Part shown: piece by piece, positions 1-59,565 of the stretch
Position numbering within the stretch: position 1 is the stretch's first letter
How the letters are laid out: every line of letters begins with the position of its first letter
Source of the DNA: Chloroherpeton thalassium
GTDB lineage: Bacteria > Bacteroidota > Ignavibacteria > Kapaibacteriales > UBA2268
Direction of reading: 5' to 3'
DNA length: 59,565 nt
Assembly (NCBI GenBank): GCA_020722095.1
Contig: DYLM01000005.1
Location: 1 to 59,565 of the forward strand
Position numbers and translations under genes: made by a program
Notes under the pieces: generated by a model
What the model saw: the letters and a program-made list of their open reading frames with translations, nothing else
What the model was told of the DNA's origin: nothing
Database searches by the model: none

Positions 1-352
1 TCTTCTTGGGAGCTGGCTCTTCATCTTCTTCCAGATCAGAATCATCTTCCAAATCAAGATCTTCATCTTCTTCCAGATCTGACTCTTCATCTTCTTCCAG
101 ATCAAGATCTTCATCTTCTTCCAGATCTGACTCTTCATCTTCTTCCAGATCAAGATCTTCATCTTCTTCTGGCTCAGATTTCTTTTTGCCTTCTACAGAT
201 TTGGACTCTGGTTCGTCAATTGCTATATCCATTGATTCCAACAAACTGATCATGTCAGATTTGTCCATGCCCTCAAAGTTTTTTACTCGCCGCTTCTTCA
301 ACAATGCTTTCAAATCATCCAAGGACATGCGAGAATATTTTGATTTTGGCAT
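1..352 (-). CDS. Partial CDS (3' end runs off the window): small protein with an N-terminal Rho_N/SAP-like motif and a long poly-acidic D/E repeat tail
   Basis: ATG at 352-350 is preceded by GGAGGTATT. Translation is MPKSKYSRMSLDDLKALLKKRRVKNFEGMDKSDMISLLESM..., then repeated EEDEDLDL/EEDEESDL units. It is missing from the ORF track because it is open-ended. The listed plus-strand Ser-rich ORF 6..410 is its antisense shadow. Confidence 0.6.
   Translation of the reverse strand, partial: MPKSKYSRMSLDDLKALLKKRRVKNFEGMDKSDMISLLESMDIAIDEPESKSVEGKKKSEPEEDEDLDLEEDEESDLEEDEDLDLEEDEESDLEEDEDLDLEDDSDLEEDEEPAPKK
17..177. repeat. Tandem 24-bp (48-bp super-unit) coding repeat
   Basis: The 48-bp units 59-106 and 107-154 are identical, flanked by degenerate 24-bp units. 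They encode the acidic octapeptide repeats of the 1..352 CDS. Confidence 0.85.
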
Positions 353-362
353 AATACCTCCA

Positions 363-1028
363 TTAATAACTGAGTTCAGCATCATTTATAGCATTAAACA
401 ACACCGTTAACTTTTTAATAATTGAATAAACTGTTGTTGTACTGATGCTAAGTGAATTAGAGATTTGTTTAGAACTAAAACCATTTAAAACAAGTTTGAT
501 TACATCATACCAATATTTCCTCCTTTCTAAAATTACTCCCAATTGATTTAGTCTCTCTATGTGAATTAAATAATTCAAAAATATTTCATGATCATCTACA
601 AACAAAAAATTATCCAAAAAAACTGAATCACAATTAATAACAGATCTTTTAAAATCAACCTTTTTTCGAGATTGTCTTTTATAAGAACCGATTACATCAT
701 ACACTAAATCTAAATAGCCTTTATGTATGCCTATCCAAACGAAATTAGAAAATATAGTGTGAAGTTTTTCTCCAAGCTCTTTATTTCTTTCGTTACTGCT
801 ATATTTTAATATAGCCTTCCATAAACGTTCGCCATATAAAGATGTTATTTCATCAATTCCAATTTTATTTTTAAGTTTTCCCCTCACCAAACCAGCATAA
901 AAGCATTTTATCCTATCACTTCCATCCTCATTATATCGCAAATCTTTATAAATTTGTTTAGTTGTAATTTCATCTCCTTGTGAAGACATTAAAATATCTT
1001 TCCAATTAACACTCATTGTTAACCTCAT
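363..1028 (-). CDS. Putative sigma-70-family/LuxR-like HTH transcription factor
   Basis: The C-terminal segment RRKYWYDVIKLVLNGFSSKQISNSLSISTTTVYSIIKKL looks like a sigma region-4/LuxR-type helix-turn-helix. The protein is 221 aa. The start may be the internal ATG (MSVNW) at 1016. Confidence 0.4.
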   Translation of the reverse strand: MRLTMSVNWKDILMSSQGDEITTKQIYKDLRYNEDGSDRIKCFYAGLVRGKLKNKIGIDEITSLYGERLWKAILKYSSNERNKELGEKLHTIFSNFVWIGIHKGYLDLVYDVIGSYKRQSRKKVDFKRSVINCDSVFLDNFLFVDDHEIFLNYLIHIERLNQLGVILERRKYWYDVIKLVLNGFSSKQISNSLSISTTTVYSIIKKLTVLFNAINDAELSY

Positions 1029-1054
1029 ATCAGTTCGTAATTACTTTCAATCTA

Positions 1055-1063
1055 AATATACGT
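1055..1063 (-). promoter_or_regulatory. Copy 1 of conserved intergenic 9-mer ACGTATATT (candidate phage promoter element)
   Basis: The identical 9-mer also occurs at 7849-7857 and 50952-50960. Each copy lies in an intergenic gap upstream of a minus-strand gene. Confidence 0.3.
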
Positions 1064-1139
1064 CTTTCTTTCGTGAAATAAAAGTTTTTTCTAACAGTAA
1101 TCAACAAAATTCCCAAAAAAAATGAGTAACAAAGATTTT

Positions 1140-2069
1140 TTAATCTTTTATAAACAATCTTTTAGCTTTTCTTTTTATTTCTAAAAATCTTCTTTTATCC
1201 ATTCTTTTATCTGCTACATCTATTTTTAACGGAAGTTTAATTAAAAAAAAGTTTGTGAAGCACTCTTTTTTTAATAAAGTTTTTATTTGCTGTATTCCTT
1301 TCATCCCTGCCTCATCTCTGTCAAGGCATATATAAACTTTATCAAAAGTAATTAATTGTAATAACTGTTCTTCGCTAAGTCCTGCTCCAAAGCAACAAAC
1401 AGAAGGCAATCCCCATCCATGAAGAACTGCAGTGTCCATAACTCCTTCCACCAAAATAACATAATTATTTTTTTGTACATTATGTATATTATATAAAATT
1501 TTTTTTGATTTTGATCCTTTTGATCGAATATATTTGTTCTTCCCATCAGATATTACAGAGCGTCCTTCAAAAAAAGATAATTCTCCTTTAACATCAAATA
1601 CAGGAAATATTAATCTATTCAAAAATCTCCCTGATTCGACATAGCCCAATTTCAATTCCATAATGGCCTTTTTGCTTATTTTTCTCTCCAAAGCATATTG
1701 ATAAATTCTTTTGGAATAAGAATTATTTACAGATTTATAAAAAGGAACAAATATCTTTTTTATAGATAAAAATTCTTTTGATTCTTTAATTGATTTTTCC
1801 TTTATTCTTTTTAATACATCAAGATTGCTTTTAGAATCTATTATATCTGATGCATCTATTACTAATTTTAATTTTTCTATTAATTGCTGAAAATTTCCTT
1901 TTTCTCCACAGCCAAAACAATTGAATCCTCCGTGTGTTATATTCACGCCAAAACTTGCTACATTTTCTTCATGAAAAGGGCATTTCATCATTAACCATTC
2001 ACCAACCAATGTTCCTTCCATTCCATTATTCCGAAATGTTTTTTCTATATAATTTCTTTCAAATTCCAT
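1140..2069 (-). CDS. dnaG: DnaG-type DNA primase (CHC2 zinc finger + Toprim)
   Basis: CPFHEENVASFGVNITHGGFNCFGCGEKGN matches a CHC2 zinc finger. LVEGVMDTAV...CLDRDEAG matches a Toprim domain (E and DxD). Confidence 0.85.
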   Translation of the reverse strand: MEFERNYIEKTFRNNGMEGTLVGEWLMMKCPFHEENVASFGVNITHGGFNCFGCGEKGNFQQLIEKLKLVIDASDIIDSKSNLDVLKRIKEKSIKESKEFLSIKKIFVPFYKSVNNSYSKRIYQYALERKISKKAIMELKLGYVESGRFLNRLIFPVFDVKGELSFFEGRSVISDGKNKYIRSKGSKSKKILYNIHNVQKNNYVILVEGVMDTAVLHGWGLPSVCCFGAGLSEEQLLQLITFDKVYICLDRDEAGMKGIQQIKTLLKKECFTNFFLIKLPLKIDVADKRMDKRRFLEIKRKAKRLFIKD

Positions 2070-2971
2070 TAATTCCTCATCAGATTATACAAATTAGAAG
2101 AAACAGATTTCAGCAAACCAATATTCTCTACTCCATTTAACCAATCATTCGGAATATTTTTCGATCCATTTATTAAACCACTTATCAGCCCCGTTAAACA
2201 ACCAATTTCATTAGCAATAGCAGGATAATCATTAATTGATCTTATAATTGCTTCTTTAAATGTTTTTGTTTCACATATGATTGTCATTACATCAAAAAGC
2301 AATTTAAAGGATGAACAGCTTTTTATACTTTCCCATTTTTTCAAAAATTGATAAAAATTTTCTATTGCACACTTAATATCTTTCGTCATAATCAAATGTT
2401 TCAAAAAATAAATCAAATATAATTGAGCCACAGATGAACAATGTGTTAAACAAAGAAGATTTTTTTGTCTAACCCATAAAGAAGCAATATAATTATTTTG
2501 TAAAAACATTGCTGGAGCCATTAAAAATAGCGGAGTATTGCTATTATAATCTGATCCACTATAATTAAATTTTTCTTTTAACATATTGTCTTTGCCTGTC
2601 ATCATATATTTTAAAAATAATTGTTGATAAAGAATTTCATTCCCCCTGTGTTTATCATTCACTTTTCCAGTTATAATATTTTCTAAAAACTTTGTGAATA
2701 ATATTTCTATACTATCTGCTGTCATATTCCCAAATTCTATAATTGTAGTAAAAGTAGAAAGTAATATTTGAAAAGAGTAACTCCAACTTCCAGGCGTCAT
2801 AAATCCAAATTTTGAAAATGGGAATGGAGTTTTAAATGATATAATTGGATATTCTCCTAACTTATCCACAATATCTGCTTCTGTGCTATAACCTGACAAT
2901 GGAACTCCCATTGAATCGCCTATTGCCGCTCCAAATATCATCCCTTCAATATTGCTTAATTTGATTATCAT
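2069..2971 (-). CDS. ADP-ribosylglycohydrolase (ARH/DraG) family protein, possibly with a degenerate metal site
   Basis: The N-terminal motif is GMIFGAAIGDSMGVPLSG. The C-terminal motif is NEIGCLTGLISGLINGSKNIPNDWL. The usual D-x-D-T metal-binding motif reads N-D-Y-P. Start and stop overlap the neighbouring genes (2069, 2971). Confidence 0.6.
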   Translation of the reverse strand: MIIKLSNIEGMIFGAAIGDSMGVPLSGYSTEADIVDKLGEYPIISFKTPFPFSKFGFMTPGSWSYSFQILLSTFTTIIEFGNMTADSIEILFTKFLENIITGKVNDKHRGNEILYQQLFLKYMMTGKDNMLKEKFNYSGSDYNSNTPLFLMAPAMFLQNNYIASLWVRQKNLLCLTHCSSVAQLYLIYFLKHLIMTKDIKCAIENFYQFLKKWESIKSCSSFKLLFDVMTIICETKTFKEAIIRSINDYPAIANEIGCLTGLISGLINGSKNIPNDWLNGVENIGLLKSVSSNLYNLMRN

Positions 2972-4482
2972 TATATCTCCTCCACTTTTTCTTCTCCATC
3001 AATAATCTGTTTTCTTTTCTCCCAAGTTCTTATTGCCTTTTTATGTTGAATCTCGCTATTAATTCTACATATTGAAAAATTTGGAAAAGTTACTACTCCA
3101 GGAGAAGTTCCGTTATCTCTGTTTTTAACAATTTGGTGATTTATCATATCAGCTGTTTTGTTATCATTAACAGTAGAATATAATAATCCAATTATAATAG
3201 AAGCATGCTGTGGAGGCAAAGGAGAAAAAGCTACATCATTCCAGATAATTTTTTTGAAATCTACCATTCCTTTAGAATTTAATTTTAATTTTCCTAATAA
3301 AGAAGATGACTTCCCTTGATTAGCTGTAATAACTGGAATTCCTTTATTTCTATTCCAACTTCCCGCCAATTGCTTCAAAGCCCAAGAAATTTGACCCTGT
3401 GCTCCCCAATCCTTCTCTGTATTATATGATCCAGTAGGTTTAATATCATTTAAATAATCTACTATGATTATATCCAGTGATTTTCCTATCCTTTGTTCTA
3501 TTTCTTTTGCCTTTGCTTCTATAGATACAACAGTACAACCTTTAGGAAATCCAACAATATGTATTCTCCCTTTTTTGGAAAATTCTTCCATTTTCTGTTT
3601 CCACTTTTTATATTGTTCTTTATTAAAATGAGTAGCTATTTTAAAATCTCTATATGGAATCCCAGTTATTCTGGAATCCAATCTCGTAGCTTGTTTCCAC
3701 TTACTCATTTCAATAGTAAAAAATCCCACTTCCTTTCCTATATATGCTGCTCTATAAGCAAATTCCATCAATTCAAAAGACTTTCCTGCTCCAGAATCTC
3801 CAACAATCAGATGAAGTTCTCCATTATAAAATCCTCCATCAATAAACATATCAAGATTAATTTTCTCTTCTTCATAAGGATTAAAAGGATTATATCCTAC
3901 AATACCAGATGGGATAGCATCAAATAATTCTGGATGTCTTTGTTTCAATTTAATTAATCTTGCTCTTTCTATCCAATCTTCTACATAATCTCCTTCATCT
4001 ACTAAATCAGATTCTGCTAAAAAATCCAATTTATATTCTACTAAAGCTTTTTCTGCTAAATTAATTTCCCCTTTTTCCAATTGTTCTGCTGCCTCAATTA
4101 TAGAATTTTGTATTGTTCGGCCTTTCTTCAATATTGTCAATTCTTCTATAATATCAGAAACAGAATTAATTTCTTTTTTATTTGCTGGAACATCAAATAA
4201 TTTGTTTATCAATAATTTTATTTTTTCAGCCTGTTGATGTTTATTATATAATTTAGAAACAGGCAGTAATTTTCTACTTATTATGAACAAGCTATCTGCT
4301 TGAGGATTATCACCGTGCAATTTAAAATAATATATTATTGATTTGTAAATGGTTCTGTTATTATTTTCACTAAAAATTGCTTCTCCAAATTCTGGACTTT
4401 CCATCAAGGATTTTGTAATGCTGCTATCAGTTAACATTATTCTAAGTAATGTACGTTCAAGCTTAATGTCATAATATTCCAT
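2971..4482 (-). CDS. dnaB: DnaB-like replicative DNA helicase
   Basis: Walker A is LIVGDSGAGKSF and Walker B is IIIVDYLND. There is a DnaB-like N-terminal helical region. Confidence 0.8.
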   Translation of the reverse strand: MEYYDIKLERTLLRIMLTDSSITKSLMESPEFGEAIFSENNNRTIYKSIIYYFKLHGDNPQADSLFIISRKLLPVSKLYNKHQQAEKIKLLINKLFDVPANKKEINSVSDIIEELTILKKGRTIQNSIIEAAEQLEKGEINLAEKALVEYKLDFLAESDLVDEGDYVEDWIERARLIKLKQRHPELFDAIPSGIVGYNPFNPYEEEKINLDMFIDGGFYNGELHLIVGDSGAGKSFELMEFAYRAAYIGKEVGFFTIEMSKWKQATRLDSRITGIPYRDFKIATHFNKEQYKKWKQKMEEFSKKGRIHIVGFPKGCTVVSIEAKAKEIEQRIGKSLDIIIVDYLNDIKPTGSYNTEKDWGAQGQISWALKQLAGSWNRNKGIPVITANQGKSSSLLGKLKLNSKGMVDFKKIIWNDVAFSPLPPQHASIIIGLLYSTVNDNKTADMINHQIVKNRDNGTSPGVVTFPNFSICRINSEIQHKKAIRTWEKRKQIIDGEEKVEEI

Positions 4483-5128
4483 TCTTCAATTTCCTTAATG
4501 ATTTTTTATATCTTTCTTCGTCTCCATTATTTTCTTCATTCATAGATTTAATATTAGAAAAGTAAAATTCATCTATCCAATTATTACAACTAATTAAGGA
4601 CATTGATGGAATCATTTCTTTTCTTGAATCAAAACACCAATTTATATATTCACGAGCTCTGTTTTTTATTCCATGTTTTTCAAGTTTGTCCAACAATCCT
4701 TTTGCATAACCCCAACATTTTGCTCTTTGAGTAGGATTCTCAGTATATCCTCTATCTTTCCAATTTAATTCTAATGATAATTTTCCATATTTCTTCCTCC
4801 ATCTTAATTTAATATATTGTAAAATATGAATTGGTTTCCAATCTTTAGAAAGCAATTGATTACAATTCATTTCTGATAATATTTTTTTCATCAAATCTTG
4901 TTTTTGTTTTCTTTTCATTATTTTAGAACGAATTGGTTTTTTTACAAAAATTATATTAGAAATTTTTTCTTTTGGAGAAGTAGATAATAAGAAAGTTTTG
5001 CCATTAGAAACAGAAATTGGATTCTTCAAATGATCAGGCCATCTAATTACTAATCCATTTTCATCCAATCCTTTTACGCCATTCAAATCTAAAAATAATG
5101 CCCCATTTGGCAGTTTTTTAATTGTCAT
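4469..5128 (-). CDS. Hypothetical protein (replication module)
   Basis: This is a 219-aa ORF translationally coupled to both neighbours. No motif was recognised. Confidence 0.5.
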   Translation of the reverse strand: MTIKKLPNGALFLDLNGVKGLDENGLVIRWPDHLKNPISVSNGKTFLLSTSPKEKISNIIFVKKPIRSKIMKRKQKQDLMKKILSEMNCNQLLSKDWKPIHILQYIKLRWRKKYGKLSLELNWKDRGYTENPTQRAKCWGYAKGLLDKLEKHGIKNRAREYINWCFDSRKEMIPSMSLISCNNWIDEFYFSNIKSMNEENNGDEERYKKSLRKLKNGIL

Positions 5129-7808
5129 ATTTTATGCCCAACATACTTAACAATTCTACCAATTTAATTCTTGATGAATTAAATCCCTCATCCACTACAT
5201 CTTTTATCAACTTTTTTCTTCCAGTTATTCTCTCCCACATAGCCTGTTCTATTGTTTCTTCTGTTATAAGATATAAAATATTTATTTTATCTTTCAGTTG
5301 ACCAATCCGATCTATTCTTCCAGTACGTTGCTCCATTGTAGCAGGATTCCACATGATATCATAATGAATCAATATATTAGAACCTACCAAATCCACACCC
5401 TCTTTTAAAATATTTGATGTTAATAAATATTTTATTCTACCATTAGGATTGTTAAATTCTGTAACAATTTCGTGTCTTTTAGCTTTATTCTTAGCTTCGT
5501 TGTTTCCGTGTGCAACTACAATTTCTTTTTCTTTATATCCTGCCCTAATCATTTCTCTTTTGAGTATTTCTAACATTTCTGTATAAAAACAGAAAATTAC
5601 AATTTTATCATTAGAAAATTGTTGACTAATAAGTTCCAATAACAAATCTATCTTAGCAGAAGAATTTTTTTCATATCTCAACAACTCTGTGCTAAGGCAA
5701 CATTGTATAAGATATTGAATTTGAGACAAAATAGTTGCTATTGTAACTTTCTTTCGTCTTATTTTATCTTGTATATTCTTTCCTATATTATTAAGAACTT
5801 CTCTATAACATTTTTCTTGAACACTTGTAAGTTTACACCAATAAGCAGATTCTAATCTTTCAGGAAGTTGATCAAATACTTCTTCTTTTTGTCTTCTTAT
5901 TTTAACTGGATCAAGCAGTTGTATGACTTGTCCTGTGTTTTTATATCCTGTTATTCTTCCAAAAAAATCTGTTTTAACATGTCTATTAAAAAATTTCCCT
6001 GGGCTATCTCCTAAAACATCCTTATTAACTATTAACATTACATTGAAAATATCCATGAATGATGTTTCTATAAATGTAGCTGATAAAGCAAAAACATATT
6101 TACATTTATTTGCCAAATCTTTCGCCAACAATGATCTTTTAGTTGTACTGTTCTTGCAATTAGAAATAAGTACATTATTTGCAAAATAATTATTATTATC
6201 TTCTATTTCTAAATTATAGACATAATTTCTTTCGCAACTTGAGAAATATTCTCTATAATTTTCTTGTTTGAGAATCTCAATGCTCTCCACCCTAACATAT
6301 TCAACATTAAATTCTTTTTCTGATCTAAATGTTTTTCTCTTATAGTATTGTGAGAATAACCATCTACTTCTACTGCAATTTTTCTTTCTGGACAAGCAAT
6401 GTCTATTTTGTAACAATTTGATAATTTTTTTATTAAATTTTTTAAAGAAATTGTTCTTACAGAATATTCTAATCCCCAATTGTATCCAAATTTTTTTAAT
6501 TCTTGAAATAAAATCATTTGTGGCTTTGGTATCTTTCCATTTCCTCCACGAACTGTTGGAAAAGGTCTGCCTTTTAATTTCTTTTTCACTTTTTCTCTTA
6601 TTTTTAGATTTTTCATTAGATTCTGGATTTCCATCAATAATTTCATATCTGGTCTTTTCTTCCCAGTCTTCTTTATTCCTGATTTTATTCCTGTAAGGAT
6701 ATGTCCATGTTCTAAACAACATGCTTTTCTGTGTTGGCTTTGGTAACGAAAAAATATTGTTCCGCACAATTCGCAGTTCTGAATTGATAGAGATTCTGCT
6801 CGCGTTTATATAACCTTTCTTTGTATAAATTTTATGATTGGCTGTACAAATAATTTCTCCATATTTATATTTTATCTTTATCAAATCTGTATAAAGTTCA
6901 TTTCTAAATTTCGATACAATAGTTTTATATTCTAATAGATTTTTACCAATATTGTATGATAAAACCTTTACATCTAAATTATTCTCTACAATTTCTCCTA
7001 TATTGATTATTCCTTTATCTGTGATTATTTCTGTACAGTAAGGTACACAATATTGTGCCTCGTCTAATATCAAAACTCTATCAACTTTATAATTTATATT
7101 TTCCATATGAGGAAATAAATAAAATTCCCAATCTCTATAAGATGTTTCATAATGTGTTATAATAAAAGCATTTTTCTCCATAATAACACGGCGATACAAT
7201 CTTATTCTTTCTTTTTTATCTCCCTCAATGATATATACTTTTCTTTTTTTTCCAAGAAATTTATATATATCATCTCTCCATTTTCTTTTTAAAGAATTTG
7301 GACAGACTATGATGACGTTGTGAGCTTTTTTTTGATGTAGCAATGTTTCTGCTGCGAGGATTGATTGTGGAGTTTTACCCAAACCTACAACATCGGCTAA
7401 TAGAACTCTTCCCCCTAATTGTAAAAAATGAGCTCCAATGGTTTGGAAGGGAAGCAATTTATTTTCTGTGGGAATTAAATCATTATATTGAGATATAACA
7501 ACTTTAGATTTATTAGAAATTTTCTTTATCTGAGTTAAAATCTTATTACGATAATACAATTTTTCTGCATCATTATAAACACTTGCTGAAAAAATAATTG
7601 AATCTTCCACATGTTCTTTTTTCAAAGAATCTAAAAAGATTCTAAAACAATTGTTTCCAATTCCCCAACATCTTTCTTTAGGAAACCATCTTGAATTTTC
7701 TTGATCCTTTATTATTCTCAGGATTACATAAAATTTATCTGACTTTATCCTCACCAAAAAATAATTTGGTGAAGATGATCTGGTTATCCAAATCATTTGC
7801 GCCACCAA
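5118..7808 (-). CDS. SNF2/RAD54-family helicase interrupted by an intein in motif II
   Basis: Motif I is LLADVVGLGKTPQS. Motif II is split as LILDEAQY|C...N|CKNSTTKRS. Helicase-C motifs are LKEGVDL and QRTGRIDRIGQ. Confidence 0.85.
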   Translation of the reverse strand: MVAQMIWITRSSSPNYFLVRIKSDKFYVILRIIKDQENSRWFPKERCWGIGNNCFRIFLDSLKKEHVEDSIIFSASVYNDAEKLYYRNKILTQIKKISNKSKVVISQYNDLIPTENKLLPFQTIGAHFLQLGGRVLLADVVGLGKTPQSILAAETLLHQKKAHNVIIVCPNSLKRKWRDDIYKFLGKKRKVYIIEGDKKERIRLYRRVIMEKNAFIITHYETSYRDWEFYLFPHMENINYKVDRVLILDEAQYCVPYCTEIITDKGIINIGEIVENNLDVKVLSYNIGKNLLEYKTIVSKFRNELYTDLIKIKYKYGEIICTANHKIYTKKGYINASRISINSELRIVRNNIFSLPKPTQKSMLFRTWTYPYRNKIRNKEDWEEKTRYEIIDGNPESNEKSKNKRKSEKEIKRQTFSNSSWRKWKDTKATNDFISRIKKIWIQLGIRIFCKNNFFKKFNKKIIKLLQNRHCLSRKKNCSRSRWLFSQYYKRKTFRSEKEFNVEYVRVESIEILKQENYREYFSSCERNYVYNLEIEDNNNYFANNVLISNCKNSTTKRSLLAKDLANKCKYVFALSATFIETSFMDIFNVMLIVNKDVLGDSPGKFFNRHVKTDFFGRITGYKNTGQVIQLLDPVKIRRQKEEVFDQLPERLESAYWCKLTSVQEKCYREVLNNIGKNIQDKIRRKKVTIATILSQIQYLIQCCLSTELLRYEKNSSAKIDLLLELISQQFSNDKIVIFCFYTEMLEILKREMIRAGYKEKEIVVAHGNNEAKNKAKRHEIVTEFNNPNGRIKYLLTSNILKEGVDLVGSNILIHYDIMWNPATMEQRTGRIDRIGQLKDKINILYLITEETIEQAMWERITGRKKLIKDVVDEGFNSSRIKLVELLSMLGIKYDN
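6159..7049 (-). mobile_element. Intein (297 codons) inserted in the DEAQ box of the SNF2 helicase
   Basis: Block A is CVPYCTEIITDKGIINIGEI. Block B is CTANHKIYT (TxxH). Blocks F/G are YVYNLEIEDNNNYFANNVLISN followed by a +1 Cys. Joining the exteins gives DEAQYCKNSTTKRS, a normal SNF2 motif II. Confidence 0.8.
6209..6769 (-). CDS. DUF559/Vsr-like (restriction-endonuclease fold) nuclease ORF nested in the intein in the +1 frame
   Basis: YKIDIACPERKIAVEVDGYSHNTIREKHLDQKKNLMLNMLGWRALRFSNKKI matches the DUF559/Vsr-type core. The listed start is TTG. This frame is open further upstream to 6805 and includes a CELC...CCLEHGH Cys/His cluster. Confidence 0.6.
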   Translation of the reverse strand: MCGTIFFRYQSQHRKACCLEHGHILTGIKSGIKKTGKKRPDMKLLMEIQNLMKNLKIREKVKKKLKGRPFPTVRGGNGKIPKPQMILFQELKKFGYNWGLEYSVRTISLKNLIKKLSNCYKIDIACPERKIAVEVDGYSHNTIREKHLDQKKNLMLNMLGWRALRFSNKKIIENISQVAKEIMSII

Positions 7809-7848
7809 GTAATGTAAAAAATCAAATTGAATATAATTTAACTATTTT

Positions 7849-7857
7849 AATATACGT
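7849..7857 (-). promoter_or_regulatory. Copy 2 of conserved intergenic 9-mer ACGTATATT
   Basis: It lies 41 nt upstream of the SNF2 helicase start, in the 73-bp gap that separates the late operon from the replication module. Confidence 0.3.
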
Positions 7858-7881
7858 AAATTTTTCAATTTTTAGAAGTAA

Positions 7882-8151
7882 TTAAGAAATAGCAGGAATA
7901 TCATCAGAGGGAATAAATACTGGACTGTATTTTTCCAATTTTATAGCCACACTACTTCCTGCTTCTTGATACCATATCCAATAATTGTTACTAATTGATA
8001 CATCTGCCGAATAACATCCAACATATCCAGGAGTTTTTAGCTCTGTACAAGTATAAACTATTGTTCCATTCTCATCTCTTAATGTAACAGTTGCTCCTAA
8101 TAAAGGCTTCCCCAAACCATCATAAAAAGGTCTACACCATTTCACTGCCAT
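7882..8151 (-). CDS. Small prealbumin/carboxypeptidase-regulatory-like beta-sandwich protein (fibre accessory?)
   Basis: GKPLLGATVTLRDENGTIV resembles the C-terminal module of the 809-aa protein (TPLIGATVELKDSTTGGLY). It is the last gene of the late operon. Confidence 0.45.
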   Translation of the reverse strand: MAVKWCRPFYDGLGKPLLGATVTLRDENGTIVYTCTELKTPGYVGCYSADVSISNNYWIWYQEAGSSVAIKLEKYSPVFIPSDDIPAIS

Positions 8152-8158
8152 AACAACC

Positions 8159-10081
8159 TCAATCTAAAATATCGTCTGTTATCACATCTATTTGATCAGT
8201 TAAAGTAGCATCATCTACTCCATCTACATTAACTTCACCTGCTCCTGACCCAGTAGATACTTCTACAACAAAATTCCCCAACCCATCTCTCATATTTTCT
8301 GCTATCATTTCTGTTCCGCCAACAGTAAGTTTAACAGTATTCTTATCATCCAAATATTTAGATTCAGATTTACTAAATAATTTTAAAGTTACTTTTGGTT
8401 GTATTTTAACCCCACCCTCTCCAGTTCCGCCTCCAGGATCACCACTTTGACTTGGAGTTTCATCTTGTGGTTCAATAGGTTGAGGATATTCTATTGGATC
8501 AGAATAATCTGAGCCAGGATTCCAATTAGTATAAGGATTATTTGCTGATAGATCAACCATAAATATATCTCTTGCATTTTGTCCCATACAAGATACAAAA
8601 GCAATTTTAGTTCCTTGTCTATTTATGGTAAAATCCGGCTGTGCATTCTTTTCTATTAATTTATTAACTCCATTATAATATGTTTGTCTTGGTCTTGTAT
8701 GGCAAATTCTACGAGCAAAAGGATGAAACCAAGCATTATACAACTCATTAAGAATTGGAACAGCTATTATTTCTCCTACTAATGGATACCAATGGTTAAC
8801 AGCAGGATTATCTTCAGGAACTTGCCATCCAGCAGATCCAAATTTCCAAGTAGATACATATAAATATTGATCGCTATTATCTCCAGATGAATGCGAAAAA
8901 GTTGTGCTAATCCAAGTAACTCCTTTTTTCATTAAACATCTTACTCTATAATCAATAAGAGTTTTGTTATTCCAGGATTCTGTTGTATCACTATCAACTC
9001 TTATCATTATAATATCACCTAATTTAGGAGAAAACTGATGATAATTCCACAATACTTCATTGTGGTTATTTGATCTTGGACAAACAATCCAATCTTCATT
9101 ATTATTCCCTGCCACAACAGCAAAATGAATTATTCCAGGAGTAACAGTTCTTATTCTTGTAAAAGTTGCTCTATCATAAACTTCAATACCTTTTTCTATT
9201 GCTGTATCATTTGGGCCATCATAAGAAGAATGCCATGCAACAATTATATAAGCACCAGAAGCAGATATAACTGCATAATCTACATCGCTATAATTTCTGG
9301 TAAAATTGCTATCTGCCCCTTTTGCTCCTGTATTAAGATTGATAGCAAATAAAACATCTTTCCCATCTGCTGTTCTATTAGCTCCTATAACCCAATATGT
9401 TCCATCTTTACTCAAATCTCCTTCTCCACCTGCTGGAAAAAAATCAGTATATCCTGCGGGTGAATAATGAGTAACTTCTTGATAACCAGGTGCATCGTCA
9501 ATCAATTTATATATATATAGTCCAGTAGTTTCCAAATAAGCAAATGTTAAATTTGGATCAACAACATTCCCATTTGCCGTAGTCAATTTATACCATCTGA
9601 ATCTGTCCATTGTAAAAGCAGCATTTGTTGCTGCATTATCTGTACATATTTTTCTCAATCTTTGTCCTGTTACTCCATCAAATAAGAATGAACCTCCAGA
9701 TTTATTTGCCCCTACAATATCTGTATCCCAATCCTTTCCATACAAATAACTACCATCTTTATTAAAATAACATACCTCGCTGTTAAGTATATTTGCCCCT
9801 TGATACTCTGGATGATCATATCCTGATCTTGTTATTCTTGTTATTACAGAATTAAAAGCAACTCCAGCAGGGTTAGGATTACTTGAAGGATCATTGTAAT
9901 TCGGAGTCCCTCCATCTGGAGTTTGTGGATATGGCAAATCTGTATATGTATCTACAGGTAGATTTCCAGGAACTAAAGCATGATCTGGAATAAATGTATC
10001 TAAATTTTCAGGGAAAACAAAATTTGGAGAACTCCCACCATCTAACCAGCTATTCCCATTTATTACATCAAATGTTCCCAT
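8159..10081 (-). CDS. Tail fibre/receptor-binding-type structural protein (propeller-like core, C-terminal Ig-like module)
   Basis: This 640-aa ORF lies in the fibre region. It is rich in G/N/Y/W and has a PGGGTGEGG linker before a beta-rich C-terminus. Confidence 0.4.
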   Translation of the reverse strand: MGTFDVINGNSWLDGGSSPNFVFPENLDTFIPDHALVPGNLPVDTYTDLPYPQTPDGGTPNYNDPSSNPNPAGVAFNSVITRITRSGYDHPEYQGANILNSEVCYFNKDGSYLYGKDWDTDIVGANKSGGSFLFDGVTGQRLRKICTDNAATNAAFTMDRFRWYKLTTANGNVVDPNLTFAYLETTGLYIYKLIDDAPGYQEVTHYSPAGYTDFFPAGGEGDLSKDGTYWVIGANRTADGKDVLFAINLNTGAKGADSNFTRNYSDVDYAVISASGAYIIVAWHSSYDGPNDTAIEKGIEVYDRATFTRIRTVTPGIIHFAVVAGNNNEDWIVCPRSNNHNEVLWNYHQFSPKLGDIIMIRVDSDTTESWNNKTLIDYRVRCLMKKGVTWISTTFSHSSGDNSDQYLYVSTWKFGSAGWQVPEDNPAVNHWYPLVGEIIAVPILNELYNAWFHPFARRICHTRPRQTYYNGVNKLIEKNAQPDFTINRQGTKIAFVSCMGQNARDIFMVDLSANNPYTNWNPGSDYSDPIEYPQPIEPQDETPSQSGDPGGGTGEGGVKIQPKVTLKLFSKSESKYLDDKNTVKLTVGGTEMIAENMRDGLGNFVVEVSTGSGAGEVNVDGVDDATLTDQIDVITDDILD

Positions 10082-10090
10082 ATTAATTCC

Positions 10091-12520
10091 TTAATGCTGA
10101 GATTTATAAACTGGCCAATATTCGCTTGGAACTAAAACAATAGAAGATACTTGCGTTATTTTAACAGTATTAACATAAATATCCAATTTTTTAGTTGATA
10201 ATCCTGCTGGTAATGTACCATAATACAATCCTCCATATTGAGGATGCTCTGATAAAGTCATATATAAACCACCTGTAGTTGAATCTTTTAATTCAACCGT
10301 TGCTCCAATTAGTGGAGTTCTTGTTGATTTATCAATAAAATTAAAAAATACTACTGTTGCTGGGCCAAGAGGAATATTTGCTAACCCGTTATCATCTTGA
10401 ATATTAAAAAACAAAAACTCATGGGTGAATGCTATCTTAGATGTTCCACAAGTGAATGTATAAGAATTCCAATAAGAAAGCCAATTATCATAATCATCAA
10501 AAGTATTTTCTCCATCATCTCCAGGATCAAATGCTATATTATATATTAAAGGATAATTATCTGTTGTGCCATCCAAATATTGTATTCCGAAAACAACACT
10601 ATGATCTACAGTATATGCACAAGCAATTTTTGGAGAACCTGTACTTGAATCCCCATGCGTCCAAAAATAACCCATAGAAGTAATTGCCCAAGTATTATAT
10701 TTCAATTGATAACGAGTAAAATACATAGTAGGCCAATTCCAACATCTTGCTATGTATATACTTCCCCAATCTTGATCCACACAAGCATCTATCAAATCTG
10801 CCGCCCCCCAATTCATTTTCTGAACATAAATGAATTTATGAGCTGTCCAATCCCAATATAACTGGTATGTATCTTTTGATCCAGTAGCATTATTACTTCC
10901 AATAAATTCTATTCTATTATTAACAGTGTTGTAATGAGTTATTATATATATGAATTCATAATCATAAGCTTCTCCACCTGTGGGCTTTGTAGTATTGAAT
11001 GTTGCTTCTGCTGACCAAGTAGCACCACCATCTTCACTATACTTCCAATTATTTGAATAATTAACCAATATTCTTAATGAATTGTCTTTGTCAACTGCTA
11101 CAGAACCCAAACTTAGTCCAGAAACTGTAGTTAATTTAACATCACTTATTAAAGCATGAGTTGTTAAATTAATTTTAGCTAAAAATGTTCCATGATCAGG
11201 ATCTGCAGAAGACGTAGAATGTAGTACATACAAAGTATTCCCAGAAATGTCAATAGAAACTAAATTAGAATTATCATTATCCCTAACAAGTTCATATTCT
11301 AATGCCCAAGTATCTCCAGCATCAGCTGTTCTTAAAATTACCAAATGATCATCTGTTGTTTTTCTCATTGCTATATAAAATGTACCTGTGCTTCTGGAAT
11401 ATACAGATAATTTACTTGCATTCCAATAAGGATTTTTATACAAAGAGGTTCCATATATATCCAGTCCTGTTGGATTTGTAGCATTATATATAGCATAATC
11501 TACATTAGATTGTTTATATGCCACAACTTGATATAATGGAACATATGGCGGCGTCCAAGCAGGAGTCAACCAATCACTTGCAAATCCTGCTGCATATAAT
11601 GTTACTGGGATATTAGAACCTGCTGACAAAGTTGACCAAGAATTTCCAGTAATATCATATTTTGTTACACTTGCCATTGCTCCTGCTGCTGCATATCCTC
11701 CAGCATAATATAAATATAATTCATTTAATGTTTTAAATATTGCTCCATAATATATCCACTCCGGCATATTGGCAAGATTTGTCCAAGTATCATTTGAAAA
11801 TCTATATTTGTCTGTTCTTTGAGATTTATCAGCAGCGGAATAATATCCTCCACAAACATAAGCATAATCTTTTACACCTGCTCCAGTTCCTATGCTTGGG
11901 CCTTCAATTGATCTTCTATGCATATAAGTTGTAGCTGCATCTGTAGCCCGATAAATAGTTTGCGAATTAACTTCCACTCTATAATTATTGTTATCTGGAT
12001 TGCCAGTATTATTTGCAACTGTTGCCATTCTACCATCTAAATAATGATACATATTGTTGGTAGAACGCATTATGGTGTGATATTTATGCCAATGAAATAA
12101 AGTTGTTTTTGTAGTCCAGGCTAATGTATTTATATCGAATTCATAATTTTCATTTGAACAAAAAGAACCAGTTATTTCCCCTCCAATCATAAAGCCTTTG
12201 CTACCGGCTGCGTGACCTGGAAGTCCAGCTAATCTATTGCCTGCTCCTGGATCAGTTCCTCTCGCTGTTAAAACTTCTGTTGAAGTATTAAATGTATGTG
12301 CTTCATCTATTGGCCAAGTTGCACCTGATCCATTAAAAATACCCACATGTCTAACTCCTGTAGTGGCTATCATTTCAGGAGTAGCCATACCAAATTTGGC
12401 TTGGCTCAATGTAGTTCCAGAAGTAGACCAAGTTTCAGTAGCAAGATCAAATTTATAAATAGCATTTGTATTAGCTCCCCCTCCAACCCCGCCAAAAGTA
12501 AACCACTTCTCATTGGCCAC
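10091..12520 (-). CDS. Kelch-repeat + BNR/Asp-box repeat tail fibre-like protein
   Basis: Kelch-like units include FGGVGGG..IYKFDLATETWS, MIGGE..YEFDINTLAWT and VCGGYY..YRFSNDTWT. Asp-boxes include RTADAGDTWA and SEDGGATWS. Confidence 0.55.
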   Translation of the reverse strand: MANEKWFTFGGVGGGANTNAIYKFDLATETWSTSGTTLSQAKFGMATPEMIATTGVRHVGIFNGSGATWPIDEAHTFNTSTEVLTARGTDPGAGNRLAGLPGHAAGSKGFMIGGEITGSFCSNENYEFDINTLAWTTKTTLFHWHKYHTIMRSTNNMYHYLDGRMATVANNTGNPDNNNYRVEVNSQTIYRATDAATTYMHRRSIEGPSIGTGAGVKDYAYVCGGYYSAADKSQRTDKYRFSNDTWTNLANMPEWIYYGAIFKTLNELYLYYAGGYAAAGAMASVTKYDITGNSWSTLSAGSNIPVTLYAAGFASDWLTPAWTPPYVPLYQVVAYKQSNVDYAIYNATNPTGLDIYGTSLYKNPYWNASKLSVYSRSTGTFYIAMRKTTDDHLVILRTADAGDTWALEYELVRDNDNSNLVSIDISGNTLYVLHSTSSADPDHGTFLAKINLTTHALISDVKLTTVSGLSLGSVAVDKDNSLRILVNYSNNWKYSEDGGATWSAEATFNTTKPTGGEAYDYEFIYIITHYNTVNNRIEFIGSNNATGSKDTYQLYWDWTAHKFIYVQKMNWGAADLIDACVDQDWGSIYIARCWNWPTMYFTRYQLKYNTWAITSMGYFWTHGDSSTGSPKIACAYTVDHSVVFGIQYLDGTTDNYPLIYNIAFDPGDDGENTFDDYDNWLSYWNSYTFTCGTSKIAFTHEFLFFNIQDDNGLANIPLGPATVVFFNFIDKSTRTPLIGATVELKDSTTGGLYMTLSEHPQYGGLYYGTLPAGLSTKKLDIYVNTVKITQVSSIVLVPSEYWPVYKSQH

Positions 12521-13211
12521 TTTTCTTCATTCCTTTTAATTGAAATGGAACAGTTAATGTTTCTCCATACAATGTTCTTTCTTCTGGAGAAAGATTCTTT
12601 AGATATTCATCAATCAAAGGCTTAAATTGCTTCATATCTCCTGTTACCAAACTTCGATAAAGTTGTCCACCAGAAATAAGAAATTTAATATACCATTTAA
12701 TTGCTTCCGCTTTATTGTCTCCTTGACTTACATCTCCCATTTTCTCTTTAGCAATTGCTCTGACTTCTTCAAACACTTTTAACTCTTGGAATTTCCCCTC
12801 CAATCCTTTCAAAGACATAGCAATTCTTCTATTATTACATTCTATTTTATGTTTTAACAATTCTATTTTCCAACGATTTGGATCATTATCAATATCATGT
12901 TTTTGTAATAACTTTCCCAATCTTTTTATTTCAGATTGTTTAATCTTATTACGAATTTTTGTTTCTTGGATCTCTTCTAAAATTCCAACAATCGTTTTGA
13001 ATCTCCCAAATGATTCAAGAACACATTGATAATATATTGCATACCATGTTGGAAATTCTTGAAGAGAAAATACAAATGTTTTTATTTGAAATTCTGTCAT
13101 TCCTTGTGGAACTTGAGGATAAAGTTCGTGTAAATTATTTAAAATATTTTGCTGATCCTTAGTCAACAAATTAGATAATTCATCCCCTATTTGTAAATCT
13201 TGATTGCCCAT
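12510..13211 (-). CDS. Hypothetical helical protein (fibre assembly/chaperone position)
   Basis: This 233-aa ORF sits between two fibre genes and has a GGAG-type RBS. Confidence 0.4.
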   Translation of the reverse strand: MGNQDLQIGDELSNLLTKDQQNILNNLHELYPQVPQGMTEFQIKTFVFSLQEFPTWYAIYYQCVLESFGRFKTIVGILEEIQETKIRNKIKQSEIKRLGKLLQKHDIDNDPNRWKIELLKHKIECNNRRIAMSLKGLEGKFQELKVFEEVRAIAKEKMGDVSQGDNKAEAIKWYIKFLISGGQLYRSLVTGDMKQFKPLIDEYLKNLSPEERTLYGETLTVPFQLKGMKKSGQ

Positions 13212-13220
13212 GATAACTCC

Positions 13221-15134
13221 TTATACAACAATTACATCTTCAAATGTTATGCTACCAGATCCAATTACTTCTCCTGATCCTGCTCCGGCTGGTATTTCTG
13301 GTGGATCTTGTTCTAATAAATGTAAACCCATTAACTGTAACCCTCCCTTGTGTCCTATGTATCTATTAAAGAAATAACTTCTTTTATTATTTCCTTTTGT
13401 AGTCACTAATGCTGCCCAATTATAATCCATATGTGGAACAAATATCAATTTATTAGCAGCAAACACTTTTGATTTGACTAATTCTTCTGATGGTTCAAGA
13501 TATTCCCAATCTAAAAAAGCAGCATAATAAGAACCATCTCTATATATTTTTCTATCTCCACCAATCAACTCATAAGAAGCAGCATCTTCTCTTTCCCATT
13601 CTTGATCAAAAACAGATGCTTGTTTTAATTGAAAATCCCAAGAAATTTCATAAAATTCTATGCCATCTATATACATTGTTCCAATATCAGTATAATCTCC
13701 TGTTATGTCATAAGGCTCTATCCTAACAATTATCGTATCTCCATCTGCTGTCGCAGAACAAGTTCCAACTACAAAATATGGTTTCCATTCTGTAGTCAAT
13801 CCTATATCCTCATTTATCATGTTTCTATCTGCTGGATCAGAAGAATTATTATCCATTCTAACTGAACCAATAGATACTGCATCCCCTTTTGCCCAAAATA
13901 AAATACAGTACTTTTTACCTGCCATAGAATCTCCTGATCCCCAATCTCTATGGACAACAAAGTAAGCAAATTCTTCAATAACTGTTGAATCATCTTTTAT
14001 TTTCAAACAATAATTCCCAAATTGAGTATCAGCATCAGATGATCTCGTTAAATAGGCAGTTGTGCTCTCTACCATACTAATTAAATTAAAATATTGTACA
14101 GAAGCATTTGATGTTGACTCTACCCAGGTTGCTCCATCATCTGTAGAACGAAATATTATTCCCCCAGTAGCACCTTCATCTACAGCAGCTAACAATATCC
14201 CATTTTCAAGGAATATCATTGATCTTACTATTCCTAAATTTGGATTACCAGAATCAAAGTTCTGAGCAGCAGACCAAGTATCACCTCTATCATCACTATA
14301 ATAATAATTTCCATCATCACCACCAGCAAACACTCTATCTGTATCTGTATCTTCTGCAAAACAATATATAATACTTTCTGTTCCCAATTGTCCTTCATTA
14401 GTCCAATTTAATCCAGCATCAGAAGTAGAATATACTTCCCCTCCAGTAGAAGTTCCCGCCAAAGCATCAGTAGCATCTCCAGATAATTTTATCATACACC
14501 ACACATCTACTTCCCCCAAATCTCCTAAATCTGTCCATGTGTCTCCCCAATCTGTCGATCTACATATTCTGGAATCAAAAGCAGTAGATTGCGTTCCACA
14601 AGTAACAACTCCTGCTCCATAATGTATAATACATCTAATTATTTCTGTATTAACTCCAGCAGGATTTCCTTCAGATGTCCAAGTCAATCCCCAATCTGTA
14701 GATCTCAATATAACTGCTGTAGCTGCTCCCCCTTTCTGAGTTCCTGCTAAAACTATACCATTACCTAAATAACTAAATGATACAACATAATAACCAGTTT
14801 TAACAACTGACCAAGTTAATCCAAAATCTGTTGATCTATATATTTTATCATCAAAATCTCCAGCAAGAACTATTCCGCCATCACAATAAACTAATGGCCA
14901 CATATATGCTGGTGTAAAACCTGAATCTACATCCACCCATTCTTCTCCATTATCTCCTGAAAAGAATATTTGACCTGTTCCGTGAGAACTACAGAGAACT
15001 ATATTATTTTCATTCCACCCATCTATATCATCTTCAAAAGATGTATTCTCAATTAAGTTGTGACCATTAACAAGCAGGAATCTGTGCTTACCTACTCCGC
15101 CAACTACTAATTGATTAAGTTGATAATCAGGCAT
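13221..15134 (-). CDS. BNR/Asp-box beta-propeller protein with a C-terminal carbohydrate-binding-like domain (receptor-binding protein candidate)
   Basis: There are at least seven S/T-x-D-x-G-x-T/N-W boxes: SGDNGEEW, STDFGLTW, STDWGLTW, STDWGDTW, TSDAGLNW, SDDRGDTW, STDDGATW. Confidence 0.6.
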   Translation of the reverse strand: MPDYQLNQLVVGGVGKHRFLLVNGHNLIENTSFEDDIDGWNENNIVLCSSHGTGQIFFSGDNGEEWVDVDSGFTPAYMWPLVYCDGGIVLAGDFDDKIYRSTDFGLTWSVVKTGYYVVSFSYLGNGIVLAGTQKGGAATAVILRSTDWGLTWTSEGNPAGVNTEIIRCIIHYGAGVVTCGTQSTAFDSRICRSTDWGDTWTDLGDLGEVDVWCMIKLSGDATDALAGTSTGGEVYSTSDAGLNWTNEGQLGTESIIYCFAEDTDTDRVFAGGDDGNYYYSDDRGDTWSAAQNFDSGNPNLGIVRSMIFLENGILLAAVDEGATGGIIFRSTDDGATWVESTSNASVQYFNLISMVESTTAYLTRSSDADTQFGNYCLKIKDDSTVIEEFAYFVVHRDWGSGDSMAGKKYCILFWAKGDAVSIGSVRMDNNSSDPADRNMINEDIGLTTEWKPYFVVGTCSATADGDTIIVRIEPYDITGDYTDIGTMYIDGIEFYEISWDFQLKQASVFDQEWEREDAASYELIGGDRKIYRDGSYYAAFLDWEYLEPSEELVKSKVFAANKLIFVPHMDYNWAALVTTKGNNKRSYFFNRYIGHKGGLQLMGLHLLEQDPPEIPAGAGSGEVIGSGSITFEDVIVV

Positions 15135-15139
15135 TTTTG

Positions 15140-18100
15140 TTATCCTTTATTCTCTAAAACAACAAATCTAATATTTTTTCTTTTGAAAGATACAGTCATA
15201 TTTTTTAATAACCATTGAGTTGTACTCTCTACATTATATAATGTTCTCATAGGAACATCTGCTAAATTAATAGTTGCTACATCAAATAATTGATGCTGAT
15301 ACATAAATATAATTGTTCCTTCAATTTCTCTTCTTTTTTGTACAAAAAACCTCCACAATTGTTCTGCTATAATTCTTGCCACCTGAGGGAAAAATACATA
15401 TTCATTATTAATTGTCAATATTTCACTGCTCAGAGTATTTTCTCCAACAGTTTCCACTCCAGAATATTCACCTAACTGCCAATTTACAGATACACCATCT
15501 ACCTGTGCATCAGACTCTCTAATAAATTCTATATTAACAATAACTTTTTTATCCCAATTTATATTAGTTTCTGGGTCATCTTCCATTCTTTTCCTGGTTA
15601 TAGTCTTTGCTTGTTCATCTATAACCATTGTAAGATTCATTATCTCACACATTTTATCAGCAATTTCCCTAATCTTTTTATTACCAAAATTAGCTACTGG
15701 CAACCGAAGATAAAAGGAATCACTCCATTCCCAAAAATAATTTTTGTGTGGACCAGTGAATCCACATATTTTCCCATCAACATATATTAATTTAACTGGA
15801 CAATCCCATTCCCCTGCTACTATATCTGTTAATTTAGTAATTGTCCAAGCTGTTCCGCTATATTTAGCTTTCCAAAGTTGAGCAGTTTTTCTTTGATATT
15901 TTCTATCTGTTGCCACAAAATATACATACCCATCATCTGGATTATAAACAAATCCAACTAATTGCATTTCCGGATCAGTTATCTGCTCTATTGACATAGC
16001 AGTTAATTCTGGTAAATCACCTGTCGTATATTGAGATACAATCCCGTGAGCAAATATACTATAATCTCTGTTAACTTGATCAAGTAAACAACCGTAAATA
16101 TAATCTCCTTGATCCCAACATAATTCTAATGGAACATAATCATAATTTAACCCATAAGTTCCACTTTCTGCGTGAAATGTCCAACCATATGAATTTTCTA
16201 CATCAATTCCCATATTTGACCATAATTGCCTTCTGGTAAATTTAGCAAGATTTATTCGTAATGATCCGGTTCCAGTTTGTTTTAATCTAAATATGTATTT
16301 GCCTGTTATATTTGGTCCACCACCAGGATTATAATTATTTCTTAACCAAAATTTCATCATTGGATAATCAAGAATAGTAGTCCCTGATCCTACTCCACCA
16401 CCTGTCAATACATCATTAAGATATTCTGGATACCATTCTTCATATAATCCTTCTGTTATAGAAGAAGAAAATTCATAACCATCTCCAAATAAATCCCCTA
16501 CAGAAAAATCAGAATCTGTCAAATCTATTGTTGTAGACAATATTTCATAATCAATAAATAATCTGGCAAATCTTCTTTTATCTGCAAATAATAAAATATC
16601 ATTTTGATCCAACGTAACAGGAACTGACCAATTTTTATTCACAGATGTCCAAGTTGATGCTGAATTATCCCAAAACCATATTTCTGAATCTGTTGGCAAG
16701 AAAGAACTGCCTACTGTTTCTCTTAATGTTGTCAATTCAATGGATTTATTACAAGGAATTATTCGTTTATCAGCAAAAACATAATTTTGATACCAATCAT
16801 CATAAACAGATTGAATGATATAATCACTTTCATTTACATTTGGAGTTAATTGCAAAGCGTCTAATAACAATGTTCTTGCAGCAAATCCTATATCTTGTGA
16901 TCCCCAGCTTCCTTGAGGTCTCATGCCACTTCCGCTATTCCCAACACTTTCTGTAATAGCAGTATCTCCGTGAAAAATTGCTTGACAAACTCCTACTCTT
17001 ACTGCATCTAACCATGTCCCTCCAATATCATATGGAATATATCCATATATTCCATATTCTTCTGTTCCAGTTCCAACAGGAAATTGTACTTTATTATATC
17101 CACCTCTTTGTCCTATTGAATATCTTAATGCCATTTCACTTTGTGGTGTATTTGTATCATTCAAAATATTATAATATCCAGGATTAACAAATGCAGGAAT
17201 TAAAGTATCTAAAACATCATCCTCCTCAAGAGTTCTATAATATAAATGAGCAACGTCAAATTGTAAATCCTTTGTGCCATTAATAGCATATCTATTTATT
17301 ATTAACAGCAATTGTCTAAATGGAATATAGATATTTTCTGTGCAATGCCACCAAAGAGATAATCCTGCATCATCTTTTACATTCCCAACAGTGTGAATAT
17401 ATACATCAGATCCATTCCAATTAAGTACATAATCGTGAGCGCCACTTCTAATCAAATGAAGAGTATCATACAATCCATTCCCAGCAGAAAAATAAGTTCC
17501 AGAAATAGTATTTCCTCCATTTGCTGTGATTACAAAAGATAAAGAAGATGTATCAAGATCGTCAACTCCATCTATTCTAACCATTATTTGTTCTGGCTGT
17601 TCATAATATGATGCTTCATCTATTGATGCTGGAGGAATTGTGTCTCTATATCCAATAGCAAGAATAAAATGCCTCAAGGCTGCATCTTCTGTAACTTCAA
17701 AATATTGTATTGAGTGCAAAGTATAACAAAAATCAACTTCTCCTATTTTTTTCCATTCGTCATCTATAGATGCCAAACAAATTATTTCATTCTTAAAACA
17801 AGCAAATACATACCCAGTACAAGTCCCACTTCCTACACACACGGCTGTAGGTTTTCTTTCTTCTGAAAATCCTGGTTTGCCCCAAACATTTAAAGTAGGT
17901 TGTGATAATTCAATTAATCCTGTAGCTCTTGTTATATCAACTCCATATCCCGATTTATCAATTAATTGGTCCAATACATCTATGACTCTTACACATTGTT
18001 TCCAGATAGCCGGAACAAGAGTTGCTCCATCTGTATCCAATTTAATTATTATATCATCAGATAATTCATTTTTAGAAGATAATCTATGCCAATCATGTTT

Positions 18101-19957
18101 AAATGTGAATACATCATTTTTGCTTCCAAATGCAGTTGTATATGGAACAATTTCGTAATATACTTTAGAAAAGTTAGCTGCTCCTGCTGCTATCCTCAAT
18201 CTTATATAATACATATGGAATTCAGTAGAAGCACCTATTTTTGCTTTCATTCCGTGATTATCTGGAATATTCCATGATATTACTCCGTCTTGACTAAAAC
18301 CATTAGTTCCATCTACAACTGTTAAAGCCCTAAAACAACTCGGATCTGTTCCTGATGCCAAGGAATATTCCCAAGTTAAATTCTCTGATGAAATTGAATT
18401 TCCAGGAACAGTCAATCCTCTGAATTCCATTGCTCCAAATTTTTGTATTAATCCAAAATATATCGCAACTTCATTTGTTGTTACAGGAACAATTTCATAT
18501 GGAGGCAAAGCATTAGCCAAAACATCTGTTAAAGGATACACCGTTCCTGCTACATAATTATCATCCACCCATATTCTAAATAAACGAGAAAATAATTGTA
18601 CTATTCCCCCATCCCCAACTTTTATTCCTGCTGGACCACGATTGCCAGGAACAATATCATATTTATTTTCAGCAGTCATAAAAATTAAATCTTCAGCATC
18701 ACTCTGTTGATAATCCGCAACTCTAAAGTTGCAAGTTATTGTGCTACCATCAGATGCTGCTAAATTTATTTCTGTTGAATCCGTTGCCACTTCCACCCAA
18801 TCTCCTCCATCCCACTGAAATGTATTTGGTCTTTTATATCTAAGTATTCTTGCTCCCAATCCTGTATCAGAAGATGCCCTTATTATTTCCACACCTGTAA
18901 CGCCACGTAAATCAGAAGAAGGAAATTTATATTGTACACCAACTACTTCTTCATTTGTTGATACTCTATCCCCTTGATCATAACTATAAATTGTAATTCC
19001 AGGAATGTTAGGAAAATTTTGTATCCCATTAACAAATTTATCTGATACTTGAAAAGAATAATCCACATCTAAATCCTTAATCAGGCTATATGCTATCACA
19101 TCTATTCTTCTATTAGCCAATGTCACATTTTTAGGATAAATAATTCCAAAAAAAACATTAATTCTACTATCTATACTCCCTTTCATTTCAAACAATAATT
19201 TAATCATAAATCTATTTTGCATTGATATACAAATTGTATCAGCTGCCTTCAGTATAGTTGTCCAATCTCCTTCTACATCAATGTATCCTGAAGCAGCAGT
19301 GATACCAATAATCTTCGATCGCAAATTTCTTCCATCCCCATTAATGATATTAACATAATACTCTAATAATAAATTAGAATTATATGCTGAAAGATCATCA
19401 GAAGAAACCGTTATTCTTGTATTAGAACCATTTGCTGCTACTGCTATAACAGTTGTCACCAGCATGTCTTTAAAAAACAATTCAGGATTAGATGGTGTTC
19501 CAATCAAATCAAATTCATCTTTATCGCTAATAAAAGATAAATTAATCTGATAAGGCCTTATTGATCCAAAATCTCCATTTTCAAAAGATTTTCTAATATC
19601 ACCAATATCTTTATTCAAATATCTTGTTACAATAAATTTTTTATATATATAATCTTTCCCTGCTACATTAGCTGTAAATACAGTAGAACTTTCTATAAAA
19701 GTAATTGTTGTATTGCAAGTTGATGAATTATAAGAACGAGTATCTATTGTATATTCTGTATTCAATGACTTACAGCTTACAATCACTTTATCTCCAACAG
19801 AAAGAAATTCTGTTGCATTTCCTTTAATGGCAATTGTTCCTGTACCATATGTGACAATTCTTCCTACCCATTGTTTATATATATAACAATGTGCATAATG
19901 AGTAGAGCAAACATCATCTTTCTGATTTAATATAGTTTCATTACTTAAACTAATCAT
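15140..19957 (-). CDS. Large distal tail/baseplate-hub protein (Tal-like)
   Basis: This 1605-aa ORF lies immediately downstream of the tape measure gene with an overlapping start/stop. Confidence 0.5.
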   Translation of the reverse strand: MISLSNETILNQKDDVCSTHYAHCYIYKQWVGRIVTYGTGTIAIKGNATEFLSVGDKVIVSCKSLNTEYTIDTRSYNSSTCNTTITFIESSTVFTANVAGKDYIYKKFIVTRYLNKDIGDIRKSFENGDFGSIRPYQINLSFISDKDEFDLIGTPSNPELFFKDMLVTTVIAVAANGSNTRITVSSDDLSAYNSNLLLEYYVNIINGDGRNLRSKIIGITAASGYIDVEGDWTTILKAADTICISMQNRFMIKLLFEMKGSIDSRINVFFGIIYPKNVTLANRRIDVIAYSLIKDLDVDYSFQVSDKFVNGIQNFPNIPGITIYSYDQGDRVSTNEEVVGVQYKFPSSDLRGVTGVEIIRASSDTGLGARILRYKRPNTFQWDGGDWVEVATDSTEINLAASDGSTITCNFRVADYQQSDAEDLIFMTAENKYDIVPGNRGPAGIKVGDGGIVQLFSRLFRIWVDDNYVAGTVYPLTDVLANALPPYEIVPVTTNEVAIYFGLIQKFGAMEFRGLTVPGNSISSENLTWEYSLASGTDPSCFRALTVVDGTNGFSQDGVISWNIPDNHGMKAKIGASTEFHMYYIRLRIAAGAANFSKVYYEIVPYTTAFGSKNDVFTFKHDWHRLSSKNELSDDIIIKLDTDGATLVPAIWKQCVRVIDVLDQLIDKSGYGVDITRATGLIELSQPTLNVWGKPGFSEERKPTAVCVGSGTCTGYVFACFKNEIICLASIDDEWKKIGEVDFCYTLHSIQYFEVTEDAALRHFILAIGYRDTIPPASIDEASYYEQPEQIMVRIDGVDDLDTSSLSFVITANGGNTISGTYFSAGNGLYDTLHLIRSGAHDYVLNWNGSDVYIHTVGNVKDDAGLSLWWHCTENIYIPFRQLLLIINRYAINGTKDLQFDVAHLYYRTLEEDDVLDTLIPAFVNPGYYNILNDTNTPQSEMALRYSIGQRGGYNKVQFPVGTGTEEYGIYGYIPYDIGGTWLDAVRVGVCQAIFHGDTAITESVGNSGSGMRPQGSWGSQDIGFAARTLLLDALQLTPNVNESDYIIQSVYDDWYQNYVFADKRIIPCNKSIELTTLRETVGSSFLPTDSEIWFWDNSASTWTSVNKNWSVPVTLDQNDILLFADKRRFARLFIDYEILSTTIDLTDSDFSVGDLFGDGYEFSSSITEGLYEEWYPEYLNDVLTGGGVGSGTTILDYPMMKFWLRNNYNPGGGPNITGKYIFRLKQTGTGSLRINLAKFTRRQLWSNMGIDVENSYGWTFHAESGTYGLNYDYVPLELCWDQGDYIYGCLLDQVNRDYSIFAHGIVSQYTTGDLPELTAMSIEQITDPEMQLVGFVYNPDDGYVYFVATDRKYQRKTAQLWKAKYSGTAWTITKLTDIVAGEWDCPVKLIYVDGKICGFTGPHKNYFWEWSDSFYLRLPVANFGNKKIREIADKMCEIMNLTMVIDEQAKTITRKRMEDDPETNINWDKKVIVNIEFIRESDAQVDGVSVNWQLGEYSGVETVGENTLSSEILTINNEYVFFPQVARIIAEQLWRFFVQKRREIEGTIIFMYQHQLFDVATINLADVPMRTLYNVESTTQWLLKNMTVSFKRKNIRFVVLENKG

Positions 19958-22900
19958 TATTCACCTCTACTTTGAATAATGGATTCCATAGTTTTTCTTA
20001 ATCTCTTTTCAACTGGTTGAATAACTCGCTCTACAAACTCTTGCTGTGCATCTGATCCTGCTGGATATATAACAGCACCTTCTGTGTTAACATTCATTCT
20101 AAAATCAATAGAAATTTTTTGTTCTGGAGATTTTTTTGTTATGCCTGTATTTGCTGATTTTTTCAAAGAAGAAATAAAAATACTATCTTGTTCTACTAAT
20201 TCAGCAAGATATTGACTCCAATTCTTTCTTCGTATTAATGCATTGTTAATAAAAGATGGAACAATATCTTCTCCTTCGTGAACAATTGCCAATCCTGATC
20301 TTTTAACAGATGCTCCTACTGCTCCACCTAAAGGCATTAAATTGTTTTCTGTTCTTCTTGTAACAATTTTGGCAGTCCCCCCTTTCTTTTTCCTTTCTCC
20401 TCCATCTGCTGCCGTTGCTTCTACTCTTTCATATCCATATGCTTCTGCTGCTCCAACTGCCGCAATTCCAGCTGCAATCCCTGCTACTTTCCACCATTGA
20501 TGAGCAGCTACTGCTTTCAACATTTGTAACTCTAACCAAGTTCGAGCTTCATCTGCTGCCAATTTAATCATTGCTTTAGAGGCTTCTCTCCATGCTCCTG
20601 TAGCCCCTTTGGCAGTATTAAAAATGGCTACTCCTACTTGATTCATGTTATTACTAATAATTTTAGAAACAGAAGTTGACCATTCTCTTGCTCTATCAAT
20701 TTTCCGTTTTGCCATAATTTTATCTACATTGTCAAGTTCTTCCAATATTCTTCTTTGAGAATCAGCATCTCCTTTAACAAGCAATAATTGTTCTTCCAGA
20801 TTTGTTCTATAATTTTCCAAAGCTTCATCATACAATGATGTCTTCCTGTCTATATTATCCAACTCCAATTGCGCTTGAGCCATAAAGAATTCACTATCAA
20901 TTCCTGCTTTTTTAGCATTATGTTCTACTTCTAAAGCATCTAATGCTGTTTGATATGCTTCATTTATAGCCAACAATCTTTCTGCTTGTCCTCTTGACGA
21001 ATTCAAACTATCTGTGTGCCATTTGTCTAAGTTCTTTTTTCTCTCTTCATAAGCAGAATCTTCTTCTGACAGTTCCATTTCTCTCAAAGAAGTATAAGAA
21101 GCAGCCAGTATAGCATTGCTTTCCACATTTTTAGCTGCTATATCAGCATCAATAGCAGCATTTTTAGCAGCATGTTCTTCTTTCAAAACAATCATTCGAT
21201 TATTATGTTCTTTCATTGCATTATTCATCATTTCTGTGAAAACAGTATAAACATCATATTCTCTTAATTTCCCTTCTTTTACTAATTTCAATTGTTCAGA
21301 AAGAAATTCTCTAACATTCCCCAGACTTCTTTGATAACGAGCATTTTCTTCTGCTATTTCTTTATCCATTCCATCAATCATAGCAGATGTTCTTGAATCC
21401 ATAAGCTGTAAATATAAATCTCTATTTGCTTTATTAACTTCCATTTGATGTTCCAAACGAAATTGCCCTATTTGAATTTCATATTTCTTTTCAATTTCAG
21501 CAGTACTTTCCCCTAATGCTATGGCATTTTCAATTGCTCTCCGCTTTTTTTCCTCTAATTCCATTAATCCAATTTTAAGAACATCTCTTTCTCCCTGCAG
21601 AGATAATGCTTTATTAAAATTCCACAAATCTTGAGAATTTTTTCTGGCCACTTCTGCCTTTTTTACTTCATAAGCTGCATCAACTGCTGCTGTGTCTGCT
21701 CCAAGTTCTTTAGCTCTGAACAAAGCTTCTGCATACCATTTTTTAGCTTGAATTTCCCTTTCTCTCATTCTATTCACAGTTCCAGCAATTTCCATATCAT
21801 AAAGAAAAGATTCAAGTTGCTGAGCACGTCTTTTTTCTTCTATTATAAATTCATCACTACCTTTTTCTCTAACATCTTTCTCTCTTGTTTTCCCTATTTC
21901 TTTTTGCTGTCTCCTCAAAGCAGCTATTTGTTCCTCTTTATCTGCTATATCAGTGACAACTTTCACCGTCTCAGATAATATTCGATGAACAACTCTTTCT
22001 CCTGCTATAGAACCTTCAATTGCTTTTAATTTTGATTTTTCTTCTTCTGTCATATCATACATTGGATCTTTAGATTTATTTAATAAATCATAATATTCAA
22101 TTTGGTTGTTAATAATTCTATCTCCTAAATTTGTATACATATTCATCAATTTATTTCTTCCTTCTTCTGATTGAGCCAAATTTTCTGTATAAGTTTTAAG
22201 AGTAGACATATTAACCAATGCTCTGTTGGAAAATCCAGTATAATATAACATATCTGATTTTACAACATTAAATAATTCTGCATTGACTCCTATTAAGTCT
22301 TTTTTGAATTGTTCTGTAGATTCTTTCGATAATTTGACCCCTTGCCGTTTAATATCACTAAATTGAGTTCGGAAAATTTCTGCCAAATTCAAACCAGTTA
22401 ATTCTTTTTTCAAATCAGCCACTTCTTTCTGTAATCCAAGAACTTTCTCGTAATATTGTAACGATGCCAATCTTTCCTTACTTTTTCTTACTTCATCCAA
22501 TGCTTTGGATGCTTCTTCTGAAACTTCTACAATTTTATCCATTTGAGATTCTAAAGATTGATTCTTATTTATTAATCCAGGATATAATTCATTAAGTTGA
22601 TTAATAGAACGCTGCAATTTATTATATTGAACAACATTTTCTTTTGTGGCCTTTGACAATTCTCTTACTGTTTCTGTCAGATAAATAGTTTTTTGTAATT
22701 CGTTGTCTCTTCTATCCAGCAAATTAGAATATTCTGATAACATTTCTTTCCTTGCTCGATTCTCTGCTCCATATGCAGACACAAGGTATAATATTCCAGC
22801 AGTTAATGCTCCTAATATCATTGTAACCCAAGCAACAGCACCTCCAAAAATAGTAAAAAATGCAGAAGCAGTTTTAAACATCGTTATCAATTTAGGAAGC

Positions 22901-24132
22901 AAACCAATAAGAGCAGCAATTGTTGTAGTAACTAATGCTAATGTTGGAATTAAAGTTGAAACAACAACTACTGTGCTTTTAACTGAATCTGGAAGTGCTA
23001 AGAATGCTAAGGCTACATTTCTAACAGCAGTCATAACCATCATCAATACAGGTGCTAAAGTATCACCAAAAGTAAATCCTACATCCTGTATTGTCCCTGA
23101 CATCAATTTCCAATATCCTTTAAGAGTATTCAGCTGTTGCTGCTGCATAACCATTGCTTTATTAGTATCAGTAATCCTATTTATCATTGATTGAAGACTG
23201 TCTGCTCCAGTTCTAATAAATATCTTCATGGCATTGGCTGCTCTAATATCAAAAATTTCATTCAATGCTTTACCAGCTTTAGCAGATCCTGCTCCGGCTT
23301 CCTCAAACCTTCTCACTATATCAACAAAATTGTTAAATACAGGATTTATTTCTTCCCATTTTAATCCCAATTGATCAAATGCCTTAAACATCTGTGCAGT
23401 TGGAGCTTGTAACCTTGCAAGTGACATTCTTAAACCTGTGCCCGCCATAGATGCTTCTAAGCCAGCATCATAAAGTAATGATAAAGCTCCCACAGTTTCT
23501 TCTATGCTATAATTTAAATTAGCAGCACTTGGCCCAATATAGCGTAAAGATACTGCTAATTTATACATTTCTGCTTGAGAATAAGCAACTGAAGCAGCTA
23601 AAGCATTAGCCACACGATATGCCTCGCTTGCTTGCATACCAAATTGATTAAGAGTAGTTACAACTACAGCAGAGGCTTCAGCCAAATCATATTGTGTACC
23701 TGCAGCCAAAGCTATTATTGGTTGGAGAGAATCGAAGATTTGTGCAGCATTATAACCTGCTGAAGCCAAGAAATACATAGCTTCACCAACCTGAGTAGCA
23801 GTGAATACTGTTTCTCTACCCATCTTTCTGGCATAATTTTCCAAATCTTTCATTTCTTCAGCAGTAGAACCAGTTACTGACGCAGTATTAGCAATAGTCT
23901 GTTGCAGATCAGAATATAATTTAGCTGCCACACCTACCATCCCCAAAGAGGCTGCAGCATATACCCCAATTCCTTTAGCCAAAGTATTTATTCTCTGGCC
24001 CATATCTCCTACATCAGCAGAAAAATTCCGAAGTTCGGAAATGCCCTCCTGAAGACCAATCCTCATTTCTCGAATATCTGCCTTCACTCCAATGACAAGT
24101 TCTGATACTGTATATCTCTGTGCCATGTTCAC
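19957..24132 (-). CDS. Tail tape measure protein
   Basis: The protein is 1391 aa. It has an N-terminal TMP-like region (RKMGRETVFTATQVGEAMYFLASAGY), central TM-like segments and long coiled-coil E/K-rich stretches. It follows the G/GT chaperone genes. Confidence 0.85.
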   Translation of the reverse strand: MNMAQRYTVSELVIGVKADIREMRIGLQEGISELRNFSADVGDMGQRINTLAKGIGVYAAASLGMVGVAAKLYSDLQQTIANTASVTGSTAEEMKDLENYARKMGRETVFTATQVGEAMYFLASAGYNAAQIFDSLQPIIALAAGTQYDLAEASAVVVTTLNQFGMQASEAYRVANALAASVAYSQAEMYKLAVSLRYIGPSAANLNYSIEETVGALSLLYDAGLEASMAGTGLRMSLARLQAPTAQMFKAFDQLGLKWEEINPVFNNFVDIVRRFEEAGAGSAKAGKALNEIFDIRAANAMKIFIRTGADSLQSMINRITDTNKAMVMQQQQLNTLKGYWKLMSGTIQDVGFTFGDTLAPVLMMVMTAVRNVALAFLALPDSVKSTVVVVSTLIPTLALVTTTIAALIGLLPKLITMFKTASAFFTIFGGAVAWVTMILGALTAGILYLVSAYGAENRARKEMLSEYSNLLDRRDNELQKTIYLTETVRELSKATKENVVQYNKLQRSINQLNELYPGLINKNQSLESQMDKIVEVSEEASKALDEVRKSKERLASLQYYEKVLGLQKEVADLKKELTGLNLAEIFRTQFSDIKRQGVKLSKESTEQFKKDLIGVNAELFNVVKSDMLYYTGFSNRALVNMSTLKTYTENLAQSEEGRNKLMNMYTNLGDRIINNQIEYYDLLNKSKDPMYDMTEEEKSKLKAIEGSIAGERVVHRILSETVKVVTDIADKEEQIAALRRQQKEIGKTREKDVREKGSDEFIIEEKRRAQQLESFLYDMEIAGTVNRMREREIQAKKWYAEALFRAKELGADTAAVDAAYEVKKAEVARKNSQDLWNFNKALSLQGERDVLKIGLMELEEKKRRAIENAIALGESTAEIEKKYEIQIGQFRLEHQMEVNKANRDLYLQLMDSRTSAMIDGMDKEIAEENARYQRSLGNVREFLSEQLKLVKEGKLREYDVYTVFTEMMNNAMKEHNNRMIVLKEEHAAKNAAIDADIAAKNVESNAILAASYTSLREMELSEEDSAYEERKKNLDKWHTDSLNSSRGQAERLLAINEAYQTALDALEVEHNAKKAGIDSEFFMAQAQLELDNIDRKTSLYDEALENYRTNLEEQLLLVKGDADSQRRILEELDNVDKIMAKRKIDRAREWSTSVSKIISNNMNQVGVAIFNTAKGATGAWREASKAMIKLAADEARTWLELQMLKAVAAHQWWKVAGIAAGIAAVGAAEAYGYERVEATAADGGERKKKGGTAKIVTRRTENNLMPLGGAVGASVKRSGLAIVHEGEDIVPSFINNALIRRKNWSQYLAELVEQDSIFISSLKKSANTGITKKSPEQKISIDFRMNVNTEGAVIYPAGSDAQQEFVERVIQPVEKRLRKTMESIIQSRGE

Positions 24133-24557
24133 TTCTTTCTTTTAGTTTGAAATTTATGCTTAAACATAGGCAACTTGAACAAGTCTTGGGGCTTTTTTAT
24201 TTTTTCACCTTCAGAAGGTAAATCTTTGCCCATCATGGATTTATTGCCTCCCCCTATCATCTTATCATAATTGAGTTTAGCTTCCAATAAATATCGAATT
24301 TGTTTCAGATTCAAGGAACCAACATATGATAATGTCCATCCATATGTAGAACATAAGACATGAAATACAGTTGTCCAGTTATATTTTTTGCCTTTCACAT
24401 TAATAGATTTATCTTCTTTTTCAATCCTGCTGGAATAATATTTTGCTCTAAGTATCTCATATCTTAACTGCTGTGTTCTATTTAATTTTCTTAATTCTTT
24501 TTCCGATAATTCTTTGAAGCGATTTATTTTGTCTTTACTAAGTCTTTTCTCAAATTT
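24129..24557 (-). CDS. T-frame extension of the tail assembly chaperone (G-T fusion via -1 frameshift)
   Basis: The -1 frame is open by hand translation from the slippery site at 24557 down to 24129. The track shows only its distal part (24129..24398, GTG start). It ends overlapping the tape measure start. Confidence 0.6.
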   Translation of the reverse strand, partial: KFEKRLSKDKINRFKELSEKELRKLNRTQQLRYEILRAKYYSSRIEKEDKSINVKGKKYNWTTVFHVLCSTYGWTLSYVGSLNLKQIRYLLEAKLNYDKMIGGGNKSMMGKDLPSEGEKIKKPQDLFKLPMFKHKFQTKRKK

Positions 24558-24976
24558 TGTTCCTGAGAGATTGACTTCGCCATTTGCACCATTTCCAAAT
24601 TGTTCCTCCGAATTTTCCCCATCCCTGATAAAAAATCATTTAGATCCAAAATAATCTGCAATATTGTTGGGAATGCAGACAGAGGAAATTTCTTTCTTAT
24701 TTCCTCTATTGTAATATCAGGATGATTCTCCTTCAATCCATATAATATTATTTTTGCCATTAAATTTAAAGTAGAATCATTCAACATCTGATCATCAGGA
24801 ATACTTTCAAATTTAGTTAGAAGTTTTTGCAAATCTGATATTTCATTTAAACTTGTTGCACTCACCAAAAATATTTCATTTTTCACTCTAACTTTTTTGG
24901 GAGCACCACACATGACATCAACTTCTTCTTCCATTTTTAGTATCTTTTCTTCTTCTGTGATAGATGGAATATTCAT
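24524..24976 (-). CDS. Tail assembly chaperone (G-like)
   Basis: It sits between the major tail protein and the tape measure. The preferred start is ATG at 24976 (MNIPSITEEE), preceded by GGAGGTAAT. The track start at 25021 lies inside a terminator hairpin. Confidence 0.65.
   Translation of the reverse strand: MNIPSITEEEKILKMEEEVDVMCGAPKKVRVKNEIFLVSATSLNEISDLQKLLTKFESIPDDQMLNDSTLNLMAKIILYGLKENHPDITIEEIRKKFPLSAFPTILQIILDLNDFLSGMGKIRRNNLEMVQMAKSISQEQNLRKDLVKTK
24551..24557 (-). promoter_or_regulatory. Candidate -1 programmed frameshift heptamer A_AAU_UUG
   Basis: In the G frame ...CAA AAT TTG AGA..., this fits X_XXY_YYZ. It lies 9 codons before the G stop. The -1 frame continues KFEKRLSKDKINRF.... 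Confidence 0.5.
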
Positions 24977-24984
24977 ATTACCTC

Positions 24985-25021
24985 CAAAACAAAAATTAGT
25001 GAGGGAGTTAGACTCCCTCAC
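24985..25021 (-). terminator. Rho-independent terminator after the major tail protein gene
   Basis: A 10-bp perfect stem GTGAGGGAGT/ACTCCCTCAC (24999-25021) is followed on the minus strand by TAATTTTTGTTTT. Confidence 0.7.
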
Positions 25022-25035
25022 TGGTTATGGTTAAA

Positions 25036-25503
25036 TTAACTAACTTCTTCCAGATCAATTGTTCCTACATTTCCTGAAGCATCCGCATAAGCAGAAAAAT
25101 CAAAATTAGGAATAATATGACCATCCCTGGCCCAGGCGAAACTCAATTTCGTGCTCCTACACTTATTCAACGTAACAACAAAGGCTTTGTTATCCGTTGT
25201 CATGTGTAATAAGCATTCCCAAGTTCCTGGATAAGAAGTATCAGTTAGAGTTATTCTTGGCCCTGATCTCGTTCCGCCAAGTAGTTTGTGAATGCCTACA
25301 GCATTCAAATTGGCAAATTCTGCATTACCTGTAATAGATGCCGTATGAACTCTAACATCCACAGGATAAATAGCTGAGCTATATAGCAATGCTTGTTCAA
25401 AATTGAAATCAAGCGTAGTCCCTTGCATATATCCAAGAGTTACACTATCAAGCCGCATAATAGCCAATCCAAATTGTACAGACATATCTGCTCCTTTAAT
25501 CAA
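25036..25503 (-). CDS. Major tail (tube) protein
   Basis: This 155-aa beta-rich ORF lies directly upstream of the chaperones and is followed by a strong terminator. That layout is typical for a siphovirus. Confidence 0.6.
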   Translation of the reverse strand: MIKGADMSVQFGLAIMRLDSVTLGYMQGTTLDFNFEQALLYSSAIYPVDVRVHTASITGNAEFANLNAVGIHKLLGGTRSGPRITLTDTSYPGTWECLLHMTTDNKAFVVTLNKCRSTKLSFAWARDGHIIPNFDFSAYADASGNVGTIDLEEVS

Positions 25504-25963
25504 CAGATACTTTGTAAGTTAATTCAAATGTTATGGATGAATAATAAGTTTTCGTGTCTGGATCATCCAAATAAAAACAAGAGATATAATCTACCAATCT
25601 AACTATTACTTTGTTACTACTCAAATTGGCTGGTTTTTCTCTTAATAATCGAATGATTCTGTTAGAGCACCACTTACAAAGAGTTTGAAAATTTGTTGTT
25701 CGTGCTCTTTCATACCATACTTTAATATTTAACATCCCCTTTTCCGATGGTAAATTGCCTTGTCCTGGCCCAGAATTGAAGGACATGGTAATTCGAGGCA
25801 GTGTGTCACCTTGGACCAATGTTTCTGATTGAAAAATTCTGTCTTGAACAAAATGATGAATTGCATAAATTTGATTTCCAGCATCTGGATCAGTATTGTC
25901 TGCAATTAACAAATCTCCAAGATTTTTTAATATTTCTGATGATGGATCATATAATTGCGGCAT
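25496..25963 (-). CDS. Tail terminator/neck protein
   Basis: The call rests on its position between the gp10-like protein and the tube protein. The ORF is 155 aa. Confidence 0.4.
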   Translation of the reverse strand: MPQLYDPSSEILKNLGDLLIADNTDPDAGNQIYAIHHFVQDRIFQSETLVQGDTLPRITMSFNSGPGQGNLPSEKGMLNIKVWYERARTTNFQTLCKWCSNRIIRLLREKPANLSSNKVIVRLVDYISCFYLDDPDTKTYYSSITFELTYKVSVD

Positions 25964-25972
25964 ATACTCTCC

Positions 25973-26488
25973 TTAATAATACAGTCTACTATAATCTTTT
26001 TGAAAAGCTTTGGCTATATTTTGCTCTATCATTGCTCTTTTTCTTCTCAAGGCCTCTCTAAAAAATGGTCTGGATGCCATAAAAAAAGTTCCCTCGTGAA
26101 CATATATAGCATAACGTTTATCAGAAAAAACAATCCCATAAATTACTTCATATGTCATTTTTTCTACATATGATTGTATAGAATTATATAAATTCCCCGT
26201 ATCATAAGCTCTCAAACTTCCAACCAATAAAATATTTTTAGTTTCTGTTACTAATAAATTTATTGATTGTTTAACAGCCATATAAGTAGCAGATTGACCA
26301 TCTTTCATTATTGCTTTAATAATCTTTTCTGTTTTCTTTACTCCATCTAAAGTTAAAGACATTTTAAACATATTCACTTTTGGACCACCTAATCTACCAA
26401 GCTTTGCTAAAGTTCTATATCTGGTAGATGTTCCTGTCATTATTTTATGTCTTGGTGTTGCTCTAACAAATACTCTACCTGCTGGCAT
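25973..26488 (-). CDS. HK97 gp10-family head-tail joining protein
   Basis: The motifs TGNLYNSIQ...YAIYVHEGTFFMASRPFFREAL match the gp10 family signature. Confidence 0.6.
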   Translation of the reverse strand: MPAGRVFVRATPRHKIMTGTSTRYRTLAKLGRLGGPKVNMFKMSLTLDGVKKTEKIIKAIMKDGQSATYMAVKQSINLLVTETKNILLVGSLRAYDTGNLYNSIQSYVEKMTYEVIYGIVFSDKRYAIYVHEGTFFMASRPFFREALRRKRAMIEQNIAKAFQKDYSRLYY

Positions 26489-26853
26489 TATCTCTCCTTT
26501 TTACAAGCATATATCTGTTGGTGCTCATTTAATGATCCACCAGGAGTCCTATCCACAAATTGTACATCGTACCAATCTGAATCAATTATCAGAATATACC
26601 CCATTTTTATTTCAGGATCAGTCAAATTAGCAAAAATAACATGTGTTGAAGAATTCAAATATCCTGCTTCTCCTGTTGACATCTTATGATAAGCCAAATT
26701 CTTTGTGACTCTACAAGGAACAGTAACTAACCAATCAGTATAATTTGTTGGATCCTCTGATGATACATCTTCATAGTAATCATCTGTAGTATTATTAAAA
26801 ACTCTCACAGTAGCAGTTTGAGTCAAGATAGAAGAATCTAAGGGCATATACAC
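26488..26853 (-). CDS. Head closure/head-tail adaptor protein
   Basis: Size (121 aa) and position fit, and its start and stop are coupled to the neighbouring genes. Confidence 0.45.
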   Translation of the reverse strand: MYMPLDSSILTQTATVRVFNNTTDDYYEDVSSEDPTNYTDWLVTVPCRVTKNLAYHKMSTGEAGYLNSSTHVIFANLTDPEIKMGYILIIDSDWYDVQFVDRTPGGSLNEHQQIYACKKER

Positions 26854-26854
26854 C

Positions 26855-27508
26855 TCAACTCAATTGCTGATATTTTGATTTCAAGCTAAACAAGACATTT
26901 TTGATTATTGGATCATAAAATTGATCTATACTATTGAATTGATTTGTGAATCTTCTTTGATAATCGCCCATCTGTTCATAATCCGGTATTCCATTAGAAT
27001 AAAGTAATCTTTTCCAAAAAGAACAAACTTTAGCTGCTAACATATTTGCATATGCTACAATATCGCTTGGAACAGAAGTGAATCCATATGTATAAGCAAC
27101 ATCTACAGTATTAACTCCTTTGGTGAAATAAGTATGCAGAGATACATCATTCCCCAAAGTGGCATCAAAAGACAAAACTATCATTCCTGTTCTCTTATCT
27201 ACTTCAAAATCATCATGCTCCACTAAAATTGTAGGAGTAGCATCCTGAATATTATCTCTCAATCTTTCTATGCTAATCACAGGAAAATTCCTAACTATTA
27301 ATGTTCTGGCATATTCATAATCAATATTGTGTAATTCTGGATTAGAAGTATCAATTGTATGCATTCCAAAATCTCTTCCAAATAAAGCATCTATTCCTAA
27401 AATTTCAACCAGATTCTCTATTGATGCTTTTACAGCAGAGGTTAATTCTGTATCTGTTAATCCTGTAATTCCTTTAACAATTGTCCAATCAATATATTTA
27501 GCTGCCAT
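26855..27508 (-). CDS. Head-tail connector (gp6-like) protein
   Basis: It is the first head-completion gene by position. The ORF is 217 aa. Confidence 0.45.
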   Translation of the reverse strand: MAAKYIDWTIVKGITGLTDTELTSAVKASIENLVEILGIDALFGRDFGMHTIDTSNPELHNIDYEYARTLIVRNFPVISIERLRDNIQDATPTILVEHDDFEVDKRTGMIVLSFDATLGNDVSLHTYFTKGVNTVDVAYTYGFTSVPSDIVAYANMLAAKVCSFWKRLLYSNGIPDYEQMGDYQRRFTNQFNSIDQFYDPIIKNVLFSLKSKYQQLS

Positions 27509-28062
27509 TATGTATTCCTTTCAGAAAGAGAATTCAATGACATATGAAGCAAAGTTCTTGCCTCTCCATTAACAACCATAAAATCACGATAATAAGTTGA
27601 AAACCCAAATCTTCTATATAATCTTACTGCTTCTACATTGTCTTCAAATACTGTCAAAAATATCATATAATTATTTTTATAAACACCCAATTTATCAAAA
27701 AGCAAAGGAATACACAGACTCCCATATCCTTGTCTTTGAAAATTGGGCAATATTTTAAATCCAAGTTCTGCTGTTCTATCATATCTATCATATTTTATAT
27801 CACAGTATCCTATTGAAGTATTGTTGTCAGAAATAATCATTTTATATATGCAAATATCAGTACTATTAGCATATTTTTTACAATACCATTTTATGTGATC
27901 TTTGTAACTGATTTCTTCAGGATGAATCAAATTTTTTCTTATTTCTGGATGATTCCTCACAAAATAAATAAAATCTAAATCTGATTTAAAATTCTCTCCA
28001 GATTTTGCTGCTTCAACTAATACTAAACCCATATTGTACTCACAATATATCATTAACAGCAT
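27508..28062 (-). CDS. GNAT-family N-acetyltransferase
   Basis: The acetyl-CoA motif is FQRQGYGS, with ...AVRLYRRFGF downstream. The start is uncertain (28062, or the internal ATG at 28032). Confidence 0.7.
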   Translation of the reverse strand: MLLMIYCEYNMGLVLVEAAKSGENFKSDLDFIYFVRNHPEIRKNLIHPEEISYKDHIKWYCKKYANSTDICIYKMIISDNNTSIGYCDIKYDRYDRTAELGFKILPNFQRQGYGSLCIPLLFDKLGVYKNNYMIFLTVFEDNVEAVRLYRRFGFSTYYRDFMVVNGEARTLLHMSLNSLSERNT

Positions 28063-29161
28063 CTATAACAATATCTACATCTGATTGTTCCATCTTTAAA
28101 TGGCAAGGAAGTGTTATTAAATTTTCATAGACTTTTTCCGTAACAGGAAGTGGATCAACAACATATTTAGAGAATATCTCATATTTGTGATTAGGTATAT
28201 AATGAACTCCTGGATATATTCTTTGCTGATTCAATTCCTTCAACAATTTATTTCTATCTCCTTGCACAAAGCCTGCAGCAAGATGACCAGAATGGCAAGC
28301 CCCATTATAAAATGCAACCATTTTAACATTAATTAAACGTTTAGAATATTGTTCGATTATATGCCTACGATAAGAATTGTCATATTCTAAAGTTTCCAAA
28401 TTCCCTAAACAAATAGCAGCAGTCAAATCATTCATGTGATATTTATATCCAAGACAATCAACTCCATATTCCCAAGAATAATTTCCTTCACTAAATCTTG
28501 ATGAAGTATCTTTATTAATTCCCATCCATCTCAATTTCATTGCTCTTTTATATATTTCCTCATTATCTGTAACTAACATTCCTCCATCTGGAGAAGCAAG
28601 ATTTTTAACAGCATGAAAAGAAAATACTGATATATCTCCTGCTGTCCCTACCATTGTTCCTGTATCAGAGTATCTTGCTCCTAAAGCGTGTGCACAATCT
28701 TCTATGACAAAAATGCTTTTCTTTTTTTCTTTTATTTTTTGTATATTACCAAAATCAATAGGATAACCACCATAATGAACAATCATTGCTGCATCAAAAG
28801 ATTTAAAATAAGGATTGATAAGTAATTCATCAATATTCAAATTAACAGTTTCTGGGCATACATCAATAAAATAAGGAATTGAATTACAATATAAAATAAC
28901 AGCATTAGTAGAAACAAAAGTCATCGAAGTAGTAGCCACAACAGAACCTTTTTTAAGACCTCCACATATCGCAGCCAGATGAAGCGCTGAAGTACAACTA
29001 TTAGTTGCTACAGCATATTTTCTACCTATGTATTTCGCAAATTTTTCTTCAAATTCTTTAGTTTTCTTCCCCATTCCAACCCAACCACTATTAAGAACTT
29101 CATTGGCATAAACTTTAGCTTTTTCATTAATAACACTTTCAAATACATAAATACTTTTCAT
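28040..29161 (-). CDS. DegT/DnrJ/EryC1/StrS-family PLP-dependent sugar aminotransferase
   Basis: Motifs include NSGWVGMGKKTKEFE, CTSALHLA, EDCAHALGA and SFHAVKN (PLP lysine). The preferred start is ATG at 29161 after GGAGGGGG, sharing 1 nt with the upstream stop. Confidence 0.8.
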   Translation of the reverse strand: MKSIYVFESVINEKAKVYANEVLNSGWVGMGKKTKEFEEKFAKYIGRKYAVATNSCTSALHLAAICGGLKKGSVVATTSMTFVSTNAVILYCNSIPYFIDVCPETVNLNIDELLINPYFKSFDAAMIVHYGGYPIDFGNIQKIKEKKKSIFVIEDCAHALGARYSDTGTMVGTAGDISVFSFHAVKNLASPDGGMLVTDNEEIYKRAMKLRWMGINKDTSSRFSEGNYSWEYGVDCLGYKYHMNDLTAAICLGNLETLEYDNSYRRHIIEQYSKRLINVKMVAFYNGACHSGHLAAGFVQGDRNKLLKELNQQRIYPGVHYIPNHKYEIFSKYVVDPLPVTEKVYENLITLPCHLKMEQSDVDIVIDAVNDIL

Positions 29162-29781
29162 CACAGAGCCCCCTCCTTGTCCATTTTTGTTATTAAAGAT
29201 AAATACCATTTCTCTATTACACAATCATTTTCGACAATCAAATTTGATTGTTTTAAAAATTCTTGAAATTCTTTCATTTTTGGATCTATAATTCTCTTTA
29301 AAGGATTATTAGATCTTGTTTTTCTTAGTTGAAATCCAAAAATAATCTTTCCTTTATCGTTCAGCATATTAACTGCCTTTTGGGCAAATCCCAAATAATC
29401 TTCAACAAATTCTAATACATTGTGACAAATAATTAAATCAAATTTATGATTTTCTAATTCAATTATTTTCTCATTACTACAGAAAGAAGCTTGTATTGTT
29501 TTGATCCAATTACAATATTCTTTTGCAATTTTTAATCCAATTTCGCTAAAATCCAAACAAACAAAATCTCTATTCTGAAAAGAAAAACCTCTTTTCTTTA
29601 ATATGAAAGAGACCACACCAATTCCACAACCTATATCTAAAACACGATTGTGCTTATTCTTGAATACCCAATCGCATATTTTATTATATGCTCCACCATA
29701 ATCTTTTGCCAAGTTTGAAGGATTAATATTTTTTTGTTTGAATTTCTCATTCCAATATTCTGGGCAATTTTCTGCCTTCAT
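29161..29781 (-). CDS. Class I SAM-dependent methyltransferase
   Basis: Motif I is RVLDIGCGIGVVS. The start ATG at 29781 follows AAGGAG and overlaps the upstream stop (ATGA). Confidence 0.7.
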   Translation of the reverse strand: MKAENCPEYWNEKFKQKNINPSNLAKDYGGAYNKICDWVFKNKHNRVLDIGCGIGVVSFILKKRGFSFQNRDFVCLDFSEIGLKIAKEYCNWIKTIQASFCSNEKIIELENHKFDLIICHNVLEFVEDYLGFAQKAVNMLNDKGKIIFGFQLRKTRSNNPLKRIIDPKMKEFQEFLKQSNLIVENDCVIEKWYLSLITKMDKEGAL

Positions 29782-30761
29782 CTTTTCTCCTTCCATCTTT
29801 CATATATATCCAACAATTCTTTTGCTCTGTGATAATAAGTATGGTGATTTTCAATTAACTTTCTTCCTGAATCCCCTATCATTTGGGCTTTTTCTTCATT
29901 ATTAATCACCCAATCAACTTTCTCTATTAATTCTTTAATATTTCTGAATACAATTATATTTTCTCCATCTCGAAAAAAATTTTCTATTCCTTTATAATTA
30001 TGACAGACATAAGGTTTTCCACAAGCCATAGAATTCCACGTTCTGTTACTTGTATAATTCAAAATTTCGTCAAAAGCACTTATCCCCAAAACTGCTTTTG
30101 ATTTAGATACTACTTTAGAAAATTCTTTTCCATATTTATAACCAAGATAGTGTATTCTTGGAATATATTTCCAACTTGATGGTCCACAAACTGCTACATT
30201 AAATTTTTTTGCCAATTCTTGAATACATTCTAATCTGAATCTTGATAAAGGGAATCTATCTTTATAATTCCCTCCAACAAAAATTATATCCCAAATAACT
30301 TTCTCTTTTTTAGGAGAATAAACATCCAAATCCGTAGCAGTATGATATTCATATATATTTTTAACGCCAAATTTTTTATATTCTTCCCATTGTTTTGGAT
30401 GTTTATTATTTATCAAAATAGCATCACATACCTTACCAAGCCTTGAAGTAATTATACTTGCATTACCAGTTTGATCTCCATTGAATGTTACAATAAAAAT
30501 ATGCGGAAACAATCTTTTGATACGATGTAATACACAAGAAAATATCCTTTCTCCTTTATTAATAAATATTATATCAGGAACATCATTAATTATACATTCC
30601 TGCAAATAAATATTCATTAAAGTTATATCCTTATGATAAGTGTTACGAAAATCAAATATTTGAGTATCAAATATTCTTTCAAATCCATCTTTTCTATAAA
30701 AATCAGATATCCAAATTCCTTCAAACACACCTACATATAACAATTTATATTTCACATTCAT
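29778..30761 (-). CDS. CgeB/Glyco_trans_1_2-like glycosyltransferase
   Basis: The C-terminal segment NRTWNSMACGKPYVCHNYKGIENFFRDGENIIVF...HHTYYHRAKELL matches the CgeB-type signature. Confidence 0.6.
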   Translation of the reverse strand: MNVKYKLLYVGVFEGIWISDFYRKDGFERIFDTQIFDFRNTYHKDITLMNIYLQECIINDVPDIIFINKGERIFSCVLHRIKRLFPHIFIVTFNGDQTGNASIITSRLGKVCDAILINNKHPKQWEEYKKFGVKNIYEYHTATDLDVYSPKKEKVIWDIIFVGGNYKDRFPLSRFRLECIQELAKKFNVAVCGPSSWKYIPRIHYLGYKYGKEFSKVVSKSKAVLGISAFDEILNYTSNRTWNSMACGKPYVCHNYKGIENFFRDGENIIVFRNIKELIEKVDWVINNEEKAQMIGDSGRKLIENHHTYYHRAKELLDIYERWKEKR

Positions 30762-32008
30762 TTAATTACTTCTATCCTCTTCAGATTTTCCCCTTTATCC
30801 AAATTGATATATTCAGGAATATGCATATTAACAGAATCCATACGATATGTATCTGCATCTATAACCATATTACTAACAGTAGTTAGTATAGTAGATGCTC
30901 TGTCTTTAAAAGTATGATTTTTAGCAATTTGATTTCCTTTTCTTATTATTTCCAAAGCTGCTTTTTTATTTCTTAAATAAAAATTACACAGTTCTTTGAA
31001 TTCCTCCATATTAGAATATTGTATATCAATATCTCCAAAAATATCTTCAATTCCAATATTTTTTCTGATTATAGGAAGTCCTCCAGAAGCAAAAACATCA
31101 AATAATTTCATTGGAACAAATCCATTATCTTCTGATGTTTCGTGCCCATCTATCAAAACAATTTTAGCAGTTCTATATAAAACATTAAGTTTTTCATATG
31201 GATAATATTGCCCTGAAATCCAATTCTTAGGAATATAAGTATATTTTGGCAATTCCCATTTGGCTCCCCATATATTTATTTTACAATTTTTTCCAATACC
31301 AGAGTCAACTAACATTTTTGCAGAAATTCTACCATAAGGAGCTTCTGCTCCTCTGGCATTAGCAACCATTACAATATCATATTCTGAACCATATTCAAGA
31401 CCATCAGGGATAACATGATTTGTACAAGAAAACAAAGGAAAAGAAGCAACATATCTATGTAGTTCTTGCACTTTTGGCAGGTACTGTTTCGATAAACAAA
31501 ATATGTAATCATATTTACTTGCTTCTGATTTTGTCCATTTTTCCGGATGTGAATATAACCAACAAACATTAAAAGAAGTTGGATTATAACTTGCTATTCC
31601 ACTTTCTTTATGAAGAAATGGAGACCCAAATAAATATACTGTTATATCTGCTTGTGGAGGTGGAACTTCAACTACACATCCAAATTTCTCAAATTCTTTT
31701 AACAATTGAACCTTAACCCAATGATCACCCCAACACATTCTTGTTCTTTGGTCTATATCTGACCAAGATACTACATTTATTCTCCAATCAACATATCTCG
31801 GATTTGTTTTAATAATTTCTTGCAATGATCTTATTTTCTCATTACGATTTACACACTGTTTTTTATTTATTTGTTTTTTATCTGTAACAAATTCTGAATT
31901 TATCATATTATTAAAAGTAAAAACCTTTGTTGGAAGTCCAGGTTTTATATCTGGATTCAATATATGCTTATTCCCATTCTGGATAGCATCATTTCTGAAA
32001 TCACTCAT
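30758..32008 (-). CDS. Glycosyltransferase (GT1/CgeB-like C-terminal domain)
   Basis: The segment MKLFDVFASGGLPIIRKNIGIEDIFG...NHTFKDRASTIL supports the call. It has ATGA overlaps on both sides. Confidence 0.55.
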   Translation of the reverse strand: MSDFRNDAIQNGNKHILNPDIKPGLPTKVFTFNNMINSEFVTDKKQINKKQCVNRNEKIRSLQEIIKTNPRYVDWRINVVSWSDIDQRTRMCWGDHWVKVQLLKEFEKFGCVVEVPPPQADITVYLFGSPFLHKESGIASYNPTSFNVCWLYSHPEKWTKSEASKYDYIFCLSKQYLPKVQELHRYVASFPLFSCTNHVIPDGLEYGSEYDIVMVANARGAEAPYGRISAKMLVDSGIGKNCKINIWGAKWELPKYTYIPKNWISGQYYPYEKLNVLYRTAKIVLIDGHETSEDNGFVPMKLFDVFASGGLPIIRKNIGIEDIFGDIDIQYSNMEEFKELCNFYLRNKKAALEIIRKGNQIAKNHTFKDRASTILTTVSNMVIDADTYRMDSVNMHIPEYINLDKGENLKRIEVIK

Positions 32009-32814
32009 GGCAATCTCATTTGTTTACGTTCATATTCTGCTTTTTCCAAAGCCCCTTGTATAATAGACAATCTTCTTTTAACAAATTCTTCTCTATTTCC
32101 ACCTGGTTTTTCTTTCTGTCTAAATTCATTATATCCGCTATTCAAATATGTTCGTATTTCATTTAATGGATTGTTTGCAGCATCCATATCTACACAATAT
32201 CTTCTCATAGGAGCTAACACCAATGTATTGCTATATGCCATTTTTTTAATAAAATCAGGCGCCCAAAATCCTACATATTTTCCTCTTCCATCAGAAGCAA
32301 CATTCATTTTAAATGGACCAAGTCTTTCATACAGAGTCCTTTTCATATAAAATCCAGCAAGACCACCCCCTTCCAGCCTCATGCCAATTCTTTTTCCCTC
32401 TTTTATCATATATTCTTTTATAGCATCAGGATTAAGAGGACTGGAATAATAAAATGGTATGCATTCCACATTAGGAAAGGCATTAATAATTTTTTGTGCC
32501 TCTATGTCCCAATCTCTATGCATATAAAAATCATCACAAAGCAATAAAAACCAATCTGACTTGCTTGCATTTATTCCAATATTATTTCCTTCGGCACTTC
32601 CAACATTATTTTCAAGTAATATTAATTTAGAAATTAATCCTCTGTCATACATTTCTTTAAGCCAATTCACAGTCCCATCTGTAGAATGCTGATCAACAAC
32701 AATTATTCTACGTTTTAAAGTTACAGATGCCCAAACAGACCAAAAACATTTCTTCAAATATTCAAGTCTGTTATAAGTTACAATAATAATATCATTAATA
32801 ATTTCTGTTCCCAT
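32005..32814 (-). CDS. Family 2 glycosyltransferase
   Basis: Motifs are IIIVTYNRLEYLKKCFWSV, VVDQHSTDGT and LLCDDF (DxD-like). Confidence 0.75.
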   Translation of the reverse strand: MGTEIINDIIIVTYNRLEYLKKCFWSVWASVTLKRRIIVVDQHSTDGTVNWLKEMYDRGLISKLILLENNVGSAEGNNIGINASKSDWFLLLCDDFYMHRDWDIEAQKIINAFPNVECIPFYYSSPLNPDAIKEYMIKEGKRIGMRLEGGGLAGFYMKRTLYERLGPFKMNVASDGRGKYVGFWAPDFIKKMAYSNTLVLAPMRRYCVDMDAANNPLNEIRTYLNSGYNEFRQKEKPGGNREEFVKRRLSIIQGALEKAEYERKQMRLP

Positions 32815-32821
32815 ATATCAT

Positions 32822-33352
32822 CTATGGTTTAATTGATTCACAAATTATATCACCATTTGGGCGATATTCAACATGCTTTTTATTTGTCACTCTGGTTTCA
32901 CAAACTACACAACTTTCTACTTGAAATTTTGCTTTTTGCAAATAATATTTTAACAATCCTACTGTAAAAAGATTTCTATTCAGCATTCCAGAACCTTTAT
33001 CTTCCCATCCCAATACATTTCTTATGCCCCAATTTTTAAGATATTCATAATCATTATTTTCTTGTGATCTCAACCACTCTTGCAAATATATAACAGCATT
33101 AGGGCACCTTATAGTGAGTCTTCCTTGGTGGATAAGAATATTATACCAATGAGCAAGAGCTTTTTGAAAATGTTCAGGAGATATATGTTCAATCATATGA
33201 GATGTATAAATTCGAGAAACAGAATTAGGATCAAATCCTGTTTCTGAACAATCTGCTTTTATATCTGCTCTTGGATCATATAAATCTACAGTTATATATC
33301 CTAATTTACTTATTCCTGCTCCTATTTCTAAACAAATTCCTTTATTATTCAT
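32822..33352 (-). CDS. SAM-dependent methyltransferase
   Basis: Motif I is CLEIGAGISKLG and an acidic loop is VDLYD. The size (176 aa) is typical of the Methyltransf_11/23 type. Confidence 0.65.
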   Translation of the reverse strand: MNNKGICLEIGAGISKLGYITVDLYDPRADIKADCSETGFDPNSVSRIYTSHMIEHISPEHFQKALAHWYNILIHQGRLTIRCPNAVIYLQEWLRSQENNDYEYLKNWGIRNVLGWEDKGSGMLNRNLFTVGLLKYYLQKAKFQVESCVVCETRVTNKKHVEYRPNGDIICESIKP

Positions 33353-35637
33353 TTGACATCCCTAATGTCTGATTGATTATAATAAGGGTGCAATTTTAAT
33401 ATATCTGGAATAGAAAAAATATCTATATCTTCTGCCCAACTTCTCACTATCTGAGTTGGTTGAGTAGAATCAGAATGTTGTTTCCAATTTTCATATATCT
33501 TTTCTTTTACGACTTTTTCTATTCCTCTATTCTTATAATAACTCAATTTCTGATTAACATAATCTAATTTCCTGGCATATCCTGTATGATAAATAGGTTT
33601 CCCTTCCCAAATAGTTGTTACTACATATTGCTCTGTTACTGGACGATTATCATATTTTCTATTTTTAACAAAATAATTAAATGACCTTAGATGCCTCATC
33701 CCTTTTTGCCACTTCCAAACTCTGGGATGTTTTGTGCTCCACTTCCCTCCAGCATCTACTGCTTTTGTATGGAAATTAGTCCACAGGTGAATAAATGGCA
33801 TTTTTATCATTTCAACATTAGGATTATCAATCATATAATCAATCACTTTTTGTAACTCATCCCTGTGCCAAAATTCATCTGCGTCTATTTTTATATAAAT
33901 ATTCCCTCCCAGCTTATCAACTTTTTCAGCTATAGAATTTTGCATTTCTATTTTGTCTAACCAGACACCAGATTTAATAATAACAATTATTTTTCCACAA
34001 GGGTCTTGCAATCCATCTGAATTAATCAGCCAATCATATGTCCCATCATTACTGTGTCCGTTTTTTGAATATTTTTCATTCCCTTTCACTGCTCCTTCCA
34101 CTATAATAATGTTATCTACCAAATCATAAACATTTTTTATTACATATGGCAAATAATCAAAACAATTAAATGCAAGTATACCCACCACTATTTTTGCCCT
34201 TCTTTTATTGCTCAAAGCACTTAAAACAGAATCTAAACATATAAAAGGATTAGAAAACAAAGGCACACTCCCTTTTCTTTCAATTTTGTCTTTATGAACT
34301 TTTTCTAACACATTAACAAAATCTTCTGGATTTCCAAGTTCTGCATAGTGAAGATCATTTCCGTAAACTTCTCTCAATACTGGTAAATCATAGCATACAA
34401 CTTGTTTCCCCATATACAATGCTTCCATTGGAGGAATGCCAAAGCCTTCAAATTGGGAAGGATGGATGAGGGTTTTGCAAGAAGACAATATTTTATACTT
34501 TTCTAAATCATTTACAACTCCGTGAACAATTACTTTAACTTTAGTATTGACTCCATCATATTTATTAAGCACACGAATATCATCGTTTCTAACTTTTCCA
34601 ATAAAATGTACAACACATTTCATTCTTTTGTCCAATATTTTCAATATGTCAAATGGCTTAGCAAAATCGCTAAGTCTCTTACACATAACTATATCATCTG
34701 AATATTCTGGATAAGGAGAATTACCATTTGTCAAAACATCATTTGCTACATTGGTGTTTATACAAGGATAAACAACTTTATAAGAAACAGGATCATCATC
34801 TCTTAACCACTCCATTAAATATTTTTTACTTAAATTGGAAGGAGATATTCTTAAATCCGCAGCTTCAGCTGCTATTTTAAATGATTTCCAATATTCTTCT
34901 GTGCTATCTGGTCCATCATGATACAATTTCACAAAATTAGGAGACTCAAACATATATATAATCAATGGAAGATTCCATTTTTTAGAATATTCATAAGCAG
35001 CCACACCAGAAGCATGAGGAACCCCCAAAACAACATCGAATGAATTCCTTCTTTCTTTTAAACAAAAAGATGGATCTACAATATTCACTAATTTTTTAAA
35101 ACCAGAATAACTTTCAAAATCATTTTGAAAAGGAACAGTCCTATCCGTAACTAAAGTAACATGACAATAATCCGCCAAAAGAATTGCTTGTTGATATATA
35201 GAATATCTGCCACCAGTATAATAATTACTATTCTGATCCATGAAAATAGCAATTTTTGTTTCCTGTGATATCATAGTATTGAATGATTTCAAAGGAACAA
35301 GTTTTTTCAGCAAATCAGAATTTAATTGATTTGTTATCTTTGGATTAGTCAAATTTTGTGAAGATTGAGGTTGAAGATTAAATTTGGTTGGAGATATTAC
35401 AGAATTTATTCCAAGTAAATAAGATAAATTTTTAAGAACAGATAAAAATTGATTTGATCCCAAATGAGAAACAGTCTTCCAATTAAATTGAATATCTAAT
35501 GTTTCGTCTGTTCTTATTATGTAATTAATAATTTCTTTATAATTATCTGGAATGAGAATATATTCGGAATTTTTTTTTCCTACACCAACTACATCCGAAT
35601 TCAATATTCTTTTGTTTCCTGTATCATCTCTGTTCAT
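33349..35637 (-). CDS. Bifunctional glycosyltransferase (N-terminal GT4, C-terminal GT2)
   Basis: The GT4 E-x7-E region is HPSQFEGFGIPPMEALYMGKQVV. The GT2 region is IVVGILAFNCFDYLP...IKIDADEFW. The preferred start is ATG at 35637 after AGAGAGGA, because the track TTG start at 35679 lies in the capsid-gene terminator stem. Confidence 0.75.
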   Translation of the reverse strand: MNRDDTGNKRILNSDVVGVGKKNSEYILIPDNYKEIINYIIRTDETLDIQFNWKTVSHLGSNQFLSVLKNLSYLLGINSVISPTKFNLQPQSSQNLTNPKITNQLNSDLLKKLVPLKSFNTMISQETKIAIFMDQNSNYYTGGRYSIYQQAILLADYCHVTLVTDRTVPFQNDFESYSGFKKLVNIVDPSFCLKERRNSFDVVLGVPHASGVAAYEYSKKWNLPLIIYMFESPNFVKLYHDGPDSTEEYWKSFKIAAEAADLRISPSNLSKKYLMEWLRDDDPVSYKVVYPCINTNVANDVLTNGNSPYPEYSDDIVMCKRLSDFAKPFDILKILDKRMKCVVHFIGKVRNDDIRVLNKYDGVNTKVKVIVHGVVNDLEKYKILSSCKTLIHPSQFEGFGIPPMEALYMGKQVVCYDLPVLREVYGNDLHYAELGNPEDFVNVLEKVHKDKIERKGSVPLFSNPFICLDSVLSALSNKRRAKIVVGILAFNCFDYLPYVIKNVYDLVDNIIIVEGAVKGNEKYSKNGHSNDGTYDWLINSDGLQDPCGKIIVIIKSGVWLDKIEMQNSIAEKVDKLGGNIYIKIDADEFWHRDELQKVIDYMIDNPNVEMIKMPFIHLWTNFHTKAVDAGGKWSTKHPRVWKWQKGMRHLRSFNYFVKNRKYDNRPVTEQYVVTTIWEGKPIYHTGYARKLDYVNQKLSYYKNRGIEKVVKEKIYENWKQHSDSTQPTQIVRSWAEDIDIFSIPDILKLHPYYNQSDIRDVK

Positions 35638-35654
35638 GTTATCCTCTCTAAACT

Positions 35655-35708
35655 CAAAAATAAAAATCTCTGGTAGCAATCCTTTGGCGCATAAGGATGC
35701 TACCAGAG
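35655..35708 (-). terminator. Strong rho-independent terminator after the major capsid gene
   Basis: A 16-bp stem CTCTGGTAGCA(A)TCCTT/AAGGATGCTACCAGAG (35668-35708) is followed on the minus strand by ATTTTTATTTTT. It sits in an 84-nt unusually GC-rich stretch (35709-35791). Confidence 0.8.
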
Positions 35709-35791
35709 TCGGAGGCAGCCACTACCAGTCGGCATCTGGCTTGTGAGGGGAACACACACAATTCGTGGCTATGGGACATTCTATGAACTGT

Positions 35792-36799
35792 TTAGCTCTC
35801 CGTAGATGGTGTATCCAGCGACCAAATCTGGCAAATTGCATCTTGGTGTTCTACTGCCATATCTGCTCTTTGACTGATTACGATGCGCCTTGCATCATAT
35901 TCAATCATATCTTCAGATTTTAACTTGATCAGTCTACGGTCACCAATTATTACATTGGATTTATGCGTTCCAACAGCATAACCATCAGTACAAAAATCAC
36001 TTTGTATGACAGTCACCTTGCCATAAATCTTTCCAAATTCACCAGTAAAGATTGTGGCATTTGGTCCATATTTATCCAATGTAACCAATTTAGGATCATC
36101 AAGCAGTTGATTAGCGCTCCACGGATTGACAATCAAGACAATATCACTCATTCGCCTACCATATTTCCCCAAATTATAGAGAAGTTGGCGAACAAGAAGA
36201 GTAGACATCTCTACACCAGATGCATTCACACGATTAGCAGCACGGTTTCCAGAACTCAGCGTTCCTACAATATCGCCACCTAAAGTCAGCAATCCATTCC
36301 ATGCCAATCGATGATCTTTTGAATACCAGTTAGCATCTGATGCTGCTGCTTCTGAAACTGCTGTTGCAGTATGAGACCTATCTCCCACAATACAAGTCTC
36401 TTCTTCTGCTTCTGCCATTCCAGCAGCAAAATGATTTCGGAAAATAGCATTCATGTCTTGAGAAGCATCTTCAAATATTTCCTCAGATGCTTTCAACTGA
36501 GCCATGAATTTGCGTGCAGTCATTCGGACTGTTCCGGTAGTCATTGCTGTTTCAACTGCTTCTACTGTTGCCTCTGTGCTCTCATAATATACCTGTGGAC
36601 CACTCAAGATTTTTGGAAAATCAAGTGTTTTTCCAGGCATGTATATGGTTCGGAAAACTTGTCGAAAAAACATTTGCTCCCGCACCAAATCAATGAATGT
36701 TCTTGCAAGAGGAGTTGGTAAAAAGTCTCCACCAGTTCCGCCAGTGGTGTTAAGAGCTTTTTGCAAAGCGTCTCGCAACTCATGATTATTTAGTTCCAT
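35792..36799 (-). CDS. Major capsid protein, HK97 fold
   Basis: GGTGGDFLPTPLARTFIDLVREQMFFRQVF...LDFPK has the look of the HK97 capsid family, and the position after protease/scaffold fits. The preferred start is ATG at 36799 (MELNNHEL), rather than the track TTG at 36838. Confidence 0.8.
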   Translation of the reverse strand: MELNNHELRDALQKALNTTGGTGGDFLPTPLARTFIDLVREQMFFRQVFRTIYMPGKTLDFPKILSGPQVYYESTEATVEAVETAMTTGTVRMTARKFMAQLKASEEIFEDASQDMNAIFRNHFAAGMAEAEEETCIVGDRSHTATAVSEAAASDANWYSKDHRLAWNGLLTLGGDIVGTLSSGNRAANRVNASGVEMSTLLVRQLLYNLGKYGRRMSDIVLIVNPWSANQLLDDPKLVTLDKYGPNATIFTGEFGKIYGKVTVIQSDFCTDGYAVGTHKSNVIIGDRRLIKLKSEDMIEYDARRIVISQRADMAVEHQDAICQIWSLDTPSTES

Positions 36800-36856
36800 T
36801 ATTACAATCCTTAATAAAAGGAGAATGTCGGCATTCAACCGAAAAAAAAGGAATTA

Positions 36857-37459
36857 TTAACGATTAGGAATCATCATCTGTGCCATGGTAGAAGTCAGAA
36901 TAGACATTCTATCCTCTGCTGACATCGCATTCCACTGATCTTCACTAATCTCGCTGGCATCCAAATTAATTGCTCCATCAGGCAAAGGAGCATCTTGTGC
37001 CAAATTCTTGATCAAACGATTGTCCTTACCAATCACAAAAGATTTACGTATTGGTTTTGGAGCTTGCTGTGCTTTGAATGCAGCTTCAACAGCCTTCTGA
37101 ATTGTTTCAGCAAGACTATCAGCACTTTGATTTTGTGTAGCAGTTGGAGCTGTTGGAGTTGCTGGAGTTGTAGTTTCTGTAGTTTTAGTTAACTCTTCTT
37201 TATCTGCCAATCCCTTTACCAATTCTGCAAGCTGAGTAATAGGATCAACCAGAGTTTGTAATGCCTTAGTCAAAGTTTCCTGTGTAACATACTGAGATTG
37301 CCCATCCAACTGAGCTGCTTTAGCAATTGTTTCAGTAGGTTTAGAAACCTGACTAAAAACATCTGCAGCAAGACCAGTGGTAAAATTTTTAACCAATTGT
37401 TCTACTTTTTCGTTGATTTGCTTGCCTGTTAATTTTTCCATAAAGACAAGTCCTTTCAC
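36857..37459 (-). CDS. Scaffolding or head decoration protein with a Thr/Pro-rich tract
   Basis: It lies between the protease and capsid genes and is helical and Q/A/K-rich. It carries the tract TKTTETTTPATPTAPTAT. The start is either 37459 (GTG) or 37441 (ATG). Confidence 0.5.
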   Translation of the reverse strand: MKGLVFMEKLTGKQINEKVEQLVKNFTTGLAADVFSQVSKPTETIAKAAQLDGQSQYVTQETLTKALQTLVDPITQLAELVKGLADKEELTKTTETTTPATPTAPTATQNQSADSLAETIQKAVEAAFKAQQAPKPIRKSFVIGKDNRLIKNLAQDAPLPDGAINLDASEISEDQWNAMSAEDRMSILTSTMAQMMIPNR

Positions 37460-39177
37460 AAAGACAATGATTTGACTGTGTAAATAACTTCTTTACTCAT
37501 CATTTCGGCAAGTGTTTTTATTTCTGTTGCTAATTGATCTGCTAATCCTTTTATATCTTTAGATTTTTCATCTACAGAATATTCCGGATTATCATCCCAA
37601 ACAATTTGATAAACAGAAGATGTAAATTGATCTAAAATATCATACATCGTCGAGCGTGTTTTTCTTGCTTCAGCAGCTTCTGCAAGAGTAGCTACAAGTA
37701 GTTTTTGAAAATCAACATACTCATAACTTTTCTCATCGATCCCAAGAGATTTTCTGATCTCAAGAAGCTTGTTGAAGGACAATTTATCTCCGTCAATTTG
37801 AGATTGATGGAATGATTTATCCAAAAGTTCCATGTGGACTTTAATACCTCCATCTTCATCCACAAACTTATAAGGATATTTCCAAGCATCTTTATTAACA
37901 GAAGTATTTACCAAAAAACAGCTACGTGGTAACTTATTAAGATCAATTTCTGAGGCAGCAATCTGTTTAGCTGTCACACCTGAAAAGGTATCTACTGCTT
38001 TTTGGAAATCAGCCCAAAATTGATTTGACTCATCATTAGACTTTTCATCCAAATCAGCATCCTTTTCAAAATACACCTGCCCAATTTGAGATTCTAATCC
38101 CATGCTTTTTATCAATGAAGCATATCCTTCTTCATCGTGAGCAGGATCAAAATCTGCAAACATTTCATCGAACAACTTTTTGTTCATAGTCACTAAAGCT
38201 ACATCAGAACCAGGGAGTGCTCCAATTGGAACAACACTTACTTCCAGAATATCTCCATCAAAGATATGACGGATATTCTTCTGTAATTTTTCATCCCACA
38301 CTCTGACAGCCTTGGTAAGAAAACCACCAATGCTATATTGCAGCTTATAGTTTTTATTCAATCTGTCAAGCAATTTAGCGACTTGAACATTCCCTGTAGG
38401 ATTAGTCTCTGACCATTCCTTTTCTAAGGCTGTAACAGGAGCAAAAGTATTGGGTCCACCTTCGCTGCGAATTACTTGTCCAATCATATGATCGCTATCT
38501 CTCTTGTGATCTACAAACACAGGGAGATTTTTGCAACTTTCATTCATTTTCCGAATAAAATCCTGATGAATAACATCATTTTGGCGATCAAGCCAAGTCC
38601 CTGATGCAATTCCTTTCAAATATTTTATTCCGTTCTCTTCTGTGACAGATGACTTAGTAAAAGCAATAGGGATGTCAATCCTAAATCTCGCTTGACTATT
38701 ACTTGTGTCTGATTTGAATACTTGAATCAATGGTATCTCCTTAGCTTTTCTATACAAATCAGCTTCAATTGGTTTTAATCTCTTGCGGAAATGCCATTTA
38801 CCACCTTCTTGATAGATGTACTTTTTTATGGCTTTCCAAGTTTTTAATCGTGCTGCCATTGGATCTCTGTGCTTAGAAAACAAACCATTATAAAGTTTGA
38901 CCCAAGCAACTGATAAATTTCCAGGCAATTCAAGAACATCATCTGGAATAATGGTATCAACTTTGGAATTCAATTCCGCAGACAAGAACTTTTTGACCCA
39001 TTTATCTCCTTGTTTTTTATATTTCCTCTTGACGTTTGCCCAGCCAGCAATTCTGGCTTCATCTTCTGTAGCCCCAGCTGACAAAGCAGAATTGAAGGCT
39101 GCCACAAAACGTTTCTGGGCTCCAAGAGGAATATTCTTGATAGCATCTGGAATATTATCCGGAACACTATATGGCAT
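37456..39177 (-). CDS. Prohead serine protease (HK97/S78-like) with two N-terminal ChaB-like domains
   Basis: ChaB unit 1 is MPYSVPDNIPDAIKNIPLGAQKRFVAAFNSAL...AGWANVKRKYKKQGDKWV. Unit 2 is ELPGNLSVAWVKLYNGLF...TWKAIKKYIYQEGGKWH. The protease core is DRQNDVIHQDF...FVDHKRDSDHMIGQV. The start ATG at 39177 follows GGAGG. Confidence 0.65.
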   Translation of the reverse strand: MPYSVPDNIPDAIKNIPLGAQKRFVAAFNSALSAGATEDEARIAGWANVKRKYKKQGDKWVKKFLSAELNSKVDTIIPDDVLELPGNLSVAWVKLYNGLFSKHRDPMAARLKTWKAIKKYIYQEGGKWHFRKRLKPIEADLYRKAKEIPLIQVFKSDTSNSQARFRIDIPIAFTKSSVTEENGIKYLKGIASGTWLDRQNDVIHQDFIRKMNESCKNLPVFVDHKRDSDHMIGQVIRSEGGPNTFAPVTALEKEWSETNPTGNVQVAKLLDRLNKNYKLQYSIGGFLTKAVRVWDEKLQKNIRHIFDGDILEVSVVPIGALPGSDVALVTMNKKLFDEMFADFDPAHDEEGYASLIKSMGLESQIGQVYFEKDADLDEKSNDESNQFWADFQKAVDTFSGVTAKQIAASEIDLNKLPRSCFLVNTSVNKDAWKYPYKFVDEDGGIKVHMELLDKSFHQSQIDGDKLSFNKLLEIRKSLGIDEKSYEYVDFQKLLVATLAEAAEARKTRSTMYDILDQFTSSVYQIVWDDNPEYSVDEKSKDIKGLADQLATEIKTLAEMMSKEVIYTVKSLSL

Positions 39178-39253
39178 GATAACCTCCACGATTAAGATGA
39201 CAATAATATAAAAAGTTTTTCGACTATTCAAAGAAAAAAAATAATTTTTCTCT

Positions 39254-40780
39254 TTAAAGGCGTGATAAAATATATTTGCGTCTCTGTTTTCTTCTATTAT
39301 TATAAATCTTTGTTATTGCTTCATTTATAATTGAAGGTTCAACCCTCTCTAATCCCGTAGGAATAATCCCGCCAGTCATCAATCCAAATGACATCCATTT
39401 TTTAACATCTAATTTTCCATTCTCATCCAACAACTCATTACTATTAACTGGAATAGGAATATTACTATTAGGAAGATTAGAAATTGGTTGCATTTGATTC
39501 AGCAAATAAGGAACATTTCCCCACTCTACAGGCTCCATGCCTAATTGTTGTAAAACCATATTGATAGTAAATACTCCCTGACGTAGATAGATTTCATGTA
39601 TTTGGGCTTCCATTTTTCTATCTATTGCATCAATTCCCTCCCAACTCAAATAAATATCATTATATCCAAAATTCTTATTTGACCATATAGCAAGAGTATT
39701 GAATTGATTAGAAAAAGAAAATAATAAAGGAATCAAAGCATCTTTCTTAAATTGCTCTTCTTGCTGTGAAGAGTTCAATCTGCCTTGATTAACCTCTATT
39801 ACACCAAGAACAAATGGTTGCATATGATACACAGCCATTATTTTAGATAATAACCATCGAGAATAATCTGAAAATTGCATATCTTCATTGGTCATTCCAA
39901 TCTTTTCAAATTTAATAGATCCATGCTCAGAGCCAACCATAATTGGCTTATGTGGCTCTCCTCTCAGTTCTTTATTCCACCATTCTTTAAATCTTTCCAA
40001 TGCTGGACCACCTTGGCCTGCTCCAAGATTTTCAAACAACATAGCAAATCTTGGAGTAGCATCATTGATGAAGCGTTTTATATTAAAATCGCTGGCATAA
40101 AGTTCAGCCGTCACAGTCTGGCGCAAAGATTCCAGCGGAGATAATCCATATACTCTACGTGGACGGGGATATTGCATAAAATAGCACATTTCATCTATAG
40201 CAAAATGAGCTACAGTTTTCCCTCCCATATCTACCTGCCAAAATGCATCATTGAAAGATTTGTATATCCCTTTCTTATCAACATTTTTTCTGATACTATC
40301 TCCACTAACTGCATATAATTCCTCTACTCCATTAGCTCCATTCACCAACTCCATAGAGCCCGCATCCCAAACAAGAATATCTGTATAAATTCCTGTTAAA
40401 ATAGAGGCCAATGATTCTTGAGATTTATTAGGAACTGCCAACAAATTCTCAATAGTCTCTATCCGAAGTTTTTGCTCATCTGTAGGCTTATCTTTTGGAT
40501 TCTTCAGAATAGGCTTCACCAAAGGCTTAACTGCTACTGCCCGTTTAGCAATTTTATCTACACAAGCTCTAACCCAAGAATTGAGTCTATACATATTCTC
40601 CATTGTAGGAAAATCAAGAGCAGATTCCGATACTTTAGTGGGGGCAAAAGCTTTTCCTCCACTCCAAACAAATTCTTTATCATCCGTAATACTACTCTTT
40701 TTATCCGCAGATGAAGTTGATACATCAACTTTCAAAGATTTTATAAAACTTATTCCAGTTCCAGACATTTTTTTCCTCAC
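39254..40780 (-). CDS. Portal protein
   Basis: This 508-aa ORF lies between the large terminase and the protease, and its size and composition look portal-like. Confidence 0.7.
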   Translation of the reverse strand: MRKKMSGTGISFIKSLKVDVSTSSADKKSSITDDKEFVWSGGKAFAPTKVSESALDFPTMENMYRLNSWVRACVDKIAKRAVAVKPLVKPILKNPKDKPTDEQKLRIETIENLLAVPNKSQESLASILTGIYTDILVWDAGSMELVNGANGVEELYAVSGDSIRKNVDKKGIYKSFNDAFWQVDMGGKTVAHFAIDEMCYFMQYPRPRRVYGLSPLESLRQTVTAELYASDFNIKRFINDATPRFAMLFENLGAGQGGPALERFKEWWNKELRGEPHKPIMVGSEHGSIKFEKIGMTNEDMQFSDYSRWLLSKIMAVYHMQPFVLGVIEVNQGRLNSSQQEEQFKKDALIPLLFSFSNQFNTLAIWSNKNFGYNDIYLSWEGIDAIDRKMEAQIHEIYLRQGVFTINMVLQQLGMEPVEWGNVPYLLNQMQPISNLPNSNIPIPVNSNELLDENGKLDVKKWMSFGLMTGGIIPTGLERVEPSIINEAITKIYNNRRKQRRKYILSRL

Positions 40781-41400
40781 TAATTTGGCATTATTTTAGA
40801 GTTGACATAAGATAAAACAATAATTGCAATCCCATGAGAAATTACTTCAGAAAATGATCCTAATAATGTTCTAATTATCAACGATAATGTTAATAATCCT
40901 ATTCCAGATGCAGTAATCACAGATAAAACATTTTCCGGAACAAGTTTTGTAAGTTTACCAAACAAATCAAATTTAGATTTTTTAATCATTAAAGATTCAA
41001 CAGCTTCCTCATCTGCCTTGATGCTATCCGAAAGAATTTTCTTCAGTTTATCGCTTTTCTTTGAATCAGCAATTTCCTTTTTACTTCTAAAAATAACATC
41101 CTCAGCAGGAAAACCAAAAATCCTTTCTGAACACTTAATACATTCACAATCTATAGGGTGTTCATCTTCAAGTATATCAGAAACTGTTAATACAGTATCA
41201 GATTCTGGAATTTTAGTCAAAAATTCGTGTGCTGTGATTATTTCTCTCATTATTTTCCCTTCAGATATACACATTGAATAGATTCTCTTATAATTTTTTA
41301 TTTTTAGCTCTGATGTGATTTCGCCAATAACTATTCTCTCAACTTTATAGCTACAGTTCTTCCAGCTACAAATAATAGCATATAACTCTTCTAAAAGCAA
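40780..41400 (-). CDS. Hypothetical protein with a C-terminal transmembrane segment
   Basis: The C-terminus is VITASGIGLLTLSLIIRTLLG...IAIIVLSYV. The start is uncertain (internal ATGs at MCISEG and MREII). Confidence 0.4.
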   Translation of the reverse strand: MLLEELYAIICSWKNCSYKVERIVIGEITSELKIKNYKRIYSMCISEGKIMREIITAHEFLTKIPESDTVLTVSDILEDEHPIDCECIKCSERIFGFPAEDVIFRSKKEIADSKKSDKLKKILSDSIKADEEAVESLMIKKSKFDLFGKLTKLVPENVLSVITASGIGLLTLSLIIRTLLGSFSEVISHGIAIIVLSYVNSKIMPN

Positions 41401-43145
41401 ATACCAGAAGTTAAAGGAATTTCCTTAATAGCAATAAATGATGAAGCAGTTATAGAATCAGCAACATCTTTTGATCCCTCTTCTGTACCTTCTGTTTCCA
41501 ATCTTTCCCATGAGGATTCTGGATGATCAACTTTGCCTTGTTCTACTTTTATTAATTCCTTGAACTCCCTTATAGCAACAGAATGTTCATACCCTCTAAA
41601 CAAACCAGCATAAAAAAGATTTTTAATAGAATCGTAAGGAGCAGTTGTCTTATCAACAGACAATTCTTCTGACAAAATACCTGACTGAATTAATCTCTGT
41701 ATTTCACCCAAACTGTTCCAGCCATCAAATGTGACTTTATAAATATTAACGCCTTGTTTTCTTACATATAATATTAAATTGGCAATTTCAGAAAATTGTA
41801 CCTCATATCCTGATGGAGCAAATATTTGTAAAGCAAAATCTAAAACTACTCCTTTTCTCTCATCTTTATTTGCATTACCATCTATAATAAATCCCAATTC
41901 TTTCAATTTTTCTATAGATTGCGGATGAGGATTTGGCACCATCATTTCTGGATGTACCATGGCAATACCTACACAATCTCCTCCTGTAGCTATTTTACCT
42001 TTTGCCAAATCTACATGTATAGCACAATATTTCCCCTCCATTTTCTTCCAAAACCAATCTTTAAACTGCAAATTAACTATATTATCAGTTCTTACTATAT
42101 TATTAACAAATGGATTTTCTCCCATTTCTTTCCTAAAGCACCAAGGAATAACAAATTTCTGTTTTATGAATCCACCCCCAACATCCCCTGTATCCTTACA
42201 CTCATATGTCCACTGGGCTTTTTCAGGATTTCTTTGATAATGTCTTAAAAAATTTTGTTTAGGTTTCCTGGGATTGACTTCCCATGTAGCTGCATTAGAA
42301 GAAAAAACTCTGGGATCATTCAATCCTTTTTTGTATTCTATTGTCATAGGACAATTAGCACCATATTTATATGACATCAAAACCAATTTCCCTATTTTAG
42401 GAAATCTTGAATCTAATGTCTCTCTAATAGAAATCAATTGACTACGAACTGTTGCTGCCGGAGATGCTCCAATCTCATCTGCTACAGCCCAAAAAAGATT
42501 TAATCCTTCTCCTGTATATTGCTTACTATTTAAACTATGACAAGTTATTCCAGATGGGAATACGACATATTGTGTTTGTAAATCTTTCCCCTCTCTAATA
42601 TCTACTCCTTGTTCTAAAAAGAAATTTTTTCCTGTAGTAGGATTTATTGTTCTTTTCAATATACTTTTAAAATTCTTGAAGAAAACGTCTCTTGCCTGAT
42701 CTCTATCCTTTGATACATTTATTATATCAATAGGAGAATCAAGCCCAATAGCCCCTTCTCCAAGATATTTTGATAATCCTTTTTGTGGATCATCCATGCA
42801 AAGCAGTTTTACAACAATATAAACCAACATTTTTGCAATGGTTCTATCTTTTCCAGCCCCCTTTCCCCAGTAGCAATGAATTTCATCATAATCTGTATTC
42901 CAAACAAGAGGATTTATTCCACATGCTTTTTCTGCAATTTCTAATTGCAGTGGAAACAATGGTTCGGGAAACCACTTAGAAAAAAATTCCTTTATTGTTG
43001 GGGGTTTTATTTTCCATATTGAATCATATTTGTTTCTTGAAACTTCTTCCTCATATTTAGTAGATTTATTTGATCCAAATGCCTTTAATAACCCTCCAAT
43101 ATATGCCGACCTGGCACTTTCAGCAACTTTTATATCTCTGCTCAT
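41391..43145 (-). CDS. terL: Terminase large subunit
   Basis: The Walker A-like motif is WGKGAGKDRT and the Walker B-like motif is FWAVADEIG. A C-terminal nuclease-like region contains AIHVDLAKG. The protein is 584 aa. Confidence 0.8.
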   Translation of the reverse strand: MSRDIKVAESARSAYIGGLLKAFGSNKSTKYEEEVSRNKYDSIWKIKPPTIKEFFSKWFPEPLFPLQLEIAEKACGINPLVWNTDYDEIHCYWGKGAGKDRTIAKMLVYIVVKLLCMDDPQKGLSKYLGEGAIGLDSPIDIINVSKDRDQARDVFFKNFKSILKRTINPTTGKNFFLEQGVDIREGKDLQTQYVVFPSGITCHSLNSKQYTGEGLNLFWAVADEIGASPAATVRSQLISIRETLDSRFPKIGKLVLMSYKYGANCPMTIEYKKGLNDPRVFSSNAATWEVNPRKPKQNFLRHYQRNPEKAQWTYECKDTGDVGGGFIKQKFVIPWCFRKEMGENPFVNNIVRTDNIVNLQFKDWFWKKMEGKYCAIHVDLAKGKIATGGDCVGIAMVHPEMMVPNPHPQSIEKLKELGFIIDGNANKDERKGVVLDFALQIFAPSGYEVQFSEIANLILYVRKQGVNIYKVTFDGWNSLGEIQRLIQSGILSEELSVDKTTAPYDSIKNLFYAGLFRGYEHSVAIREFKELIKVEQGKVDHPESSWERLETEGTEEGSKDVADSITASSFIAIKEIPLTSGICF

Positions 43146-43152
43146 TATCTTC

Positions 43153-43617
43153 TCACTTCAAAATATTCATTTCTATCACTTTGTTCAGATAATGATTATT
43201 AATTAATAAAAATATTGTAGAAATAATTGCACTAAACAGAGTAAGAATACCAATAATTTTGAAAAACATAGTATTAGTATTTTTTTCTACAGATCTCCCA
43301 ATCACTTCTTTCAAATTTTCTTCATTAGTTATTCCCATACGAGTTATCATGCACTCTGTATGTTCTCTGATTTTAGAATCAATAGGCACATTTATCCTTG
43401 CAGCTAATTTCTGTCCTAAACCATCGTCTAATGATTTTGTTAAATTGCTTACCGATTCAACAAGAGATTTTTGTTGCTCTAATAATTTTTCCAAATTTAT
43501 ATTTAAAGAATTGAAATTAGTCACCATATCTGAATATGCATGAGTCAGACTCATTATTTCTGTCTTAGTTATCCCATCAGCACCCATTTTAGTTGTCATA
43601 AGCATCTCCACAACCAA
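43153..43617 (-). CDS. Hypothetical coiled-coil protein with a C-terminal membrane anchor
   Basis: The hydrophobic tail is FFKIIGILTLFSAIISTIFLLI. Confidence 0.4.
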   Translation of the reverse strand: MVVEMLMTTKMGADGITKTEIMSLTHAYSDMVTNFNSLNINLEKLLEQQKSLVESVSNLTKSLDDGLGQKLAARINVPIDSKIREHTECMITRMGITNEENLKEVIGRSVEKNTNTMFFKIIGILTLFSAIISTIFLLINNHYLNKVIEMNILK

Positions 43618-44040
43618 TTATGTATCATCAATATTTGTGTATTTTCTTCTTATGCTATGACTCAAAGAACTTCCAGCAAATCCCGTAGTGAACCCGCTAT
43701 AGAATAGTGTTAACCATCCCACTATCCTTGTTGGATAAATCATTTGTGCCATAAGAGATTCTAAAATTCCAAAGCCGCATATTATAGTAATCAAAAAAGT
43801 AATTTTATTTTTCTTTAACCAATTTATAACTGATAGATCATTATCAAGTTTATTCTTCTTTATCAGATGAATTATTTGCCCAATAACAAAAGAAGTCAAT
43901 AACACTAATATTTCTAAAAATTCTTGGATTGGGCTCATCACCATACTCCAAGTTGTTACATTATTATATAAAACAAAAATAAATCCGTAAAGAACTTGAT
44001 CCTCTACGGATTTGTGAGAGAAGAAAGAGAAATTAAGCAA
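43618..44040 (-). CDS. Small multi-pass membrane protein (holin-like topology)
   Basis: It has three hydrophobic segments followed by the charged tail SIRRKYTNIDDT. The real start may be an internal Met (MVMSPIQ). Confidence 0.35.
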   Translation of the reverse strand: MLNFSFFSHKSVEDQVLYGFIFVLYNNVTTWSMVMSPIQEFLEILVLLTSFVIGQIIHLIKKNKLDNDLSVINWLKKNKITFLITIICGFGILESLMAQMIYPTRIVGWLTLFYSGFTTGFAGSSLSHSIRRKYTNIDDT

Positions 44041-44463
44041 CTAAATGTCTTTGGCGGGAAACAATCTGCCGACTATAAATGGAATCAATACTTTTTCAAT
44101 CAGCATTTCCATTGCCCTCTCATCCCAAGTTTCAACAATCGTTCCAATAGCAACACCAAGAATACTCCTGAAATTTATCAGATTATCTAATTGTTCAAGC
44201 AATTCGTAATCTTCTTTGTAATGATTCCAAACTGCCATGACAAATTCAAGTTTTGTAATTCCTGATCCAGGCTGACTGAATAATTCTTCTGCCAATTGTA
44301 CAGACGCTTCCAAAAATCTTGCAAGCTCCTGCCAGCGAAATGTTCCGCTAAATAATTCTTCAATTGAAGAATCCAATTGTTTCAATTTTTGATTTAATTG
44401 ATCTTCCCAATCCATGATACCATAGATTATAGCCATTTCTTCGATTGTTCTTCTTGCTTCCAT
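44041..44463 (-). CDS. Hypothetical protein
   Basis: This 140-aa acidic helical ORF is tightly packed against its neighbours. Confidence 0.4.
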   Translation of the reverse strand: MEARRTIEEMAIIYGIMDWEDQLNQKLKQLDSSIEELFSGTFRWQELARFLEASVQLAEELFSQPGSGITKLEFVMAVWNHYKEDYELLEQLDNLINFRSILGVAIGTIVETWDERAMEMLIEKVLIPFIVGRLFPAKDI

Positions 44464-44513
44464 ACGTTCTCCTTAGCCACCAACTGGCAATTTTAATGTT
44501 TAATAATTTTGAA

Positions 44514-44894
44514 TTATAAGACATTATGAGTCTTTTCTATAACTTTTTTGGCCTTTTCCAATATAATTTTCATCATAACATAAAATCTATCAGTGTCATT
44601 CAAATATTTTCTATAAGTTTCATAAATAATTGTATCATCTATAATAACTTTTATTCTTACATTAGTATTTTCTTCATTGCAATGTTGTATATAATAACAA
44701 GAATAACTTGTAGACAATCCGGTCAAAAATGGTGAAGGAATTTCTAAAGAGTGAGCAACATTATCACTTCCACAAGTAAAACACTTAGACATCTTTAAAC
44801 CATCTACAATATTTTTCAATATTGATTCATATTCTTTTGGAATAAGTGATGGTGATTTCTCTAATTCCACTTTTGTTGTAAAATTACTATTCAT
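44514..44894 (-). CDS. Hypothetical Cys-containing protein
   Basis: The preferred start is MNSNFTT at 44894, which overlaps the upstream stop by 8 nt. The track start at 44945 would overlap by 59 nt. Confidence 0.35.
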   Translation of the reverse strand: MNSNFTTKVELEKSPSLIPKEYESILKNIVDGLKMSKCFTCGSDNVAHSLEIPSPFLTGLSTSYSCYYIQHCNEENTNVRIKVIIDDTIIYETYRKYLNDTDRFYVMMKIILEKAKKVIEKTHNVL

Positions 44895-45840
44895 TCTTGA
44901 CTTTTTGTTTATTCTTAAGTTTTGCCAATAACTCACGAGCATCAAATTCTTCTAATTCTTCAGAATATTCCACATCTTCTTCCAAAAATTCTGGCATGAC
45001 TTCTTTGATGGCATCATGTATTGTAACGTATTTCTTGTGCTGTGTTTGTTTCTGTTTTACAATATTATTTCTCACTTTACGCTGAAGTTCTCTTACCACT
45101 TCCATGCGTTTAGAATCTTGCTCCCCTGGAACTCTGGTAAAGCCAGAATTAAGAATCCGATTTTGTACTTCAACAATTCTTGGATCTTTACCAAAATATT
45201 CCATTAATATCCTGCCCCAATTGGCAACTACAGATTCCAATTCGCTAATTGTGATAAAACGTTTTTGACGTTCTTCGTGCTTCGATATTTTTTCAAATAT
45301 TCTGGACATGACTTCTATTAACTGAATTGCTTTGTGAAGTCTTTTTTGCTGAGAAGCAGAATTATATGGAACAATCAAAAATCTTTTTTTCTTTTGTCCA
45401 TTTTGTCTAATCGTCAATTTATCCCCGCAATGTGAACAAATTGGCTTTCCATACATAGTAGAAAGATCTGCAGGAAGTTGTTTCAGCAACTGCTGTATAA
45501 TCAATTTCAGCATTGCATATTCTTGATGTAAAGATGAAAACAATGGATCAGCTTTTATCTCTGCAAGCTCAATTGCCAACGTAGTTGGTAAATATTTTGT
45601 ATATATAGCCCGACTGGCTTCAGTGCTTCTTGCCACATTATTCATTAAACTCAGCCCGCCGTGCAACCAGCACCTACCTTCTCCATAATGAGAAGTACGA
45701 AATCCTGCCTTATTTTTACAATAACCTCTTGGTGTTCTTGCATTACACTTTTCATCTGGTCTTTTTGGTAAAAGACCTAATGGATTTTTATTCATATCAT
45801 TTCTCAAATTTCTCAAATTATTTACCTGAATAATCAACAT
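44887..45840 (-). CDS. Hypothetical DNA-binding-type protein (Cys-rich N-terminus; possible small terminase candidate)
   Basis: Cys-rich segments are CNARTPRGYCKNKAGFRTSHYGEGRCWLHGG and CSHCGDKL, and the C-terminus is basic. No other small-terminase candidate was seen upstream of terL. Confidence 0.25.
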   Translation of the reverse strand: MLIIQVNNLRNLRNDMNKNPLGLLPKRPDEKCNARTPRGYCKNKAGFRTSHYGEGRCWLHGGLSLMNNVARSTEASRAIYTKYLPTTLAIELAEIKADPLFSSLHQEYAMLKLIIQQLLKQLPADLSTMYGKPICSHCGDKLTIRQNGQKKKRFLIVPYNSASQQKRLHKAIQLIEVMSRIFEKISKHEERQKRFITISELESVVANWGRILMEYFGKDPRIVEVQNRILNSGFTRVPGEQDSKRMEVVRELQRKVRNNIVKQKQTQHKKYVTIHDAIKEVMPEFLEEDVEYSEELEEFDARELLAKLKNKQKVKNE

Positions 45841-46459
45841 TTAAAGGACGTGATGGTGGATAATCAGTTGGAGGAGGTTCAAAATCCTGACCAGCACGAT
45901 AAATATACCATCCACCATGGGCAGCAGTGCTATCAGTAGATACATTGGGCTCACTTTCATTGTTGGCCTTATCAATAGCAGTAACAGCATATACGATCTT
46001 TACTATTGAGTCTGGCAAAGAAACAATATTGACATCCTGTATCCAAGTACGTGGTCTGAAGTTAATTGTATCTTTAGGAGTTATATCAACAACATTCCAA
46101 TCTCCATCATTTAAAGAACGATAAAGTCTGAAATGTGTGACCTGTTCATCATTGCCTTTTATATCTTTCCATGAACAATCCCAAAATACAACTAAGGTAT
46201 CTAATTTTTTCAAAGCAACAGAAAAACCTGCTTCTGGATAGATAATAGCACTGGCATCTCTTGCTACACTTGTTGGAATTGTGATATATTTCGTATCTGC
46301 AACAGAAGTTACTCCCATGTTTCCACTTTTAATAACAGTAGATAACGTTGTTTGTTTTTCAGCAGTATTTATATTTGATGCTTTCTGTGGAAAAAATTCT
46401 TTCAAGTTTGCACAGCTCAAAAGAAATAAAACCACTGTGATTAAAATAATTTTTTTCAT
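45818..46459 (-). CDS. Predicted lipoprotein with an FN3-like domain
   Basis: The signal/lipobox is MKKIILITVVLFLLSC. THFRLYRSLNDGDWNVVDITP is fibronectin-III-like. Confidence 0.55.
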   Translation of the reverse strand: MKKIILITVVLFLLSCANLKEFFPQKASNINTAEKQTTLSTVIKSGNMGVTSVADTKYITIPTSVARDASAIIYPEAGFSVALKKLDTLVVFWDCSWKDIKGNDEQVTHFRLYRSLNDGDWNVVDITPKDTINFRPRTWIQDVNIVSLPDSIVKIVYAVTAIDKANNESEPNVSTDSTAAHGGWYIYRAGQDFEPPPTDYPPSRPLNVDYSGK

Positions 46460-46557
46460 AGTTCCTCATAATATTTAATTCGCCACTTAAAATCAAATTT
46501 TTAAAATATATTCTAAAAAAATCATAATTATTATTTTGGTAATTGCCCATATAACAA

Positions 46558-47253
46558 TCAATATTCATAAGGATCAAAATTCAACATCAAATTCCTTACC
46601 TCACCAGCTGACAAAGGCTTTTTAAACAATCTCACTTCGTCTATCATCCCTGTAAAATACCATTGAATATCCCAAGGTATAGTGCCTATTGTAAAAGCAG
46701 AAGCAGTAGAAGCATATTGTATACCATTTATAGAACCTTCCAATATCCCATCTACATATAAAGCAAATGTATGAGATCCCTCCCCATCATAAGTCAATGC
46801 AACATGATGCCAATTTCCATCATCTTTAGCTGATGCAGATCTTATCTCATTTGCACCACTTCCTGTTTGAGTATAAACTTTTCCATTAATATCTAAAGCA
46901 ATCCAAAAAGTTTTCACTCCTGCGGCTGCTGTTCCTATGCCAGCAATAGCATTAAAAGTTAAAGGTGTGCTGGAAGATTTGAACCATGCAGATATTGATC
47001 TTGATTGACCACCAATTGGCACAGTTACATTAGATAAAATATAATCACCAGAACCATCAAAAGTATAACATCCTCCAAATTTACCACCAGAAGAAGCAGC
47101 AGCATTTCCATTTACAGTACTTGTACTACCAGTAGGATAATAACAATTCGCATTTCCATCCAATCTCCAACAACCTGACAAATCGTGAGTTGGAATAACA
47201 GAATAACAAATTGTTCCAATTAAACAAAATGAAATAAAAAAAACCTTTTTCAT
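46558..47253 (-). CDS. Secreted LamG/concanavalin-A-like lectin-fold protein
   Basis: The signal peptide is MKKVFFISFCLIGTICYS. The Laminin_G_3 pattern is FDGSGDYI...SISAWFK...WHHVALTYDG...LYVDG...GMIDEVRLF. Confidence 0.65.
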   Translation of the reverse strand: MKKVFFISFCLIGTICYSVIPTHDLSGCWRLDGNANCYYPTGSTSTVNGNAAASSGGKFGGCYTFDGSGDYILSNVTVPIGGQSRSISAWFKSSSTPLTFNAIAGIGTAAAGVKTFWIALDINGKVYTQTGSGANEIRSASAKDDGNWHHVALTYDGEGSHTFALYVDGILEGSINGIQYASTASAFTIGTIPWDIQWYFTGMIDEVRLFKKPLSAGEVRNLMLNFDPYEY

Positions 47254-47264
47254 AATTCATCCTT

Positions 47265-49301
47265 TTACTTTACATCAGAAGCAAAACCAATACAATAAAG
47301 ATTTGTTCCATTACTAACAAATGTTAAAACATCTACCGCATTTGCAGTAGTAGTCAAAACTGGAGTGACTCCGCCTGGCCATTTCCAATTACCTGACCAA
47401 ACAGGCACTCTTGATCCAGTAGCATCTTGAATTACCATTAAAGTATACACAGCTCCACTTTTTTGATTAGAAAAACTAATTGTTCTATTCCCACCTAATG
47501 TTATGCTTTGAACATTAGAATTATTCCAATCAATAGCAACAGGCTCACCATCTGTTAAAACGTTGATCGTAGCATAATATTGTCCAGTAATTTCGCCTGT
47601 GGTGTCATAATTATGAAGATTCAAAGTTCCAGTAGGATTAACAACATTTATATCATTATTATAAGAATCATTTCCACTATACCAATTAATTACACCGCCA
47701 GTACCATATACATCTGCTTTGAATCCATCTGCTCCAATTCTAAAAACTGAATTATTATATGTATAAGCATAGGCAGTAGTTGCATATGTTATTCTGTATT
47801 GTATAGCATAAGCATCGCAGTTATCAAATATGCATCCTGAAATCAAAGTTGAATTAGGGAATTCAGCATTAACAAAATAAATACCACCTTCAAAATTTTT
47901 GAAGGTGCAATCTTCTATTTTATACCACGAAGAAGAGTTGAAATAATCCACCCACATTCCTTCACCATCACCGACAGTAGGAGCAGTCGTACCTCTGAAT
48001 TCACATCGCCTTATTACGCTGCCTGCCCCTAATGTACTTGATGGGCCAAGTCTGAATGGCTGACCATCCCAAGTATCATTATCAACTTCAAGAATACAAT
48101 CTTCTAAAATAAAATTTGTTATAACAATACTTGCTCCAGAACTGATTAAATTTATATCATCTGTTGTTTGAGCTGTTGTTTTCAGAGTCAAATTAGCGAT
48201 TCTCAGATTAGAATCTATCAGTATCATATTATCTACACTCTCACAGTAGATAATACACGAAAATTTATCAACTCCAACTAATGAAATCCAATCAGTCATC
48301 TGTAATGAGGCCGTTAATTGATACATACCAGGATTAATTCTCAATACATATCGTTTATTTGTAGTTTCATCAGTAATACCAGAAATAATAGTAGCAAGAT
48401 TATCCCCAGGATTAATTTCTATAACTTGATCACCAGGAGCACTGCCACCAGCAGCATTATTTTGGTGATCTCTAACAAATTTACCATATTGAGAAGTATC
48501 TATTTTTGATGTATCAAGTAAGCTATTGGTAGTATAATTCCCCAAACTATCATGAATAGATTTTTGTACATGAAATTGAGTAGAAAGATGTGGATTGCCA
48601 TCAGAAGTATCAGCAGAAACAGATACATCACCGCTAACACCGCCTCCAGATAAAGGAGCAACAGCTGTTACTGCTGTTATATCTCCAGCACCACCTCCAC
48701 CATTATTTTGGTGATCTCTAACAAATTTACCATATTGAGAAGTATCTATTTTTGATGTATCAAGTAAGCTATTGGTAGTATAATTCCCCAAACTATCATG
48801 AATAGATTTTTGTACATGAAATTGAGTAGAAAGATGTGGATTGCCATCAGAAGTATCAGCTCCTACTGTTATTGCTCCAGAATTTCCTCCTCCATTCAAT
48901 GGAGCTCCAACAGTCACTCCAGAAATATCTCCAATCTCAACAGCAACATAATCTACTCCAGCAGTAGCAATAGTTAGAGTGCCTGTTCCTGTATTGTTCT
49001 TCAATATTCCTGTAGCAAGTAAAGACAGAGCTTGTTCTTGTGTAAGAATAGAATTAGGAGTTTTCGTTACATAAGTAGCATCAATTGGGCAAGAACCAGG
49101 AGAAGTAGCAGATTGATGATTCTGAATAAAAATTTCCCAGTTTTCAGCATTAACACCTGTGGTATCTTGATTAAAGCCTGCAGAATTTACCACATTTCTA
49201 ATTTTAAGAAATTCTGAATAGGGAACAAATACGTTCGACTGTGAAGAAACAACAGAAGAAAATAACAATAAAAATAACACTACCAAAGTATTTTTTTTCA
49301 T
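47265..49301 (-). CDS. Secreted repeat protein with a fibre-like N-terminus and a beta-helix-like C-terminal half
   Basis: The signal peptide is MKKNTLVVLFLLLFSSVVSSQ. GILKNNTGTGTLTIATAGVDY resembles a fibre-type motif. It contains two 82-aa tandem units and an N/T/G-rich C-terminal half. Confidence 0.55.
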   Translation of the reverse strand: MKKNTLVVLFLLLFSSVVSSQSNVFVPYSEFLKIRNVVNSAGFNQDTTGVNAENWEIFIQNHQSATSPGSCPIDATYVTKTPNSILTQEQALSLLATGILKNNTGTGTLTIATAGVDYVAVEIGDISGVTVGAPLNGGGNSGAITVGADTSDGNPHLSTQFHVQKSIHDSLGNYTTNSLLDTSKIDTSQYGKFVRDHQNNGGGGAGDITAVTAVAPLSGGGVSGDVSVSADTSDGNPHLSTQFHVQKSIHDSLGNYTTNSLLDTSKIDTSQYGKFVRDHQNNAAGGSAPGDQVIEINPGDNLATIISGITDETTNKRYVLRINPGMYQLTASLQMTDWISLVGVDKFSCIIYCESVDNMILIDSNLRIANLTLKTTAQTTDDINLISSGASIVITNFILEDCILEVDNDTWDGQPFRLGPSSTLGAGSVIRRCEFRGTTAPTVGDGEGMWVDYFNSSSWYKIEDCTFKNFEGGIYFVNAEFPNSTLISGCIFDNCDAYAIQYRITYATTAYAYTYNNSVFRIGADGFKADVYGTGGVINWYSGNDSYNNDINVVNPTGTLNLHNYDTTGEITGQYYATINVLTDGEPVAIDWNNSNVQSITLGGNRTISFSNQKSGAVYTLMVIQDATGSRVPVWSGNWKWPGGVTPVLTTTANAVDVLTFVSNGTNLYCIGFASDVK
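48455..48860. repeat. Tandem duplication (period 246 bp) with 160 bp of perfect identity
   Basis: Copy 48455-48614 is identical to copy 48701-48860. The intervening 86 bp are diverged but homologous at the protein level. Confidence 0.9.
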
Positions 49302-49317
49302 TGATTTTTCTCCTCAC

Positions 49318-49683
49318 TTAATCTTTATCTTCATCATATTGATAAAGATACGCTTGTAATTTATTAACTGCATTGGTAGGAAGATAGCATATTCTCCAAA
49401 ACAGCATTTTAATACCTGTAGTTTGCATCAACATGGTATCAGAAGTAAAACTTGAAGAAGTTGTAAACAAAGATGTTAAATCTATAAACCCTCCAACCCC
49501 AGATGTTCTTGGAACATTTGATCCAGCAATTGTTACTTGCATATTATCAATTGCTAAGTGCAAAGTAAATTTACGAAAGGCATTTCCTCTAAACATGACA
49601 TAATGTTTTTTGATAGAAGCATTTTCAACATCAATAAGTTTTACTAAACCTAATGGAACTGGGCTTATGCTTTCTTCCGACAT
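49318..49683 (-). CDS. Hypothetical protein (first gene of the late operon)
   Basis: This 121-aa ORF has an AAGGAG RBS and is preceded by a 382-bp intergenic region. Confidence 0.45.
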   Translation of the reverse strand: MSEESISPVPLGLVKLIDVENASIKKHYVMFRGNAFRKFTLHLAIDNMQVTIAGSNVPRTSGVGGFIDLTSLFTTSSSFTSDTMLMQTTGIKMLFWRICYLPTNAVNKLQAYLYQYDEDKD

Positions 49684-50065
49684 GTTATCATCTCCTTGTC
49701 AAATAATTTGTTGAGCATTCATTTTCAATGTGATCAACCATATTCAATTCTTTATAAAATCATTACATAGAAATGGATACCACTTCAATTTTTTTTTATA
49801 ACATCACCGTTTTACTTGCGCGAATAGAAATTAATAAAAAAAATCAAAAACAAAAGAAAAAATTAAAAATAACCGTTTAAAGACCTGTAAAAATATTCTC
49901 CAAATCAAGAAAAAATATAATATCCAATTTTCACTTCTGTTTTTTTCACATATATCGCAAAATCTATTTTCTTCTCTAAACCAAGAATATTTATCATTGT
50001 GTTCATGATTTCATATAAATACTGGCATTCTTATTTCTCATACAATTTATTCTACCATATAGTTC

Positions 50066-50542
50066 TTATGATTTTTTATTATTGCCTTCAATAATCTTCG
50101 CCAAATACTCATTATAATCAAATGAATATAATTTATTCTCCACTTTCCGTTTTTTCAATGTAGATATAAAATTTATACCAAAATGTTTTTTGAAATTTAA
50201 ATTTTCTCCTGCTGGACAATCCATAAATCCTATGAGAAATAATATATATTTTATTCTCCACCAATTCATAGTAATGAAGTTCTCAAAAATTCCTTTCATC
50301 AATCCCATAAGAGTCAAAGGTCTGATCTTTATCAAATGAGCCTCAAATAATTGCTCTGTAATATAAAACTTCTGTGGCCATGGATTTACTGGTATACTTC
50401 TTCCATCCGAAATAAGAGTCACAATATCTCCTGTCCTGATATACTGCAATTCCTCTTTGTCTGTGAACATAATGTCAAGTGGAACCAATTTTTTTGTAGA
50501 CATACCATTCCTTTCATTGAATAACTCTTTTTTTTTCTCCAT
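50066..50542 (-). CDS. Hypothetical protein, isolated gene between two long intergenic regions
   Basis: This 158-aa ORF has one hydrophobic segment (WWRIKYILFLIGFM). Confidence 0.4.
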   Translation of the reverse strand: MEKKKELFNERNGMSTKKLVPLDIMFTDKEELQYIRTGDIVTLISDGRSIPVNPWPQKFYITEQLFEAHLIKIRPLTLMGLMKGIFENFITMNWWRIKYILFLIGFMDCPAGENLNFKKHFGINFISTLKKRKVENKLYSFDYNEYLAKIIEGNNKKS

Positions 50543-50634
50543 TTTATCTTCTTTTTCGTGTATATATCGAAAACTAATTTTTCTTACTTAATTACTTAAA
50601 AAAGAGAACAATACGAGTTTTTTGTTATAGGTAT

Positions 50635-50663
50635 ATATTATTTCCCCGAAGGGGAAATAATAT
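50635..50663. other. Perfect 13-bp inverted repeat with a 3-nt loop (hairpin or palindromic operator)
   Basis: The sequence is ATATTATTTCCCC-GAA-GGGGAAATAATAT. There is no U-tract on either strand. Confidence 0.7.
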
Positions 50664-50905
50664 GGAGCTGTAACAATAAAGCTCGTTGGTTAACACTTCA
50701 CCAATAAAAAAACAAAAATTTATCATACTTTTTCTTCCAATTCTTTGTCTTTCTTTTTTCTTTCTTGCAACTAAAAAACAATAATTTAAAAAAAATCACC
50801 TTTTTTAACACCTTTACTTAGTTTTTCTTTCATTTAACATAGATTTTTTTAATGAATTCTTACGTGATCCCTTATGAAGAATTTTCTGTGCTTCAATTTC
50901 AATTC

Positions 50906-50914
50906 ATTATACCA
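50906..50914 (-). promoter_or_regulatory. Candidate extended -10 promoter element TGGTATAAT
   Basis: The minus strand reads ...TTAGCATTGGTATAATGAATTG... in the 506-bp intergenic region. Confidence 0.3.
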
Positions 50915-50951
50915 ATGCTAAAAAATTAAATGAAAGTTTTTCCCTGAGTCT

Positions 50952-50960
50952 AATATACGT
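50952..50960 (-). promoter_or_regulatory. Copy 3 of conserved intergenic 9-mer ACGTATATT
   Basis: It is identical to the copies at 1055-1063 and 7849-7857. Confidence 0.3.
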
Positions 50961-51048
50961 TAAAATTATGATTCCTTAAAAGTAATTAATTCCAATTAAA
51001 AAAAATATTTTTTTTTCTTCCATATTTAAGTAAAGTTAAAACATGTTG

Positions 51049-51720
51049 TTACATTGTATTAAATTCCATTACATAACTGCTATATAATTTCTTTATAAAT
51101 GGTACGTATTTTAAGGTTTCTTCTTTCACATCAATTAAATTATTATTACACCAGTTTTGGCCACTGCGTGGCCCACCATTATATGCTGCCAATCCTCCAT
51201 CAACTCCAAATTGGTTTATCATACAAGATAAGTAATGACATCCCAATTCTATATTGTATAAAGGATTCTCCAAAATATCTTCAATTTTTGTGTAAGTTAT
51301 TTTTTTCCTTTCTATCAATTTAGTTTCATAAAGTAAGAAGATTCCTGTGGAAGGCATTATTTGCATTAAACCAATTGCACCCATTTTAGATCTGATATTA
51401 AAATCCCAAGTTTTAGCACTCTCATGAGTAATAAGAGCACATATTATATTGGTATTAAGATTGGGATATTTTATCGTCATCTCCCATATCAGATTGGCTA
51501 TTCTATCAATTTGTTCCTGAGGAATAGTTTTGTTATATTTGGTTATAATAGATTCTATTTTTTGTTTTTCTACTTCAGATTTAATTGTTATAGAATCTAT
51601 TATTCTGATACATTCTATTTGTTCTCCAATTGTATTATAATTTTGATTAATAGAATGTATTTCTATTGGGATGAACAAACTGGATATAAATGCTAAAATA
51701 GAATAAAATATCCCAATCAT
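51049..51720 (-). CDS. Lytic transglycosylase (SLT domain) with an N-terminal signal-anchor
   Basis: Motifs are THESAKTW...GAIGLMQIMPSTG...AAYNGGP. The hydrophobic N-terminus is MIGIFYSILAFISSLFIPI. The RBS is AGGAG. Confidence 0.8.
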   Translation of the reverse strand: MIGIFYSILAFISSLFIPIEIHSINQNYNTIGEQIECIRIIDSITIKSEVEKQKIESIITKYNKTIPQEQIDRIANLIWEMTIKYPNLNTNIICALITHESAKTWDFNIRSKMGAIGLMQIMPSTGIFLLYETKLIERKKITYTKIEDILENPLYNIELGCHYLSCMINQFGVDGGLAAYNGGPRSGQNWCNNNLIDVKEETLKYVPFIKKLYSSYVMEFNTM

Positions 51721-51735
51721 TAGAATCTCCTAAAT

Positions 51736-52350
51736 TTATTTATTTGATGATTCAACCAATTTGTCAGCTATCATTTTAATTGCTTCTGGAGTTTTAATTC
51801 TTTTTACATCTGATTCTTTGATGTGAAAATCATTTTGATTTTTAATTACATCAATCAAAATTTTCAATTGCTCAACAATATTTTTAACATTTGAATAGAA
51901 AATTTTAAAACTTTTATGTTTTCGAGCATTTAAAATTTGAGTACTCAAATCTTCAACAGATATATCAAAGTGAGTTAATAATTCATACATATCCACATAA
52001 CTACCATTTAACTCATATAAATTGGAAATGGAAGAACATTTATACCAGAATTTTTGTCCATCTACTCCTAATAAACAGACATAATCCTTTCCAATAGAGA
52101 ATTCCCATATTAAATATTCACGAATCTGATCTACACCAGGGAAACACACCAGTATTCTTTGGCCAACATTACAATTTATTATATCTAAACTTTTTTCTGA
52201 CTTTTTTATTCTCCTTGATTTTTTTATCCCTTTCTTTGATTTTTTTATTACTGTAGCAGATTTATCTACAACAACTGTTTTTTTTGATTCTGCCATTTCA
52301 TTTGTTGGATTCTCTACTACAATTTCAGATCCAATTACTGTCTCTTCCAT
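51736..52350 (-). CDS. Hypothetical protein with a basic K-rich N-terminal region
   Basis: This is a 204-aa ORF with no motif recognised. Confidence 0.4.
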   Translation of the reverse strand: MEETVIGSEIVVENPTNEMAESKKTVVVDKSATVIKKSKKGIKKSRRIKKSEKSLDIINCNVGQRILVCFPGVDQIREYLIWEFSIGKDYVCLLGVDGQKFWYKCSSISNLYELNGSYVDMYELLTHFDISVEDLSTQILNARKHKSFKIFYSNVKNIVEQLKILIDVIKNQNDFHIKESDVKRIKTPEAIKMIADKLVESSNK

Positions 52351-52367
52351 GATCTCTCCATGAAAAA

Positions 52368-53246
52368 TTAATCAATCAATTTTCCGTTGATTTCCAATTG
52401 AGGAATTTGTTCATATCCGTTGGTTTTTAGATATTTTCTTGTTTCTAAAAGTATTTCTTCCCGATCATTCCAAGAAAGATTTTTAGATTTACCAAGAACT
52501 GTGGCAAAATAATAAGTAAATGCACCATGCCAACTTAATCTAATGAAAGAATCATTAGATGCTTGATTTGCCATACAAGCACTCCAGAATATGGATCTGG
52601 AGTCTTCAGAAAACAAATTGGCAATAGGTTTTTTTACTTTTCTTGAAAAATTTTCTGGAGGAAAATGTATCCAACCAATTCCCTTAGAAAGATTAGATAC
52701 ATTGGTGCTGGTACTATCTGGTTGGGCAATATAGAATGGAGGCGGAATGAATCTAACAGTTTTGTTTAGTTCTGGTAATGCTCTGAGTCCACTTCCGCTA
52801 TGACAAGTATCAAGAAATACTTCCACATGGTGTCGTTTTTGTAGAATGTTGAAAAGATTATAAAATTCATCATCTACAATGATTGTATCTCTATTCCAAT
52901 CGTCTCCGCTTTGGATAGTATCATAGCAAACAAATGCCTCATCAAGATAATCTGTTATTTCATCACCATCTATATCTCTTGTTTGCGTACCATGGCTGGA
53001 CATTGAAAATAATAAAGTACCAGGAAATTTTTCTGAATTAAGAGTCTTTATAGAATCAGTAAGAGATTTTATTATATTTTGTTTAGTTGCTTGCATATCT
53101 GTTATAATTTGTATATTAGAATGATCAACTGAAAAATAATTTGAAAATAAATTTGACATTGTTTTTGCATCATTAATACACCCTTTCAATGATGCTTGTG
53201 GAAAATGTCTAAAACTGTTGATACCAACACAGATTGCTTTAATCAT
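52368..53246 (-). CDS. Caspase-like (peptidase C14) protease
   Basis: AICVGINSF...LKGCINDA is the family N-terminal pattern. The catalytic His context is SMSSHGTQ and the catalytic Cys context is FLDTCHSGS. The preferred start is ATG at 53246 (MIKAICV) after GAGAGGA. Confidence 0.7.
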   Translation of the reverse strand: MIKAICVGINSFRHFPQASLKGCINDAKTMSNLFSNYFSVDHSNIQIITDMQATKQNIIKSLTDSIKTLNSEKFPGTLLFSMSSHGTQTRDIDGDEITDYLDEAFVCYDTIQSGDDWNRDTIIVDDEFYNLFNILQKRHHVEVFLDTCHSGSGLRALPELNKTVRFIPPPFYIAQPDSTSTNVSNLSKGIGWIHFPPENFSRKVKKPIANLFSEDSRSIFWSACMANQASNDSFIRLSWHGAFTYYFATVLGKSKNLSWNDREEILLETRKYLKTNGYEQIPQLEINGKLID

Positions 53247-53256
53247 AAAATTCCTC

Positions 53257-53442
53257 TCAATTTGAAAGTACACGATCAAATATTTCTTGTATTTTTTCTT
53301 CTTCCATTTTTGATATTCCTATACACTTCTTCCTTTTCATTTTATTAAGAAAATCTTTTTCTATTGGAGTACACTTACTCCATTTAAGTTCTATCCAGTT
53401 TTCAATTGTATCTAATAATTCTTCTGGAGTTGATCTTTTCAT
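53257..53442 (-). CDS. Small hypothetical protein
   Basis: This is a tightly packed 61-aa ORF. Confidence 0.35.
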   Translation of the reverse strand: MKRSTPEELLDTIENWIELKWSKCTPIEKDFLNKMKRKKCIGISKMEEEKIQEIFDRVLSN

Positions 53443-53454
53443 CTTATTCTCCTT

Positions 53455-53742
53455 TTATTTAAGAGTATTAAATGGCCACCCTTGGTCAATATTTCTTCTC
53501 AATCTTTTTTTATGCTCCTTTCTTTTACATTTTATACATTTGGCAGTAAAATTTCTATTCTTCTGGTAAACTGCATGAAATTCTTTTGCCTCCTTCCATT
53601 TTTTACATTCTTCACAATAAATTGCATCCTCAAAATCTTTTGTCTGTGGAGGACGCAACATTGCTCTTATCTTAGCAAGAGCAAGTTGTTTGCTGCTTTT
53701 AGAAGAAAGTGGAGTAAGAATAATTGATTTTTTTTCGCTCAT
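53455..53742 (-). CDS. Small basic Cys4 zinc-ribbon-like protein
   Basis: It has CEECKKW...CIKCKRK pairs and a very basic C-terminus. Confidence 0.4.
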   Translation of the reverse strand: MSEKKSIILTPLSSKSSKQLALAKIRAMLRPPQTKDFEDAIYCEECKKWKEAKEFHAVYQKNRNFTAKCIKCKRKEHKKRLRRNIDQGWPFNTLK

Positions 53743-53744
53743 AA

Positions 53745-53858
53745 TTATAATCCAGAATTAATTAAACAATTTAGCTTATGTTTTCCATTTTTGATTCTTA
53801 AAAAGGCTTCTTTTGTGGAAATATAAGTCAATAACCAATCGCCATTTTCATTCTTCAT
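53745..53858 (-). CDS. Unlisted 37-codon ORF (possible small HTH protein)
   Basis: AAGGAGG lies 9 nt upstream of the ATG at 53858. Translation is MKNENGDWLLTYISTKEAFLRIKNGKHKLNCLINSGL. The stop lies 2 nt before the next gene start. The ORF is below the track size cut-off. Confidence 0.45.
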   Translation of the reverse strand: MKNENGDWLLTYISTKEAFLRIKNGKHKLNCLINSGL

Positions 53859-53962
53859 TTCATTATTCCTCCTTGTTATTTGTAACTGAATTAAAAATAA
53901 TGAATTATGAATTAGTAAACCGATTTAAAGAAACCGATTTCTTAAATAAATTAAATGATTAT

Positions 53963-54634
53963 TCATTTTAGTAGATAAATAGTGAAATCATTTTTCCGAT
54001 AATCATGCTTCAAAACAACTTTAGTAGTCACTTCTACCATTATATCATGCAAAAGATCTGGAGGATAATGATAAGCAGATGTTTTAATACTTTCACAATC
54101 ATTACTATTTGGACTGAAAGAGCTAAGAAAATTGACTGCTACTCCTACATCTGCTATCTCAAACATTTGTTTACACATTTCTAAAACATATCCAACATGT
54201 TCATCCCAATCTTTATGATAATACAAACCAAAAAGACCAGAAGCAAATACAAAATCAAATTTGGATGGGATTCTGTGATGTTTGCTTGCAGATTCTTGGT
54301 TCATCATATTAAAATAAAAGTCTTGGAAATCAATATGAATAAATTTAGCTATATTTGATTTATGTCGAGATTCTGCTATCTTTATCAATTTCAAAGTTCC
54401 ATCTATTCCAACATATAATTTAGGAATCATATCGGAATGAATAAGATAGTTATACAAATCTCCAAATCCACATCCAACATCGAGTAAAGTATAATCTCTA
54501 TTATAGTAATCTAATATTCCTTTCATTGCTTGGAATCTTTGAATTTGAGATTGTGAACTATTCCACAATACTTTCGTTGTTGGGCCAAATTCATCCAATT
54601 TTTTTTCATAAAATTCTGAATAATTAGTTTTCAT
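53963..54634 (-). CDS. SAM-dependent methyltransferase
   Basis: Motif I is TLLDVGCGFGDL. Confidence 0.65.
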   Translation of the reverse strand: MKTNYSEFYEKKLDEFGPTTKVLWNSSQSQIQRFQAMKGILDYYNRDYTLLDVGCGFGDLYNYLIHSDMIPKLYVGIDGTLKLIKIAESRHKSNIAKFIHIDFQDFYFNMMNQESASKHHRIPSKFDFVFASGLFGLYYHKDWDEHVGYVLEMCKQMFEIADVGVAVNFLSSFSPNSNDCESIKTSAYHYPPDLLHDIMVEVTTKVVLKHDYRKNDFTIYLLK

Positions 54635-54645
54635 ATTTCTTCTTC

Positions 54646-55344
54646 CTATCTTAAAATTTCTTTTGTTAATTTTCCACCCTGATTCATCAAAATATCCAAA
54701 ACAGATAAATTAGGAATAAATTCGCCAAATTGAAAATATTTTGGGTGTTCAAATATTTGATATTCCAAATAAATATTATTTTCTTGAAATTGTTCTTTTT
54801 TTAAATATTTTGTTCCAGATATTCCAGAAAGATAATGTGTTCCTCCAACAAACTTAACAAGTTCAATCAATTTAGATGTAGGATCATCAATTCCCTTTAT
54901 AGATATTCCTAATTCAGAGGCAAATACAAATTCACAATTCAAATCCATCCAATCGCTAAAAAGAGCAATAAATTTCTTGTTGAAATCAACAAGAAATACT
55001 TTATTTTTCTGATAAATACGTACTAAAGATGGAAAATAATTCATAAAAAATGGACATTTTCTATAATTATGATAAATTGTTCCGATATGTTTACGTATCC
55101 ATTTGTCACCATTTATTCCATTTATTATTCTAACATCTCTAATTAATTGGCCATATTTTTGTCGAATAGGAACTGTCAACCAACTTTCCCCTTGGTTCGT
55201 TTTGATTTTGCATCTATTTGTGAAACTTCCTCTACTAAATTGAACATTGTCCAATAGAATCATGAGATCGCTCTTCATCACCTTGTCCCAAAAGCCTAAC
55301 CATGGCATAAAATTGGGCTGATGAACGGCTACTATCTTATTCAT
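54646..55344 (-). CDS. WbqC-like family protein (polysaccharide/sugar modification)
   Basis: The N-terminal segment VAVHQPNFMPWLGFWDKVMKSDLMILLDNVQFSRGSFTNRCKIKT is the characteristic WbqC-family pattern. Confidence 0.65.
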   Translation of the reverse strand: MNKIVAVHQPNFMPWLGFWDKVMKSDLMILLDNVQFSRGSFTNRCKIKTNQGESWLTVPIRQKYGQLIRDVRIINGINGDKWIRKHIGTIYHNYRKCPFFMNYFPSLVRIYQKNKVFLVDFNKKFIALFSDWMDLNCEFVFASELGISIKGIDDPTSKLIELVKFVGGTHYLSGISGTKYLKKEQFQENNIYLEYQIFEHPKYFQFGEFIPNLSVLDILMNQGGKLTKEILR

Positions 55345-55357
55345 AATGCCTCCAAAG

Positions 55358-55981
55358 TTAAATTATCCAGCGAATACTTTCAAATACTTCTGCATATTGT
55401 ACGTCAATTAATCCTCCACGAAATCTTGCCCAATTTTTTATAAATGATTTATCAATGTAACTTTTTCCTAATTGCGTTATATAATTACTAAGAGCTTGTA
55501 TTTTTTTATCAATATGATTTTGTTCTAATATTGAAAATACATTAGTAGAAAAAGTTAAATTATTCCAAGGAATTTCATATCCTAATATGGAGACTTTTTT
55601 AAAAGCCCTGTATCCTTCTGCTGAAATTACTTTGTGATCTTGGTGAGTATCTGTTGTTGATGGCATAAAAACTAAATCAGGATTGTATTTATTATACCAA
55701 TTTATAAGAACTTCGAGAATATTCTGTCGATACTTAAAAAAATTTCTTACGGGACAATCATAAATTACATAAAAATTCACTCCTAACAGATTCATTGATT
55801 GCTGAAATTTGTATAAATTAATTTTTTCATCCACTCCTTTTGGAACTGATTGCCGCGCTATAGAAAATGTTATCACAAAAACTTCTTTCCCTTGATTAAT
55901 AAATTTGGAAATGGTGCCTCCACATCCAAACTCAGCATCATCTGTATGGGGAGCCAATATCATTATTCTTCTTTTATCCAT
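55358..55981 (-). CDS. PIG-L/LmbE-family N-acetylglucosaminyl deacetylase
   Basis: Motifs are ILAPHTDDAEFGCGGTI and ...THQDHK (metal-binding motifs). Confidence 0.7.
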   Translation of the reverse strand: MDKRRIMILAPHTDDAEFGCGGTISKFINQGKEVFVITFSIARQSVPKGVDEKINLYKFQQSMNLLGVNFYVIYDCPVRNFFKYRQNILEVLINWYNKYNPDLVFMPSTTDTHQDHKVISAEGYRAFKKVSILGYEIPWNNLTFSTNVFSILEQNHIDKKIQALSNYITQLGKSYIDKSFIKNWARFRGGLIDVQYAEVFESIRWII

Positions 55982-56633
55982 TTTTCCCTACTAAGGCAAA
56001 ATACCATCTTCTTCCTACAATTGATATTTCTGGATGTCCAATTATTTTCACCAAATCGGCAAAGTATTTAGTAGTGGCGTATTCCTGTACGTGACATGAA
56101 AGCTTTCTTAATCCCATAGGTACACTTATTAAAGCAATTCCATTGCTTTTAAGCAGCTCCTTAATCTGAATAAGAATATTCTCATTACTAATACAATGTT
56201 CCATTGTCTCTAAACACAATATTATATCAAATTCACTACTAAATTTGCTGTTTATTCTAATATTACCAGCGAAATAGTCATTCAAATCTTGATTAAAAAA
56301 TTCCCAATCAGGGAAATCATTTAATCCGATAGTTAATGCTTGATTTGAATGATCTATGCCTGTATAAGTATATTTTTTGGGCATTCCAAAACCTTCTGTA
56401 TTCACAATATCGGATTCTTTGTAATATTCCTTTAATAACCAAGGAATAACTGGTAATCCACATCCCAATTCCAGAATATTAACAGTATCCCAACTATCAT
56501 CAATTCTCCTGGCAATAATTTTTAATGCTTTATCCCAAAGAATCTTCTGTGCAGATGTTCTGTACATTGTTTCATAATTTTTATTGGAATATCTTTTATC
56601 CCAATATTCTGGAGTATTAATATTTTTTATCAT
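55974..56633 (-). CDS. SAM-dependent methyltransferase
   Basis: Motif I is ILELGCGLPVIP. It overlaps the downstream deacetylase gene by 8 nt. Confidence 0.6.
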   Translation of the reverse strand: MIKNINTPEYWDKRYSNKNYETMYRTSAQKILWDKALKIIARRIDDSWDTVNILELGCGLPVIPWLLKEYYKESDIVNTEGFGMPKKYTYTGIDHSNQALTIGLNDFPDWEFFNQDLNDYFAGNIRINSKFSSEFDIILCLETMEHCISNENILIQIKELLKSNGIALISVPMGLRKLSCHVQEYATTKYFADLVKIIGHPEISIVGRRWYFALVGKNG

Positions 56634-56665
56634 TAATGTATTATTCCCTTCACATTGAACTTATT

Positions 56666-57094
56666 TTATTCGATCCACTCTTCTGTGTGGAACATACTTG
56701 CTATTGTATTTACATATCCAATACTTATTGCAACAATAATTATTTTTATTATTATACTTTCTATAATTGTGTTTGGATAAATAAAAAGCAAAATATCAAT
56801 TGGCAAAATTCCTAATAGACAATCTAACCAACTGGCTCCTCTTATATCCAAGAATCCAATTCCATAACCATAATCTGCAATCTCTCCATTAATAAAATCA
56901 GAATAATACAATTCATCTAAAATTTCCCAAAGAAATGGAAGAGATACAAATATGATAGTAATAAGGTAAGCCCAAATTGTAGAAAACTCATCAAATACAG
57001 AAAGAGTAATCAACCACAAAGACACCGGAAGAATTAAATGTGCTAAACTCCAAGCATCTATCTGTGCTTCAATTATTTCTATTAATCTGTCCAT
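56666..57094 (-). CDS. Multi-pass membrane protein
   Basis: It has four hydrophobic segments. The preferred start is ATG at 57094 (MDRLIEII) after AAGGAG, rather than the track start at 57184. Confidence 0.45.
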   Translation of the reverse strand: MDRLIEIIEAQIDAWSLAHLILPVSLWLITLSVFDEFSTIWAYLITIIFVSLPFLWEILDELYYSDFINGEIADYGYGIGFLDIRGASWLDCLLGILPIDILLFIYPNTIIESIIIKIIIVAISIGYVNTIASMFHTEEWIE

Positions 57095-57113
57095 AACAAT
57101 CACTCTCCTTAAT

Positions 57114-57141
57114 ATTGTATTTTTAGTTCGGAATTTGACAA
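57114..57141 (-). promoter_or_regulatory. Candidate sigma70-type promoter TTGTCA-16 nt-TACAAT
   Basis: The minus strand reads TTGTCAAATTCCGAACTAAAAATACAAT, just upstream of the AAGGAG RBS of the 56666..57094 gene. Confidence 0.35.
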
Positions 57142-57198
57142 AAACGAAAATTTGGATAAAAAAAAGATTTAAAATCCAAATCATTTTTAAATTCTTTA

Positions 57199-57468
57199 TT
57201 ATTTTACAATATTAAATAATTTTGTCATGTCTATATAAGAACCAACAAACCCTATGTTTCCATAAGATTCTTGGATTATTTTATCCCACTCTTTTTCTGT
57301 ATGTCCAAACATATGATGTGGATAATTAATATCGTTGATTACTATCCACATTTCATTTTCATGGATTCCATTAACTCTGGCAACATCATATTCCCCTGCA
57401 TATATTGTACGTTTTTCTTTACTATTCACATGAATTAAATCAATAGCCACTCTTGTCACCAGTTTCAT
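57199..57468 (-). CDS. Small hypothetical protein
   Basis: This is an 89-aa ORF with an AAGGAGG RBS. Confidence 0.4.
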   Translation of the reverse strand: MKLVTRVAIDLIHVNSKEKRTIYAGEYDVARVNGIHENEMWIVINDINYPHHMFGHTEKEWDKIIQESYGNIGFVGSYIDMTKLFNIVK

Positions 57469-57515
57469 TTGCCCTCCTTTCTCAATAAAATTTAATTTAG
57501 AAATTTAAAAAAATA

Positions 57516-58148
57516 TTATTTCTTTTCATGATTTCTCCTTTTTGGTTGGTTAATTTTTATCCAATAATTAGCTACCAATTTTAGGAATAATAAAGATGTA
57601 ATAGGAAGCATGCTGCCCATTATCCAAGAAATTAATATCCCATCAGTAGAAATACCAAATAATTTTGCTGCCACTTCCATAGATGTATAATTAAGATGAT
57701 TGAATGTACTATAAACATTGCCTATAATTTGCATTATTGTCAATGCAATAATCACAAGCACAATAGAACCTCTTGTTATAAAAGTGAAGATATTAAATTG
57801 TGGCAAACTTAAAAGAGTGCCAATTGTCAAAATTTCATAGCTAATAGCCAATGCTATACTTAGCGATACTGGATTTCCAATTGAAAACCATTCTACTAAA
57901 TGCAGCATACTCACTAAACTAATAATAATAGGAGCAATTAATAATAATGTAAGAGTAAACAATCGCCATTTTTTAGCATTATATGCTTTTCTTTTTATAT
58001 GCAATGGATAAAATTTAGGAACAGAAATTTTTTCTTCAGATGTATCAATTTCTTTTGATTCTTTTGATTGCTGCTCCACATTATGCTCCTTTAATATTCC
58101 ATCTACATTTTGTATTTCTTCGTGATATTCAGTTTTAAATATTTCCAT
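57516..58148 (-). CDS. Multi-pass membrane protein with an acidic N-terminal cytoplasmic region
   Basis: It has 4-5 hydrophobic segments after residue ~60. Confidence 0.45.
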   Translation of the reverse strand: MEIFKTEYHEEIQNVDGILKEHNVEQQSKESKEIDTSEEKISVPKFYPLHIKRKAYNAKKWRLFTLTLLLIAPIIISLVSMLHLVEWFSIGNPVSLSIALAISYEILTIGTLLSLPQFNIFTFITRGSIVLVIIALTIMQIIGNVYSTFNHLNYTSMEVAAKLFGISTDGILISWIMGSMLPITSLLFLKLVANYWIKINQPKRRNHEKK

Positions 58149-58169
58149 ATGAATTATCTTCCATTTAAA

Positions 58170-58622
58170 TTATTCATTCTTTTTTTTCAGTCCAAGTTCT
58201 TGTTTTATTATTTTGGCAAAAAAATCCTCTTTTCCTGATGAGGTTTTATCTTCAAGAAAAAATATAGGATTTCCTTTAATCTCCCATGATTTTCTAATCA
58301 ATTCTCTAAAATCACTAATTGCTTCCTCAATTTCATAATATTCTTCTTTACTAATTGCAAGCCATTTTTTATTCCTCCATGTTTGTGATTCTGGTCTATC
58401 TGACAAATCAATAATTTTTTTCTCTCTAAGTCCTTCCACAATAACAATGCCATCAAATTCACACTTACTTATTGACTTTAGTTTACAATAACATTTTTTC
58501 AATTTATCCAGAGCAGAAGATTGTTTGGCTTTGTCATCCATCAAATTTGTCATCTCTTTAGCCCACATAGTGGTGTGTTGTTCATTTCCCTCCACAACCG
58601 TTTTCTTGTCATCCATAACCAT
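58170..58622 (-). CDS. Hypothetical protein (first gene after the control region)
   Basis: This is a 150-aa ORF with no motif recognised. Confidence 0.4.
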   Translation of the reverse strand: MVMDDKKTVVEGNEQHTTMWAKEMTNLMDDKAKQSSALDKLKKCYCKLKSISKCEFDGIVIVEGLREKKIIDLSDRPESQTWRNKKWLAISKEEYYEIEEAISDFRELIRKSWEIKGNPIFFLEDKTSSGKEDFFAKIIKQELGLKKKNE

Positions 58623-59048
58623 TCCTTTAAAAAAGTTAAAATCATTAAAAAGCTATTAAGAGAATTAATTAAAAATCATCCAATATGATTAAAATATAAA
58701 TCGAGAAAATAATAAGAAAAATTTTTCAAATAAGGAAGAAAAAAAAATCATATATCAGAAGAAAATTTTTAAGAGATAAAAGAGATTTTTTTATGGCATA
58801 TTGGTGAAGAAAGAGAATAAAAAAAATAAAGAGAGAATAAATAAAAAATAGAATAATAGTTTCATTTAAAATTTGTTTAATTGGTAAAAATAAAATTGAT
58901 AAGAAAGGAAAATAGTAGAGTTTTTAATGTTATACTAATGTTATACCAAGTTCGATTTTTATATTATATTCGAGACTGTGTAGGATTGTATAAGTAAGAT
59001 CACATAAGACTATACTAAAAAAAAGACTATATAGAATTGTGCTTCAAT

Positions 59049-59192
59049 TTTACTTTGATTCTGATTGGTGGAGATAAAATTGGTGGAAAATTGACATTTA
59101 CTTTGATTCTGATTGGTGGAGATAAAATTGGTGGAAAATTGACATTTACTTTGATTCTGATTGGTGGAGATAAAATTGGTGGAAAATTGACA
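59049..59192. repeat. Three perfect 48-bp tandem repeats, each with two ATTGGTGGA boxes (iteron array)
   Basis: Units 59049-59096, 59097-59144 and 59145-59192 are identical, giving six ATTGGTGGA copies in total. The ORFs the track lists here are repeat artefacts. Confidence 0.9.
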
Positions 59193-59526
59193 CGGTGTGT
59201 AAGTGGGATCCCTGCCACAATGGACACACCCCAATAGACACAAAACAACCCACCCCCCATATTAACACACCCCAGCAATAACACAAGTTATGACAATCCA
59301 CAGAGAACTTACTTTAGCCTTATTATACTATGCGTAGTGTGGATTGGCCCTTAGTTTTTTAACTGTGTATATTATAGTGTGGAAGACAATAGTATAGAAT
59401 AGAATAGTATAGTATAGAATAGAATAGAGGACAATAGAATAGAATATAGAGAATAATAGTATAGTATATAGTATTGTGTATAAGTATAGAGTATTGTGTA
59501 GTATAACTAATGTGTAGTGTGTGTGT

Positions 59527-59565
59527 TTAGTATTGTGTAATTAGTATTGTGTAATTAGTATTGTG
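59527..59565. repeat. 14-bp tandem repeat TTAGTATTGTGTAA (2.8 copies) running off the window end
   Basis: Units are 59527-59540, 59541-59554 and a partial unit 59555-59565. They sit in a ~215-bp stretch almost devoid of C on the plus strand. Confidence 0.85.

Follow-up and report, generated by a model that had tools for sequence, protein, structure and literature searches.

A probable homing endonuclease gene overprinted in the +1 frame on the linker of a helicase motif II intein from a tailed phage

INTRODUCTION

In the intein of an SNF2-family helicase gene on the 59,565-nucleotide (nt) stretch of DNA analysed here (Chloroherpeton thalassium, DYLM01000005.1; hereafter, the window), about 600 nt of one strand can be read without a stop codon in two frames, which raises the question of what each frame encodes and how both came to be open. 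A sequence-only reading of this locus had named three possibilities: an overprinted free-standing homing endonuclease gene (HEG) with non-canonical initiation, programmed frameshifting, or two compensating assembly indels. Out-of-frame intein endonucleases are documented and have been called rare (bioRxiv 10.1101/2025.01.02.630785; bioRxiv 10.64898/2026.09.14.751524), and both preprints cite Gorbalenya 1998 for an HEG in another frame or strand of a non-canonical intein. Vsr-like HEGs occur with split inteins (Dassa 2009, PMC2677866) and antisense in actinophage inteins (bioRxiv 10.1101/2025.01.02.630785), and same-strand out-of-frame HEGs of other nuclease types are also known (bioRxiv 10.1101/2025.01.02.630785; cyanobacterial dnaX intein, bioRxiv 10.64898/2026.09.14.751524).

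RESULTS

The host gene encodes a contiguous intein with an unstructured middle

The SNF2 helicase gene belongs to a tailed phage. Its longest open reading frame starts at TTG 7808, the gene caller starts it at ATG 7796 (database protein P0042), and its stop codon is at 5120-5118 (minus strand). The gene and the parts of its intein are as follows.

5118..7808, minus strand: SNF2-family helicase gene, intein host (Pfam SNF2-rel_dom 4e-22, Helicase_C 8e-21, Intein_splicing 1e-9)
6159..7049, minus strand: intein of 297 aa in helicase motif II (DEAQY^CKN), with Cys1, block B TANH, C-terminal ...VLISN and Cys+1
6753..7049, minus strand: intein N-terminal splicing region, residues 1-99 (all beta in AlphaFold2)
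6321..6752, minus strand: intein-frame linker, residues 100-243 (~145 residues), K/R/S/N-rich (AlphaFold2 block-mean pLDDT 31-48, no predicted fold)
6159..6320, minus strand: intein C-terminal splicing region, residues 244-297, with the VRVESIEIL strand followed by blocks F/G (YVYNLEIEDNNNYFANNVLISN)

The residues expected at the splice junctions are present, namely, the nucleophilic Cys at position 1 (TGT 7049-7047), the C-terminal Asn297 (6161-6159), and Cys at +1 (6158-6156; AAT TGC, 6161-6156). The Pfam Intein_splicing model scored 38.7 bits on the host protein (cut-off 35.8), block B (CTANH) is in place, and C68, T69, H72, R253, V254, Y278, E281, and N297 are invariant in alignment A4. 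Blocks F/G depart from the consensus, reading NNNYF...ISN in the window intein versus NHNYF...VSN in the family, with Asn replacing the F-block His; a penultimate Ser is the norm in the intein family and NNNYF is also present in some relatives. These residues are a caution on intein status rather than a disqualification. We assume that the window intein is able to splice, given its conserved catalytic residues and a host frame that is kept open family-wide (see below).

In the AlphaFold2 model, block-mean pLDDT is 88-96 up to residue 90 and 79 at residues 91-100, and the C-terminal region shows a strand at 247-260 (94 at 251-260) and high values at 276-297. The intervening stretch had been described from the sequence as a low-complexity linker. 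P0043, the nearest homologue of the extein at 48% identity, has the sequence DECQYLKN and lacks an insert.

The +1 frame encodes a Zn-ribbon/DUF559-fold protein

Four features were placed in or across the second open frame:

6209..6805, minus strand: +1-frame ORF of 198 codons plus TAG 6211-6209, homing-endonuclease-like protein (open frame, Pfam, homologues)
6701..6775, minus strand: single Zn-ribbon module, CELCGTIFF...RKACCLEH, nuclease residues 11-35 (C11, C14, and C29 nearly invariant)
6218..6418, minus strand: DUF559/Vsr-fold catalytic core, nuclease residues 130-196, CYKIDIA ... AVEVDGYSH ... D..K ... LGWRALRFSN (Pfam PF04480)
6212..6311, minus strand: segment coding folded parts of both proteins (both AlphaFold2 models confident)

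A DUF559/Vsr-like core had been recognised in this frame by eye, and both Pfam (PF04480, 49.2 bits, E 5.4e-13; gathering cut-off 20.6) and Foldseek recovered it; in the N-terminal part, Pfam found no domain besides the Zn ribbon. The AlphaFold2 model of the nuclease has a mean pLDDT of 88.6 (91-98 in the core), and its top Foldseek matches were I-Bth0305I (3R3P; best match, E 1e-3, TM 0.72 on target), a DUF559 structure (3HRL; TM 0.79 on target), and Vsr (1VSR). A single-sequence search of the PDB returned 3HRL only, and 3R3P was reached by a profile search, in which 3HRL scored 3.5e-11 and 3R3P matched weakly (E 0.008 over 56 residues); in that weak alignment, I-Bth0305I has N at family position D148 and no aligned His. 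On sequence comparison, the window nuclease is much closer to DUF559 than to I-Bth0305I.

The ORF has 41 homologues (best E 1e-27, 37% identity across 94% of the query). The family-invariant residues Y132, K133, D135, E146, G149, H152, D161, K164, G172, W173, F178, and N180 are all kept, and the catalytic set (D135, E146, D148, H152, and D161), invariant or nearly so in the family, is complete. One family motif, NPM, is altered to NLM in the window copy.

Two open frames exceed chance and are not produced by indels

The earlier observation that 6805..6209 (minus strand) is stop-free in both the intein frame and the +1 frame was confirmed over 198 codons, the latter frame closing with its TAG. 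Among the long genes of the window, no other off-frame run comes near this length (runner-up, 74 codons), and elsewhere in the SNF2 gene the +1 frame meets a stop every ~13 codons (70 in 896) in DNA of 32% GC. When synonymous codons of the nuclease ORF were resampled, or its codon order shuffled, either procedure gave the same expectation of ~18 intein-frame stops; none is seen, and the minimum in 20,000 trials was 7, in line with the earlier argument that a random frame would be interrupted far more often. Codon usage shows the same avoidance: before a codon starting with AA, AG, or GA, T-ending nuclease codons occur in 0 of 67 cases, compared with 51 of 130 elsewhere in the nuclease and 35.6% in the same AA/AG/GA context across the window's long genes. 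Chance cannot explain the openness of both frames.

That two compensating assembly or sequencing indels displaced the in-frame endonuclease domain of a bifunctional intein is a formal possibility only, the window being one metagenomic contig and its exact protein having been seen on no other. However, the intein frame between such indels would, as an unconstrained off-frame, hold ~18 stops, and it has none; moreover, the nuclease finishes with the C-terminus and stop codon that are natural to its family, 91 independent ORFs, which come from many assemblies and technologies, share the +1 arrangement (counted as independent assemblies, at least 90), and no representative has the nuclease in frame. 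These data refute the indel proposal, the probability of which we put at practically nil. Since at least 90 other distinct sequences show the double reading, both frames are real and reflect a selected design, not a sequencing error.

The nested layout is conserved in relatives

Each of the five SNF2 relatives found via the host protein has a nuclease ORF in +1, 229-314 codons long. Genome and viral contigs (phage and bacterial; GC 27-68%) supplied a wider set of 95 distinct homologous ORFs for the nuclease, 91 of which are nested +1 in an open helicase-intein frame. None of these 91 contains a host-frame stop. For the whole set of 95, 1280 such stops would be expected and 56 were observed, every one of them in the four loci that are not nested. 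In the third frame, 1734 stops were observed versus 1648 expected. Among the 151 best intein matches, the off-frame shadow motif is present in at least 109 and an in-frame nuclease in none. The motif II intein clade amounts to hundreds of 50%-identity clusters.

Non-standard relatives are free-standing (L144), frame-switched (L106), or decayed (L029 and L008). In L106, the N-extein and IntN share the frame of the nuclease, a single case that may be an indel. Two nuclease homologues (L007 and L009) that looked like free-standing proteins were rejected as such, their contigs showing nesting in uncalled or mis-split helicase ORFs: each helicase is annotated as a nuclease plus a C-terminal fragment, and the 'STISK' C-termini of these nucleases are the shadow of intein block F.

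Exteins of the intein-bearing relatives are 20-26% identical and their splicing domains 38-60% identical, a contrast in sequence identity that we count, along with the intein-less closest extein, in favour of intein mobility. No close relative of the phage itself was found in viral contigs with the nuclease and C-extein as queries, among INPHARED phages by blastn of the intein region, or by exact-protein look-up.

Selection acts on the nuclease frame, and some codons serve two folds

Along the ORF, identity in the nuclease frame is about twice that in the host frame (91 relatives). In 27 close pairs, substitutions at nuclease codon positions 1, 2, and 3 numbered 396, 398, and 1093, respectively, and 46% were synonymous in the nuclease frame versus 11% in the host frame. 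These comparisons, which concern the relatives and not the window copy, show purifying selection on the nuclease frame, with the intein frame kept stop-free only.

The intein-frame linker is an off-frame shadow of the nuclease gene. A real domain in it was considered and rejected on three grounds, namely, the pLDDT of 31-48, the roughly halved identity in the host frame, and host-frame substitutions that are mostly non-synonymous. The two coding sequences meet in folded structure at 6212..6311, where nuclease residues 165-198 (strand GWRALRF and the C-terminal helices) are superimposed on intein residues 247-280 (C-terminal splicing strands). Family-wide, the dual-coded motif pairs are LGWxVLRF with RVxSIEIL and STISK with VYDLEV, and ~30 conserved codons encode folded parts of both nuclease and intein.

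The window copy has an atypical start

Three elements bear on initiation in the +1 frame:

6806..6862, minus strand: upstream +1-frame mini-ORF, ATG (6862-6860) MEKLFVQPIIKFIQRKVI TAA (6808-6806)
6782..6784, minus strand: ATT, sole near-cognate start candidate upstream of the first Cys, 3 codons before CxxC, no Shine-Dalgarno (SD) sequence upstream
6767..6769, minus strand: TTG, sole canonical start codon near the N-terminus of the open +1 stretch, between the two Cys of CELC, no SD upstream

The sequence-only reading was right that the open +1 stretch offers neither an ATG nor an SD ahead of the Zn ribbon and that TTG 6769 falls inside the Cys pair of CELC. GTG is likewise absent there, and genes in the window normally use GGAG/AGGA SDs. 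A scan of 6100-7200 for internal sigma-70-like promoters and terminators gave results at or below shuffle expectation, and the T4-late-like TATAAATA found at 6869-6862 occurs across the window no more often than expected (12 times versus 13).

Among the 91 nested relatives, by comparison, 83 have an ATG upstream of the first CxxC/Zn ribbon and 88 a canonical start there (absent in 3), with an SD-like motif ahead of the canonical start in 57, many of them strong (GGAGG), as in the upstream sequences ACGGAGGAACAA and AAACAGGAGGCA. The window copy is thus atypical for the family and non-canonical initiation is peculiar to it; the overprinted HEG proposed earlier is supported, and its unusual initiation does not extend to the family. 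The window copy may be translated from ATT 6784, from TTG 6769, or by reinitiation after TAA 6808-6806, or it may not be expressed.

The last of these options would make the window nuclease an incipient pseudogene that has lost its start and first Zn ribbon and has yet to acquire stops, so that the intein would persist as, in effect, a mini-intein carrying a long loop, the family architecture being unchanged. This is a doubtful but serious alternative for the window copy. In its favour, the window copy shows neither a canonical start nor an SD ahead of its Zn ribbon, just 3 of the 91 relatives lack a canonical start, TAA 6808-6806 breaks a frame that in the closest relative (L001) runs unbroken from the equivalent ATG into the nuclease, there is one Zn module where 47 of the 91 have two, and NPM has become NLM. 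On the other hand, 39 of the 91 likewise have a single Zn module, ATT 6784 stands exactly at the ATG position of 9 relatives, all invariant and nearly invariant family residues are kept, and 198 codons have stayed open at 32% GC in a frame that otherwise stops every ~13 codons.

The lack of a start codon in the window copy would also fit a programmed +1 frameshift from the intein frame, yielding a fusion of N-extein, IntN, and nuclease terminated by TAG 6209, and L106, with its N-extein and IntN in the frame of the nuclease, offers a parallel, although it stands alone and could be an indel. Canonical starts upstream of the Zn ribbon in 88 of the 91 relatives, many with a strong SD, argue against frameshifting, as does the variable point at which the +1 frame opens, from 3 to 118 codons ahead of the first Cys. 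In the window, a shift upstream of 6806 would meet the TAA, and inspection by eye revealed no slippery or stimulatory motif at 6805-6775, nor a convincing slippery sequence at 6830-6770. We consider frameshifting, also raised in the sequence-only reading, quite unlikely.

DISCUSSION

The most probable explanation of this locus, in our view, is that an independently translated HEG of the free-standing type (Zn ribbon plus DUF559/Vsr fold) is overprinted in the +1 frame on the linker of a contiguous motif II intein. Ribosomes in the host frame would cross the nuclease gene without a stop, giving a precursor with a ~145-residue unstructured intein loop, and splicing regions 1-99 and 244-297 would assemble and splice in cis to leave a DEAQY-CKN helicase. 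The nuclease would be translated on its own, starting at an internal site in the +1 frame. Judging from Vsr-like/EDxHD homing endonucleases, it would cut helicase alleles that lack the intein, close to the motif II codons, and repair would then copy intein and nuclease gene as one unit. As the last ~100 nt of the nuclease gene also code beta strands of the C-terminal splicing region, nuclease gene and intein are physically entangled. Splicing, nuclease activity, target site, and homing are inferred in this scheme.

Among the closest published precedents are the 'fractured genes', in which a free-standing HEG of the Vsr-like or GIY-YIG type interrupts a split intein (Dassa 2009, PMC2677866), and one could propose that here, too, the intein is split, with its halves translated separately, the nuclease gene between them, and the openness of the host frame irrelevant. 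The nuclease family and the 3' overlap with the C-terminal intein part resemble those genes (PMC2677866), whose HEG 3' ends overlap the C-terminal intein coding sequence by 6-69 bp (~100 nt in the window) and whose hosts are likewise phage DNA-metabolism genes; a GTG (Val in VRVES) could in principle start IntC. In contrast, fractured genes have a stop after IntN, a 27-51-nt spacer, a Met start for IntC, and obligate trans-splicing, and SNF2 and DExH helicases are not among their eight listed host types (PMC2677866). In the window, the N-terminal intein part is followed neither by a stop nor by a non-coding spacer, and IntC has no SD or Met of its own; the host frame is open over 5118..7808 and across the nuclease ORF in 91 of 91 nested relatives. 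The family-wide loss of host-frame stops over 200-300 codons is intelligible only if the host frame is translated through, and the uninterrupted frame implies a contiguous intein. A fractured gene is accordingly very improbable.

The overprinted HEG that we favour shares with the non-canonical inteins of the two preprints a contiguous intein with an unstructured in-frame middle, a complete HEG whose ORF overlaps the intein between its splicing blocks, an HEG frame maintained by purifying selection, and a proposed origin in a free-standing HEG invading a mini-intein. Those HEGs are antisense LAGLIDADG, antisense VSR-like, same-strand frame-3 endonuclease VII-like, or +2 LAGLIDADG, whereas that of the window is same-strand, +1, of Zn ribbon plus DUF559/Vsr fold, and in helicase motif II. 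An SD and start codon proper to the HEG, as expected of such inteins, are seen in relatives of the window copy but not in the window copy itself. Non-canonical inteins are rare according to the preprints, whereas the present clade spans hundreds of 50%-identity clusters, among which no member with the nuclease in frame was found. Furthermore, secondary ORFs in the actinophage inteins typically lie outside the splicing domain (bioRxiv 10.1101/2025.01.02.630785), whereas the 3' end of the window HEG is dual-coded with folded intein strands.

I-Bth0305I (PDB 3R3P), the prototype of the EDxHD homing endonuclease family (Taylor et al. 2011, PMC3239194), has a Vsr-like catalytic fold, a separate N-terminal DNA-binding region, and a phage mobile element as its setting, all of which resemble the window nuclease; unlike the latter, it is intron-encoded, its sequence relation is weak (profile E 0.008), and the N-terminal module of the window protein is a CxxC...CxxC/H Zn ribbon. 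In the ShiLan-type hidden HNH endonucleases of phage methylase genes (PMC11855218), an HEG is likewise overprinted out of frame on a stop-free host gene, and translation of the hidden ORF without a recognisable ribosome-binding site raises the same question as here. Their nuclease is of the HNH type and no intein or splicing element was found, whereas the carrier in the window is a bona fide intein. The sequence-only reading was aware of no intein with this nuclease family in such an arrangement; Vsr-like HEGs are in fact known in split and antisense inteins, and what appears unreported is a same-strand Vsr-type out-of-frame HEG family in helicase motif II.

We lean, by a little, towards a further proposal, that overprinting is a stable and obligate design, in which a large, apparently undescribed motif II intein clade always carries a Vsr-type HEG in +1, never in frame, with the ~30 dual-coded codons coupling nuclease and splicing element.

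The family has consequences for annotation, as gene callers and intein surveys mislabel motif II elements as decaying or mini-inteins with junk linkers, or as a split host gene, so that either the nuclease or the intact host gene goes unannotated. It constitutes a large natural data set on how inteins acquire HEGs, why the nuclease stays out of frame, and how two conserved segments share codons, with natural controls inside the family (L144, free-standing; L106, frame-switched; L029 and L008, decayed). It is also a candidate source of site-specific nucleases, compact in their Zn-ribbon plus Vsr-fold form and presumably diverse in their motif II codon targets, and inteins that tolerate unstructured inserts of 150-250 residues are of interest in intein engineering. 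If overprinting is indeed obligate, entanglement would tie together the fates of nuclease and splicing element, nuclease dosage could be set independently of the host protein, and the family would represent a living intermediate between free-standing HEGs, fractured genes, and bifunctional inteins, of the kind predicted by the 'splicing-first' model.

Two overlapping frames of the SNF2 intein are open

The window proved to be a tailed-phage genome fragment (59.6 kb, 31.6% GC) with genes for a large terminase subunit, a portal protein, and a DnaB-like helicase, nearly all of its genes lying on the minus strand. The following features define the helicase, its intein, and the +1 frame nested within the intein:

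5118..7808, minus strand: SNF2-family helicase ORF with intein (Pfam SNF2-rel_dom, Helicase_C, and Intein_splicing)
7049-7047, minus strand: intein Cys1, immediately 3' of the motif II sequence DEAQY
6805 to TAG 6211-6209, minus strand: +1 nuclease ORF, 198 stop-free codons
6311..6212, minus strand: dual-coded folded segment, the last ~100 nt of the nuclease ORF, in which both structural models are confident and both motifs are conserved
6161-6159, minus strand: intein C-terminal Asn297, followed by Cys+1

The longest helicase ORF begins at TTG 7808, and the database protein for this contig (P0042, 892 aa) begins at ATG 7796.

The sequence-only reading had described the two open frames, and both its coordinates and its description are borne out. 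One explanation it put forward was that two compensating assembly indels had shifted the nuclease out of the intein frame. If the nuclease were truly in frame, the assembled intein frame would be unconstrained and full of stops. With the nuclease amino acid sequence unchanged, we drew synonymous codons anew from window usage or shuffled codon order (20,000 trials); ~18 intein-frame stops were expected under either scheme, with a minimum of 7 in any trial, versus 0 observed. More specifically, an intein-frame stop arises only where a nuclease codon ending in T precedes one that begins with AA, AG, or GA. Of the nuclease codons placed before AA, AG, or GA, 0 of 67 ended in T, versus 51 of 130 codons in other contexts, the genome-wide frequency for that same placement being 35.6%. 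Off-frame open runs in other long genes of the window extended to 74 codons at most. These data demonstrate that the dual-frame arrangement is real rather than a chance occurrence, and they exclude an assembly artefact.

The +1 frame encodes a DUF559/Vsr-fold nuclease

The +1 ORF matched DUF559 (49.2 bits, Pfam) and had 41 homologues in the protein collection, the best at E 1e-27 with 37% identity across 94% of the query. The family shares one or two CxxC...CxxC/H Zn ribbons, followed by an NPM motif, RGGNG, CYKIDIA, AIEVDGxSH, DxxK, LGWxVLRFSN, and a short C-terminal helix; all invariant and nearly invariant residues are kept in the window nuclease. Its AlphaFold2 model had a mean pLDDT of 88.6 (core, 91-98), and the top structural matches were the I-Bth0305I catalytic domain (3R3P), the DUF559 protein 3HRL, and E. 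coli Vsr, with profile comparison giving 3.5e-11 for 3HRL versus 0.008 for 3R3P.

In the intein model, block-mean pLDDT was 88-96 up to residue 90, the strand at residues 247-260 was confident (block-mean pLDDT 94 over residues 251-260), and residues 276-297 were likewise high. These regions are all predicted to be beta, matching expectation for a HINT domain. Residues 100-243 had block means of 31-48, and the linker is rich in K, R, S, and N.

The nested layout is conserved in relatives

A search with the SNF2 protein recovered an intein-less homologue (P0043, 48% extein identity) and several intein-bearing SNF2 proteins. All five intein-bearing SNF2 loci that we analyzed (L001-L005, GC 30-59%) carry the same nuclease inside the intein, in a +1 ORF of 229-314 codons. 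Likewise, the nucleases of L007 and L009, annotated as separate genes, sit +1 within complete helicase ORFs of 881 and 914 aa that contain inteins. These ORFs (L007:3262-5907 and L009:3367-6111) are open throughout, yet gene callers split them, annotating the nested nuclease plus a "Helicase_C" fragment from the C-terminal part and missing the N-terminal half. Misannotation of this kind is apparently systematic for the nested architecture.

When the nuclease alignment was used to scan collections of genome and viral contigs, 160 additional loci emerged; together with the earlier loci and the window, and after application of a strict catalytic-core pattern, 95 distinct ORFs were obtained. The host (-1) frame was open over the entire nuclease ORF in 91 of them, so that stops in relatives, which the sequence-only reading had proposed looking for, are absent from the host frame of these nested ORFs. 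Across 24,854 codons of the 95 ORFs, we counted 56 host-frame stops versus 1280 expected, all belonging to four non-nested loci, and 1734 third-frame stops versus 1648 expected. T-ending codons in these ORFs made up 0.8% before codons starting with AA, AG, or GA versus 24.6% elsewhere.

A HMMER search with the window intein (E < 1e-10) returned 506 representatives of 50%-identity clusters. Across the relatives, the host is an SNF2 protein, another DExH/ResIII helicase, or a giant methylase-helicase protein, with the intein always at motif II. An off-frame shadow of the nuclease core, recognizable in the host frame as LQ[SNDG][RG]...RxRW (CYKID...EVDG in the nuclease frame), was present in at least 109 of the best 151 representatives and in 24 of 25 further representatives inspected; no Vsr-type nuclease in frame with the intein was found among these best 151 of 506 and the 25 further ones. 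In P0253, which belongs to this intein clade, the overprinted Vsr-type gene is replaced by an HNH-like insert that is in frame (…HHINGIRTDNGINNLKLL…).

Selection acts on the nuclease frame in relatives

Over 4095 pairs of nested ORFs, nuclease-frame amino acid identity was about twice the host-frame value, and this held for each 10-residue bin between the Zn ribbon and residue 180 (e.g., 0.63 versus 0.26 at RGGNG and 0.80 versus 0.49 at GWxVLRF). In 27 close, non-independent pairs, whose last 450 nt are 76-99.8% identical, substitutions numbered 396, 398, and 1093 at nuclease codon positions 1, 2, and 3, respectively, in a uniform pattern, and the synonymous share was 46% for the nuclease versus 11% for the host frame. 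The identity excess and the third-position substitutions thus indicate that the nuclease is a functional gene under selection in the relatives. The host-frame linker is constrained essentially only against stops, except over the last ~100 nt, where the GWRALRF strand and terminal helices of the nuclease coincide with the VRVESIEIL strand and block F start of the intein.

Most relatives carry canonical starts for the nuclease

The sequence-only reading had also considered programmed frameshifting and a free-standing HEG overprinted on the intein. Of 91 nested relatives, 83 have an ATG 5' of the first CxxC, and in five more GTG or TTG is the sole option there; a Shine-Dalgarno (SD)-like motif, in some cases strong (GGAGG), precedes the canonical start by 5-16 nt in 57. 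That relatives possess their own starts and SD motifs supports independent internal initiation and speaks against frameshifting as the way in which the family makes its nuclease. At the family level, the overprinted-HEG reading is strongly supported.

The window is one of three nested exceptions lacking a canonical start upstream of the Zn ribbon, with just ten +1 codons between a TAA and the ribbon. The relevant features are:

6862-6860 (ATG) to 6808-6806 (TAA), minus strand: +1 mini-ORF of 18 codons
6784, minus strand: ATT start candidate, 3 codons before Cys; ATG occupies this position in 9 relatives
6769, minus strand: TTG start candidate, within the Cys pair

Neither candidate start is preceded by an SD, though window genes normally have one. 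In L001, the closest relative, the frame equivalent to the mini-ORF continues into the nuclease. The window copy may be either weakly translated, by ATT/TTG initiation or reinitiation, or a very young relic. The complete retention of its family-invariant residues, together with an open frame of 198 codons in AT-rich sequence, shows that it was under selection at least until recent times.

Insertion sites and variant loci

The nearest extein homologue (P0043) lacks the intein and reads DECQYLKN at the site, and among intein-bearing hosts the exteins are 20-26% identical (one not alignable) versus 38-60% for the splicing domains. Two insertion points lie three codons apart in motif II: most hosts use DE^CHxxKN, and the window and L001 use DExQ[FY]^CKN; that of another intein-bearing protein, P0056, is DEAQA^CRH. 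The SNF2 protein P0165 (1199 aa) carries two inteins of the window type, each with an off-frame nuclease shadow, one in motif II (DE^C) and one elsewhere (LIDS^C ... HN^CMIRKRK); the second implies that the element colonised at least one further site. The intein-less nearest extein, the extein and splicing-domain identities, and the two motif II insertion points fit a homing element moving among helicase genes, with cleavage by the nuclease inferred from family membership.

Several loci depart from the nested layout. On a viral contig (L106:2218-4481), the nuclease frame also encodes the N-extein of the helicase and the N-terminal portion of the intein, all ending at the nuclease stop, and the C-terminal intein portion and C-extein run in the -1 frame, which has no stop from 2808 onward. 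Either one indel lies in a locus that is otherwise nested, or the locus is a natural intermediate in which IntN is fused to the nuclease. At L144:1513-2151, a truly free-standing nuclease homologue directly precedes a helicase gene, the start of which it overlaps; this intein-less natural control, with 29 stops in the -1 frame, possibly represents the ancestral state. The nuclease gene at L008:3953-4911 adjoins a Metallophos (SbcD-like) gene without a host helicase, and its -1 frame retains a degenerate intein C-terminal remnant (VRMESIEIL...HVRNFEVEGD), so that the HEG seems to have moved along with a piece of the intein. L029:2764-3488 is a decayed copy in the genome of a cultured bacterium (Polaromonas glacialis R3-9), with RGGNP instead of RGGNG, 2 host-frame stops, a degenerate block F remnant, and no helicase.

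Relation to known out-of-frame HEGs

Fractured genes (Dassa et al. 2009) resemble the window in nuclease type and in having the HEG 3' end overlap the C-terminal portion of the intein; in contrast, their host frame is broken and their intein split, neither of which applies to the window. Contiguous inteins with out-of-frame or antisense HEGs have been described before and called rare or extremely rare. Examples are the antisense LAGLIDADG, antisense VSR-like, and frame-3 endonuclease VII-like HEGs of actinophage inteins (bioRxiv 10.1101/2025.01.02.630785) and the +2 LAGLIDADG HEG of a cyanobacterial dnaX intein (bioRxiv 10.64898/2026.09.14.751524); phage methylase genes hide an HNH endonuclease with no intein (PMC11855218). 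Full-text literature, in which subscription journals are sparsely covered, yielded no report of helicase motif II inteins with a Vsr/DUF559 HEG in the +1 frame of the same strand, which is not proof of absence. Out-of-frame intein HEGs are already known, and this version appears to be unreported. Its notable features are that it is abundant, that in-frame members appear to be absent, and that the dual-coded folded segment is conserved.

Follow-up and report, generated by a model that had tools for sequence, protein, structure and literature searches.

An uncultured tailed phage carries a minus-strand block of eight glycan genes (27508-35637) between its major capsid gene and a head-tail adaptor gene. 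From the metagenomic sequence evidence given below, it is reasonably likely that the block serves to attach a diversifying, O-linked glycan to the capsid and tail-tube proteins in the cytoplasm. That one transferase is fixed while its companion genes vary suggests a variable sugar coat that the phages make for their own particles. The window, i.e. the whole stretch of 59,565 nucleotides that was analysed, is incomplete at 59.6 kb compared with 87-99 kb in related contigs, and off-contig genes could alter the picture. The host is probably bacterial; two related contigs were placed in Asgard archaeal bins. The features are as follows, all on the minus strand.

35792..36799, minus: major capsid protein, HK97 fold (PF05065)
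35656..35708, minus: hairpin and T-run between capsid gene and glycan genes (RNA fold)
33349..35637, minus: two-domain anchor transferase, 762 aa (PF00534, PF13692)
32822..33352, minus: small putative SAM-dependent methyltransferase, 176 aa (PF08241, sub-threshold)
32005..32814, minus: GT2 glycosyltransferase, 269 aa (PF00535, E = 2.5e-19)
30758..32008, minus: CgeB-like glycosyltransferase (Glyco_trans_1_2), 416 aa (PF13524, E = 1.1e-13)
29778..30761, minus: CgeB-like glycosyltransferase (Glyco_trans_1_2), 327 aa (PF13524, E = 9.5e-26; PF00534, E = 2.8e-9)
29161..29796 or 29781 (alternative starts), minus: class I SAM-dependent methyltransferase (PF13847, PF13489, PF08241 and related, E ~1e-12 to 1e-13)
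28040..29164 or 29161, minus: DegT-family PLP-dependent sugar aminotransferase, closest to PseC (PF01041, 298.7 bits)
27508..28062 or 28032, minus: GNAT N-acetyltransferase, closest to PseH (PF00583, E = 1.1e-10)
26855..27508, minus: head-tail adaptor (phrog_442, E = 4.9e-8)
25036..25503, minus: putative tail-tube protein, ending ...IDLEEVS (gene position)

Five glycosyltransferase domains are encoded across the block. Start and stop codons overlap as ATGA at 33349-33352, 32005-32008, 30758-30761 and 29778-29781, and at 29161 and 27508 they have a single base in common (TGATG or TAATG); the sole intergenic gap inside the block is 7 nt long (32815-32821), and the adaptor gene is translationally coupled to the last block gene (TAATG). 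The initial annotation had described the block with the same coordinates, order and strand, and its junction overlaps are borne out by the sequence, as are its capsid (PF05065) and head-tail adaptor (phrog_442) flanks. It counted nine genes; eight were found, the number to which its own list sums. All the enzyme families that it named were recovered by Pfam, two of the assignments being weak. Outside the block, the window has another cluster of sugar genes at 53963-56633.

Ten distinct relatives (L001, L004, L007, L008, L010, L012, L015, L035, L036, L037), with capsid identities of 46-80%, were compared with the window for synteny. The two-domain transferase, here called the anchor, lies 0-3 genes beyond the capsid gene in all 11 sampled genomes, and it adjoins the capsid gene in genomes spanning 30-63% GC. 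A genome has anywhere from no companion glycan gene, as in L007, where the anchor stands alone, to at least nine. No recognisable transferase occurs at the capsid junction of L013 and L014, two distant phages with capsids about 30% identical. With the anchor kept in 11/11, the block is no insertion confined to this genome but an ancestral module of the viral lineage in which only the accessory content varies. Compared with its nearest relatives, the window has block enzymes that are 27-52% identical and capsid proteins that are 77-80% identical. If accessory genes exchange and diverge this fast, related phages are predicted to display different glycans, comparable to O-antigen serotypes.

Downstream of the capsid gene, a hairpin at 35708-35668 (16-bp stem with a single bulge, 8-nt loop) is followed by A-T5-A-T5 (35667-35656). 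The intergenic RNA fold has z = -3.2, with 0 of 200 shuffles folding as well; a simple terminator scan made no call at 35656-35708. Differing hairpins occupy the same intergenic position in relatives, most with a T-run (L001, L004, L010), those of L007 and L008 being without an evident one. The terminator named in the initial annotation was confirmed as a structure. It is probably a leaky intrinsic terminator, cutting enzyme expression relative to capsid protein.

The anchor enzyme consists of a variable N-terminal region (~1-127), a GT4 domain of GT-B type (~128-475) and a GT2-like domain of GT-A type (~483-762). The last is sub-threshold in Pfam in the window protein (17.8 bits, cutoff 23.3); homologues support the assignment. 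Catalytic motifs E397-x7-E405 (GT4) and D585-x-D587-E588 (GT-A) are invariant in an alignment of 28 homologues (A1). The AlphaFold model is confident (pLDDT 84.2), and its Foldseek matches are GT4 enzymes. Among solved relatives of the GT-A domain GmaR ranks first, at E = 4.7e-7 for the full-length profile and 8.1e-5 for the domain profile, and the DxD motifs line up; this similarity is modest (domain profile 19.6-25.6 bits) and limited to the nucleotide-binding half, and it therefore says little about the acceptor. SunS was matched with E = 1.3e-4 by the full-length profile and only 0.17 by the domain profile. GmaR, a flagellin O-GlcNAc transferase, and SunS, a peptide S-glycosyltransferase, both modify proteins or peptides. 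The variable N-terminal region does not resemble a conserved domain for docking on the capsid. The anchor is proposed to be an initiating, protein-directed transferase.

Candidate acceptors are found at two C-termini. The capsid protein ends in the octapeptide LDTPSTES (codons 35795-35818); in its AlphaFold model (pLDDT 82.6; best structural matches the DT57C and T5 capsids) residues 327-335 form a coil beyond the last strand. S335 is invariant in 32/32 sequences (alignment A2) with the consensus L-D/E-x-P-S-x-x-S, the two residues preceding it being variable, and among nine distant capsid homologues eight have no terminal serine and none a P-S-x-x-S ending. The tail-tube gene was assigned by position, just upstream of a chaperone-like gene and a 1391-aa tape-measure-sized gene. 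Its product has a D/E-x-S terminus in 10 of the 11 closest cluster representatives and a serine terminus in 0 of the 6 weakest fetched. L007, L036 and L037, all carriers of the anchor transferase, have the terminus GDVS, so that tube serine tail and anchor occur together in four genomes including the window. Only 4 of the 52 window ORFs end in serine. The capsid tail ending in S335 is proposed as a glycan acceptor and the tube terminus as a second one. The link between serine tails and transferase may reflect one ancestral event and hence not be statistically independent evidence, and a conserved terminal serine could have an alternative role in assembly or stability.

Glycosylation might instead fall on another phage protein, for example a scaffold, decoration or tail-fibre protein, with the terminal serines unrelated to it; we consider this unlikely. 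The 200-aa product whose gene (36857-37459) directly precedes the capsid gene has a Thr/Pro-rich stretch (TKTTETTTPATPTAPTAT) resembling mucin-type O-glycosylation sites, and large Kelch/BNR-repeat proteins are encoded in the tail-fibre region. By position, however, the 200-aa product is most likely a scaffold and so would not be in mature particles. A more economical choice of candidate acceptor is the set of lineage-specific terminal serines that the virion's two most abundant proteins carry.

Among the accessory enzymes, the 176-aa methyltransferase matches PF08241 at 20.0 bits, just under the cutoff of 21.2; its homologue in L012 is 50% identical and has confident Methyltransf_11/23 matches. 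In NCBIfam the aminotransferase (28040-29164) scores best against PseC and the acetyltransferase (27508-28062) against PseH, although the scores are well under the equivalog cutoffs (276 bits against 423.5 and 46 against 93.1). PseB, PseG, PseI and PseF are not present, and pseudaminic acid itself is therefore not predicted; a dehydratase for the 4-keto-6-deoxy precursor is absent from the window. No hydrophobic segment was detected in any of the eight block proteins (maximum 19-residue Kyte-Doolittle mean 1.48), so the chemistry would be soluble and cytoplasmic. The block contains no lipid-carrier priming phosphoglycosyltransferase, flippase, polymerase or exporter.

A rival reading is that the enzymes alter a host envelope polymer (wall teichoic acid, S-layer or other surface glycan) during infection, which could block superinfection or keep progeny from sticking to lysed-cell debris. 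GT4/GT2 enzymes without membrane segments do glycosylate teichoic acids, and the PDB entries matched by the anchor's GT4 domain include TarM (E ~2e-9); cell-surface glycan pathways are the usual setting of PseC/PseH-like and CgeB-like enzymes, and the window has the further sugar-gene cluster at 53963-56633. Such a role is nevertheless improbable, as the block encodes no membrane protein at all, and neither a priming enzyme nor a flippase or polymerase, and the conserved serines of capsid and tube would be left unexplained. The phage surface-modifying genes known to us are temperate-phage accessory genes, never fixed parts of a head operon, whereas the anchor gene is fixed within the head operon and stays beside the capsid gene across a GC span that implies very different hosts and envelopes.

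Glycosylation of phage DNA as a hypermodified base evading restriction is very unlikely. Phage GT-A/GT-B enzymes can attach glycans of many kinds, including ones of several sugars, to 5-hydroxymethylpyrimidines (bioRxiv 10.1101/2023.12.21.572611), a weak match to the nucleotide-modification-associated family Nmad2 lies at 40780-41400 (sub-threshold, 20.1 bits against 26.1), and precursor-making genes could sit off the contig of this incomplete genome. Such transferases, however, usually cluster with replication genes and with a C5-methyltransferase and 5mYOX dioxygenase or a thymidylate-synthase homologue, none of which families was found in the window ORFs of at least 100 aa scanned (50 of 52). 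The Nmad2-like gene has no conserved counterpart at that position in relatives, and a set of five transferase domains with amino-sugar tailoring, fixed between capsid and adaptor genes, would be unusual in place and size for such a pathway.

DNA and host-envelope glycosylation are less likely than virion protein glycosylation. The last is favoured because the capsid and tube proteins bear lineage-specific C-terminal serines, because the anchor adjoins the capsid gene throughout the lineage, because membrane segments and lipid-carrier, flippase or polymerase genes are lacking in the block, and because the window has no marker of a DNA-modification pathway. It was also the preference of the initial annotation and is supported, all the available sequence-based tests pointing towards it and none towards the alternatives.

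The protein modified, the residue, the order of steps and the sugar identities are proposed as follows. Late transcription would pass the leaky hairpin, giving low, translationally coupled output of the eight soluble enzymes alongside head and tail genes. The 762-aa enzyme would then begin the glycan on the flexible tails of the virion's two high-copy surface proteins (L-D/E-x-P-S-x-x-S-COOH in the major capsid protein, D/E-x-S-COOH in the tail tube), the GT2-like domain most likely attaching the first sugar to serine and the GT4 domain the next. Lengthening or branching of the chain would fall to the GT2 and both CgeB-like transferases. The PseC-like and PseH-like enzymes would convert a 4-keto-6-deoxy precursor, its dehydratase being supplied by the host or by the unassembled part of the genome, into an N-acetylated amino-deoxy sugar nucleotide, and the two methyltransferases would cap the sugars.

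To our knowledge, virion glycosylation has been demonstrated experimentally among phages only in a few mycobacteriophages. In the work of Freeman and colleagues, their transferases are said to have accompanying methyltransferases in some cases. Mycobacteriophages Che8, Corndog and Myrna use soluble transferases of their own to glycosylate capsid and tail-tube proteins (PMC12363180, PMC11256854, citing Freeman et al. 2023); the targets are experimental there and predicted from the genes here. The system here is larger, as the initial annotation held, with five transferase domains and amino-sugar synthesis genes whose content varies strongly among relatives. In Che8 the transferase genes are located towards the right genome end (PMC11256854), away from the capsid gene, whereas the anchor here is fixed beside it; the arrangement is therefore different, not just larger. 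A tblastn search of 50,697 phage records with the anchor and one CgeB-like enzyme gave no mycobacteriophage match, i.e. no detectable sequence homology to either. The hosts here are uncultured sediment organisms, so antibody evasion is not a plausible selective force.

Giant viruses glycosylate their own capsids or fibrils (PBCV-1 A064R/A061L; Mimivirus L136, L142, R141; PMC9614988). As in those viruses, structural proteins of the phage would be glycosylated in the cytoplasm by virus-encoded enzymes. Both also have transferases of more than one domain (in A064R, two GT domains and a methyltransferase domain), separate methyltransferases, which in the phage would cap sugars as they do there, and an aminotransferase with an N-acetyltransferase, which in giant viruses make 4-acetamido-4,6-dideoxy sugars (PMC9614988). 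Unlike the phage, they are eukaryotic viruses with double-jelly-roll capsids, chlorovirus glycans are N-linked, the genes are scattered or separately clustered rather than placed between capsid and connector genes, and Mimivirus has its own 4,6-dehydratase (R141), which the window lacks.

In flagellin O-glycosylation (Listeria GmaR, the closest solved GT-A relative) a soluble cytoplasmic GT2-type enzyme likewise modifies Ser/Thr of a polymerising surface protein, as is proposed here with phage capsid and tube proteins as the acceptors instead. In contrast to O-antigen and capsule loci, the block lacks an enzyme for lipid-carrier priming as well as any flippase, polymerase or exporter; all its proteins are soluble, and the glycan would be assembled directly on protein. 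Like those loci, it has a fixed position, conserved flanks and exchangeable transferase and tailoring sets that diverge much faster than the flanks.

The window is a single metagenomic contig of 59,565 bp with about 31% G+C; nearly all genes lie on the minus strand, and no tRNA genes were found in it. Between the major capsid gene (35792-36799, PF05065) and the head-tail adaptor gene (26855-27508, phrog_442), the flanks named in the initial annotation, lies a block of sugar-related genes whose location and order hold as first described. The count of nine genes given there is wrong, as eight are present and its own list names eight. The start/stop junctions were borne out by the coordinates, with four ATGA overlaps (33349-33352, 32005-32008, 30758-30761 and 29778-29781) and two one-base overlaps (29161 and 27508); the sole gap in the block is 7 nt long (32815-32821). 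Searches with Pfam, PHROG and NCBIfam profiles agreed with the family assignments, and five glycosyltransferase (GT) domains are encoded in the window.

Genes of the block between the capsid and adaptor genes
33349-35637, minus strand, GT4 with C-terminal GT2-like domain, 762 aa
32822-33352, minus strand, methyltransferase-like, 176 aa, just under threshold
32005-32814, minus strand, GT2, 269 aa
30758-32008, minus strand, CgeB-like (Glyco_trans_1_2), 416 aa
29778-30761, minus strand, CgeB-like (Glyco_trans_1_2), 327 aa
29161-29796, minus strand, class I methyltransferase, 211 aa
28040-29164, minus strand, DegT aminotransferase, 374 aa, best equivalog PseC
27508-28062, minus strand, GNAT, 184 aa, best equivalog PseH

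The terminator proposed after the capsid gene was recovered by RNA folding: a hairpin with a 16-bp stem (35708-35668) and, directly after it, a T-run (35667-35656). The post-capsid intergenic fold has a z-score of -3.2, and none of 200 shuffles folded equally well. A simple terminator scan missed the hairpin, which was revealed by direct folding of the region.

The aminotransferase belongs to the DegT family (PF01041, 298.7 bits) and falls short of PseC equivalog status (UDP-4-amino-4,6-dideoxy-N-acetyl-beta-L-altrosamine transaminase), scoring 276 bits against the NCBIfam cutoff of 423.5. The acetyltransferase falls in the GNAT family and likewise stays below PseH equivalog status (46 bits against a cutoff of 93.1). 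No 4,6-dehydratase, which would make the substrate of the aminotransferase, was found among the window ORFs longer than 200 aa that were scanned (all except the tape-measure-sized gene and one ORF of 233 aa); its source must be the host or the missing third of the genome. None of the proteins of the block has a membrane-like segment (maximum hydrophobicity 1.48), and the families expected of an O-antigen or capsule locus (priming transferase, flippase, polymerase, ABC exporter) were not found by Pfam.

The GT4 half of the 762-aa protein, hereafter the anchor enzyme, shows the features of GT-B/GT4 transferases: matches to PF00534 and PF13692, an invariant E397...E405 (E-x7-E) motif, and Foldseek matches to MshA, BshA, PglA and others with E-values down to 1e-14. 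The confident AlphaFold model (pLDDT 84.2) consists of two alpha/beta domains, with the N-terminal ~127 residues poorly predicted. Because Foldseek with the whole model returned the GT4 half only, the C-terminal GT2-like (GT-A) half was assessed by a separate profile. The window copy of this domain scores 17.8 bits with PF00535, under the cutoff of 23.3, and confident PF00535 matches were obtained for the anchor homologues of four relatives (L007, L010, L012 and L036). Both D585-x-D587-E588 and the E-x7-E motif are invariant across an alignment of 28 anchor homologues. The homologue matches, the invariant D-x-D-E and the two-domain model lend support to the GT2-like domain. The best solved relative of the GT-A half in the profile search is GmaR, the Listeria flagellin O-GlcNAc transferase, whose DADE motif aligns with D585-x-D587-E588. 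A match to SunS, a peptide S-glycosyltransferase, had an E-value of 1.3e-4 with the full-length profile and just 0.17 with the domain profile.

No isolated phage resembling the window genome was found by nucleotide, capsid or enzyme searches. The region 27000-37000 had no nucleotide match in 50,697 phage records, the capsid protein matched T5-like capsids alone in the phage collection (24-28% identity), IMG/VR scans with the capsid and terminase-sized proteins confirmed no relative, and an exact look-up of the capsid protein returned no record. A large protein database yielded about 100 capsid homologues of 45-80% identity, many of them on contigs of 87-99 kb. A scan of GTDB genomes with the capsid profile gave one close relative (L015), all other matches being at most 30% identical except a 39-residue fragment (L034).

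Comparison of the capsid junction with related phages, a check proposed in the initial annotation, gave a divided answer: the anchor is kept, lying 0-3 genes downstream of the capsid gene in all ten relatives inspected (L001, L004, L007, L008, L010, L012, L015, L035, L036 and L037), and the accessory genes are not constant.

Genes accompanying the anchor transferase in relatives
L007, none
L036, CgeB-like and GNAT-like genes (weak matches) and an unannotated ORF
L008, a cupin gene, then several GT2 and CgeB-like genes
L010, epimerase/dehydratase genes, an FdtA-like isomerase and a methyltransferase
L004, six genes in the order of the window, the small methyltransferase missing
L035, seven more genes: three CgeB-like, a methyltransferase, one unannotated, DegT and GNAT
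L001, at least nine further genes

When the window is compared with its nearest relatives, identity is 77-80% for the capsid protein, 45-48% for the anchor and 27-52% for the accessory enzymes. No transferase was recognisable at the capsid-adjacent position in L013 and L014, whose capsid proteins are about 30% identical. As judged by this comparison, the block belongs ancestrally to the head module, its accessory genes being exchangeable, and is not a recent insertion, because the synteny of the anchor is kept across relatives while the companion genes vary. In this group the proposed virion glycosylation would thus be firmly built into the head module, with glycan genes that diverge much more quickly than the capsid protein. 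The G+C content within the capsid lineage ranges from 30 to 63% (L008 and L015 as against the window, L036 and L007), which implies that the lineage, with its capsid-adjacent transferase, spans very different hosts.

Two virion proteins carry conserved serine tails. The capsid protein ends in L-D/E-x-P-S-x-x-S, and its terminal serine is invariant in 32 of 32 aligned sequences, the two residues before it being freely variable; in the structural model, whose fold is closest to T5-type capsids, the tail is a coil after the last beta-strand. The P-S-x-x-S ending is absent from all nine distant capsid homologues, eight of which lack the terminal serine as well. IDLEEVS forms the C-terminus of the putative tail-tube protein (25036-25503). 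In an exhaustive HMMER search, ten of the 11 best cluster representatives of its homologues end in serine, typically as G-D-x-S, and none of the six weakest homologues retrieved does; L007, L036 and L037, all carriers of the anchor enzyme, have the tail GDVS. A terminal serine occurs in four of the 52 ORFs of the window, among them the adaptor protein, where it is not conserved in relatives. The analysis established gene content, motifs, synteny and the conservation of the tails directly. The conserved tails suggest indirectly that glycan may be attached to the capsid and tube proteins at these sites; they are suggestive and not independent evidence, because one ancestral event could explain the patterns. 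Another phage protein might instead be the acceptor, such as the 200-aa product of the gene directly upstream of the capsid gene (36857-37459), whose Thr/Pro-rich sequence TKTTETTTPATPTAPTAT resembles mucin-type O-glycosylation sites; we regard this as improbable.

That the enzymes modify the host envelope is also unlikely. The existence of soluble enzymes of the GT4 and GT2 types, TarM among them, speaks for it, but envelope modification leaves unexplained both the serine tails and the retention of the capsid-adjacent position in genomes of 30-63% G+C. Glycosylation of the phage DNA appears very unlikely. Its only support is a match to Nmad2, a nucleotide-modification-associated family, at 40780-41400 (20.1 bits, cutoff 26.1), and this match is not conserved at that position in relatives; it sits between the terminase-sized and portal genes. 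Transferases for sugar hypermodification of DNA normally cluster with a C5-methyltransferase and 5mYOX, or with a thymidylate-synthase homologue (bioRxiv 10.1101/2023.12.21.572611), but none of these was detected in the scanned ORFs of the window, the contig being incomplete.

The comparative evidence supports and sharpens the reading of the initial annotation, in which the placement suggests glycosylation of virion proteins. The mechanism as a whole, a virus-encoded cytoplasmic glycosylation of the capsid and tube serine tails, is in our view somewhat probable; its acceptor, modified residue, order of steps and sugars are those that we infer. Late transcription would read through the leaky hairpin after the capsid gene and yield small amounts of eight soluble enzymes beside the virion proteins. 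In the cytoplasm, the conserved two-domain enzyme would begin a glycan at the serine-bearing C-termini of the capsid and tube proteins, and three further transferases would extend it. The aminotransferase and acetyltransferase would provide an acetamido-deoxy sugar, and the methyltransferases would cap the glycan.

The closest functional precedent is virion glycosylation in mycobacteriophages, where, as here, the transferases are phage-encoded and where capsid and tail tube are modified (PMC12363180, PMC11256854). The effect studied in mycobacteriophages is that on antibody recognition. In the Che8 genome, according to PMC11256854, the transferase genes lie near the right end, away from the capsid gene, whereas here they stand beside it. 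By sequence comparison alone, a tblastn search of the phage collection showed no homology to Che8 gp110 or Corndog gp38; its only three matches were short (8-10% of the query) and lay on unannotated phage contigs from the human gut, none of them being to an actinophage. Since the enzymes have no detectable sequence homology to those of mycobacteriophages, the data suggest that virion glycosylation may have arisen independently in unrelated environmental phages. In the literature searched, no experimentally documented virion glycosylation encoded by the phage itself was found beyond a few mycobacteriophages. The closest enzyme repertoire is that of giant viruses, with multi-domain transferases, capping methyltransferases and an aminotransferase with an acetyltransferase (PMC9614988). 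The closest parallel in layout is offered by O-antigen loci, with a fixed anchor and a variable cassette; unlike the block of the window, these include lipid-carrier and export machinery.

Two relatives were found in metagenome-assembled genomes (MAGs) labelled Lokiarchaeota and Hodarchaeales, and a third in one labelled 'uncultured bacterium'. The window encodes the following genes of bacterial type.

Replication, regulatory and lysis genes of the window
1140-2069, DnaG primase
2971-4482, DnaB-like helicase
363-1028, LuxR/GerE HTH protein
51049-51720, SLT lytic transglycosylase

The DnaG-type primase has a CHC2 zinc finger, a T4-type lysozyme gene (16739-17215) lies inside the glycan block of L037, and in several members of the lineage the capsid gene has a hairpin terminator behind it. 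Because of the bacterial-type replication and lysis genes and the hairpin terminators, we lean with fair assurance towards bacterial hosts and regard the archaeal labels, with which these genes conflict, as probable binning artefacts. It is less likely that part of the lineage infects Asgard archaea, as the two labels would have it, a reading set back by the same replication and lysis genes. The published Asgard viruses considered differ from the window. Verdandiviruses are about 20 kb in size and described without such transferase genes; in Fenrir transferases are present and the capsid protein was not identified. The capsid-protein search of the phage collection returned no verdandivirus or Fenrir-type virus.

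A tentative and rather doubtful extension is that a widespread lineage of sediment phages of about 90-100 kb has a 'capsid serotype' locus, in which a conserved bifunctional transferase that O-glycosylates the invariant C-terminal serines of capsid and tube is joined by a quickly diverging, exchangeable cassette of zero to at least nine further genes that determines a phage-specific glycan. If so, the locus would play for phages the part that O-antigen diversity plays in bacteria, and some natural selective agent would recognise phage particles by their sugars. The value of the finding lies in its lineage-wide conservation, the diversity of the cassettes, and specific, testable predictions of acceptors and enzymes. 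Should the reading be right, the question is which selection in sediments favours variable phage sugar coats; candidate agents are host sensors of capsid protein, proteases, grazers, and adhesion to particles or mucus. The reagents for testing are the 762-aa enzyme, as a candidate O-glycosyltransferase of proteins, and the two short C-terminal peptides proposed as its acceptors, a pair that could also serve the glyco-engineering of phage particles.

A second cluster of sugar genes (53963-56633, minus strand) lies about 18 kb from the block and may contribute either to the glycan of that block or to another pathway.

Genes of the second cluster
53963-54634, minus strand, methyltransferase
54646-55344, minus strand, WbqC-like protein (PF08889, E = 4.6e-65)
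55358-55981, minus strand, PIG-L/LmbE-type de-N-acetylase
55974-56633, minus strand, second methyltransferase

Upstream of the capsid gene, a 591-aa protein (37456-39231) has a ChaB domain at its N-terminus (E = 3.5e-16), joined to a region with a weak signal for prohead protease (S78); the protein occupies the position expected of the protease/scaffold, and the same fusion occurs in relatives. The terminase-sized protein (584 aa, 41391-43145), the putative large terminase, had no Pfam match in the scan; in relatives, the corresponding proteins carry the annotation PF27249 (MJ0330_N), a family that takes its name from a Methanocaldococcus protein. Inteins are found within the terminase-like gene of L013 (1361-4897), and the gene immediately upstream of the terminase-like gene of L037 has an intein-splicing domain (2400-3578). 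The SNF2-family helicase of the window (5118-7808) is split by an intein as well. Among the replication genes is an ADP-ribosylglycohydrolase-family protein (2069-2971, E = 1.3e-8), which could counter an ADP-ribosylating host defence. A 303-aa protein (52368-53279) contains a caspase domain (Peptidase_C14, E = 2.5e-21), unusual for a phage. The tail-fibre region (10091-15134) encodes large Kelch- and BNR/sortilin-repeat proteins and a separate gene (46558-47253) a ConA-like lectin (Laminin_G_3), which suggests that the phage binds host carbohydrate.
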